A stretch of 64,000 nucleotides of DNA from Eledone cirrhosa (taxonomy: Eukaryota): NCBI GenBank assembly GCA_964016885.1, contig OZ024743.1, forward strand, positions 315,022,001 to 315,086,000, given 5' to 3'. A model generated the notes under the pieces. It was given only the letters and a program-made list of their open reading frames with translations. It did not search any database and was not told the origin of the DNA. How positions within the stretch are numbered: position 1 is the first letter of the stretch; each line of letters begins with the position of its first letter. Of the stretch, positions 1 to 64,000 are shown in pieces. The translations under genes were made by a program, and so were the position numbers.

Positions 1-1474
1 CATGAGACTCTGTGAAGGCATTTATCCAAAAATTTTGTATTTTGGCTTTTCCTGGGGATTTCCATTTGCTGGTTTTTCTTAGAGCCAAGCACAACTGTTC
101 AACTGTTATGTTTTCCCATATTTGTTCCTCAAGGTGAGCTGTATCTTTCATTTGTCTGTCTATCCATGGGCCATGTAGGTTATGAACTTTTTCTTCGGCC
201 CAGATCTTTTCCCAGAATTATTGCACTTCCTCCTTGGGTGGTATTGATTTAGCAGTTATTGTTGACTTACCCATTTTTCTGTAGAAGTTTCTTTGGTTGT
301 TTTTGAACATATTATTGTCCTTATAGAATCTAGATAGTTTTTCAAAGCGCCTTATACGAGCAGCTTTGGCCGACACTTTTTGCTTGATTATTTCTATCAG
401 CATGTCTATGTCACTTGTTGATTTTATACTATACTTTCTTTTCAATTTTCTAAGTTTAGTTTGTTTAACATGTTCACCTACTTTATAGTTTTTAAAATTT
501 CTATGTCAGATCGGAGAAGGTTTATTTGGCGATTGATGTTCTCTTGCCAAGTAGATTTCTTGTGGGAATTCCTTTGTTTTTTCATCTTCACTCCACATAA
601 ATGAGTGGTGACTTTAGCCGATGCATAATAGAGATGATTTAAATCAGTAATGTTTAGTTTGTTTGTGATGATAATGTTTTTGAGAATTATGTTAGTCTTG
701 TGTATTATCTTTTGGTTCTGTTTGGAGTTCTGGATCTTAGGGAGGGTGTGTGTGTGGGGGGGGGGTCTCGTTGCCCCATATCAGATTCTTTCATTTTCAT
801 CCATTCGATCATAATTTCATCATTCAAGTTGGCAAGTTCATTCTCATTCATTTCTTTATCATTTACGATCTCATTATTTTCATTTGGAGTTTAATCTTGA
901 GCATGCACTCCCTCCACTTTTTCGATCCTTTCTTTAATTTGTTCTGTTGCCAGTGATTCCGCCCCAACCCTGGGATTCGAAGTGTTACAATTTACCTCGT
1001 TTTCACTGACACATGTTTCATTTTCCCTTCGCTGACTTGGTGCTAATAGCTTGATCTGATCAATTTCTATATCAGTTAGTAACTTTCTTTTTACAATATT
1101 TATTCTTATATTGGCTAGTTTGTTACTGTCAATATAGCCTCTGTTTTCGGGATGTTTCTTTTTCCAGTTGATATATGTCTGTTCTGTATTCGATATATTT
1201 GATGGGTAGTACATGGCAGTGTAGAAAGCCTCAAGGACTTCTTTATTATCTTCCCTTGACCATTTTTCTCTCTTTTTCTTTGGATTTCTTGGTGGTGAGC
1301 ATGGAGGGCCAACAGTAGGAGTATTCCGGTTATGGGAGGTCTCCAGCTCCGAAGTGATGGGAAGGTTTGAACCATTAGCTGATTTTTCGACCCCAGTCTG
1401 GTTCCTCTCTGAGGGACGCGGCCCTTTTTTACCCGGGTGACGGCCGATCGGTATGAGATTTTATCATTAGACAT
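1..1474 (-). pseudogene. 5' part of a decayed R4/Dong-like non-LTR retrotransposon ORF, running off the left edge
   Basis: Frameshifted pieces: N-terminal 'KWSREDNKEVLEAFYTAMYYP...KLANIRINIVKRKLLTDIEID', 'IKQKVSAKAARIRRFEK...NNMFKNNQRNFY', 'WKSPGKAKIQNFWI'. Homologous to the element at 3193-6565 but a different family. Confidence 0.8.
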
Positions 1475-1720
1475 TTACTTTATTTTGTCGCGTTTTATCC
1501 TTATCCGCCAAGGGGTAATCATTTCGTGTTACCACTTCTAGAACGAGTATCAACCAAGACTAGAGGGGTCGTTCTCCGCTAGAGACACGGCTATTCCCCG
1601 CCATCCCGGTATTTCTTGATCACGGGGTTTTCTTTTTTGTTGTTGTTTTTAAATTGTTATTATCATGAGTGGTTCCTTAATGTGAGCATTGCGTGGCTTA
1701 AGAATGAAATTATCAATAAC

Positions 1721-1775
1721 AATAATTGTCTCCACTCCAGGCACAAGCCCAGCAATCACCCAGTGCATTACAATA
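1721..1775 (-). mobile_element. 3' fragment of tRNA-derived SINE (same family as 37971-38165)
   Basis: aattgtctccactccaggcacaagcccagcaatcacccagtgcattac resembles 48292-48340 and 50893-50942. Confidence 0.55.
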
Positions 1776-1920
1776 ATATAACATACTTTTTGCTGAAGTT
1801 GCCTGTTATTGTTGTTGGCTATGTCGGTGGTGGTGCTGGGGCTTTTTATATTGTTGGTGAGGAAGGGGGGAGCCAGTAGTGCCATAGTTGTTGACGTTTG
1901 GCCAGTGGCCAGGTCACTAA

Positions 1921-2634
1921 GTCAATCTATTTATATCTTTTGCTAGCCTCTCCCTTGTCTAGTGATACCACACCTTCCTCTTTCTTAAGTTAACAGGGGA
2001 ATAGTGGTGGTAGCAATGAAGGAATGGTGGCGGCGGTGATGGGGTAGTGGTAGCAATGATGGATGGAGTGGTGGCGGTGGTGGCGTTGTCGTTACTGAGT
2101 TTTGTTGAGTGGACTAGTTTTTTTATATGTAGTATCTATGCGTTTGTGTCGCCTATGTTTAATATGTGTGTTGAGATATTCCCGTAAAATTGGAATTAAA
2201 CATTTTGTTAAAACTTGAGACAATAATAATAGTAATTATTATTATGATGCTGGGATTGGTGGTGGTGGTGGTGAAATTGCCGTTATCTGGCTGTTATATT
2301 TAGTGTACACAGCGGGGTGATGGTGTAGGCGGTGTATCAAGTTTCTGGTGTTGGTAAAATTGCTGTTATTTGGCTGTTCTATATAGTGTAGACAGAGGGA
2401 GTTTTCTTCCATTTATAACCATTTTCTTTTTTGAATATAAAATATATAATACAAAATTGAATATTTGAGCGATATAACAATATATTATGGATCCCAAAAT
2501 TTATGAGACTTGATTCGGTGGTTTATGCATTTGTACTAAGAACTGTTATTTCACAATTGATTTAAATATGTTAAAAATCAAAAACTTACAGAAGCGATTT
2601 CATGACCTTCTACAACCTTGTGCGTCTTCTTCCC

Positions 2635-2640
<6 letters not shown>
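1921..2640. repeat. Non-coding block X, copy 1 (diverged paralog of 6990-7645)
   Basis: Shared strings e.g. ggtggtggtgaaattgccgttatctggctgtt, tggctgttctatatagtgtagacagag, cgtcttcttcccttatt; both copies are followed by (TTA)n. Confidence 0.85.
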
Positions 2641-2666
<26 letters not shown>

Positions 2667-2669
2667 GTT

Positions 2670-3072
2670 TTTATTTTCTTTCATTATTGTTTCTGAGATA
2701 TGTGCCGAGTGTCTTCTCGACATCTAGGGCAAATAAATTCAGTGTGCATTGGTAAGACAGTAAATACAGCACATTGAATGGGCCTTCTCTGAGTATGTGT
2801 CTGTAAATTAAAGGTGGAAAACTGGGAGAGGGCACTTGCCCTGGTGGTCAGGGCCACTGTGGTCTTTTAATGGGCTTTCTCCACAAATGTCCCTTGGAAG
2901 TCTCCCCCCTATTGGGGAATTTTTCTTTGTTATTTTATTTCAACCTCTGTTTTTTTACACGCAGAAATGCCCATTTGTACCGTCCTGTGTTGTCCTGTAC
3001 TGTCCTTAATGTCTACTTTATGTGAACCCTTGTGGTTAATAAAGAAAACATTATAATTAAAAAAAAAAAAAG
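2670..3072 (+). mobile_element. 3' end of an L1/Tx1-like LINE with AATAAA and poly(A)
   Basis: AATAAA near 3038 then a poly(A) run to ~3071; degenerate coding end 'KFSVHW*DSKYSTLNGPSLSMCL*'; shares tgtctacttta and aataaagaaa.cattat with ~52400-52520. Confidence 0.45.
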
Positions 3073-6000
3073 TATTATTATTATTATTATTATTATTGTT
3101 ATTATTATTATTGTTATTCCTTGAATCTCAGTCATTGATGTTGGTTAACTGGAAAGTCCGTTGGAATGAATATCAAGCCACTACCTGCAGCCTCAGATAT
3201 TCAGGACGTATCGGAGGGTTCTTGCTGTTCCCAGCAAGCATGCCTTTTGAAGCGTTCCAAAAAGCGTGAAGGGGCCGATTTTCTTTAACCATCCCAGTGC
3301 GCCTATGACAATCGGGATCACTTTGACTTCATGGCAGTTCCAAATCCTTTTCACCTCCCACTTTAGGTCCTAGTATCGGTTAATTTTCTCCCTCTCCTTC
3401 TCTTGCACTCTCGTGTCGAAAGGGCAGGCCACATCCACAATCAGACACGATCTTTTTTCTTTGTCCACAACCACCAGGTCAGGTCTATTGTGTTCCAGTT
3501 TTTTGTCCGTCTGTATCCTAAAATCCCACAGCACCTTCACCTGATTGTTCTCCATCACCGCCTCTGGCCTATGCTCATACCATTTCTCAGAATGTGGTAA
3601 ATTGTTTACTTTGCATAGGTGCCAGTGGATCACCCTGCCCATCACGTCGTGTCTCCAGCCCTTATAGTGGGTCTAGGCTAGGTGTTTACACTCGGACACA
3701 ATGTGAGCCACAGTCTCCTCTCTCTCTCTCCACAGATCCTGCACAGTGAGCTAGCCTCCTCCTTGTAAATATGGTGCTTCAACCACTTCGTCTTGAGGGC
3801 CTGCTCCTGCGCAGCCATTAGCATTCCTTCTGTAGCCTTTTTGAGGTCTCCTCTTCTCAACCAGTTCCATGTCTGTGGATCTCTAAATTCAGTTTTCTCA
3901 AAGAAGGTACTATGAAGGGATTTTCCCTTAAGGCCGCTCTTCCTCCTTGATGTTATTTCCTCCTTGGACATCCCCTGGCCTACTGTCCCCTCCTTCAGTA
4001 CAGTTCTGAGCATTGGCTCCTTACTATAGGTCACGTATTTGTATAGGTTGTTTTTCTCCATCTGAACACAGTCCTCTATGCTGATAAGACCTCTTCCACC
4101 CTCAGATCACCTTAGGTAGAGTCTATCGACATCACTCCTCTTGTGGAACATGTTGTAGATAGTCAGTAGCTTCCTAGTCTTCCTATCCATTTCTTTTTGT
4201 TCAGCAACATTCCATCTCAGAATTCCCGCACTGTACCTAATAATAGACACAGCTCGGGAATTTACTGCGCTTATGGCATTTCTGCTGTTCAGATGTGACT
4301 TCAATACGCTCCTTACTCTCCGAATGTATTCAGTTCTTAACAATTCCTTCATTTTTTTGTTCTTTATGCCATCAGCCTCCAGAACACCCAAATACTTGTA
4401 TCCTTCCTCAGAGTCAATTTCCTTTATCATCTCACCTGTTGGTATCTGGATCCCGTTACTTCTGCTCAACCAACCCCTCCTCATCACAATGACTCCACAT
4501 TTACTAATACCAAACTGCATACATATATCACTGCTGAAAATACGGACAGTGTCAACAAGCACATCCAACTCCTTCTCACTTTTCCCGAAGAGCTTAAGAT
4601 CGTCCATGAAGGGGAGGTGATTGATGGTAAGCTCTCCCTTTCCCAACTTGTATCCTGCTCTCACTTTTCGCAGCATAATGGTCAATGGCATCAGGGCAAG
4701 GACAAACAACAGAGGGACAGGCTATCTCCCTGGAAGATACCTCTCTTGATCTTCACGCTTCCCAAGGATACTCCAGTTGATGTCAACTCTGTCTCCCAGG
4801 ACCCCATACTCCTGCCCAGCAACTGTCTGATGTTATCTGCCACCCTGAAGATCTCCAGGCTTTTGGTGATCCAAGAATGAGCCACCATGTCAAATGCCTT
4901 TCTGTAGTCTATCCATCCCATGGCAAGATCAGTGTGTCTCCTCCTGCAATTCCCCATTACCATCTTATCAATAAGTAACTGGTCCTTTGTACCACGTGAC
5001 TTCTTTCGGCATCCTTTCTGTTCGTCCGGTAACAAGTTGTTTGTGTGGAGGTGATGGTAGATTTCCTCAGACACAATGCTTGTCAACAGTTTCCACATTA
5101 CGGACAGACATGTGATAGGTCTATAGTTGGTAACATCATTACCCTTGATTCGGTCTTTCATTATCAGAACTGTGGTACCTTTTGTCAACCACTCTGGCAC
5201 CTCACCCGACACTAAGCAGTCATTGAACATGGCCGTCAGCTTCGGGTGGAGGGATGTTAAATTTTTAATCCAATACCCCTGCACACCATATGGGCCTGGT
5301 GATTTCCAGTTGGTTAGTTTTTTGGCCTGCCCCTTAAGAGTTTCAACTGTGATACTCAAATCAGTTTGTTGGTGTGCCTGCTCACCGATCTCCCTCTGTA
5401 CTGTCTCAATCCACCCTGCCTGGACATTATGTCTAACATCCTGCTCCCATATTCCTCTCCAGAATGTTTTAGTTTGCTCCGCCTCAGGGATCAAGTCGTT
5501 GCCTCTTTCTTTCCGCTCAAGCTGTCCAAACAGCATCTTCTGGTTGTTGTCGAACATGCGGTTCTGTTTATACTGACTGACTCTGTTCTCGTATCGCCTG
5601 ATTTTTGCACTCTTTGCTACAATGCGTTGCTTCAGTTCCTCTATGATAATATTTAGCTTTTTCCTCCTAGTTTTGTACTTTATTTCCAGTCTATTTTTAG
5701 TGCCTATGTTTTTTAGTGTCCCATTCAGTAGTGACTCAAGCTTTCCTATGTCATTTCTCATTTCCCCGATTTGACCACTCAGTCGTTTCTTTCACCACGG
5801 CTCTGCTCTTTCTTGTCTGTTGTTTCCTCTCGCTTTTATACCAAGTAGTTTCCTCACCGTAGTTGCTGTTGCTTTGAGGATATTGTTGCACTGGTGAAGG
5901 CTCCTCGCCTCAAGGTATGGGATGACTTTGTTTACCTTAGCTGTTGTTTCTTTTAACTTTTTCCTGTCCACAAATCTTAGGTTCATAGGTCTCCCACTAT

Positions 6001-6700
6001 CATTGTTCAATTCATCTACCACTAAATTTAGGATGTCAACCGAATCTTGTCCTAGCCCGTCAGTATTCATCTCCTCAGTGGCCGTATCTCTGTTCCAGGT
6101 ATTATTTATCTCAGTATTCAGATCATTGTCTGCTTCGGGTGGTTCCTCCGTTCTCAGGACCTCTTCACCTTAATTTCCCACTGGCTCGCTTGTCTGGCAT
6201 ACTACACCCGCCATCTCCAAGCCATTCTCTCTGCTCAGTTCCTCCAGTTCCAGCTCGCTTATCCACCCATTAGTTCTTATTACCCGAGCCTGCCCGGCCA
6301 ATTTTTGTTTATCTAATTTAAATAGACCAATCTCGTTCCAGATGTTATGCATCCGTCTCCTGTAGCCCCTCTCCTTGGGGTTACTTTTCAGGTAACATTG
6401 CATAACAGTTCTATTCAATTCTTTCGTCCAGTTGGTTCTGGCCCCTTTCCTTCTTCTTCTTCTTCCTCCAACATCAGCAGTATTTGGTTGACAGTCAGGT
6501 TCCTGCTACTGAGCCAGGGGGCACTTGTTGGGTGAGAGTCTGTCACATGACGTTCTAGTCTCCATTTCACCGTTATTCGAACTGTTTATGTTCGATATTT
6601 AAACACTCTTATCGAGGATTGGCGAATGTATGGTTACATAGCCATCTGTGGATTCGCCGTTCCACTTGGCCCTTGTGTGGCATTATCACCACGCTGTATA
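3073..6700 (-). mobile_element. Near full-length decayed R4/Dong-clade non-LTR retrotransposon (RT, CCHC knuckle, restriction-like endonuclease) with (TAA)n 3' tail
   Basis: One ORF broken by frameshifts and stops from ~6565 to the stop at 3193; (TTA)n at 3073-3118 on + strand. Dong elements are known to target TAA repeats. Confidence 0.9.
3193..6565 (-). pseudogene. Disrupted RT-RLE polyprotein of the R4/Dong element
   Basis: RT motifs NYRPITCL, DYRKAFDMV, GIFQGDSLS, FMDDLKL, YKYLG; CRICG zinc knuckle; RHD; RPDLVVVD...DVACP...KEREKINRY; C-terminus LQKACLLGTARTLRYVLNI*. Confidence 0.9.
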
Positions 6701-6989
6701 CGAACACACATAAACAAACAAACACACAGGCAGAAAGGGCCCAAAAAATGAATAAGCATAAGTTTCATTGTAATGTAGTGTTCGAATGTCTGACTTAGTT
6801 TTAGTTTTTTTAGTTTTAGTTTTTCCCCCCTCTTCTCTGTCCGTCCGCCTGCTTCTCTCTTCATTCTTATTTTCTTTACGTTTTTTGTTTTTTTTTTGTT
6901 TTTGTTTTTCTCTGTTTGTTTTTCTCGTTTTTTGCTGTTGTTGCTGTGCTGCTTTGGTTTTGTTGTTTGTTTTTTCTTTTTTCTTTTGA

Positions 6990-7645
6990 GTCTATCTATA
7001 TATTTTGATGCCTTCCTCTTTTTTACTAGTAGGAATTCTATAATGTGGTGGCAGCAGCAAGCTAGGAGAAGTGGGAGACTGGCGGCGGTAGCGATACTGA
7101 GACAGTGGTGGTGGTGATGTCGATACCGAGGCAGTGGTGGTCAGTGAAGGAGTGAAGAGTGGTGGCGGCGGTGATGGGATAGTGGTGGTAATGATGGCAG
7201 TAGTGAGCGGTGGTGGTGAAATTGCCGTTATCTGGCTGTTGTGTTTAGTGTACACAGGTGATGAGGTGGGTGGTGTATCTAGTTTCTGGTGTTGGTGAGT
7301 TTGGCTGTTCTATATAGTGTATCTAGTTTCTGGTGATGGTGAGTTTGGCTGTTCTATATAGTGTAGACAGAGGAGAGGAGGGGGGGGGGGATTCTTCTAC
7401 CATTTATAGCCATTTTCTTTTTTGGATATACAGTGTACAATACAAAGTTGAATATTTGAATATTTGAGCCTTATAACAATATATTTTGGATCCGAATTTT
7501 TGGGGGCTCAAGCCGGGTGCTTTACGTAGCATTTGTATTAAGAGTTGTTATTTCACAAATGATTTAAATATGTTAAAAATTCAAAACTTACGGGAGGGAT
7601 TTCATGACCTCCGCACCTCGTGCGTCTTCTTCCCTTATTGTTATT
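6990..7645. repeat. Non-coding block X, copy 2
   Basis: Paralogous to 1921-2640; followed by (TTA)n at ~7638-7703. Confidence 0.85.
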
Positions 7646-7646
7646 A

Positions 7647-7702
<56 letters not shown>

Positions 7703-7985
7703 TGTTTAAATGAAACTTAAGCGTCAGTACGCCTCGTGAATCCGGCCGACAGGATAGAGGAAACATCGCTCTGACGACGGCGAGGGAAACGCGCTGAAAT
7801 AGCCACTAAAACGCATGGGTTTGCCACAGCGGGCAGCGAACTCCACTCCTATAGTAGTGAAAAGGTGTGTATTCTGGGGTCAAGGACGCTGGAAATCGTC
7901 ACTGCCACAGACTCAACCACACCCCTATCAGATGGGCCCGACACTTTGATAAGTTTCCCTCTTCTACTTGGCAGGCAGTGATCTT
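7638..7985 (-). mobile_element. 3' end of a CRE-clade non-LTR retrotransposon with (TAA)n tail
   Basis: Minus-strand translation with frameshifts: VESVAVTISSVLDPRIHTF...WLFQRVSLAVVR/DVSSILSAG...*, matching the CRE RLE C-terminal pattern PVAVETxGxxG...FQRxSxAVxRGNAxSIL. Confidence 0.7.
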
Positions 7986-8226
7986 CTTGATCTTCTTGAA
8001 TCAATACGTTGGCACCCATCAATATCTCTCCTTTTTTAGTTGCGGCTCATGAGTTAGTTTTTAACTTTCTCTAATTTGTAAATAGTTGTTAAGACTATCG
8101 TCTTTTCCTTTGTCCATTTCTATCGATTTTAAAACACTGATACAAAATTCCTCCAACAGTCGACTGTGTATATTCATCTATTTTCATGACTTCGACCACA
8201 ATTGTTTATTCATTACACACACACAC

Positions 8227-10060
<1,834 letters not shown>

Positions 10061-10413
10061 GGAAAGTCATATTTAAATTGTTGGGTTAACAACGAGTAAA
10101 TATTTATAACTGATATAAAAGCACTCAACAAGTATTTGGAGTATATTTATGATATTAAATAAATGGAAACTATATTTATAAAACCATATTTATTTCATTA
10201 TATATATTTCAGGGATAACATATTAACAATATGGTATGCCTTCTTCAGACAAAATACAATATAAACAGTCTTATAAATAAATAGATACGACATACCTTTC
10301 AATCGACTTGCATTTGGGAAGTTGATTTGGCAGTCCCATATTGTTATCCCTGAAATATATATAATGAAATAAATATGGTTTTATAAATATAGTTTCCATT
10401 TATTTAATATCAT
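10061..10413. mobile_element. Hairpin (inverted pLTR) insertion of Hydra-type PLE family 1
   Basis: Minus arm 10061-~10295 includes a ~90-nt tail; plus arm ~10342-10413; both match the 3' end of the element at ~14470-14618. Confidence 0.85.
10191..10256 (-). ncRNA. Type I hammerhead ribozyme (family 1 pLTR)
   Basis: TATTTTGT-CTGAAGA-AGGCATACCATATT GTT AATATGTTATCCCT-GAA-ATATATAT-A-ATGAAATA. Confidence 0.8.
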
Positions 10414-10438
10414 ATATATATATATATATTTATATGTT

Positions 10439-10477
<39 letters not shown>

Positions 10478-10498
10478 GTGTGTGTGTATATATATATG

Positions 10499-10565
<67 letters not shown>

Positions 10566-10568
10566 GTT

Positions 10569-10609
<41 letters not shown>

Positions 10610-10654
10610 GTATGTATACGCACATACATATATGTATACAGACGTACAGTAGCA

Positions 10655-10692
<38 letters not shown>

Positions 10693-10738
10693 CAGGTACA
10701 CCGCTAAACTGATACGTACATATATATATGTGTACCTG

Positions 10739-10815
<77 letters not shown>

Positions 10816-10870
10816 CTTTACATGTATCTTGCTCCAATACTGTTGAGCGCTTTATATTATAACTGGAAAA

Positions 10871-13087
10871 ATGGAATTCTTTAAGATTACTTCCTCTCTA
10901 AAAGACATACCTCTACCTAGAAACAAAGACTTTATAAAACAATTAATAGATAAATCTGACTCTTTTATAAGGAGAATCAGGTGGCGTGCATTCCACTTTG
11001 ATAAATCTAATGCAGATGAAAATGTCTCGGACTTAAACAAAGTTTTCAAATCTAAAAGAAATCCACCCCCTAACAAACTTTTATCTGACTTTGAAAACGA
11101 TATAATTTCTATCATACAAGGGGTCAAATTCAAGAGAAACTTCAAAGGCCAGGAATATCTGAAAGGCATTAAGGATAACATTGAGAGCTTAGAGAAAACT
11201 GAGAAGATCTTGGTGAAATCTGACAAGACCAACAACCTCTATGGAGTGCGGAAAGACATGTATAATGGCCTCATACTGAAAGAGCTGAGGAAAAAGTACA
11301 AGGTAGCAGATAAGGCCGAACTTGAGAAAATGAATGTCGAAGCATCTTGTATAATGCACGAGTTGGAAATTGAGAACATAACACAACCTTTCGTGCCCAG
11401 GAAACCGAAGATCAATATGAAGGACCACAAGAGGAATTTTGAAAATGACCTGCCAGTTAGATTGATCGCACCTTCAAAATAATCGGACCTGGGCAAATTA
11501 AGCAAAAACATTCTTGACAGGGTGATACAGCAAATTAAGAACTTGGATTGTGTATCTAACCTGAGCTTGTGGAAGGGAACTGGAGAGGTTGTTGAGTGGT
11601 TTAGGCAAATTAAATATAACAATAATAATAGGTTTATTCAACTTGATATAGCTAACTATTATTCTTCTATTACCCCTAGTCTACTAAATAAGGCACTAAA
11701 TTACGCATTCAAACATACGGACCTAACTAGCAAAGAAATGCATATTATATTATCGGCTAGGAAAACTTTGATAGAATTTAATGACAAATTATGGACCAGA
11801 GCAGATAGAGATAGCAATTTTGACATAACTATGGGATCTTCCGACTCAGCTCAGGTAACTGACCTTGTGGGCTTATTTTTAATCAATTCGCTACATAGGA
11901 AAATACCTGGTACTACCGTAGGTTTATATAGGGATGACATGCTTTTACTTATTAATAATAATAACCCTGAACTAAATAGAAAATGTAAACAAATTACAAA
12001 ATTTTTTAATTACTTTAACCTTAAAATAGAAATTGAGAACAACCATAGAATAGTCAATTTCCTAGATATAACATTAAATCTCAACACATGTCTCCACCAT
12101 CCTTTTCACAAGTTGAATGAAAACTTAAACTATGTCAACTTTAACTCTAACCACCCCAGATCTGTCAAAAACACTATAGTAAACTCAGTTCAAAAACGTA
12201 TCTCTAGGATCTCGTCGAATAGAAAGATTTTCGACGAAAAGGCCCAATACTATAATGAAGCATTAGCTAGGGCAGGATATGCTGATAAGATTGTGTACAT
12301 AGATAATGATAGACAAACTAAACAAAGTAACAACTTTTTTAATTACGGCAACAACATTAACAACTATAATAGAAAGCATTACAATAATTCCAAAGGCCAA
12401 AAAAGAAATAGAACTAGGAACATAATTTGGTTTGCCCCCCCTTTCTCACTAAACATTAAAACCCACATCGCTAAATTATTTTTCAAAGCTCTTGATAATC
12501 GCTTCCCTAGAACACATAGGTATCACTCAATTTTCAATAGGCATACAATTAAATTAACCTACTCATCCACCAAAAATTTAGCACAAAATATTAATAGAAT
12601 AAATAATAGGAACTTAAAACCTAGTGATAATAGCATAAATAATATACAAGTTAACAAATGTAACTGTAGAGATAGATCTAAATGTCCGTTAAATAACAAC
12701 TGCTTAGTTAAAAATATAATATACGATTGTATTGTTAATACTGACTCTAATTCTTTTAACTACGTCGGTTCCACATCGACGGAATTTAAACTTCGCTTTA
12801 ATAACCACAAGAATTCTTTCACAGATCCAAGTAAAAAATCTTCAACGGCACTATCAGGCGTACTCTGGCAACTTAAGCTAGATAGCGTTAGATATTCGAC
12901 GGCTTGGAATATAGTCTCAAGAGGGATTCCTTTTAATTCATCCTCTGAGACATGTGACCTCTGCGCAGAGGAGATATTCTTTATACTAAAATCTAAAAAT
13001 TCCCTTAACCTACGGACACATTTATTCAGTTGTTGCAAACATAGATTAAACTCAACGTTTAAATATAAATTTAAATTTAAAATGTAG
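10871..13087 (+). pseudogene. PLE reverse transcriptase with C-terminal GIY-YIG endonuclease (~738 codons, one in-frame TAA at 11480-11482)
   Basis: ORFs 10871-11482 and 11522-13087 are in frame (RLIAPSK*SDLGKLSK). RT motifs LDIANYYSSI, MGSSDS, YRDD, NFLDI, SNHP; CxCx5C linker (CNCRDRSKC); IIY...YVGST...RFNNH, CDLCAEE, LN. Confidence 0.9.
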
Positions 13088-14511
13088 TATATTTAGTTTG
13101 ATTTATATTTATATGGGAAACTAGCCGATAAATTTTTGATTCCTAAATTTTTGATTCCTTCTTTTTATTCTTTTTTATTGTTTATTTTTATTTTATTTTT
13201 ATTTAAACATTCCTCATGAAAAATTAAGCTACCCTAAAAGCTGATGCTCCAAATGTTTTGAATAAACCTTACACTAGATAAACTTCTATATTAAATATAA
13301 GAACATATGTAGACCAATTTGGACATCATAAACTTTTTGAAATGATCTTTGCTAGATGTGATTTGATAGATAATTTTTGGCTTTGTCTTGTAATGAACTT
13401 GGCAATATATTGTCAATTAACTTTGAAGGGTTGATCTTTGTGGTTTATTTTTATTTTTATTTTTTATTACTGTAGTATTTTATAATTATTTTTTATTTTT
13501 TATTTTTATTTTTATTTTTATTTTTAATATCTTTAATATGTAAATTTTTAATACGTAATATTTTTTAATACGTAATATTTTTAATATGTAATATTTTTAT
13601 TATGTAATATTCTTTCGTAATATTTTTTTATTTTTTTAGTTTTCTATTTTATTATTACTTATTTTTACTTATTATTATTATTGTTATCTTTTTATTTTTT
13701 TAGTTTTGTTTCTGATATATATTTTTATTAGTATATTGAAATCTGCTCTCTATTTCTGCTTGATAGATAATCTTGTAGAGTAAAGACAGGAATAATAATA
13801 CACATATATGTATGCTCAAATTTTTATACCACATTGAGAATGTTTTCCGTGAACTTAGAGTTTGCAGAGTGAATCATGTGGATTCGCATGGATGTTTGTA
13901 GCTGTCACATAAACATATGAATTTTTTTAAAACTAAACATAAGATAATTAATTTTCACACACTATGGATACTTGTCTCATTCAGGAATACTGATATTTAC
14001 AATATAGTGTAAGTTTTATAAATACTAATACATTAAAACATAGGGTTTTTACGCCTCGAATATATCTGGCTATTTTTTAATTTTTTTCTCTCGCTATTTT
14101 TTTCTCTCTCTATATTTTTTCTCTCTCTATATATCTCCCTTACATTAATACTTGAGCTAAATAAATAAATAAATAAATATATGTATCATTGATACATTTA
14201 CTCAAAATGACCTCCCACTACCTAATTTTCTATATATATATGTATCTATCTCTATTTCCTCTCTCTATATATATATCTCTTTCTGTTTCTTTACATGAAG
14301 TTCTTCGCTTTATCTATCTTTCCATCTCTCTATTTTGTTCCATGCATTTCTTCTTTTTCTTCCTTTTCTTCGTTTTCTGTCTTTCTTTCTTTTTTCTCTC
14401 TTTCTTTCTCTCTGTGTAAAATTTTTTCACTGCCAGCTTAAACCTCTTCAAATGGAAGTCGGTGTTATAACGGTATGTCGAATCTATTTATCTATAAAAC
14501 TGTTTATATTG

Positions 14512-14577
14512 TATTTTGTCTGAGGAAGGCATAGCATATTGTTAATATGATATCCCCGAAATATATATAATGAAATA
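14512..14577 (+). ncRNA. Type I hammerhead ribozyme in the 3' pLTR
   Basis: TATTTTGT-CTGAGGA-AGGCATAGCATATT GTT AATATGATATCCCC-GAA-ATATATAT-A-ATGAAATA; A-C mismatch at the base of stem II in this copy. Confidence 0.75.
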
Positions 14578-14614
14578 AATATGGTTTTATAAATATAGTT
14601 TCCATTTATTTAAT

Positions 14615-14662
<48 letters not shown>

Positions 14663-15076
14663 TGCTACTGTACGTCTGTATACATATATGTATGTACGTA
14701 TACATACATACTTACATTTAAGTAAGTGCCGTACTAAGAATGAGTAATGAATTTCGTTTTCATTTTATTACAACTCATCGTTTTCGGTGCGCCTGCCCGA
14801 TTTAACTCACTCGATATGCAAATTAGGCTGCTCAGCCGTTAATTTTCATAAGGAAAATATATACTTTCGAACGTTCAACTATCTGGCAGATGGGTATACG
14901 GTGCTGATGAAACTAGTACATCGTTCATGTGTCAGTATTGAACAAAAAGGTGACGTGTTTGCCTTAACACCGTGCGGCATGAATTCAGGCTGTTCAGTTT
15001 GTTTACAAACGAACAAACCGGGCGCTATAATAAGCCTCCGCTAAATTGATACGTACATATATATATGTGTACCTGC

Positions 15077-15153
<77 letters not shown>

Positions 15154-15268
15154 TGCTACTGTACGTCTGTATACATATATGTATGTACGTATACATACAT
15201 ACTTACATTTAAGTAAGTGCCGTAGTAAGAGTGAGAAATGAAATTTCGTTTTCATTTTATTACAACTC

Positions 15269-16500
<1,232 letters not shown>

Positions 16501-16763
16501 TTTATACCATAAACGTGGTTCTGTCTTTGCGCGTAATTGTTTTTCACCGCTCCTATTAATGACGTATTATTCGTTTTTTCCCGTTCTTTGCCAGCGAACG
16601 TTTCCACGAACCAAAGTATCGTCTTCCTCTCTTACTCGGTTGCAACGTTTTTTGAAATATCCAGTTCTGCGTTTACAGATTGACATTGTTAGATTCAGAA
16701 GATCCCGTTAAGGGTGAAAGCAACGATTCTTTGCTTAAACTTTAATCTGTTATTTTAATAAAG

Positions 16764-16765
<2 letters not shown>
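16501..16765 (+). mobile_element. 5'-truncated 3' end (pLTR) of Hydra-type PLE family 2
   Basis: Matches ~43988-44252; flanked by (TA)n. Confidence 0.9.
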
Positions 16766-16814
<49 letters not shown>

Positions 16815-16821
16815 TATATTG

Positions 16822-16860
<39 letters not shown>

Positions 16861-16911
16861 GAATATATTGTATATATGTATATATATATATATATATATA
16901 TGAATATATTG

Positions 16912-16959
<48 letters not shown>

Positions 16960-16962
16960 TAT

Positions 16963-16998
<36 letters not shown>

Positions 16999-17161
16999 TA
17001 TATTGTATATATATATATTGTATATATATATATATGAATATATTGTATATATATATATGTATATATATATATATGAATATATTGTATATATATATATATG
17101 TCTATATATATATATGAATATATTGTATATATATATATATGTATATTATATATATGAATAT

Positions 17162-17231
<70 letters not shown>

Positions 17232-17267
17232 TATGTTGTATATATATATATGTATATGAATATGTTG

Positions 17268-17318
<51 letters not shown>

Positions 17319-17328
17319 GAATAAATTG

Positions 17329-17360
<32 letters not shown>

Positions 17361-17381
17361 TATACGTATATGAATAAATTG

Positions 17382-17413
<32 letters not shown>

Positions 17414-17428
17414 TATATGAATATATTG

Positions 17429-17460
<32 letters not shown>

Positions 17461-17510
17461 TATGAATATATTGTATATATATATATGTATATATATATAT
17501 ATGTGAACAT

Positions 17511-17548
<38 letters not shown>

Positions 17549-17678
17549 TATATTGTATATGAATATATTGTATATGAATAAAATATATTGTATATGAATA
17601 AAATTGAAGACTAAAATCCAGAGAGGGCTCGATAAGGAAAACATATATTAAATATATAAGAACCGATATATGAATATA

Positions 17679-17715
<37 letters not shown>

Positions 17716-17722
17716 TATATTG

Positions 17723-17784
<62 letters not shown>

Positions 17785-17828
17785 TATATTGTATATATAT
17801 ATATGTATATATATATATATGTGAACAT

Positions 17829-17872
<44 letters not shown>

Positions 17873-17904
17873 TATATTGTATATGAATATATTGTATATA
17901 TATA

Positions 17905-17940
<36 letters not shown>

Positions 17941-17947
17941 TATATTG

Positions 17948-17995
<48 letters not shown>

Positions 17996-18006
17996 TATAT
18001 TGTATA

Positions 18007-18048
<42 letters not shown>

Positions 18049-18051
18049 TTG

Positions 18052-18083
<32 letters not shown>

Positions 18084-18194
18084 TATGAATATATTGTATA
18101 TATATATATGTGTATATATATATATACATATATTGTATATATATATATGTATATATATATATATGAATATATTGTATATATATATATATGTATA

Positions 18195-18239
<45 letters not shown>

Positions 18240-18262
18240 GTATATATATATATATATGTATA

Positions 18263-18340
<78 letters not shown>

Positions 18341-18345
18341 TAAAT
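16766..18345. repeat. GAATATATTG(TA)n minisatellite containing an inverted family 2 tail fragment (17597-17665)
   Basis: 17597-17665 is the reverse complement of ~44264-44333. Confidence 0.9.
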
Positions 18346-19229
18346 TATTAGTGAGTGTGTCAATATATCTGACTATGCTTCGTCCTTTTACTTCAATTCC
18401 AGACTTATCAGTATATTTTTATAACTACATTATTGTTATTTTTTCGGTGATTGTTTCTTTTACTTTTCTCCAACTATAGTTCCTATAGTCATTTCTAGTT
18501 ACTTCTATTCAATAGCTTAGATATGTTGTATATCCTTAGTACATGAGACAAACATCACAGTAAACACACACCGAAACACACAAGAAACTGCACTCTCTTT
18601 GCCAGTATAACTCAAACGTTGGCTTACTCTCTTTCATCTTATATTTTTATTTCTAATTATCGATTTATTTTAAGTCCTTTAAACTTTTAATCCCTTTATA
18701 CATACAGACATTTTGTTACAAACTTAACTTATGCCATATGTCTCCATTCAGACATCTACAATTACACATCTACAGAGACGACTACACATGTGTAGGTTTC
18801 GATTTAAACGAAATTTTTTGCTTGTCTTCAAGTAAATAAATAAAGATATTTACATGAGAATGCAAGCTTATTGTTTTGCAAATATAGACATATTTTATTC
18901 CGTATGTAAATCATGTATACCTGACCTAGTAAGAAAAGTGAATAAATATGTGTATGTTTGTCTCTCTGCATTTGTGAGTTCGTCTTTTCATTCGAGTGTG
19001 TGAGTATAGATAAATAAACAGAATATATAATTGTGGGGGGGGGGGGGGGGCGTGTGTTTGTGTGTGTGTGCGAAGCATCAGTTTTGAAACCAATGGAAAC
19101 GCAAGAGTTGTCGTTTATTAAATTATGAAATATATTCCAGTGAAGACAATATAATAAAAGTGTCGGCATATATAGCAATTCTATATAGAATACATTATTT
19201 TGTTTTCATCGTTATCACTGAAATCAAAT

Positions 19230-19432
19230 CGTCAAATCGGACCGAGGGTAAAATGTTTTCGTCGGTCTTTCCAGTTACTATTACTATCTATCGGTCGTAA
19301 CTCCAGGTAGAAGGAGCAACGTGAAATAAAGTGTCTTGCTCAAGGACATACCACATCGCCCGGTTAAGGAATCGAACTCACAACCTCAATATTTTCAATC
19401 CAATTCTCTAACCACTCAGCCACACGCCTTCA
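19230..19432 (-). mobile_element. tRNA-derived SINE (family B, central TGTCCTTGAGCAAGACACTT-type domain)
   Basis: Minus strand has A box TGGCTGAGTGG and B box GTTCGATTCC; close copy at 56521-56738. Confidence 0.85.
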
Positions 19433-21824
19433 GGGTTATAACTAAAGGGGCCTTTTATAACGTACGGTATATTTTTAGTATCGTAAACTATATTTTGGTT
19501 GGTATAGTTTAAATCCCTAGCACCTGTGGGTGTCGTAAGTGCATCATATTGAGATACGGCGTTTCGTTGGACATTTTAAAACTCAATGGGGCACATCCTT
19601 TCTCCTGCCATGAGGACTGCAGATTTCTTCTGGAGAAGGATAGAGAGTAAGAGAATGCAATCGAGAAAGATATAGAGATGAAGAATCGGCAGAAATACTA
19701 GACTTGTACTTTAATATCGACCCTGAATGGATGAAAGGCAAAGTTAACCTCAATCTTTATTTTTAATATTTTTATTTTACAGTTGTTTACCATTGCCTTT
19801 CTACGAGACACTTAAAAGAAGGACCATAGTTTACAAGATCAACATTATTACTGCTGTTGTTGTTATTGTTGATGTTACTGACAGCTATATTTTTTATTTT
19901 AATCGACTGACCAAATATGGAAATGAATTACTAATGTGCAGGACTGTCGCTCCAGAATGACTACGCGTAATATCTGAGAAGTATGAGCTGAAAACCAGTG
20001 AGATTATTAATTTTCAGGAAAAATATTAATGGAGAAGAGAATATTGAAAAAAGGGTTGAGTTAATAAGAACCCCCCTTAACAATAAACCAATGAGAATCC
20101 ATGCCATAAGTGATTCGAGCAAGTAAAACGTCCTTGGGTAATTCCCTACGCTAGTTGAGCGGTGAAGAAACGCATGATTCCGGAAGCTGTTATACATGAT
20201 AGGAATTTACATTGCTAATATGTATACAAGTAAAGACCTGTGTGCTGAGTTTGTGTCTGAATATTACAACACAGATGCCATCGAAATACGTATAACAATG
20301 ATTGCGTGATTAATAAAATATAAGGAATTTAAACATACTGTCTTCTAACTCATTATATGCGCACAGACACACACAATTAAACACACTCATATGTATGTTT
20401 GTGCATGTGTATATGTGTGTGTGCATGCGATTATGTGTATATGTGATTGTGTGTCTATATGTATTTATCTATCCCTATATATTCATATGTATTTCTCTTC
20501 TGTAATGAAGTATATAGATAGATGTGAATTCCAGAATGTGTACACATACACAAACTTATACATACTTGCATACATATTATATGTGACATTTTGTGTGTGT
20601 GTAAATAATTACATTTGCGTGTAAGAATATAAAGCTAGACTATTTGACAACTGATTGTATATATACGAGCAAATAACGTGCTCAGTATATAGTGGTTGAT
20701 ATTTGTGTAGGTGAAGGAAATATAACTATGTATGAGCTAAGATTCTTCATGAGAAAAAAAACTGCTGTAAGATGCACAGCTGCATGCGTAATATTGTTTT
20801 TCTTTGCATATAGACTTTTTTTTTTTCTAAATTCAAACGAAAATATATAATCATCAGCAACTGCACGCAATAATACAGCTGAATTGGAATTCGTTAGACA
20901 TACGTTAGTTATAATATATAATTCTAAGTAACAACACAACATGCTGCAATTTTGCAATACGTGGAGTCAGCAACAAGGCGGTAGGCCAGATTCTCTGTAA
21001 GTGTATAAATCAAATTAAAAGTTTAGCTAAGGTGAATAATGCCTTATTTACACGGTAGACTAAAGAATGGAAACTTGAAGGTGAAAAAAAAGGGGAGGAA
21101 AGAAGAGGACGTGAAGACGGTGGGACAAGTGATATTGTTTGGACTGCTCTGAGTGTTGTTTTCGTTTCTCATTTTGAATTGGTCTTGCTGATGCTGACTG
21201 TGGTGTTGGTTGCCTACGTCGTGTCTTTGTTGATGGTGATGATGCTAGATGTTGCTGTTGTTATCATTGTCATTATATAAACAGTGGTGCAAGAGAAAGG
21301 AAGGGGTGGGAAGTTTGGAAGAAGAAGAAGAAGATATACATTATATCAACTAAACCAATGTGAAGACGTCCGAGCAAAAGACGTAAATTTCAAAATAATA
21401 ACAAAACAAAAGCCATAAATCAGAATATAACTTATGACAAAAATGTCTGGAGCTTGCTTGTCTACATTTTATTACGACTTGCGTTTCTTCATTATCCAGG
21501 GTGTGATTTAATATTGCTTCTAGACATGTAATAGTCTTGAAGCAAATGAAATAAAGGGAAATGTACTTAAAAGACGGACAAAATGTAGAAATATCAGCAG
21601 CAGCAAAGAACACTTATAAGGATATATCGATATCTACAAGGTGTACTATATTATAAAACATGTTCCATTGGCTGATTTCGTAGTGGAGAGGTCGTAAATT
21701 ATATATTTGGCTCTGAAAATTGAAGTATTTGAAATGAAATAAATTTAACAAAGGAGACACTCATTTTCATTTATAGACACAAAGGAGACATTTGCTTTTA
21801 TAAACACGCGCACGCTACACACGT

Positions 21825-21907
<83 letters not shown>

Positions 21908-22157
21908 TATACATATGTTTATAGAGAGAGATATATATGTTGATATGCATATATATATAAATGTAATCCAAGTTTTTCGAATATTAATAATAACATTCGA
22001 TTTCTTTCATAAATATACATATATATGTGTGTGTATGTGTGTGTATGTATATACACACACATAGCGTTTGTCAACAGAATTCTAGGAGAAGGAAGACTCT
22101 GATATAACACACGCAATCCTGATGGTATCCAATGATGTTGACGTGTTCTTCTTTTTG

Positions 22158-22451
22158 GTAAATATCATCTTGGTTAAGAGAATAGGACTGGGTTTGTGCA
22201 GTGCCTTTGCTCACTATAAAAGGTTCGCGGCACAGGCATTGCTTTATATCTGGAGATCTCTCTGCACTTGGTCACAGGGTACAATGGGCCCAGCACTATG
22301 TGTAAGTAATTGTCTCAAGTGAAGTGTTTGTACCAGAGTGTTCAAGTCGCTGGCTGGACTAAAAAGTCACACTCGTTCAGCGCATCGGTAGGGGTTCTCC
22401 TACAAGGATATAAAGTAGTGGCCGTACTCGAAAACGAGTTGGCAGCCACCA
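22158..22451 (-). mobile_element. LTR-like repeat, copy 1 (paralog of 50051-50347)
   Basis: ~295-bp similarity to 50051-50347; no TSD evident here. Confidence 0.55.
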
Positions 22452-23470
22452 TATACATATATACATACATACACATATACTTGCATATATAAATCGCATT
22501 ATATATATATATATTATATGTATATATATATATATTATATGTATATATATATATTATATGTATATATATATATTTTATGTATGTATATATATATATATAT
22601 AATAATGATGGCTGCGCGTTGCAGATGGTGGTGCATATGAAAAAGTAAGTTCTTCATCAGTGACCCTCCAACCGTCCCAGGCATTTCATCGCTTTAAGGG
22701 CCATATGCCTCAGGTTGGTGCGAACAACGGCTAAAAAAAGTCGTTGGGACACGTAAACAAAGGGGACGCCAGGGTAACAAACAAAAAGGTTTAAGCAACG
22801 GAAAGTGAGAAGAAATAGACAAGTCCCAGATCTCTATGAATATAAACTCGGTGAAATCGTGAACAAGAGACAAAAGACCATCAAACCTGGTTGAAATGTG
22901 AGCAAGGAAAGAATTTCGCACAGGTCTAACGGGGGGGGGGGGAAGAGAAGAAGAAGAAGAAGAAGAAGAAGAAGATAAAGGGGTCTGGTCTACGAATTCG
23001 GTAAACATAAGTTTTGTGAAGTCGCAGACGAAAGAGAGAGAGAGAAAAAAATTCCATACCAGCTTGGTCAAGACCGCGCGAGAAAAGAATTACACACAGG
23101 TCAAACTTGAAGGAGGAGGAGGAACGAGGAGGAGGAGAGGTAGTGACAGAGAATGAGTGAGTGAAAGTTGAGGAGAAGGCTAACAGAGAGAGAGACTGCT
23201 AGAAAGGGTAAAAGGTACAAAGAACGAGAAAGGTTAAAAGGTACATATACCACTTTATTACGTAAGCAATGCTGGATAATTGAAGATATAGGCATTGAAT
23301 ATATCCAGAGTTATGTCGCCCAGCTACAGCTGGCCAACAGATTTCATTATTGTAGATATTCTTTTTTTAAATTGTTATCTATGTGCTTTATGAACGTGGT
23401 GGTATTTACCTAGCTATCGTCTGACGAATTCATTTGTTGTTATTAAACACTCAATCATATGCCTGTGTAG

Positions 23471-23505
<35 letters not shown>

Positions 23506-23508
<3 letters not shown>

Positions 23509-24310
23509 GTTTCTTGAGTGAGACGGAAGCCGGTCGGAGTATTGCTTAAAGCTTTCTCTGTTATTGTATTAAATATTATACTCTTGATTTGGCCAGGGAT
23601 GAATATTTCCAGATACTTTTTAGGTATGACTTTCCGTATTTATTCTTTGTATGAAATATTGATTGTTCTTCCGGTATCTTATCTCTGTTTTTAGCCTAAG
23701 AAAATACCTATATACGTGTATAAATAATACATGCATATATTTTTTTTTTTTATATCCAATTGAGTTCTCCAAGCATGGTTAAAATTATTGAAAGAATTAA
23801 TTGACCCGCGTGCATATTATTTTATTATTTTATGTTTTGCGATGACCTCCCCTTTCCGCTTGATGGCAGTGTGAGATTTCTCATTGTGAGACTGCTGGAA
23901 ATTCAAATGTGGCGGTCATTCTAGCACGGAGGGGTATCATCGCTGAACATTAATATCGGTAAGGTTTTTTTTATTTTTTTTTTTATATCGATATTTGTCG
24001 AGCATCCACTGATGATTTATAAGTGCCCACCTACATATATTCCTACGGACTATGTGTAGGCTTCTACATAACCTGGACATTATTTTCCCAATTTGTAGAA
24101 AACTTATAATGAAACAATCGTTTGGAAAGAGAGATGTATTTTAATTATGTCTCATATAAAATAATACAACTGGCTATCCGCAAAATACGTATAGTTAGCA
24201 CCCCAAACGTATAATTGGGATTATACTAAGGTATATCCTAATGTTTGTTGAGTGAGACGGAAGCCGGTCGGAGTATTGCTTAAAGCTTTCTCTGTTAATG
24301 TATTAAATAT
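23506..24310 (+). mobile_element. Non-coding ~734-bp unit plus ~70-bp terminal direct repeat with one hammerhead (retrozyme-like), in (TA)n
   Basis: ttgagtgagacggaagccggtcggag at 23514 and 24248; hammerhead at 24005-24126; no ORF. Confidence 0.75.
24005..24126 (+). ncRNA. Type I hammerhead with long branched stem II
   Basis: TCCA-CTGATGA-T-TTATAAGT[two hairpins]ACTTATAA-T-GAA-ACAATCGT-T-TGGA. Confidence 0.75.
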
Positions 24311-24764
24311 ATATATATATATTGTTATGCTTTGGGAGGGTCATGTTGCTAATAAGAAATACACGCACCAATCGCTTTCACTCCAATTTATTATAAATTA
24401 AATTCATAAATTTAAGAATTAATAAATTTCCGGTTGGTTGGTTGGTTCCACAACCGGACGGTTGTTCATATATTGTCAAAGTTATTTCGTCACACATTCT
24501 GTGACCTCTTCAGTGACTGGGGATTCTTTTCTTTGTTTTTGTGCCTCTCCTTTGTTCTGTCCTACGCCATTTTATTTCTGTGTGTGTTGTGTGCTTAGTT
24601 TGCGCATGTGTTACATCCGGGTGTATGTGTGTGTTTATATTTGTTTATTTATTTGTTTATTTATATGTTACTGGTTGGTTGTTAGTTCTATGTGTGTGTG
24701 TGTGATTTCATTTTGTCCTTAATTGTAAGTTGTGATGTTGCTATTCCATTCATGTTTTCTATTT

Positions 24765-26440
24765 CGCAGAATCAGCGAAAGTAACCGTTATAGGGACCTA
24801 ACAAACTGTATAATAGGCAGTATGGATGTTGTGTCCCTATATCCATCCATTGACGTGGATTTTTCTGTGGAGAAATGCGTAGAAATGATCAGTGAGAGCA
24901 ATGGTGTATTCCGTCGGATTGATACCAGTGAGCTGGGACTCCTACTTAAACCTACCTATAGTAATGATTGTCTATATACATATGACCTTAGCAAGACCAG
25001 CAAGAGGCAGACCACTTACCATTACCTCAATGGCCAAGAAATCCCACACAGATAGATGGGACGGGTGGACCAGAGCCATACAAACCCGCGAAAACTACAT
25101 GCGGTGGGAGCCAGTATAAAATTAACCCTGAAGGAACATATGTTCAAATTTCTATGGAAAACATATGCCCAAGAAGGGGGAGCAGCCATTAGTGTTAGCA
25201 TTGCAGGTGACATAGCTAACCTATTCATGGTATGGTGGGACAACAGACTTAAACTTAAAATTAAAGAACAACTAGAAGACCCCTTAACCCTGATAATGTA
25301 CTCCCGCTACGTTGATGATATAAACATCGTAGTTAAAGCACCCCCACTGGAGAACAGTCAGGAATTAGAGAAAAACACAATGGAAAGCATCCAGCAAATA
25401 GCTAATTCCATCCACCAGAGAATAGAGTTACTATAGACTACCCAAGCAAACACCCCAACCATCGATTACCTGTACTAGACACAGAGCTCTGGTTAGAAAC
25501 CATTAATAACAAAAAACAAATCCTCCATTCCCATTATGCCAAACCCATGACTTCCAAATATCTGATCCACCGAAACTCAGCTGTTTCGGACCACACCAAA
25601 ATCAACATACTGATTGACGATTTAGTAGGGGTGATGAGAAACGTGTCCCGCATGTGCAACCCCAAAGAACTAGAGAGACGCATACAACACTTCATACACC
25701 GTATGCAGTTCTCTGGTTACAATCAGAGAGATACAATCAGAGTATATAGAGGAGCCAGAACCAAATGGGAAAAAATGGTAAATAATGATACAAATGGGGC
25801 CTGCCCCATGTATAGGGGCAAATTTTGGAATAGAATAGAAAGAACTAGGAATAAGATTAATAGAATAAACTCATGATATGATAGCAATAAATACCAGAGT
25901 GTAATGTTCATCAATACAACCCCTAGAGGTGAATTAGCTTACAAATTTAGAAGGGCCCTAGATAAACATAAACTCAATATTAAGATAGTAGAAAGACCAG
26001 GTACCTCCATAAAAACACTTATTAGCAATACATACCCTTACCAAAGACCTCCCTGTATAGATAATAAATGTATAATCTGTAAACTAAGCCCCCATATTAA
26101 CTGTAAAACTAAAAATGTAGTATATAGCATAAGATGTACTGAAGGACAATGTAGATATAAGAATATAGTGTACATAGGTGAGACAGATCGTAGTATATGA
26201 GAACGGATAAATGAACACTGGCGAGAGCTTCAAGATAGAAAAGAATCATCTGTACTCCACCAACATGCTTAAATAGAACATGAGGGTACATTAGAGAACA
26301 TAGAAATAAAAATAGAATCTACACACAGAAAAGACGCAATGTCTAGACAAATCACAGAGGCAATAAACATAAATGAACTCCAATTAAAATTAAATAGAAA
26401 ACATGAATGGAATAGCAACATCACAACTTACAATTAAGGA
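24765..26440 (+). pseudogene. Disrupted PLE RT + GIY-YIG coding sequence
   Basis: SMDVVSLYPSI, YSRYVDDI, LPVLD, KPM, NVVYSIRC...VYIGETDRS.*ERINEH, RQITEAINI...LNRKHEW across frameshifts and stops. Confidence 0.85.
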
Positions 26441-26634
26441 CAAAATGAAAACACACACTCATAGAACAAACAATCAACCAGTAACATGTAAATAAACAAA
26501 TAATGAAACAAATATAAACACACACAGACACCCGGATGTAACACATGCGCAAACTAAGCACACGACACACACAAAAACAAGATGACGTAGGACAGAACAA
26601 AGGAGAGGCACAAAAACAAAGAAAAGAATCCCCA

Positions 26635-26677
26635 GTCACTGAAGAGGTCACAGAATGTGTGACGAAAGAACTTTGAC
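26635..26677 (+). ncRNA. Minimal type I hammerhead
   Basis: GTCA-CTGAAGA-G-GTCACA GAATG TGTGAC-GAA-AGAACT-T-TGAC; inverted copy at 24475-24517. Confidence 0.7.
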
Positions 26678-26887
26678 AATATATGAACAACTGTCCGGTT
26701 GTGGAACCAACCAACCGGAAATTTATAAATTCTTAAATTTATAAATTTAATTTATAATAAATTAGAGTGAAAGCGGTTGGTGCGTGTATTTCTTATTGGC
26801 AACATGACCCTCCCAAAGCATAACAATATCGCTTTCAACACACGTTTTCAGATAAAGAATCTCGCTAAACAAATTCAGAAACGAAAT

Positions 26888-26939
<52 letters not shown>

Positions 26940-26940
26940 T

Positions 26941-29030
<2,090 letters not shown>

Positions 29031-29033
<3 letters not shown>

Positions 29034-29401
29034 GATATTAACAAATGGAAACTATATTTATAAAACCATATTTATTTCATTATACATATTTCAAGGACAC
29101 CAAGTTAAATTATGCTGTGCTTTCATCAGATAAAATATAATATAGATCAGTTTTATAAATAAATATTGACATACCCTTAAAAAATGCAACCATGATCTAT
29201 ATTATATTTTATCTGATGAAAGCACACCATAATTTAACTTGATGTCCTTGAAATATGTATAATCAAATAAATATGGTTTTATAAATATAATTTCCATTTG
29301 TTAATATCGTATTTTTACTCGAAATATTTGTTGAGTGCTTTATATCAGTTATAAAAATATTTGCTTGTTGTATCCCAACAATTTAAATAGAACTTTTACA
29401 T
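29031..29401. mobile_element. Hairpin insertion of a family 1-related Hydra pLTR
   Basis: Arms ~29031-29149 and ~29193-29311, tail 29312-29401; hammerheads at 29073-29137 (-) and 29205-29269 (+). Confidence 0.85.
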
Positions 29402-29407
29402 ATATAC

Positions 29408-30443
29408 ATTAGAAAGATCGAGTATCGAAAAATCGGCGCACGAGTTCACGATAAACAAAATTCGAAATGAGCGGCAGAGGGCTCAATAATTCAGATGAAT
29501 CAGAGCTATAACTATCGTTAAAATACCGTCACATATAGAACAAGTCTACAATCAACCATACGATAAAAAATCGATAAAGGAAGATTCGGGACAAACAGAT
29601 AAAAAATATCAATAAAACAATACATCAATAATTTAAATGAATGTAAAATCATACCCGGACCCACTAGAAAGGTGTTAAATCTAGCTTCATGGGTTTCTGT
29701 AAATCCTTAGACTGTACTCTATCAGCTCACATATAAATATAAAAGCCTACTAGACTAAGCGGAACGGAGTTTACTTTCTCAACGAGCTTTTTTCCTAGCG
29801 GAAAAGGGGCTAACTACCAGTGAAAAACGCACATGGCATTAGACAAGGGAGATAACCCCTATATCCGCGAAAACAATTCGAGGGAATGTGGAAATACACA
29901 TATCGAATAAGAGTGCTCAATAGACATGTTAAAATAAAACAAAAGCTATTCATCACTCAATAGAATCGACAAAAAATGAGCAATAAAATTAACTGGTGGA
30001 TAGCTATATCCAGAGCTAAAAATATTAGAAAGATCGAGTATCGAAAAATCGGCGCACGAGTTCACGATAAACAAAATTCGAAATGAGCGGCAGAGGGCTC
30101 AATAATTCAGATGAATCAGAGCTATAACTATCGTTAAAATACCGTCACATATAGAACAAGTCTACAATCAACCATACGATAAAAAATCGATAAAGGAAGA
30201 TTCGGGACAAACAGATAAAAAATATCAATAAAACAATACATCAATAATTTAAATGAATGTAAAATCATACCCGGACCCACTAGAAAGGTGTTAAATCTAG
30301 CTTCATGGGTTTCTGTAAATCCTTAGACTGTACTCTATCAGCTCACATATAAATATAAAAGCCTACTAGAGTAAGCGGAACGGAGTTTACTTTCTCAACG
30401 AGCTTTTTTCCTAGCGGAAAAGGGGCTAACTACCAGTGAAAAA
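29408..30443 (-). repeat. Near-identical 616-bp tandem repeat (~1.7 copies) between (TA)n tracts
   Basis: attagaaagatcgagtatcg at 29408 and 30024; no ORF. Strand inferred from the PLE-type end motif. Confidence 0.9.
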
Positions 30444-30459
30444 AATATATATATATATA

Positions 30460-30567
30460 TTTCGGTTCTGAAAAATATATATATATATATATTTCGGTTC
30501 TGAATTTGTTTAGCAAGATTCTTTATCTGAAATCGTGTGTTGAAACCCATATTGTTATACTTTGGTA
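30460..30567 (-). mobile_element. Tail fragment of the second-clade PLE with duplicated terminus
   Basis: Reverse complement resembles 26813-26887; terminal tttcggttctgaa occurs twice, separated by (TA)n. Confidence 0.8.
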
Positions 30568-32488
30568 TAGCATTTTAGGGACGTGGGAGCCAGCGTTTTG
30601 GTTTGACCAATACAAAGTCGATGTATAAAAATAAAATTATCTATGTGAAATTTTGTGAATAATATTAAAATAGTTTTCGAAGTTCATTACATTCTAAGTT
30701 GGAGAGTGTGAAACAAAATATGACATTCATAATTTGTTTATATTTTCATATGTTGACTTTTAAACGCCTTCATAGAAACAAATGGTGTTGTGGGAGATTT
30801 GCTACATGCATGGAATAGTCTTATATTAGACAGTAAGAGATACCCAAATTTTGTCTGTTCATGATAGAGGATTCAATTTATGAAAAAATAACTCATCACT
30901 CCTCAATTTTCAGTATTCTTTTCTGTTTCATAGGTAGATCGACAAGACTCTAGAATTCATTCGCTTACTGTGTGTGGTAAAAGTTGTCAGGTCGGACCAG
31001 GAAACAAAGTTTCCAATGGGTATTCCGATTGCTGATACTATATATCGGTCAACACCCCTGGTCGAATGAGGAACGTGAATTAAGTGTCTTAATAAACAAT
31101 ATAACGCTTCACCCGCTCTGGAAATCGAACCGATAACCTCGCAATTGTGAATTAATTTTCTAACCAGTAAGACACGTGCCTTGTATAGACGGTAATATTA
31201 CATTCAAGTTATAAATGATGTAGTAGCATTTGCAGAAATGTTTTGTTTTAAGCTGATAAACAGTTTACTCGTGATGTTTCCGACGTATAATGCATATCAT
31301 GTATTACATGATATACAGTAGTTAACGGAAGACCTAAAATCATGTGCCCCCATTAGGCCAATGTACTCACATTGCTGCAGTGTGTGACGGATTCCTAGAC
31401 AGACATTCTCTCAGGGAATATACTGGGTGTGACGGACGCAATTTCTATATCTAATCTGTCATACGAATCGGCTGGGGCTTTCAACAGCAAATTTCGATAG
31501 CTTTAGCATGCTATTTCTTTTATTATGGGGTAGGATAAAATCCTCTTTGAATATTTAATATTAAAGCTGTGTTTCACAAAGAATGCTCGATACTCATCAT
31601 CAATTAGATCCCATTTGAATGATCCCATTTGAATTCCTTGTTGTTATCACCTTTCTTCGATACATGTATTGTATAATTGGCTGTAGCCTTAATACAGCGT
31701 TTATGCCAAAAAGTGGTGTATATACGACATTTATAATATATGTATATATAATAAACATATGTGTAGCCTCACTGGCGAAGAAAAATATTTGTCCATAACA
31801 AAATCAAAACGAAACGAAAGGAACAATATTTTCTTCTTTTTCTATTTTGCTCTATGAATATATCATGGAGTTGCCAGTATTTTCTGAGGGTGTTTCAAGA
31901 TTTGTTGAACTTTCATCAGTGACACTCAGTAAGAAGATACTAGCATGAAATAGACCATAGTCTACTTCGAATTTTGCGTGATTAGTTGCTTGAGGTACTC
32001 ATTTGTATATAGCAAACAGATAACATCTCCTGGAATATTGCTCATACGTGCGTGGATCACATTCACACTGGTTGTTAAGTGTGTGTCGGAACTGCACAAA
32101 TGAATCCAAAATTCATAGCGGGAGGGACTAAAATAGTGGCAGTGGGAGTTTGGTTCCCTTTTGTTCGCACCAGGTGTATATGAATATATTTATTTACCGA
32201 GGCATCTGTTAAACATACATTGACCCAACAATAACCTTATTCATTAATAGGAATAGTTTATTGTTGGATGCAAAGAATGTTATCTTCTATTTTACGAGTG
32301 CCCATCTACTCTAGAGTTAGTGTGCATTTAATTAGTGAAATAAAATGTCTGTGTCAAACGTCAAAAATCTGATTCTTTCCGGAGAATCTATATCTACTAC
32401 ATCAATTTTTTTTTGTACACAGGAAAACACACACACATACACACACACATATATATACACACACATCCACGCACACGCATATATATAC

Positions 32489-32519
<31 letters not shown>

Positions 32520-34194
32520 CAGCGAGAGGGAGAAAGAGAGAAAGGGAGAGGTGGTTGTTTATGGAGTATATATATTTTTATCAATATTTGTATTCATTGT
32601 ATTATATATATATTATACAATGATTAGAAATATAGATAGAAAACTCTATATTCCATAAACAACTGCTAGTAGATAATAAAATAGTTATGAAACTGAATCA
32701 GAAAATAAACACATCAGCCGTGCAGAGGAACATTTATTTGATATCAACTTACAATGAACATTTGAATACGTGACATAAATCAGCGATCAGATTCCTCCTC
32801 TTTTATATCTAAATTATAGAATAAGTTCATCGATTTCCCAATATTTATTCTAAAAATTCTCACAGAAAAACAAATTCTGATTTTATACAATGTGGATTTA
32901 AAGTAAAAACAATAAAACTTGAGGCTCAAATTAGCAGCTGGTATTCCAATTTGATCTTTTTGTAGAGTTAGTAGAGCGTCAAATAAAATATATTGTAATT
33001 ATTCCTGCTCTCTGGATTTAAACCCCACCGGAGAGGTATGTAATACTAATCAACATGTTGGTCAGAACTCCTGACTAAAGCGTCAACGCTTTTCAATGAC
33101 AGGCTACAATGTTTCAACTAAGACTGCAGAGAACCGGATGAGATATAACAGAGCATTGTATCAGAGCCATTACCAATTCAGCCAATTTAACTTCCTAGTA
33201 CTTGATGGGAACTGCAGTTATTGAGCTTGAAACGATGAAAGGTAAATATTGCCTCGGTCGAATCTGAAATCAGAGTGCAGACAGCCGTAAAAATGCTCAG
33301 AGATTTAATCGATAGGGCAGTTTGCTGCCATTGTCAACCAGAATATTTTCTGAGAGAATGTCTGTTTAGGAATACGTCCACACACCGCAGTATTGTATGT
33401 ACTTTTGTCTAATGAGGGCTCATGGCTTTACATCCTACCAAATCTACTACATACTGTATATTATACAATACATGGAGCGAATTAGACGTCAGAAACATCA
33501 TTAGTAAAAAGGAAACATTTCTACAAATGCTACTACAGTTAGAAATCACCATATGCGAACAGTTTCTTTGTTAAGAATAACATGTTCTAGCTGCAAGAGT
33601 GGCTGTATGGTTTCAGGAGTTCTCTTCACAACAATGTGGCTTTGAATTCAGTCAGTTGTCTGGCATCTTGGACATTTTTTTTTTCAACTTTAGCCTAGAG
33701 TCCACCAATACATTATCATTGAATTTGATAGATTGAAACGGATGTGCTCCCTGTTTGCATGTACAGTTTGTTTTTATGATGTAAATTAGTAGTTTGACAA
33801 AAGTAAATCTATAAAATAATAAACGGATTTAAACAAAATCTACTTATGTCGATATGACAAACTAAAATCCATCAAAGCGGTAAAATAAAATGTTGCGGAT
33901 ACTTTATTAACTGATTGCAATAATATGGAGATATGGAGGTATTTTACTAAAATAAATCAGCAAGAAGTGAAAATTATTAATAGTCATTCTGTATAAACGT
34001 GTGTAGGATATAATCACCGACAGGCATATGCATTACAAGTTATGTCAAAATATTTTCACTATTCATCCCTATGTACGATGCTTTTTAATCAAACACTAGT
34101 TGCACTTTAAACATTAATTTTCTCCATTGATTAATGAGTTTCTTTTTTCGTAGTTGTTTTTTTTGTTTTTTTTTTGCATGATATTATATCTGTT

Positions 34195-34355
34195 ATGAAG
34201 GTGGCGAATTATCAAAGTCGCGAGAACGTCGGATAGAATGGCTTTTTGAATACGTTACGGATCTAACTCTCGGAGTTCAAATCCTGCAGTAGCCAACTTT
34301 GAATTTCTACCATTCTATCTCGATAAAAAAGTACCAGTCAAGTTTTAGGGGTCGA
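34195..34355 (+). mobile_element. tRNA-derived SINE (family A), diverged
   Basis: GAGTTCAAATCC B box, caactttg, cgataaaaaaagtaccagt, as in 37971-38165. Confidence 0.7.
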
Positions 34356-35894
34356 TTCTTCTTTTATAACTCTCTTTTAATTCCATTCTCACACTCTGTA
34401 TCTGTCTCTGTAAGAAATCGACTCTATTCAGACCTGGAGAGATGGGCGCCGCCAGGTTTAATAATACCCTAGAAACGAGGTATGTTAATACGGTGCCCCT
34501 TTGACTCTCTCATGAGGTACGGGACCATGTATACATATCTTCAATTATAGTTAATACATTACGCATTATTTTACAAAAGGAATAAATAAAATTCGCAAAC
34601 TTTTCACAAAGCCCTATTCTTTTATGTATATGTGTGCGTCTGTTTTAATTATTTATACATAACCACGTGGTTTCGTGGATATCAACACATTTAACGACGT
34701 CGGGTACATTTAAATATACATGTTTACAAGCATCTGAAAAAGATCTACGAATGTACGTCCATGAGAACGTTTGCTAATGCATAAAAAAGCTGATCTATTG
34801 ATATAAATATCCTCAACTTAATGAGATAACTGTATATATTCTTTCTTATGCATCCAAACGGTAATAACTAGGCTACGGTGGAATTGTTGGATCAAATACC
34901 ACAGGATATCCCTTATTTTTAAGAAGCCGGACCTTTACTTACCGAGCGCAAAATGATGTAAAAAATTCCCCTCTGTTGTATTTAAATTAAAAATGCTAAC
35001 AGCCTGAAAACTTAACACTAGGCATCTTATCGGATGCTCCACAGTTTCTGCCGATTCAATGGAAATAGACGTTGGACTGTTGACATGGAAGACTATTTAC
35101 AGTGTATATCATAAATATATTATCTTTTACACCACTGCATATATTAAATATAAAAATATATGCATTTCAGAATATGATAGCTGTCTTATCTTCAACTCCA
35201 GCTCCATTAAGTTTTAGTGCATTAAATAACACACATCGTTTTTCCATATTTTTAAATTTTAAAACTTATATATAAATGTTATTTTTACACACATTTATAC
35301 CTATCTTCATTTTTATCTATATTGTGTTTGGTTGTTAAATTACTTTATGAATATTTTATCTGTTTCTTCTAACAAATTTAAAACCTAATTTTCTTTTTCA
35401 ATTTTCGAATGGAATGTATAATGTATAATGTTGTCCAGGTTAAAACTAATATTATATTATGACATGTGTTGAGCAGTATACCTTAAGTTGATTAGCTATT
35501 TAAATGTGCGCAGAAAATTTAGATGATTGAATTGACACAGAACGTGCTAATCTTCTTCCGAATGGAGAAATGTAAATTCGACTTAAGCGGTGTGTGACCT
35601 CAGATTTATGGGCTGTACCGTAAATTGACTAGTATATTTGAAACGTTCTGAGTTGAAGTGGAATACCAAAGAAATATATGATAAATGTAATGTGTGTTTT
35701 AATGACCCTTCGCCAAATTGGTTACTTGCCAGACAAGCACAACTCAGATATTTCAATGTTCTTTCTTGTGAATACTATATATAAGATTAAACAATGTCAT
35801 GTTGATTTAATTCACTATCATTAATTAGTGTCAGACCAACATTGAGTATTGAGCAAAGGCAAAAAAGAATGTCATATATTTATCAATGTAGAGT

Positions 35895-36050
35895 TATGCA
35901 TGGGCGAGTGGTTAAGAAGTATGTTTTCAAACATAACGAACCAGATTCAATCCCACTGCATGGCATCCTGGGTAATTTACCTTACATCGTATTGAGCCAA
36001 CTATTATGAGTAACATAGTGTAGGTGAAAATTGCTTGGAAACCTGTCGTA
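35895..36050 (+). mobile_element. Old tRNA-derived SINE (similar remnant at ~33590-33740)
   Basis: gagtggttaagaag...ttcaatcccactgcatggcatcctggg head. Confidence 0.5.
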
Positions 36051-36913
36051 ATGCAGTGTATCTGTAAAATAAAAAGGTCCAGCTTTGTCACAATGTATCA
36101 CATTAATTTGGCTTGGGAATTAAGTTTAGGCCTCATGTTTCTTTTGAATAGTAACCTCTTAAAGGTTCATTCACAACTCAGCAGCGAGTTGCAGCCGGAG
36201 AAGACCTCTTGATTATGCCAGCCGGACTAAGATATATTTTGGTTAGACCAGCAGTCGTTCATGCAGGCAAGCCTCCTCAAACCACTCCACCAATATTGTC
36301 CAAAGGGAAGGCAAAAGGCAGACGCAACTTAGTACCAGATGTTTTTTTCAAGTTTCGTCTACTGAAGATAAAGGAAAAAAGTGTTTTGATGAAGCACATG
36401 ATATTCGTGTCCAACACCATAATGAATAAACCATACAAAACTCCGTTCGTGTATTACTGTGAAGAATGTAGCTCGAAACTACAGAGGTAGAAAGAATAGA
36501 TTGAAAAGCAGTCAATGTTAGGGAGTGTGTTAATAGAAAGACTTGGTTGAATAATGAGCATTTCAAAGAGACAATAATGATGTGTTTGTACTAGACAGAA
36601 GAACAGGTTTCACAGAGTGGGAGATATCAGATCGATGTAATCAGTCTTAGTTATATACAAAACAGATTTGTATTTTTTCGATACTGGAATCATATATAAC
36701 AAAATCGATACAATAGAAATTTAAAACGGTTATTGAAAACTCTCCTTCTTTCTTATGTTTGGAATGATGCCAGAGACATATGTTGCAGCAAACATTACAC
36801 ATATAAAAAAAGGGAGGGAGCGATTAAGTTCATAACAAATTGAGCCAATGACCCATTTACTGCTTCACGGAGTAATGCATTCATTATATTCTACAGTGAA
36901 TTATATATATATT

Positions 36914-37110
36914 TAGGAAACGGTATGACCCCGACGGCAGAGCTCAAGACGGCTATTTCTGGACTATTCCTAGTCCAGAAATAGCCGTAGAAACGGCTTG
37001 AGCTCTGTCGTCGGGGTCATACCGTTTCCTATTTCCCACTCTAGTTCTCTAAGTATTGAGTACTCTGGTGCGTTATGGTCCATCTGGTTCCTTACCACAT
37101 TTCCTTTGTT
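36914..37110. mobile_element. Short PLE-type hairpin with tail
   Basis: Arms 36914-36966 and 36971-37031, loop TTCC; tail with ACTC (37038)...GAGT (37058); in (TA)n. Confidence 0.7.
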
Positions 37111-37127
37111 ATATATATATATATATA

Positions 37128-37665
<538 letters not shown>

Positions 37666-37687
37666 CTGTCTGTGTGTGTGTGTAATA

Positions 37688-37967
37688 ATAATAATAATAC
37701 AAGGGCGATTGTTAAGCCTTCGTTACGTTTATTGATTGGTGATATGCGTTTCGCTATTGGTCAGCTCACATTTCAATCGGTATCGATCTGGCCCGACACA
37801 AGGAATCGGTAGGTCGTCGGACCTCTGTTATAGTAATGACAAGCTTCTGATTCCAGAGTCAGGCCAGACCGATACAGATCGAAGCTTGAGCTGAACAATA
37901 GTGAAACGTGGGTCACCAATCAATAATCGTAATGAAGGCTTAACAATCGACCTTGTATTATTATTAC
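37688..37967. mobile_element. Older PLE-type hairpin related to 37128-37546, truncated inside the ribozyme
   Basis: Arms ~37688-37810 and ~37845-37967; shares cagagtcagg...agatcg...gagctga...tgaaac. Confidence 0.65.
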
Positions 37968-37970
37968 GCT

Positions 37971-38165
37971 AGGTCGGTGGGTTGGCAGCATCGGTAGAGG
38001 GTCGGACGCTATGTTTGACGCATAGAGTTACGGTCCTTGCCATTCTGAGTTCAAATCCCACCTATGTTAACTTTGCCTTTCATCCTTCCGGGGTCGATAA
38101 ATAAAGTACCAGTAATGCACTGGGATAATTGCTGGCCTTGTGCCAAAAGTAGAAACAATTATTAT
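37971..38165 (+). mobile_element. tRNA-derived SINE (family A), full length
   Basis: A box TGGCAGCATCGG, B box GTTCAAATCC, body ttaactttgcctttcatccttccggggtcgataaataaagtaccag, (ATT)-rich tail. Confidence 0.85.
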
Positions 38166-38316
38166 ATTACACTTTGTCTAGCTCTACACCTCGCTACAGG
38201 TGTGAACCTAAATATCGTGTTCTCACCTGGGTGAACCTACACTAACTTCACCTTATGCTCCCTCGATATATATATATATATATCTGTGTGCGTATGTGTG
38301 TGTGTGTATATATGTG

Positions 38317-38347
<31 letters not shown>

Positions 38348-38603
38348 ATGACCTCAATAATTACGACTTACTAAGCACCGAGGAAATTAATTTATAAGAT
38401 GAAAGAATGTCAGACACAGACGCTAACTGCAATTAGAGTCACTGTTTGGCGGTAAGATGTTGTCAGGGGTCCCTTAGCTCAATGGTGGGAGCACCTAGTT
38501 GGAATTGGGGTGATAAGTCGTTCAATTCTATATATACACACACAGAAAAATACATGATACATATATGTTCCAATAAACCGAAACACCACACACACACAGA
38601 CAC

Positions 38604-38656
<53 letters not shown>

Positions 38657-38875
38657 TAAACGGAATAGAAAATGCTGACAAATTGTTCACAGTTGAAAAA
38701 TGGTTTAATTAGGAATAAAAGAGTATTAGTGATTGTATGGGTTAGTATTCAGTTGTGGTTTTAAGTTTTTTAAGTTTTTACCGGTTGCGCATTTCTATAT
38801 TTTTTTCAAAAATAATTTTGAGATAGAGTGTCCGTGTTGTTTGCTCTGATCTGATTAGTTTTGGGAATTCTACCT

Positions 38876-39121
38876 GTTTTTATGTTAACAAAGTCGCTCC
38901 AGCGTTACTTTCGTGTTGCAAAAATTCTTGTGGTCAAAACAATTTTGATTGGTCGGTAGAAGTCATGTGAATGTAAAAAATTGATTTTGCGCCAAGACTG
39001 TTTTTATGTTAAAAAAGTGGCTCCAGCGCTATTTGTTGTTTGCAAAAATTCTTGTGGTCAAAACAATTTTGATTGGTCGGTAGAGGTCATGTGAATAAAA
39101 AATTGGTTTTGCGCCAAGATT
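38876..39121. repeat. ~123-bp tandem dimer
   Basis: tgtttttatgttaa...gctccagcg...gcaaaaattcttgtggtcaaaacaattttgattggtcggtaga...gcgccaaga occurs twice. Confidence 0.9.
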
Positions 39122-39241
39122 GAGAAATTACTCTTTCACAACAAATATGTGTGTGTGTGTGTGTGTAGTAGTAGTAGTAAGGTGTTCGATGTTGTGATAA
39201 TGGTTAGCAGGGATGTGTGTCAAATGGCTATTAAGATAAGT

Positions 39242-39283
<42 letters not shown>

Positions 39284-39634
39284 CTCGTAATTCGTGGTAG
39301 CAGGGATGGTCAGTAAGAATGTGTCTGAAAGCAAAGGGGGGTATTTTAGCATGTCAAAAGATATTTTTCAGCTTTTGTCTTATACGGAGAGGTGCGCGTG
39401 TGTGTGTGGGTGTATAAGTCTCTTTGTATGTTAATGTACGCGTGTGTATGTGTGTGTATATATGTGTGTGTATGTGTGTGTGGGTGGACCAGTATTTTTT
39501 CCCCCTGGTAAAATGGTGTACATTATTCGATTTTTTCAGTAAAATCGGTTCTCTTAATAGAACATCAAAAATCTTAACAATAAAAGATGTGAAATGATAT
39601 TCACTATATATATATACACATACATATATTCACT

Positions 39635-39666
<32 letters not shown>

Positions 39667-39699
39667 TTTTTTATATATATTTATATATATTTATATATA

Positions 39700-39856
39700 T
39701 GCAGAAGTTATATTTAATTTGTTGGGATTCCAAAAAACTTAAAAGTGTATAACTGATATAGAGCACTCAACTGGTCCTGGAGTAAACTATATTTAAATTG
39801 TTGGCGTTCGAAGAAACTTAAAGATGTATAACCGATATAGAACACTCAACAGCATA

Positions 39857-39860
<4 letters not shown>
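39700..39860 (-). mobile_element. Tandem dimer of the ~80-bp family 1 tail module
   Basis: Units ~39710-39788 and ~39789-39852, homologous to 10061-10145, 29312-29401 and 61751-61840. Confidence 0.75.
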
Positions 39861-39898
<38 letters not shown>

Positions 39899-39907
<9 letters not shown>

Positions 39908-40694
39908 ATATTTGGGGAGGGTCATATTTGCGTAATATTGCCAGAATTAATAACAGAACACACTCACTGTTTGGTTGGTTTTCGCTTCTCGCTGTTTATA
40001 TATATATCTGCGATCTAACTTACTCGGTCCTCAATGTTGCCATTGACTGACCGGCGGTCAAAAATAATACAGATACAATATAGACAAACACATATATATA
40101 TATATAGTTTACATAATTTACATAAATCTTTCGTTGCACATCTGCAACATCGTCAGTGGTGTTATATTCATTGTTCCTCCTGTTGTGTTGTATGTCTACG
40201 CCATTTTTTTTTTGTATGTTAATGTACGCGTGTGTATGTGTGTGTATATATGTGTGTGTATGTGTGTGTGGGTGGACCAGTATTTTTTCCCCCTGGTAAA
40301 ATGGTGTACAAAAAAAAAAAAGAAAAAAAAAAAAAATGGCGTAGACATACAACACAACAGGAGGAACAATGAATATAACACCACTGACGATGTTGGAGAT
40401 GTGCAACGAAAGATTTATGTAAATTATGTAAACTATATATATATGTGTTTGTCTATATTGTATCTGTATTATTTTTGACCGCCGGTCAGTCAATGGCAAC
40501 ATTGAGGACCGAGTAAGTTAGATCGCAGATATATATATATAAAAGACAGCGAGAAGCGAAAACCAACCAAACAGTGAGTGTGTTCTGTTATTAATTCTGG
40601 CAATATTACGCAAATATGACCCTCCCCAAATATAACAATATCTGTTTCGACACACGATTTCATATAAAAACCTCGCAAAACTAATTCATCGCTG

Positions 40695-40695
<1 letters not shown>
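39899..40695. mobile_element. Hairpin of a second-clade PLE pLTR with tail
   Basis: Arms 39899-40213 and ~40320-40641, tail 40642-40695; hammerheads CTGACGA-T-GTTGCA GATG TGCAAC-GAA-AGATTT-A at 40120-40160 (-) and 40381-40420 (+); ends resemble 24319 and 26829. Confidence 0.85.
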
Positions 40696-40728
<33 letters not shown>

Positions 40729-42180
40729 TAAAATAACAGATTAAAGTTTAAGCAAAGAATCGCTGCTTTCACCCTTAACGGGATCTTCTGAAACTTACAA
40801 AGTCAATCTGTAAACGCAGAACTGGATATTTCAAAAAACGTTGCAACCGGAGGATGACAGGAAGACGATACTTTGGTTCGTGGTAACGTTCGCTGGCAAA
40901 GAACGGGAAAAAACGAATAATACGTCATTAATAGGAGCGGTGAAAAACAATTACGCGCAAAGACAAAACCACGTTTATGGTATAAAAGAGGTCGTAGACT
41001 AATGGTCTCTTAGGTGGTGCATTGAGACGTTCTCTGGCAATGAACGAAAATACGAAGATAATAAGTCATATGTGGAGCGTGGAGAACAATAGCACGCAAA
41101 GACAAAACCACGTAAATGGTATAGTAGAATCATAGACTAAAATTCTAACTAGGAGACCAAATGAATCTCCGCTACAGAGTTAAGAACAAAGTAAATAAAT
41201 ACAATACAGAAGTAATAGAAACAAATAAATACATACACGCAAACAGATACGTACATACACAAGCATACGCAAAACCTTACCATGGGTATACAAAACCACG
41301 CACATATAAATATGTGTGTGTGTGTATGCTCGTGTACAAATAAATAAATAATTATATAAACGTATATAAGTAAATAAATACGTATATAACAAGCGCACAC
41401 GCATACCTACATATAAATACACGAATGTTCGGAGACGTAAGTCAACTAAAACAAGAAGTACACATATACACACACCCACCATACGTACGAACCTGCGCAC
41501 TCACGCGGACGCACAACTCCCGTATATACATAGCCAAACCCTAAATACCAGAATATGTAAAAATTATACGCTATAACAGTCAAATATACGTACGAGAAGG
41601 TATACATACCTTCACAAAACATACATGTAATATATATTTACCTATGCAAATAAGTAAAGGAATAAACAAACATATACTTAGCTCCCACATCAAGACGTAA
41701 AATATCCACGTATAGATCGTGCTATCCGTTAGGGTATAACGTGGGGCTGTAATACAGGAAAGTTTTGTGCAATTTATGTTTACAAGCCGAAATTGCCTCA
41801 GATTTTTGTTTAAGATGTGGTCTGTAGCATAGAGTATTTCCAGTGACGTCATATTCCTTCTTAGAGGGTAACGAAAAGAATGGGTATGCATGTAAAGACG
41901 CTGCTTGAAACTATTGGCGGTTAACCCTATGTAAGCCCTACGGGACGTGGGTGTTACAACCTTACATTTGTAGACAATGTTACTAGAGAGGCATTTCCCG
42001 GATAGTCAGCCCGATTCCTACAATTAGAGTTGGTACTAACTACAGGGTTGCACGTGTTCCTACGGCTAGATAGTTTAGCTAAATTTGAAGCTGTGATGTT
42101 ATGTGCAAGGTTAGGAGTCGTAGAGTAAGAAATTTTAATAGTATTTCTATTAAAATTTTTAATATATTTATGTGTAGACC

Positions 42181-43224
42181 ATGACTAACTGCGGACCTCG
42201 TGCTTGCGACAGGTTCAGAAAAGATCTCACAGCCTTCTTTAAAGGCTTCAACCTCTCTATACAGGTTGAGGCCAATCTCTCGGTCGTTAATTACCTCGAC
42301 GTTACCCTCAATTTATTGAATGGGTTGTATTACCCGTATAGAAAGCCGAATGATACGCTTAATTACATAAGTAAGCATTCCAACCATCCTGCCAGCATAA
42401 CCAAGAACCTGGTAAGAAACATTTCGTTGAGGCTTTCCCGTCTTTCCACCAACGAGCGCATTTTCAACGACCATTCCACTTATTACAATGAAGCTCTTGC
42501 TCGAAGTGGATTTGTCGATAAGGTAGCATATACAGAGTACGAAAATAGACCTAGAAGAAATAGATCCCGTCGCATTTGTTGGTATAACCCACCATATAAT
42601 ATGGAGGTGGCCACACCATTAGCTAAGATCTTTCTTTCCCTTATTACGAAGCATTTTCCCCCTACACATAAATATAGTAAAATTTTTAATAGAAATACTA
42701 TTAAAATGTCTTACTCTACGACTCCTAACCTTGCACATAACATCACAGCTTCAAATTTAGCTAAACTATCTAGCCGTAGGAACACGTGCAACCCTGTAGT
42801 TAGTACCAACTGTAATTGTAGGAATCGGGCTGACTGCCCCCTATCCGGGAAATGCCTCTCTAGTAACATTGTCTATAAATGTAAGGTTGTAACACCCACG
42901 TCCCGTAGGGCCTACATAGGGTTAATCGCCAATAGTTTCAAGCAGCGTCTTTACATGCATACCCATTCTTTTCGTTACCCTCTAAGAATGAATATGACGT
43001 CACTTTCAGTTCATATCTGGAGTCTAAAAGACAACCACACCCAATATAAGTTACACTGGGAGATCCTAGCTAGGGCTAGATCGTATAACGGAAATAAAAG
43101 ACCATGTGATCTCTGCGCCGCAGAGGTCCTGGAAATACTCTACGCTACAGACCACATCTTAAACAAAAAATCTGAGGCAATTTCGGCTTGTAAACATAAA
43201 TTGCACAAAACTTTCCTGTATTAG
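42181..43224 (+). pseudogene. C-terminal part of PLE RT + GIY-YIG (open frame, 5'-truncated after the catalytic DD)
   Basis: NYLDVTLNL, SNHP, WYNPPY, CNCRNRADCPL, IVY...YIG...RLYMH, CDLCAAE; collinear with the 11522-13087 protein. Confidence 0.9.
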
Positions 43225-44180
43225 AGCCCCACGTTATACCCTAACGGATAGCACGATCTATACGTGGATATTTTACGTCTTGATGTGGGAGCTAAGTATA
43301 TGTTTGTTTATTCCTTTACTTATTTGCATAGGTAAGTATATATTACATGTATGTTTTGTGAAGGTATGTATACCTTCTCGTACGTATATTTGACTGTTAT
43401 AGCGTATAATTTTTACATATTCTGGTATTTAGGGTTTGGCTATGTGTATACGGGAGTTTTGCGTCCGCGTGAGTGTGCAGGTTCGTACGTATGGTGGGTG
43501 TGTGTATATGTGTACTTCTTTTTTTAGTTGACTTACGTCTCCGAACATTCGTGTATTTATATGTAGGTACGCGTGTGCGCTTGTTATATACGTATTTATT
43601 TACTTATATACGTTTATATAATTATTTATTTATTTGTACACGAGCATACACACACACACATATTTATATGTGCGTGGTTCTGTATACCCATGGTAAGGTT
43701 TTGCGTATGCTTGTGTATGTACGTATCTGTTTGCGTGTATGTATTTATTTGTTTCTATTACTTCTGTATTGTATTTATTTACTTTGTTCTTAACTCTGTA
43801 GCGGAGATTCATTTGGTCTCCTAGTTAGAATTTTAGTCTACGATTTCTACTATACCATTTACGTGGTTTTGTCTTTGCGTGCTATTGTTCTCCACGCTCC
43901 ACATATGACTTATTATCTTCGTTTTTTCGTTCATTGCCAGAGAACGTCTCAATGCACCACCTAAGAGAACATTAGTCTACGACCTCTTTTATACCATAAA
44001 CGTGGTTTTGTCTTTGCGCGTAATTGTTTTTCACCGCTCCTATTAATGACGTATTATATTCGTTGTTTCCCGTTCTTTGCCAGCGAACGTTACCACGAAC
44101 CAAAGTATCGTGTTCCTGTCTTCCTCCGGTTGCAACGCTTTTTGAAATATCCAGTTCTGCGTTTACAGATTGACTCTGTT

Positions 44181-44231
44181 AGTTTCAGAAGATCCCGTTA
44201 AGGGTGAAAGCAGCGATTCTTTGCTTAAACT
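44181..44231 (+). ncRNA. Hammerhead variant with CAGAAGA (U4A) core and full stem III
   Basis: AGTTT-CAGAAGA-T CCC GTTAA GGG T-GAA-AGCAG CGATTCT TTGCT-T-AAACT; also at 16691-16741 (+) and 40744-40796 (-). Confidence 0.6.
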
Positions 44232-44360
44232 TTAATCTGTTATTTTAATAAATATATGCTCTACGGTTCTTATATATTTGATATATATATTTTCCTTATC
44301 GAGCCCTCTTTGGATTTTAGTCTCCAATTTTATTATTATTACTATATATATATATATATA

Positions 44361-46395
<2,035 letters not shown>

Positions 46396-46921
46396 TGGCA
46401 TATACATATATATAAACGCGCCTTATACACATACAAAACAAATACATACGTACAAATAAAAATACACGCACTTATATAAATACATGCCTACAGACAGGCT
46501 CGCATATATACATATATGAATAGGAATATACAAATATAAGATATACTTATATAAGATGTGCGGTAGGTGTGTGAATTCTGTCATGGGATACTGATGGTGG
46601 GGCATAGGGTAGGTGACGGTGGTGCTGTGGTGGTGTGAAGGACTAAATAATATAAAGCGATGTAGTTTAAAAATTAAAGAATTAAGTATAATGAAGATTA
46701 TGGGAAAATAATATAGTGTAGTGTTGTGACATATAAAGGTGGTTGAATGTATGATAATAGTGATGGTGGAAGCTATGATGGGTGAATGAGGGATTAATAG
46801 AAGGGTAGTGTTGGTGTTAAGTAAGTGTGTGGAATATATAAGATATATGAATATAACTTATGGAGATATAACGGAATTCACTGTTTGGAGATATAAATGA
46901 TGGAGATAGTGGTGGTATAAG

Positions 46922-47028
<107 letters not shown>

Positions 47029-47179
47029 TAGAGAGAGGGAGAGAGAGAGAGACAGTATATATACATATATGTGTGTGTATATATATATATATACAGAGAG
47101 AGAGAGAGAGAGACACACAGTATAAATATATATACATATACATATATATATAAATATTTATATATAGATAGATAAATAT

Positions 47180-47438
47180 ACACGGATGTGTATGATTGTG
47201 TATAGAAGATTATATTAATAAATGGAATTCCAACTTTGTCTGATTTACTCGTTTTATTTACAATCCTTTAACATTTATATTGGTATTAGAATGAAATAGT
47301 ATGGTATAATATTAAATGTTAAGTGTTAATTGAGCAAGTACTTTCATGCTTTCGCAATCTTCAGGTTCAGATTTCATTATAAATGTTAAAGGATTGTAAT
47401 TAAAACGAGTAAATCAGACAAAGTTGGAATTCCTTTTA

Positions 47439-47445
<7 letters not shown>
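47180..47445. mobile_element. Short PLE-type hairpin with hammerhead in the spacer
   Basis: Arms 47211-47279 and 47378-47445; tail ~47180-47210. Confidence 0.8.
47331..47369 (-). ncRNA. Minimal type I hammerhead
   Basis: TGAAC-CTGAAGA-T TGC GAAA GCA T-GAA-AGTACT-T-GCTCA; GNRA loop and palindromic stem III. Confidence 0.8.
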
Positions 47446-47526
<81 letters not shown>

Positions 47527-47625
47527 GTATCAGCAAGATAGAATATGAAACTGGTTCTTACCTTTATCATGCTGTGCATCGTCATTTTATATATACACAT
47601 TCATTCATACACGCACTCACTCACA

Positions 47626-47656
<31 letters not shown>

Positions 47657-47670
47657 GCACACGCACACGC

Positions 47671-47731
<61 letters not shown>

Positions 47732-48035
47732 AACTATATAGGCAAAATTAAATAAAAACATCAAAATATTTTTTGTCATTGCAATAAACTTCAAATTTAA
47801 AATATTCTAGATCTTTCCCTTCCTCATGGTCCATTAACTCTAATGTCAGGTCAAATAACTCTAAAACCTGACCATCAAATATAGATTCCTTGTTATTGTG
47901 CATTTTGTCTTGAATGTCATATATTCAATAACCCGAGTAAAAAAGAAATAGATGGTTTTCTTTCAATCCATGAAAAATTCAATGCATATTGATTATGCAC
48001 ACACATACAAGCATGTACAAATACCCACGCACACA

Positions 48036-48070
<35 letters not shown>

Positions 48071-48076
<6 letters not shown>

Positions 48077-48145
48077 TAAAATAACAGATTAAAGTTTAAG
48101 CAAAGAATCTGTGGATTTTAGTCATCAAATTTATTATTATTACTA
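48071..48145. mobile_element. 75-bp mini-insertion made of the two termini of PLE family 2
   Basis: Inverted pLTR end joined to the tail end. Confidence 0.75.
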
Positions 48146-48197
48146 TATATATATATATATATGTATATATATAGATATATGTATATATTTATATATG

Positions 48198-48289
<92 letters not shown>

Positions 48290-48291
48290 GT

Positions 48292-48408
48292 AATTGTTTC
48301 TACTTTAGGCACAAGGCCAGCAATTACCCAGTACATTACTGGTACTTTATTTTATCGACCCCGTAAGGATGAAAGGCAAAGTCAACCTCGGCGGGATTTG
48401 AACTCAGA
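48292..48408 (-). mobile_element. 5'-truncated family A SINE with TSD (tatacatagtaat)
   Basis: Body matches 50893-51010; tatacatagtaat occurs on both sides. Confidence 0.8.
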
Positions 48409-48416
48409 TATATACA

Positions 48417-49742
<1,326 letters not shown>

Positions 49743-50050
49743 GTTCAATATATCACTGAAAAATCAATATTAAATTGAATCAAAGCTGCCCATTAATATG
49801 AGGCTCTAATAATATGGATAAAATTTGATAAGAGCCGTAATTGCAAGGAATCCTTTGAAAAGAGATATTAAAATTGCATATGTAAAAGAATGTAAATGGA
49901 ATATTATCAGAAGGTTAAATGGTCTTCATCTTTGTAGAGAATTTCAAAGACTTCTGAATGTGAGGTGTTGTTAACTTAAACATTTGCAATGATAACTACA
50001 CATATACATTTGTGTGTATGTATTTTTGCGTGTATGTATGCATGTATATG

Positions 50051-50347
50051 TGTAAATATCATCTTGGTTAAGAGAGTGGGACTGGCTTTGTGCAGTGCCT
50101 TTGTTCAATATAAAAGCTTCACGGCACAGGCATTGCTTTATATCTGGAGATCTCTCTGCACTTGTCATTACATGGTACCATGGGCCCAGCACTATGTGTC
50201 AATAATTGTCACAAGTGTAGCGTTTGTACCAGAGTTTTCAAGTCGCTGGCTGGGCTAAAAAGTCACACTCGTTCAGTGCATCGGTAGAGATTCTCCTACA
50301 TGGATATAAAGTAGTGGCCGTACTCGAAAACGAGTTGGCAGCCACCA
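50051..50347 (-). mobile_element. Probable solo LTR (Gypsy-like)
   Basis: Minus strand TGGTGG...TTTACA (TG..CA ends), TATA-like GATATAAAG, 4-bp TSD TATG on both sides; second copy at 22158-22451. Confidence 0.6.
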
Positions 50348-50889
50348 TATGTACATGTATGCATTTAAGTTTCTACGTATGTATGTAATGATGTATCGCT
50401 GGTTGGTTGCTATGTATATGCAAATGAATGTATGTATATATCTATAACCTGAGATTCCACCAACCAAAAACTAAACCAAATGACCATTTTATAACATGGG
50501 TCGTCATAATGCCACCTATGATGCACTCACTAACGATCTCTCATATGTCGAGTGGAATTTCACAGAAGCACACATCTCCACCCAAATCAAAACTTCCTGG
50601 AAGTTATTTGTAGACACTGTTTCATATATATATTCAAAACATACCGCATTCAAAACTAAGTAATCAGAAACATTAAAAAAACAAACAAAAATATCAAGAA
50701 TCTAAAATACTACCAGAAGCAACACACATATTCGATTCCTATGCTCGAATAAATATAATCTCCACAACAATGCACGAATTCATCATCAATGACCAAAGAT
50801 CAGCTGAGGAGAAATGGCCCATTGAGAAAATCAAACTCAATACCAAAGTGTTCTTTATATTTGCGAAAACACACAAGGTCACTCTCCAA

Positions 50890-51071
50890 GATAATTGTTT
50901 CTACTTTTGGCACAAGGCCAGCAATTATCGCAGTGCATTACTGGTACTTTATTTTATCGACCCCGTAAGGATGAAAGGCAAAGTTAACCTCGGCGGGATT
51001 TGAACTCAGACCGAAAAGGGACGTAACTATGCTACAAAGCTTCGTTCCGACTCTCTACCGATACTGCCAAT
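50890..51071 (-). mobile_element. Family A SINE with 13-bp TSD (tctccaagataat)
   Basis: TSD at 50883-50895 and 51072-51084. Confidence 0.88.
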
Positions 51072-51446
51072 TCTCCAAGATAATGCTAAGACCATAGGTG
51101 TGATACTGCAGAAAGAATACTGCTCTGTTTTCAAAAATCATTATATTGCTGTTCTGGGCTGTATCAGTGATGTTAATCCTCAACAGTAGTGTGTTGAGGA
51201 TTAACGTTTGGCACCACTGATGTCTTGGAAGCAATAAACTATAAGTTACCTGCTAGTGTCCTGAACATTTGACGACACCAATTACATCTCATCTACCTAA
51301 TCTGAGGAGAAGCTCAATGGACGCTGACTATATAACTGAAAACCAAGTCCCTTGTGGTGATTTACTCTCCGATGTCATTCACCTTTCATATCATTAAGGT
51401 ATTGGGAGGGTGGAGAGATCACTTTCTTGAAAGCAACAATCTGCTG

Positions 51447-51521
51447 AATTCCTTAATGGCAGCGACTGCCTAATTCTGAAATGGCAGGGACTGCCTAATT
51501 CCGTAATGACAGGGACTGCTC
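51447..51521. repeat. 3 x 25-bp minisatellite
   Basis: aattcc.taatggcagggactgcct-like units. Confidence 0.85.
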
Positions 51522-52986
51522 AGAGCAGTCCCTGTATCAATTTAATGACATTTTAATAGACTTAGCATAGGAATCCAGCAATGATGTCATCTATCTTGAT
51601 GTCAACAAGACCTTTAACAGAGTTGATCACTTGTATATAAACGTGGCTCATACAAAACGTGGATTTCATACATCATAGCTTACATACAACGCGATAATAG
51701 AGATTGGTTGTTTTTGTCTCCCACATTTCCCCCAAATCAATCCTGAACCAGTATTTCTATAATTAAAGGCGTTCTTGTTAACATCATCATGTATTTCGTT
51801 TTTGTTTAATTTTTTACACAGTGTGCCTGAGAAGACGTTATCTAATATGAACTTCGCATTTTTATAACAGGGCGTTAGTGTTTAAATGGATGCTGTCACT
51901 ATTTCGTATATCAATTTTTAGAAGCTCCTTCATGTCCTTATGATGTTGCTTAGCTCAAGGCAACTTCTATTCAGGTAGACTATTATTCAAAACCGTTAAA
52001 ACCGTTCTCTTTAAAAGCATACCATATCCTCTAATGCTCCTTTCCGATGTACTGTATTTAGATTTCTCTTCAATCAAAAGGGTATAATGTATGTGAGAGT
52101 GACGTGGATATTGCTTCTAGTACGTCAAACAATCACGTAGGGATTGTCTTGTCTTACCTAACATATAAACTACCTGTTAGATGTGACGACCTTTTTACCA
52201 TATTTGCGGGAATGTTGTTAGCACAATCTGTAATCATATATGTAATTCCATTATGATTTGCTACATGTTTACCCTAGTAATTCCTTATGTTCTAAGTTTA
52301 ACTGATCTTCTTTGCAAGGATGTCCCATTAAATGGCAGGTTATTATTAATAACTTGTGAAAATGTTTGTGGTTTATAATACTTTTATAAGTATTTCATGT
52401 TTCACAAAATGTATCTGTCTACTTTATACAACTTTGTCCAGCCTTTTATGTATTGTAACTTCTACGTTTACCATATTCTGGGCAATCTCTTTTGGCTAAT
52501 AAAGAAATCATTATCTTTATCATTACAAAGATTTGGCATTTGTGCTTACGTTAGCAGCCATTGTTAAATGGATGACATTGTTTATCATTGTTGAATCATG
52601 AACCTGTCACTGTACATGGAATTTACGGTCTCTCATAAAAATTGTTTTTGATTCGGTCAATGCCTGTTTAAACAGCTGTCGCCGGATTCTTCTTATCTAA
52701 GAGTTTGCGAGATTTTGCTCAAAACCTTCTCTGTGTCCAGGTCTAGCACATACATATGAATGTGGGAACAAACATTGAGTTGATCAAGCAGGGAGTTCTC
52801 TCCATACATATATTTGGGTTATATTTGAAAGGTTATATCTGGTAGGTGACTTGTGTTTACCGTCTTGACACGCTTCTCTGTTTCTCTGCAAGAAGATAGA
52901 GAAGCTTTATTAGAATACATTTGAGGGAGAATAAATATAATAATCTACAGTAGTAGAGATGGGTAAATATAGGAGTTAGCAATAAG

Positions 52987-53263
52987 TGACGGCGTGTGAC
53001 CTAGCGGTACAACTGGTGAACGTTCAGTAATAATGTCATGTGTTCGATTCCAGAACTAGGTTGTGTGTTGTGTTCTTGAGCGAAACACTTCATTTCTCAT
53101 TCCTCTAGTATACACAGCTGAAAATGAGTAGCAACAATATCTAGGGTGTTAACCCTGTGACAAACTGGCGTCCTGTCCATGAGAGAGTCTTGCGGTTCAT
53201 GCAACGCAAACTGGGATGCTCATGGGCATGGTGAGCCTGCCGGCTCGAGACAGACATTAACTT
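52987..53263 (+). mobile_element. tRNA-derived SINE (family B-like)
   Basis: ggcgtgtgacctagcggt, gttcgattcc, tgtgttcttgagcgaaacactt, ccctgtgacaaactggcgtcctgtcca. Confidence 0.7.
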
Positions 53264-53351
53264 AACAGTGCGAAGGCTGGCTATGAGGGAATGATTCTAA
53301 AGCTGTAAATCTTGCAAGCATTAATTTCAACACTTATTAATAACGCCATTG

Positions 53352-53720
53352 TTTAATCAGGTCTATGCTCCAGCACACAAGTCTTTGGTTTCAATGGCCT
53401 CTGTGCGTGACTGTGGCTTTAAACTGGTTGACTATCCTCCCTATTCTACTGATGTGGACCAGTCTAATTATCATGTATCCCAGTTACAAGAAAGTACACT
53501 TAGCTGGGAACTAGTAGCGTAGTGATTATGACGTCATATATGTTGGTGATGACTTTTTGTTGAAAGCTTCTTTCCCTATACCCTATAGAATCTAAGCACT
53601 GCAACACAGATGGAAGAAGTGTGAGGAACGCAGGGGTGACTATGTAGATATATACCCCATTTGCTCACCTTCCATGAGAGTATCTTGGTAGGCCAATGAA
53701 TCTTTGTGCAGACCCTAGCA
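53352..53720 (+). mobile_element. Mariner (DD34D) transposase C-terminal remnant
   Basis: QVYAPAHKSLVSMASVRDCGFKLVDYPPYSTDVDQSNYH (compare DNAPAH...HPPYSPDLAPSDY); ends ALQHRWKKCEERRGDYV. Confidence 0.85.
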
Positions 53721-53789
53721 GGAAGAGTTTACGAGATAAGTAGGTTGAAAATAATTTCTATTTGTTGTACATCCTATGACTAAACAGAT

Positions 53790-54620
53790 GATGATGATAG
53801 CCTGGTAATGGGACATGTGAAGATCAGAACGATGGTTACAGTAGTGCTAATGATGGGAATGATGATGATATTGGAGATGATGAAAAAGGTAATGATGATG
53901 AGGATGATGGATATAAAGGGTATGATGTCGATGGTGATTGTCGCTTGATGCTGCTGATCTGGTTAAAATATCGATGATGATGATGATGATGATGATAATA
54001 ATAATATAAACAAGATAGCATAATGATCACAATGATAAATCAGATGAAATAATCATCGATTTTGTTGCAGATAATATGGTAATGATGGTCATTATCATGA
54101 TGATAAATGGTGTGATGATGATGATGACGATGATGATGATGACGATGATGATGATGATGATGATGATGCCGATGATGATGATGATGATGATGATGATGGT
54201 GTTGGTGGTGGCTGTAATGGGTATAATGATAGCGGCAGTGGTGTTGGTTGTGGTGGTGGTCATATTGGTAATGTCGGCGGTGGTGGTGGTAGTTGTGGTA
54301 ACGTTGTTGATGATATCGTGTTGGTGATGGTGTTGGTGGTAGTGTTATCGTCGGGGGGGGGGGGGTGATAGACATGATAGGGAGGACGGTGTTTATGGTT
54401 GTGGTGAATGCTATGGTGATGGTGATCTACATATTAACAGTTGTTATGATGCTGAAGATAATCGGCTGTGATGATGATGATGATGATGATGAAGATGATG
54501 ATGATGATGATGGTGATGATGGTGGTTGTAGAATATGTTGTAGTGAGGACCATTGCTGTTGTTGATCATGATGGCAATGATTATTATGGTGATGTTGATG
54601 ATGATGACGAAGATTCTACC
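53790..54620. repeat. (ATG)n/(GGT)n low-complexity tract
   Basis: Direct reading. Confidence 0.9.
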
Positions 54621-54959
54621 GTCGTTTATAATGTTATGTTGTTGTTGATTATAAAACATTCTATGTACGAGGAATATGATGGTAGAAAATGTGGAGAACG
54701 TGTGGGAGGATAGTTAAAGAGGAAGATGAGGTGAGAGTGTAGTTGAAGAGAATGATGCGTTGAGAGGGTAGTGAAATGGAGGGTTAGGTAGAGGAGAAGG
54801 AGTAAGAGATAGACATTACATTGGCGGGAATAATTGAGGAGGTAGTTAACAATTAGATAAATTTGTTCGTCGGTAGTTGAATATGCATTTGGTATAGGAT
54901 AACACGTGGAGATGCACACACTGACTCAATCTAGCTAACACTAATGCAGATAGTTACAT

Positions 54960-55008
54960 TAGTAAATAGATAAATAGATAGATAGTTAGACATACACATA
55001 GATGGATG

Positions 55009-55075
<67 letters not shown>

Positions 55076-55150
55076 TGAGAAAAGATAGCTAGTAAGATTA
55101 TAGATGGATGGATGGATGGATAAAGAGGTGGATGCGTAGATAGATAGATA
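54960..55150. repeat. (GATA)n microsatellite
   Basis: Direct reading. Confidence 0.9.
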
Positions 55151-55392
55151 TAAATAAACAGTCATATTATATATATTATATATATATATAAGGCGATAGG
55201 TTAGATAGATGGATAGGTAGATTGGTATGTAGGTAGATAAATAGATATGTTAAACATTATATATATAACTGGCCAGTTAAATACATAAGATAAACAGGCA
55301 GATACGTAGAAAAGATAGATATATAGATTAACATATATGTTTGTAGATGGATAGACAGACACAGGCAGGCAGATATCTATATATAATATATA

Positions 55393-55457
<65 letters not shown>

Positions 55458-55461
55458 TATA

Positions 55462-55550
55462 TAGTAATAATAATAAAATTGAGACTAAAATCCAGAGAGG
55501 GTGAAAGCAGCGATTCTTTGCTTAAACTTTAATCTGTTATTTTAATAAAT
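55462..55550. mobile_element. ~90-bp family 2 mini-insertion (tail end inverted + pLTR end)
   Basis: Joined at an AGGG microhomology. Confidence 0.8.
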
Positions 55551-55567
55551 ATAAATATATATATATA

Positions 55568-55667
<100 letters not shown>

Positions 55668-55682
55668 TATATATATATAAAT

Positions 55683-55729
<47 letters not shown>

Positions 55730-55798
55730 TATTATATATATATATATATATAAATATATATATATATAAATATATATATATATTTATATATATATATT

Positions 55799-55831
<33 letters not shown>

Positions 55832-55833
55832 AT

Positions 55834-56106
<273 letters not shown>

Positions 56107-56167
56107 TATATATATATATATATTTATAAATATATATATATATATATTTATAAATATATATATATTA

Positions 56168-56207
<40 letters not shown>

Positions 56208-56228
56208 TATATATATATATATTTATAA

Positions 56229-56301
<73 letters not shown>

Positions 56302-56361
56302 TATATATATATATAAATAAATATATATATATATATATATATAAATATATATATAATATAT

Positions 56362-56394
<33 letters not shown>

Positions 56395-56399
56395 TTATA

Positions 56400-56456
<57 letters not shown>

Positions 56457-56476
56457 ATATTTATAAATATATATAT

Positions 56477-56515
<39 letters not shown>

Positions 56516-56520
56516 ATAAT

Positions 56521-56738
56521 AGGAACGATCGACTTTCGTCAAATCGGACCGAGGGAACAATGTTTCCGTTGGTCTTTCCAATTGCTAATACTATCTATCG
56601 GTCGCAACTCAGGTAGAAGGAGCAACGTGAAATAAAGTGTCTTGCTCAAGACATAACGCATCGCCTGGTCCAGGAATCGAACTCATAACCTTACGATTGT
56701 GAATCCAATTCTCTAACCTTTCAGCCACACGCCTTCAC
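56521..56738 (-). mobile_element. Family B SINE
   Basis: Close copy of 19230-19432. Confidence 0.85.
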
Positions 56739-57501
<763 letters not shown>

Positions 57502-57931
57502 GTGGATAGGAATGTAGGTTGGTAGATAGCTAGTTAGATAGATAGATATGTGAAAAATTACATATAACCGGCCAGTTAAATAGATAGACAGACAGACTGC
57601 CAGACGGAGAGACGGGCGGACAAGCAATCCATCCGTACATCAATCAGCGAATAAGTGGAAAGTGGGAAAATAAAGTAGAAATCAATGAATGAAGAGTAGA
57701 GTGAAGCTGAAAGAGTTTAGTAAGTAATAAGTATCAGTATGAGGGTATAATTGCACTAACCTATATATGACCGATATAGAACTGGTTCAATAGCAATTTA
57801 GTTATAAAGCCGACAGATATTAATTACAACAGGCATCTATTGATGGAAGGTCACATAGACCTTAGCATTTCTAGCTATACTGTGAGCTGGCTTAGGAAGC
57901 ATGTGATTTATTGCGTTTATATAACCTTGTG

Positions 57932-57968
<37 letters not shown>

Positions 57969-60900
57969 GACACTAAATAGAGCCCTTTAAAATATGATAA
58001 ACTAATGGAAAATTAGAATCTTTGGTGGATTGTAAGGAGGTACGACGTTTATGGGTTTGCGGACAGCTGTAATATACGAGGTAAGTTATCTTATGAAATG
58101 TGAGAAGCCATCATTTATATCGATTTTTAGATGCCTCTCTTTCTTTCACCGTCTTACTTATCCTCATGATCATCGTCATCACCATCATCATCATCATCGC
58201 ATACATCATAGTCATCATCGTCATCACCGTCTATAGACTACAATTTCTACTTTAGTCGGTCTCAATGACTGACACATCCCATAACTATTGCCGTAAGTAC
58301 ACTATCGGTCACGGCAACAGGTTTAACCCTTCATTCATTTGTTCTCAGGCGATGGCATGACTGACTAGCCACTGTGAGTGATGTCTCAAAACTTCATCCT
58401 GTCTCAGTAATATCATCTTTCTCAAATATGGGATTGTTCTCGGAAGAGTCTGCATAGCTACATTCTGCATCCAGAAATGTGAGAATATTTTTATATATGA
58501 TTATTAAGATACAGAAGTAAGGAAATGCAAAGCTTAGAAACAAATTACTGTTTCAGGAAGAAGTCTTAATTTGCAATGATATGACATTTTCGTTTCCATT
58601 TTACTACAGCAATACAGTTTTTTAATTACTTAGTAAACGATTTGGAGGGGTTTTGGTCTATTATTAATTATTTAGTTATTAATATATTTGTGTCGTAACT
58701 AAACAAGAGGCGCTATATGAAATTATGTTTAATTTAAGTACGAACCCCATCACATAGGGGGGCGGGTCATAGACGAGATGATTGACAATATAATTTAACA
58801 GATTGTTCTTAAATAAAATGATGTTGGAAGGCGTTAATTTAGATAAAGACCCGTTACAGTGAGTAGCTTTGTTTAATAGATGCAGAGCAAGGGGAACGGT
58901 ATTAGCGTTGTAAAGTTAGGGAGAAGGAATTGTAAGGATACAATCAAGAAATGCGTTACAGAAGATTATATTAATTCGTCATAATATGACCTTGACATAT
59001 AACAAAAAGGAACAGAATAAATGGAAAATGGACAAGACATTATATAGATACAAACATGAAGAATGATTCGCGAAATAATCTGAATTCTTAAGGATATGAA
59101 AGCAAGGACAATACGCCAGATGCAATTATTGTATGCAAAACAATAAAGGAAGTGGTGCAGATAACCGCCATTTCATCGAATCTCAACCGAGCTTCCGATC
59201 AAATCAAAGATTTCGCAACAGGATCCCTGATTGTTGATACATATCCTTTAAATTAATCGTAGTAATATCTTGTTGACATACACTAGTATAATACAGAATA
59301 GAGGGAAAGGCATTGTATATATACAAACAAAGAGACTGCCTTAGAATAGATTATCCATCAATTAGGATATGTTGAAATACGTTACCAGGAATAGGAGAGT
59401 GTGGGGAACATTATATGGAAATACCCATGGAGATTGTTTCAGAAGAGAATTTCATGTCGTAATATATGTTGAGAGGCATTGAATAGATGGAGACGTTTAT
59501 ACATTGTATAGAATCAATGGTTTTCGAAAGAGAAATTAATTCGTAATAATATGTAGATTATATGTTAGTAAGGTAGAGTGGAAGAGAAAGCATTGATTGG
59601 GAATATACAAGGAGACTATTGCGGAAGACAACCTGAAATACTAATAATACGTTAAAGCAAGTTAACAAGAAATAAAAAAGACAAGATATTCGTTAGAATT
59701 TAAGAAACAATTTCAGAAAAGAAACTTTATTATAAATGATATGCTGAAATGTATTATCAAGGAAAAGAAGGAGGGTAATGTATTGTTTAGAAAGAGGCAA
59801 GGAAAGTGTTTTAGAAACAATATCTCTTTGTAATGATATGTTGAATTCCATTAACAAGGAACAGAAGAAAAAAAACATACTTTAGAAATAGCATTTGATA
59901 TTCTTTCACCAGACAATTTTCGTAAACAGGAACATTCAGTGTACATTTTGAAAGATGCAATTACATCATTGAAGAGTTATTTTAGCCATTCATTAAAATA
60001 GAGAAACGATTATATTCACATTTATAATTTATTTCGTAGACCCCACATTTCCGTCGCAATCTTAACAACCTGGTCACGGAGAGAGTTCAACTACAACAGT
60101 TTTGAATGACTTTGCACAAGTATATTGTTGTTGCTTTCATTGTTGTTGATGTTGATGTTGATTGGTTATTATTAGAGTTGATACCCCTTTTCTTTTCGTC
60201 CTTACCATGGTTGTTGTTTCTACTGCTTCTGCCGTTTATGTTTGCGCTTGCCACTGTTTAGATCCATGTCAAGCATGATTGTGCAGTAACTCATTCATGG
60301 ATCAGATATGTCGTCGTTTTCTTTATCAAAGACGATAATGACTAATACTCGAAATTCCTCTTCAAATGGACAACGATTTAACGGATTTCCGATTTAACTC
60401 GCCACGTAAGAGCACAATAGTGTACTAACACTATAGTAAGATACGCTGCAACTAGACTGATTTTTGTAGCAGTATGCTATTTGAAGCCTATGACAATGCA
60501 AAGTGGGTGGTAGGTTTCGGAATTTATTGAAGACCACAAGGTTATTGGTGTCACATTTTATAAAATGAGAGGTGATACACTAACACCTTTGTTGCCTTCA
60601 GTTTATTCCCAGATCTCCAGTCCATTTTGCACTGTCGTAGACTTCAAATAACATACTGGTTTATTCATACACATAATGCTCCAAGCAATCATCAACACAC
60701 ACTTGTTCTTTTTTTTATTTCATTTAAGACTATAAAGTATGCTTTAAAAGAAATTTATTTGGAAATTCTACACGTTCAGTAACACGGACAGACAACCACT
60801 TTAACTTACACGAAGAAGATTTCCACATTGGCTCACGTGTAAGGAGCGCTTCAGTGTCTCACATATACGGAGACCATCATCCGCACACCTAGAAAATAGT

Positions 60901-61320
60901 CATTGAAGCAGACAGAGAAACCTAAATAAAATACTTCATACGAAGGTTGATTTAGATATTTCAAGGGAAATTATTCTACAAAAAACATCATACTATATAT
61001 TATATATTTAATACCTAACATTGATATATTACATATGTTATATAAAAAAGAGGTGTATGTATGTGTGACTATAATACGTTTTACTCTATGTTACATTGCA
61101 TTGTATTCATATTGGAAAAACTATACAAAACATTTCAGATGAAACATATATATTTATTTATATGTTTGATAGATGAGACAATCTAAGAAATATAATAAAT
61201 ATGGCATTCCATTTCTCTCTGGCTCCTCCAGCATACCATTAACTAATATCTAACAAATTTAAATGTGTACACAACTGAAAAATGTCACAGAATCGTGTAT
61301 ATCCAAATATATATACGTTT

Positions 61321-61377
<57 letters not shown>

Positions 61378-61437
61378 GTGTGTGTCTGTGTGTGGGTGCG
61401 TGTATATATATATACAGGTATATATATATATATATAT

Positions 61438-61744
61438 GAACAATGGCGTGGTGTTTTGTTGCGAGTGTGATACATATGAATGAAAATACACCGAGAAACG
61501 GGACTGTCCATCTTCAGTGGTCCTACTGACTATCATTGGTATTTCTTCACATTAAAGACCAGATACCTCAAAATCAGTGCGAGCAATAACTAAAAAAGTT
61601 ATTTCAGTTCTGTCCCAATAACTTATTTAAGTTATTACTTGCACTGATTTTAAGGTATCTGGTTTTTATGCGAAGAAATACCAATGAGAACAGCAGACCA
61701 CTGATGATGGACAGTCCCGTTTCTCGGTCTATTTTCATTCATAT
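61438..61744. mobile_element. PLE-type hairpin with tail and half-hammerhead motif
   Basis: Arms ~61474-61605 and ~61618-61744; tail 61438-61473. Confidence 0.75.
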
Positions 61745-61750
61745 ATATAT

Positions 61751-62174
61751 AAGCAAAAGGGATATTTAATTTGTTGGTAATTCAACAAATATATATGTTT
61801 ATAACTGATTCGAAGCACTCGACAGTTTTTGGTGGAGTAAAATATCAATGATATTAAATAAATGGAAACTATATTTATAAAACCATATTTATTCTATTAT
61901 ATATATTTCAAAGTACCAAAACTTTGGTACGCCCTCATCAGAATAAAATACAAAGTTTGTTTTATAAATATTGACATATCCAGGAAGAAGATCTTAACGG
62001 TTCAGGTTTTGCCTGAACTTGAACCGTTAAGATCTTCCTTGATATGTCAATATTTATAACTCAAACTTTGTATTTTATCTGATGAGAACGTTCCAAAGTT
62101 GTGGTACCATTGAGATATAATATAATAGAATAAATATGATTTTATAAATATAGTTTCCATTTATTTAATATCAT
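61751..62174. mobile_element. Hairpin of a family 1-related Hydra pLTR
   Basis: Arms ~61847-62003 and ~62019-62174, tail 61751-61846; hammerheads at 61890-61950 (-) and 62071-62132 (+, GAAA mutated to GAGA). Confidence 0.85.
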
Positions 62175-62723
62175 TTATATATATATATATATATATTTAT
62201 ATGTGCATGATGTATACATACGTACATATATATGTATATATATATATATGTAAATATATATATATATATATATATATGTACGTATGAATACAACATGCAC
62301 ATATATACGTAGAGATATGTATTTGTATTTCATACAAAAAATATATATAATTTTCCATTTCTTATTTTTCAGGTGAGTGGGAACAATGTGAAAAATACGT
62401 GAAAAGGAGGTAATGTAATTTTACAATTACCTCCCTCATAGCGATACTATTATATATTATGTATAGATTTATATATTATTTTACCTTCCTCTTTATATGT
62501 TTTCTGATACATTGTCTTTTGTTTTCACATAAGTATTTCTCTTACAGTTTCGGATATATGAGAGTAGAACGATGATGTGATACATATTTTATGAAGCTGT
62601 GAAGCTATAGCAGTGAAGTAATATACATAGACTTAAAAACGAAGGCCCTGGCCCTCGACTTGTTGCCATTGTTTCACAACTATAATATACATGTTTATGT
62701 ATATATATGTATATATATATATA

Positions 62724-62827
<104 letters not shown>

Positions 62828-62869
62828 GGTGTACATATATATATACGAACTGTTGGTTACGTGCATACG

Positions 62870-63412
<543 letters not shown>

Positions 63413-63473
63413 ATATCTATATATATTATATATATGGGTGTGTGGGTGTATATATATACATATATGTATATAA

Positions 63474-63506
<33 letters not shown>

Positions 63507-63556
63507 CTATATATAAATATATATACACATATATATATATATATATAAATATATAT

Positions 63557-63606
<50 letters not shown>

Positions 63607-63657
63607 ATATATATATATGTATATATGTGTATATATATATGTATATATATATGTATA

Positions 63658-63688
<31 letters not shown>

Positions 63689-63689
<1 letters not shown>

Positions 63690-63896
63690 TAACTAGAAGT
63701 TGATTGACATATATATATATCTAAAATAATCATATGAAACAATCACAGGGAATAATTTGTAAAAGTGTGTAAGCACACATACCCTATTTTTAAAGTTCTA
63801 GTTAAACTTTAATTCGTTACCTACCTGGCTCTGTGTGCTTACACTCTTTTACAAATCATTCCTGTGATTGTTTCATATCTTTATTTTAGATATATA
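63689..63896. mobile_element. Short PLE-type hairpin
   Basis: Arms ~63713-63779 and 63832-63896; short tail 63689-63710. Confidence 0.6.
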
Positions 63897-64000
63897 CATA
63901 TACAGGGTGTTGACGATATTTGTTCGCAATTTTCAACTCTAATTTTATGCATTTTTTTTTACTTCCGTTGTCACTCTTGTGTTCATAAAATCAGTGACTA

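What the first reader, a model, noticed from the sequence alone, without database searches (positions are those of the whole stretch)
10811..14618. Near-intact Hydra-type PLE looks like an almost unit-length copy of a circular or tandem RNA
Seen: the 3' end is the short end, ~50 nt downstream of the predicted hammerhead cleavage site (~14569), and the 5' end lies in the last ~13 nt of the tail that follows the short end in other copies. The copy is therefore circularly permuted and lacks only ~80 nt of module 1. Inference: a linear RNA cut at the hammerhead would give only ~50 nt of template from this start, so the template was either an uncleaved tandem transcript or a ligated circle. Hammerhead-generated circles are established for retrozymes, but to my knowledge not for autonomous PLEs.
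Basis: partly seen in the sequence, partly recalled or inferred. Interest (0 to 1): 0.7.

Follow-up and report, generated by a model that had tools for sequence, protein, structure and literature searches.

The report
Solo Hydra retroelement, twin priming hairpins
This is a nearly complete copy of a Penelope-like (Hydra-clade) jumping gene whose sequence runs unbroken across its predicted self-cutting ribozyme, as in almost all related copies examined, so it does not by itself show a circular RNA; its two ends sit beside a duplicated RNA hairpin, conserved in related elements, that likely tells the reverse transcriptase where to start.

Summary
10815-14618 is a Hydra-clade PLE in a (TA)n run, with one in-frame stop. 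It ends 49 nt past a predicted hammerhead cut (14569), starts in the last ~9-14 nt of the tail, and lacks 82 nt (2%) of a unit.

The inference is only partly supported. Crossing the cut is generic (42 of 43 end-copies), and hammerhead circles for PLEs were proposed in 2014. I found a bulged hairpin, conserved with covariation, present twice between hammerhead and ATG in related elements; 3' ends map from 7 nt before to 1 nt into hairpin 1 (short) or hairpin 2 (long). If the hairpin sets the start, a short-ended copy needs only hairpin 1 downstream, so a linear uncut transcript of a tail-ended master suffices. Long-ended full copies (L005, L007) are the ones needing a tandem, circle or template jump.

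Best reading: internal priming on uncut linear RNA (0.55); circle 0.3. The element is a new member of a known clade; the twin hairpin was not in Rfam or in the papers searched and makes the circle question testable.

The parts
10745..10814 (.). Left (TA)n target run, 70 nt, internal to an older non-autonomous repeat (X)
   Evidence: the same run is uninterrupted (69 nt) in the second X repeat at 15082-15150
10815..10823 (+). 5' junction: last nucleotides of the tail, just before the long-end site
   Evidence: matches tail ends of B and E, weakly G, not H-left
10831..10853 (+). Hairpin 2 (GCUC stem, short upper stem, UU bulge, GAGC, GCUUU), 40 nt before ATG; predicted RT docking element for the long-end start
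   Evidence: 23.2 bits, E 0.0087 with model R1, which was not trained on it
10871..13087 (+). Single ORF, 738 codons: RT plus C-terminal GIY-YIG-type nuclease with Hydra-clade motifs
   Evidence: 194 homologues at E<=1e-10 among 7999 scored, best 43% identity
11480..11482 (+). In-frame TAA in a one-residue insertion relative to homologues, inside an AAT-AAT repeat; likely inactivates this copy
13088..14519 (+). Long low-complexity 3' UTR, 1432 nt to the hammerhead core; makes the element longer than typical Hydra PLEs
14506..14582 (+). Predicted type I hammerhead; core 14520-14561, palindromic stem III (dimer type), cut after 14569
   Evidence: not detected by Rfam
14570..14618 (+). 49 nt between predicted cut and the short 3' end
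14619..14659 (.). Right (TA)n target run, 41 nt
10059..10334 (-). Comparator copy B: long-ended arm with hammerhead and hairpin 1 (10118-10142)
10338..10411 (+). Comparator copy C: short-ended arm inverted to B
29026..29182 (-). Comparator copy D: short-ended arm
29198..29401 (+). Comparator copy E: long-ended arm with hairpin 1 (29317-29341)
39700..39860 (-). Comparator fragment G: two tandem tail modules ending at the long end, no hammerhead
61752..62175 (.). Comparator inverted pair H: left arm long-ended with hairpin 1 (61812-61838), right arm short-ended
14660..15268 (+). Older host repeat X, downstream part (upstream part 10610-10744); a partial tandem into whose TA run the element inserted

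Best explanation
This is a nearly unit-length solo copy of a Hydra-clade Penelope-like retrotransposon in a (TA)n run, likely made by target-primed reverse transcription that started internally, a few nucleotides before hairpin 1, on an RNA that was likely linear and uncut at its predicted hammerhead. Shown: the anatomy (hammerhead-like motif, short end, hairpin 1, long end, hairpin 2, ATG) and the position of 3' ends just before the hairpins. Inferred steps: (a) the RT-nuclease binds a hairpin and uses the nicked (TA)n 3' end as primer on the U/A-rich bases just 5' of it, so each hairpin defines one end type; (b) a transcript from a tail-ended or tandem master supplies hairpin 1, and a lone hammerhead with a palindromic stem III has no partner to cut with; (c) synthesis ran back through the UTR, ORF and hairpin 2 and was joined to the left (TA)n at a TA microhomology 9-14 nt above the long-end site, at or near the RNA 5' end or where protein sat on hairpin 2; (d) a later 3-nt slippage stopped the ORF.
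For: The junction order is physically present in L002, L006, L007 and L012. In 20 of 20 same-family comparisons the 3' end maps from 7 nt before to 1 nt into the hairpin start (15 short, 5 long; some matches are lengthened by TA mimicry). Hairpin: 19 of 20 half-motifs found by position after hammerheads have the closing stem, against 14 of 92 in shuffled DNA; upper stem averages 2.84 bp against 0.61, 0 of 2000 shuffles; 49 two-sided changes on a model-fitted alignment. Tail-ended masters exist (L005, L007). Stem III is unfavourable as a monomer (+4.7 kcal/mol) and favourable as a duplex (-3.2). Internal initiation at two sites, a need for RNA downstream of the start, and uncleaved RNA as the main substrate were shown for a Poseidon element (PMC11167929). 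Naiad elements show pLTRs and tails, and Chlamys elements pLTRs, mostly without canonical hammerheads (PMC8557442). Flanks are intact on both sides.
Against: No RNA data and no master of this subfamily were available; no transcription start is mapped. In D. virilis Penelope the start lies inside the upstream pLTR, which could put two hammerheads on one transcript. Linear copying alone cannot regenerate long-ended full copies (L005, L007) if hairpin 2 is required, so tandems, circles or jumps must exist somewhere in the lineage. One arm (L011 7307) begins at or 1 nt past the predicted cut, which suggests cleavage can happen in vivo. 5' ends lean towards the unit boundary (5 of 18, p 0.028; 4 of 17 without this copy, p 0.08), which a circle also predicts. 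The hairpin could act as DNA (nuclease site) rather than RNA.
Confidence: 0.55

Rival explanations
1. Circle: two hammerheads cut out a monomer, it is ligated, RT starts before hairpin 1, goes once round and stops near hairpin 2, where a second subunit or the other target end would be held, 82 nt short of a full turn.
For: Full-ORF copies often begin at or near a start site: this copy, L009 (about 20 nt above the long end) and L005 (at hairpin 1). Long-ended ORF-bearing copies need hairpin 2 downstream (L003, L005, L007, window 42178-44345). The cut site is crossed without an indel in 6 of 7 family copies (H-right has 1 extra nt in stem III). Retrozyme circles are abundant, and retrozymes are related to pLTRs. 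Proposed in 2014.
Against: Not needed for a short-ended copy. Hammerhead mutants did not affect insertion in vitro and no reads ended at the cut. Hammerhead-less Naiads have the same architecture. A head-to-tail junction exists in DNA (L006; L012 is a circularly assembled contig), so tandem arrays can supply the junction. 5' end clustering is weak without this copy.
Confidence: 0.3
2. End-to-end template jump: RT copies 49 nt to the 5' end of a hammerhead-cut linear monomer, then jumps to the 3' end of the same or another monomer.
For: Template jumping by R2-type RTs is established (own knowledge). One arm starts at the cut (L011 7307) and one copy has a 4-nt duplication at the cut (L011 5679).
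Against: Jumps usually leave junction errors; this copy and nearly all others are seamless at the cut. The 4-nt duplication is 1 of 4 full copies of that family and could be slippage.
Confidence: 0.07
3. The insertion was originally a normal pLTR-ORF-pLTR and later lost its upstream part by deletion into the TA run, or was trimmed by the element's nuclease near the hairpin.
For: TA microhomology at the junction. Tails at either end have been ascribed to nuclease resolution, and the Penelope nuclease needs the tail to cut (as cited).
Against: The host repeat is intact on both sides and only 3-7% diverged from its twin, so time was short. L009 shows the same type of 5' end in another host.
Confidence: 0.05
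4. The leader is this subfamily's own module 1, so the copy is a full unit with nothing missing.
For: The leader hairpin and its downstream bases resemble module 1.
Against: The 16 nt before the leader hairpin score -3 to +2 against short-site contexts, including the element's own 3' end, while the first 9 nt match tail ends. All 5 related loci with both positions visible have two hairpins before ATG (L002, L005, L006, L007, L012).
Confidence: 0.03

Closest known systems
Hydra clade of C-terminal EN+ Penelope-like elements (Craig et al. 2021, PMC8557442), e.g. Hydra-1_Obim, Hydra-1_Ajap, Hydra-1_Crog, Hydra-2_Amil
   Same: Single RT plus GIY-YIG ORF, RWK-like, DKT, CxCx5C, CxxC and CxH motifs, no CCHH cysteine pair, (TA)n target, hammerhead near the 3' end. 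[quoted passage not shown]
   Different: 3.8 kb rather than under 3 kb because of a 1.4-kb UTR; hairpin spacing about 91 nt (inferred) against 62-68 nt; one stop codon. The twin hairpin is visible by eye in several published consensi, but I found no mention in the sections read and 'hairpin' and 'stem-loop' have 0 hits in the supplement.
Poseidon element PAc of Anolis (Frangieh et al. 2024, PMC11167929)
   Same: Two adjacent internal RT start sites that define the tail; RNA downstream of the start is required; AT-rich target; hammerhead upstream of the starts.
   Different: Different clade. PAc starts lie 111-118 nt inside the ORF in an AC-rich stem-loop; here both sites lie before the ATG and each precedes one copy of the same hairpin.
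D. virilis Penelope solo copies (Schostak et al. 2008, PMC2377424)
   Same: Copies without pLTR, and solo ORFs flanked by the 34-bp tail (the L005 type), are described.
   Different: 34-37 nt tail; transcription start and intron mapped in the pLTR; none is mapped for Hydra elements in what I read.
Metazoan non-LTR retrozymes (PMC7229834; bioRxiv 10.64898/2026.07.22.740005)
   Same: Type I hammerhead, tandem organisation, related to pLTRs.
   Different: Small, non-coding, with circles shown by experiment; this element is coding, 3.8 kb, solo, and no circle is shown.

Membership tests
Hydra-clade PLE | Single ORF with RT and C-terminal GIY-YIG nuclease | tested here: met
   YRDD at 353 and IIY...YVG at 616-633; GIY-YIG-like pattern in 19 of 19 aligned proteins. 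By motif only: Pfam gave 0 families for this protein, PDB sequence search 0, and no structure model was obtained.
Hydra-clade PLE | RWK motif and DKG changed to DKT | tested here: met
   RWR at 37 (variant of RWK); KSDKT near residue 119
Hydra-clade PLE | CxCx5C linker, CxxC and CxH at the C terminus, no CCHH cysteine pair between GIY and YIG | tested here: met
   CxCx5C at 597, CxxC at 695, CxH at 722; only one cysteine between IIY and YVG
Hydra-clade PLE | Insertion into (TA)n | tested here: met
Hydra-clade PLE | Hammerhead motif near the 3' end | tested here: met
   Core and three stems with covariation; prediction only, no Rfam hit
Hydra-clade PLE | Generally shorter than 3 kb | tested here: not met
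   3804 nt, due to a 1432-nt UTR; a tendency in the paper, not a diagnostic
Hydra-clade PLE | Placement in the clade by RT phylogeny | not tested
   No tree with reference sequences was built. Indirect: 42% identity to L017, whose hammerhead and flanks match Hydra-2_Amil by eye; 34% to a Hydra vulgaris protein.
Canonical pLTR-ORF-pLTR Penelope insertion | Upstream direct or inverted pLTR | tested here: not met
   No upstream repeat joined to the element; B and C lie 400 nt away beyond host repeat X and are 10% diverged
Hammerhead circle-derived retroelement (retrozyme-like) | Two hammerheads per transcript releasing a monomer | tested here: inconclusive
   This copy has one; related loci L002 and L007 have two; the master of this subfamily was not seen
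Hammerhead circle-derived retroelement (retrozyme-like) | Covalently closed RNA detected | not testable with these tools
   needs RNA data
Hammerhead circle-derived retroelement (retrozyme-like) | Small and non-coding | tested here: not met
   738-codon ORF

The most novel reading that the evidence does not exclude
Autonomous Hydra PLEs replicate through hammerhead-made monomer RNA circles. A dimeric RT-nuclease docks on two copies of one conserved hairpin, primes one target strand before each hairpin (giving the short and long arms of inverted insertions), and regenerates the pLTR and tail by going round the circle; solo copies like this one and L005 are single turns stopped at the other docking site.
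Probability: 0.3. Interest if true: 0.75.

Novelty: new member of a known kind. Interest (0 to 1): 0.42.

Why it matters
How PLEs regenerate their pLTR and tail is an acknowledged open question (PMC2377424), and the role of their hammerhead is unclear. This copy does not settle it. But the duplicated hairpin gives a defined candidate cis element for both RT start sites in a clade I found no biochemistry for, and it shows which copies are informative: long-ended full-length ones cannot come from a tail-ended linear master if hairpin 2 is required. That turns the circle idea into specific tests: hairpin deletion and relocation in a priming assay, and a census of end types in one genome. If circles are confirmed, a protein-coding eukaryotic retrotransposon would be shown to use a viroid-like intermediate.

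Tried and rejected
Rfam found no hammerhead or hairpin family: whole window gave 171 weak matches, the 150 listed being almost all microRNA models on TA repeats; the 196-nt end gave 2 chance matches; 14 of the 18 loci gave 0 at gathering score. Single-sequence folding gave no significant z-score for the hammerhead or the hairpins. Pfam and PDB sequence searches were blank for the protein. A structure prediction was submitted but had not finished, so no fold search was run. MAFFT failed to align the 5' stem of the hairpin; the model was built from 9 well-aligned sequences. The 17-nt motif search gave 4 matches against 2.75 expected, so it is not evidence. In one search the 4 comparisons of this family's long ends with the leader were confounded by the TA run in 3 of 4. 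In one search I dropped 20 of 63 rows (18 TA-repeat artefacts, 2 from another family) before counting. Names of the closest proteins could not be looked up. The Terminon paper PMC5850863 was not held. No complex prediction was run. Rejected: leader as module 1, and B or C as this element's pLTR. Unchecked: viral and metagenome contig collections, the host genome outside the window, any RNA data, and bioRxiv supplements.

Full report
WHAT IS THERE. Between pure (TA)n runs at 10745-10814 and 14619-14659 lies a 3804-nt element. It has one ORF, 10871-13087, broken by a single TAA at 11480-11482 that sits in a one-residue insertion relative to homologues. The protein has 194 homologues at E<=1e-10 among 7999 scored, best 43% identity. 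It carries RWR, DKT, YRDD, CxCx5C, a GIY-YIG-like pair without the CCHH cysteines, CxxC and CxH. These match the Hydra-clade description in PMC8557442 (section 11). Pfam and PDB sequence searches were blank. The element sits in the internal TA run of an older repeat X, whose second repeat shows the empty 69-nt run; the X repeats differ by 3 of 45 and 3 of 117 aligned bases. The insertion is therefore clean and probably young. The TA-rich host resembles a cephalopod genome; that is recalled, not tested.

A hammerhead core lies at 14520-14561 with a predicted cut after 14569, 49 nt from the end. On 6 family copies the fold has 90.4% of cells paired against 37-55% for slid controls, with 4 two-sided changes in stem II; shuffle tests were mixed. 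Rfam misses it. Stem III is an 8-nt palindrome, unfavourable as a monomer and favourable as a duplex, the dimer type described in PMC4209133 (passages). Three inverted pairs of the same family (B/C, D/E, H) each have one arm stopping where this element stops and one running about 82-90 nt further. The element's first 9 nt match the tail end of B and E, G weakly, and H-left not at all; 0 of 9142 sampled window 9-mers did as well against B, E and G. The missing piece is 82 nt, 2.1% of a unit, inferred from subfamilies 10-16% diverged.

RELATED LOCI. A scan of genome contigs returned 18 loci, which I take to be host-animal DNA binned into symbiont genomes. In L002, L006, L007 and L012 the junction is physically present: hammerhead, short end, hairpin 1, long end, hairpin 2, ATG. 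The hairpin is a 4-bp closing stem (GCUC/GAGC in 19, ACUC/GAGU in 4, GCAC/GUGC in 2 of 25), a variable upper stem, a 2-nt bulge and a conserved 3' RCU. Of 44 hammerhead-like sites, 20 half-motifs lay within 200 nt downstream and 19 had the closing stem, against 14 of 92 in shuffled DNA. The motif pattern was designed after seeing these sequences, and several copies share a family. The upper stem, which the pattern does not constrain, averages 2.84 bp against 0.61 (0 of 2000 shuffles). A model trained on 9 other copies finds this element's leader hairpin at E 0.0087, and the fitted alignment has 49 two-sided changes (it leans to the structure). In 20 of 20 same-family comparisons the 3' end maps from 7 nt before to 1 nt into hairpin 1 (15 short ends) or hairpin 2 (5 long ends). 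By eye, the same motif is in the published consensi Hydra-1_Ajap (twice), Hydra-2_Ajap, Hydra-1_Crog and Hydra-2_Amil (supplement parts 52-53). In the window, 9 of 9 inverted pairs I labelled by eye have one short and one long arm; a tenth (47.2 kb) has an extension without a detected hairpin, and several other pairs were not examined.

MECHANISM. For a Poseidon element, RT starts internally at two sites that define the tail, needs RNA downstream of the start, and mainly uses uncleaved RNA (PMC11167929, parts 1-2 of 4). I infer that each Hydra hairpin docks the RT-nuclease and sets a start a few bases 5' of it, on U/A-rich bases that pair with the nicked (TA)n. This copy was then primed before hairpin 1, copied across the hammerhead, UTR, ORF and hairpin 2, and joined to the left (TA)n 9-14 nt above the long-end site.

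CIRCLE OR NOT. The template was continuous at the cut, but so it is for 42 of 43 end-copies (after dropping 18 TA artefacts and 2 rows of another family; queries came from hammerhead-bearing copies). A short-ended copy needs only hairpin 1 downstream, and tail-ended masters such as L005 and L007 provide that on a linear RNA. So this copy is the least informative type. Against a required circle: hammerhead mutants still insert in vitro and no reads end at the cut, and Naiads have the same architecture without canonical hammerheads. For a circle or true tandem somewhere in the lineage: long-ended full copies need hairpin 2 downstream, which tail-ended masters lack. Among 5 full-ORF copies with a visible 5' junction, 3 begin in the hairpin region (this one; L009, about 20 nt above the long end; L005, at hairpin 1) and 2 are ordinary pLTR-ORF-pLTR (L002, L007). 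Across 18 approximate 5' ends, 5 fall in a 200-nt zone around the ATG (p 0.028; 4 of 17 and p 0.08 without this copy; zone chosen after seeing the data). A transcription start, TA microhomology or a circle would each give that. One arm, L011 7307, starts at or 1 nt past the predicted cut and runs to the short end, which is what a cut linear RNA predicts; it is a single event.

PRIOR ART. Hammerhead-made circles as PLE templates were proposed in PMC4209133. Solo copies without pLTR and tail-flanked solo ORFs are described, and pLTR regeneration is called unexplained, in PMC2377424 (passages). [quoted passage not shown] I also read passages of PMC3846280, PMC7229834, PMC6431247, PMC5680766, PMC8969392, and part 1 of 5 plus passages of bioRxiv 10.64898/2026.07.22.740005 (9, 79). 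Of PMC8557442 I read the abstract, sections 3 and 11, passages, supplement parts 1, 2, 52, 53 and one supplement search (15-18, 26, 29, 30, 34, 89). Nine searches showed no demonstration of circles for autonomous PLEs and no description of the Hydra twin hairpin; most subscription papers are not in the library.

VERDICT. Observation confirmed; interpretation partly supported. The element is a new, slightly long member of the Hydra clade. Uncut linear template 0.55, circle 0.3, other routes 0.15. Interest 0.42, carried mainly by the twin hairpin and the test it defines.

Noticed in passing
window 40725-44345: Second Hydra-type family as an inverted pair; the right arm carries the 3' half of the ORF and ends long. 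Its predicted hammerhead has CAGAAGA in place of CUGANGA in all 3 copies that include the core (also 16677-16762).
   Followed up: partly
window 29408-30443 (-): Young partial tandem with a 616-bp period, 99.8% identical over 420 bp, no ORF of 100 aa, with Hydra-type hairpins at 29476-29506 and 30092-30122; the long end is followed by a stretched hairpin 2 in the upstream repeat. Looks like a non-autonomous Hydra derivative; no clear hammerhead.
   Followed up: partly
window 10610-10744, 14660-15268 and 8337-8731: Repeat X: about 490-bp non-autonomous PLE-like unit with an internal (TA)n. The copy at 8486-8510 (-) has a hammerhead core; the copy near 14905 lacks its stem II.
   Followed up: partly
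window 24323-26888 and 39904-40695: PLEs of another clade with hammerheads 160-230 nt from the end and a shared ~60-nt tail (also 30490-30565); no Hydra hairpin detected in their tails.
   Followed up: partly
window 36914-37110, 37129-37548, 55833-55976 (-), 47211-47446: Further short PLE end fragments; the first three carry the Hydra hairpin in the long arm.
   Followed up: partly
L011 7257-7358: Tiny inverted insertion whose short arm begins at or 1 nt past the predicted hammerhead cut and whose long arm begins inside hairpin 1.
   Followed up: yes
L011 5676-5684: 4-nt tandem duplication right at the predicted cut in 1 of 4 full copies of that family; slippage or a template-jump scar.
   Followed up: partly
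L001-L018: Animal PLE DNA lies inside GTDB bacterial genomes (8 of 18 loci from one MAG), which points to host contamination of those bins.
   Followed up: no
window 900-6500 (-): Fragmented non-LTR (LINE-like) retrotransposon ORFs.
   Followed up: no
window 44464-46276: 1.8-kb near-perfect palindrome (98.8%).
   Followed up: no

Follow-up and report, generated by a model that had tools for sequence, protein, structure and literature searches.

Twin predicted bulged hairpins bound the one-sided tail of Hydra-clade Penelope-like elements in Eledone cirrhosa and may place their two insertion ends

Penelope-like elements (PLEs) carry a one-sided tail and head-to-head arms, features of the transposition cycle that have been called unexplained (Craig et al. 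2021, PMC8557442). A 64,000-nt stretch of the 3.0-Gb genome of Eledone cirrhosa (contig OZ024743.1, positions 315,022,001 to 315,086,000 of the forward strand), here called the window and numbered from its first letter, raises the question of what fixes the ends of such insertions. A first-pass annotation of the window had proposed that insertions of one PLE family (family 1) end at only two positions, a short end (S) and a long end (L), and that two tandem stem-loop modules, each lying just behind one of these ends, direct the reverse transcriptase (RT), with priming by one module on each strand of the cut (TA)n target. The module behind S is referred to as module 1, and the module behind L as module 2.

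One unit of the element occupies 10811-14618 (+ strand) and comprises an ORF, an AT-rich 3' region, a hammerhead-like motif and an S end. At its 5' side, a truncated tail remnant (10811..10823, +) abuts (TA)n and holds the position where the L ends of other copies fall; the start at 10811, taken earlier for the long-end sequence, does not represent an L end but a 5' truncation within the tail. The Hydra-clade ORF (10871..13087, +) contains the RT as well as a C-terminal GIY-YIG endonuclease (EN), with one in-frame stop at 11480-11482. The AT-rich 3' region (13088..14618, +) extends over 1.5 kb and closes at S 14618 in (TA)n. Upstream of S, a minimal type I hammerhead-like motif (14506..14582, +) was read by eye against the architecture given in PMC4209133, with CUGANGA at 14520-26, GAAA at 14558-61 and a palindromic, UA-rich stem III; the core, the palindromic stem III and a stem II that changes between subfamilies were likewise recognized by eye. 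In the Rfam scan, no hammerhead appears among the 150 of 272 matches listed, which include only microsatellite-driven matches below the gathering scores.

Across its full length (10811-14618), the unit can be aligned with 11 other loci at 90-98%. Four of these family-1 loci contain intact natural ORFs of 737-742 aa; natural open ORFs exist, and a repaired 10871-13087 protein is therefore unnecessary. The natural 737-aa ORF possesses RT motifs together with the GIY-YIG residues IVY..YVG, R, H, E and N. The predicted protein model (pLDDT 90) has TERT as its top Foldseek match (3du5, E 1.3e-09), and a Pfam scan of the ORF assigned no family. According to Craig et al. (PMC8557442), the Hydra clade is diagnosed by RW[KR], the change of DKG to DKT, a CxCx5C linker, CxxC and CxH motifs around the E and N of the EN, and no CCHH, and the Penelope/Poseidon elements are diagnosed by the DKG motif, CCHH in the EN and the absence of a Zn-finger-like linker. 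The ORF contains RWR and DKT, of which RW and DK[T] are kept among relatives, a CxCx5C linker (CNCRDRSKC), and CxxC (CDLC) and CxH (CKH) motifs flanking the E and N of the EN; no conserved cysteine pair exists within the GIY-YIG core of the ORF and its relatives (no CCHH). Judged by these protein motifs, the 10811-14618 element is a Hydra-clade EN+ PLE. Membership of the Penelope/Poseidon clade is ruled out by DKT (not DKG) and the CxCx5C linker. In family 1, pLTR-type partial tandems, the inverted 5'-truncated arm and the one-sided tail are all present.

All eight ends quoted by the first-pass annotation are present within 1-2 nt, the S ends at 14618, 10412-10413, 29031-29033 and 62174-62175, and the L ends at 10061, 29401, 39700 and 61751. 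The family-1 head-to-head insertion at 10061..10413 has its L end at 10061, on a minus arm with the tail, and its S end at ~10412; module 1 is located in its tail (10120..10142, -). The head-to-head insertion at 29031..29401 has an S end at ~29033, an L end at 29401, and a module 1 (29317-29339, +) whose first upper pair is mismatched. Two older insertions are an L-ended tail fragment (39700..39858, -; L end 39700, module 1 39783-39762) with a 79-nt tandem duplication, and a head-to-head insertion at 61751..62175 (L end 61751, S end ~62175, module 1 61838-61814, -). A family-2 Hydra PLE, with 39% aa identity to family 1, is inserted at 40719..44345 (S end 40719, L end ~44345) and contains a long-loop module 1 at 44258-44307 (+). 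Further insertions were observed in the same stretch. In a family-5 Hydra hairpin insertion (44365-46261), the tail measures ~110 nt and S is followed by a motif resembling module 1; a hairpin of another family (61437-61748) with a hammerhead-like motif and a tail of ~35 nt shares a (TA)n run with the adjoining family-1 insertion. Strict module matches also occur at 37038-37064 (+), 37477-37499 (+), 55896-55875 (-), 30122-30094 (-) and 29506-29478 (-), probably in the tails of other Hydra families. Broken ORF pieces of a non-LTR retrotransposon, another class, lie at 891-6169 (-).

Beyond the window, the ends are bimodal, as had been proposed. Among the first 100 (contig 1) of the 29,483 genome matches to an exact 30-nt anchor just 5' of S, 54 end at S, 45 end at L and one is a read-through; by BLAST over the window and own-genome loci, S or L terminates 173 of the 190 family-1 ends that are not read-throughs, and these counts rest on fetched loci. 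The remaining ends lie before S (12) or between S and L (5), several of them in diverged subfamilies, and 23 family-6 rows scored as ending before S are subfamily variants (by eye). A TA run follows 160 of the 173 family-1 ends; the automated end positions overrun into TA repeats and were used for end classes only. In raw reads of three public DNA runs (restriction-site libraries), 5,295-8,019 loose ends enter (TA)n at S; L is absent among the loose-end rows listed, and near L only the depth falls. The order of tail, module 2 and ATG expected for the consensus is seen in the read-through copies, which show the complete series of hammerhead-like motif, S, module 1, L, module 2 and ATG in 24 of 30 loci, counted by eye among loci picked with a query that contained module 2. 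The other six loci of this search, the window copy included, start within the tail (by eye). The read-through copies also reject the idea that module 2 is merely the module 1 of another subfamily. A degenerate long-end pattern gave 9 matches, none of which is a read-through copy.

The distance between an end and its module is less strict than was first thought. Of 78 S sites, 33 have their last matched base at -3 and 21 at -6, and for most L ends it falls at -8 or -4/-5; the exact start position is blurred, since the template itself reads TA/AT at its junction with the (TA)n target. The claim of fixed distances (~7 nt and 5-8 nt) stands insofar as the ends lie before the modules, but the exact distance gives way to a range, mostly 3-8 nt. 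The S-to-L distance follows the module spacing, being 91-92 nt in family 1, 89 nt in family 2 and 78 nt in family 6, families whose surroundings are unalignable, and the spacer length is constant while the spacer letters differ between subfamilies.

The module itself is more elaborate than the simple TACTC...GAGTG stem-loop initially described, of which the lower stem is retained but in which a 2-nt bulge, an upper stem and a conserved 3' tail had been missed. Its predicted structure has a (N)CUC/GAG(Y) lower stem, a bulge U[UCA] on the 3' side, an upper stem with a variable loop, and an ACUCU-like tail. In the window copy, module 2 (10831..10853, +) has a GCUC/GAGC lower stem (10831-34 and 10845-48), an upper stem with loop (10835-42), a UU bulge (10843-44) and a 3' tail (10849-53). 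Four families of the E. cirrhosa genome (1, 2, 6 and 7) contain two modules. In subfamily C (9 loci), the 7-nt spacer and the stem are retained, and the spacer letters and the loop are altered. In family 6 (38% aa identity), two modules are located behind its two ends, as seen in 20 of 26 rows. The two-module layout predicted a second module ~7 nt after L, and in family 2 it is found 7 nt past L (12/30 loci showing both). Of 30 family-7 loci, 15 have two modules separated by 113 nt, with the outer pair unpaired; the S end is at -3 in 3/4, and the only L end found is at -14. A family-7 tandem cluster with a period of ~3.0 kb was observed at G000:C4:204.13-204.57 Mb (L201-L208).

The module also exists in foreign relatives, namely 71 metagenome or MAG loci at 31-38% identity (of 91 fetched), the hosts of which are presumably marine animals. 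In the 170 nt before the ATG, 64 of these 71 loci have at least one module and 44 have two, compared with a module in 22/601 and two in 1/601 control windows from ORF interiors. Two modules occur in 36 of 63 foreign upstream stretches, versus a mean of 1.3 (maximum 5) over 100 dinucleotide shuffles, and in 4 on the antisense strand. The module spacing in the foreign loci is 55-74 nt in 41/44. Of 40 foreign ends listed no more than 40 nt from a module, 24 (3 of them at contig ends) fall between -7 and -1, and many continue into (TA)n; TA is most frequent at -6 of the foreign modules (42/96). Hydra PLE copies were also observed within bacterial MAG contigs of animal-associated samples (L328-L340), probably as host contamination; among viral contigs, none encoding a relative was found. 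In Rfam, the module is unmatched among the 150 of 272 matches listed.

Pairing was counted by script on unique foreign modules, under a definition that requires neither upper pairing nor particular bulge letters; a MAFFT alignment of 39 modules places gaps wrongly in short loops, and the scripted counts were used instead. Upper pair 1 is paired in 87/94 modules (shuffle mean 67.5, maximum 75), upper pair 2 in 59/88 (mean 37.0) and upper pair 3 in 46/60 (mean 23.6), values reached by 0 of 2000 shuffles, and upper pair 4 shows no significant excess (24/45, shuffle mean 18.6, maximum 29). On a quick 47-row protein tree, the three upper pairs of module 1 switch from one Watson-Crick type to another a minimum of 8, 8 and 6 times, respectively. 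The bulge reads U+[UCA] in 90/94, with first-pair registers of 0, 1 and 3 bulged bases in 3, 4 and 13 of 94. The compensatory change from ACTC/GAGT to GCTC/GAGC, noted earlier between the two modules, is present but represents the weakest covariation of the module, the outer pair being nearly invariant (G-C in 83/94 foreign modules, unpaired in 10). The minimum-energy fold (MFE) recovers the exact bulged register in 28 of 100 modules and the lower stem in 80, and module 1 is absent from the whole-region MFE (z -1.09); folding into the bulged register would therefore need protein.

In head-to-head insertions, the two ends are combined with great regularity. S is paired with L in 24 of the 25 anchor pairs (the remaining one joins S to a tandem ending at L), in all 49 distinct family-1 pairs found by BLAST (50 rows, one duplicate), in 7/7 pairs of family 2 and in 27/28 of family 6; pairs broken by a run of at least nine TA were excluded. 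The sole S+S pair (locus L105, 2889-3004) is a perfect 115-nt family-6 palindrome with no tail. Both the S and the L ends point outward, the orientation that two cDNAs have when each begins at one 3'-OH of a cut. Among the 49 family-1 pairs, the longer arm is S in 17, L in 19 and neither in 13, the split point being unreliable in short hairpins; where the arms differ by more than 200 nt, S is longer in 8 and L in 12. Thus the opposite-strand priming suggested by the first-pass annotation is supported by the end polarity and by strict S+L pairing in which either arm can be the longer. In six insertions (L105, L100, L044, L109, L095 and L070), the S arm exceeds the L arm by more than 200 nt and yet is under one unit; it stops short of the upstream tail, and therefore neither arm is a fold-back copy of the other. 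At the arm junctions that can be resolved (20/49), 14 overlap by 0-19 nt and 6 have a gap, and the centres of several arms of equal length are palindromic; fold-back thus probably takes part in closing the arm join. At locus L189 (~985-1010, element orientation), the 5' junction of a full-length family-2 copy resembles a 5-6-nt inverted L-end stub, the smallest possible second arm.

Poseidon_Ac (PAc) cuts and extends both strands of an AT-rich target, with two internal starts bounding the tail, and is a predicted dimer (Frangieh et al. 2024, PMC11167929). On the sequence evidence above, the twin modules of the Hydra elements are probably RT-positioning signals, one for each insertion end. The tandem arrangement of units is observed, and an RNA that continues past the 3' end of one unit holds S, module 1, L and module 2. 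By analogy with the PAc in vitro data, the EN would cut both strands of the (TA)n target. Each 3'-OH would anneal to a UA/AU that lies several bases 5' of one module, and would prime cDNA there. Each hairpin would likely bind one RT-EN molecule and set its copying start; the module is missing from the end that it defines because the module itself would not be copied. The tail would be the stretch between the two start sites, so that its length equals the module spacing. One target end receives S and the other L, a pattern that is observed and the cause of which is likely a protein dimer on one RNA holding both modules. The two cDNAs would then be joined head to head via microhomology or fold-back of one cDNA. 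The complete scheme, in which a dimer of the telomerase-like PLE protein sits on two tandem bulged hairpins of one RNA and performs two target-primed reverse transcriptions at once (two-ended 'dual TPRT'), is offered tentatively, at slightly under an even chance.

The best surviving alternative, itself unlikely, is that the modules act in DNA, where the EN would recognize them in a cDNA or duplex intermediate, cut a few bases 5' and trim both ends. It accords with the attribution of the tail to EN-mediated resolution by Craig et al. (PMC8557442) and with the requirement of the D. virilis EN for the tail in recognition (as cited in PMC11167929), and the wobble pairs show no strand asymmetry (G.U 7 versus A.C 5), which does not tell RNA from DNA. 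However, the TA/AT microhomology at the junctions fits primer annealing, PAc forms both ends in vitro by internal RT initiation (PMC11167929), and single UUCG- and GNRA-type loops exist, though few. Less probable still is a role of the modules in RNA 3'-end formation, by cleavage or termination, with RNAs ending at S or L copied from their 3' ends. Freely mixed RNAs of this kind predict that about half of the pairs are S+S or L+L, whereas 1/84 is observed in families 1, 2 and 6, and the PAc product size is unaffected by 3' extensions (PMC11167929); the conserved unpaired tail after the stem could nevertheless be a nuclease or termination signal, and PAc RNA-seq read ends match the two start sites (PMC11167929). 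We give the same low credence to the modules doing other work, such as transcription start, translation from the ATG or packaging, with the ends arising from TA microhomology and another feature: in most foreign relatives module 2 precedes the predicted ATG by 33-70 nt, and the ends of a non-Hydra family are fixed although it lacks the module, but TA-rich sequence is found throughout these regions and yet the ends fall just before each module in families of unrelated local sequence and differing spacing. That L is the only start site, with the cDNA folding back and second-strand synthesis halting at S before module 1, is highly improbable, since palindromic centres in several equal-length arms and an earlier proposal of self-priming (PMC3846280) are outweighed by the six insertions with a longer S arm under one unit, whose arms are not copies of each other, and by single copies ending at S (14618 in the window); fold-back as the sole mechanism is contradicted, and it may complete the join.

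The preferred reading, RT positioning by twin modules, is delimited by a second PLE clade at 24319-26890 and 39900-40698 and at loci L371, L377 and L378, with DKSG, a CxxxxCxxC linker and a long N-rich N-terminus, which by motif appears Neptune/Nematis-like. It has fixed S and L ends ~58 nt apart and S+L in 9/9 pairs, and the CUC/GAG module is absent. This family without the module still pairs S with L, and pairing therefore does not need twin hairpins; the twin hairpin is a Hydra solution, and S+L pairing seems to extend further. By eye, the sequence following S in this clade is able to base-pair (8 and 6 bp) with that following L, and L seems to lie inside one large hairpin. The PAc RNA letters in the text of supplementary figure 1 of PMC11167929, if their order is true, contain two similar GGC-loop-GCC...GAC units ~41 nt apart, near the tail length. 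These letters are a lead that the Poseidon elements may rely on a twin signal with a different shape.

In L1 twin priming, both target strands prime on one RNA and generate an inversion, with a variable second site and non-overlapping arms. In the Hydra PLEs, by contrast, neither site is variable, and each arm repeats the other. In telomerase RNA, the template-boundary stems, and in retrons, the msr stems, a protein-bound RNA stem limits the copied region. The Hydra stem differs in that it lies 3' of the start site and forms a tandem pair, and the comparison drawn here is one of role.

Compared with the Hydra clade of Craig et al. (PMC8557442), the elements studied here share the (TA)n target, tandem and inverted insertions and the often one-sided tail, and the hammerhead of that clade has a candidate counterpart here in the hammerhead-like motif. 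The tails there are 30-40 bp and the units 'generally <3 kb', as against 55-113 nt and 3.9 kb here; the tail is ascribed to EN resolution, and the available part of that paper does not describe an RNA hairpin at the tail boundaries, where the twin modules are located here. PAc and this Hydra element have in common two fixed tail-bounding sites, both-strand polarity and an AT-rich target, but the PAc start sites are equal between strands and initiation takes place inside an AC-rich stem loop, whereas here the ends lie 5' of the module (PMC11167929). Head-to-head arms, palindromic junctions and a tail on one arm, as found here, were reported by Arkhipova et al. (2013, PMC3846280); in the available part of that paper, no cis-signal is given and an antisense RNA template is proposed, whereas here two target-primed cDNAs would suffice. 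No description of the twin module was found in searches of an open-access library, and the accessible portions of PMC4209133 and PMC7229834 do not mention it. The module is real, clade-wide and apparently undescribed, a cis-element in a known kind of retroelement; the two start sites and the tail are already published, and what appears to be new is a module that may place them.

Two internal starts are known for one Poseidon element, and what places them is left unexplained in the part of that report available (PMC11167929). With a 20-25-nt motif that shows clade-wide covariation and a fixed register, and with natural intact ORFs, this old question becomes directly testable. If the reading is true, telomerase's closest relatives among retroelements would have their first RNA recognition element in this module. 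It would also mark the boundaries of Hydra PLEs in a simple way for annotation, and might provide a compact signal by which RNA-templated insertion could be directed to double-strand cuts. If dual TPRT is also true, the hairpin pair would be a portable signal that fixes both insertion junctions and sets the tail length, and integration of these elements would be programmed as a two-ended process.
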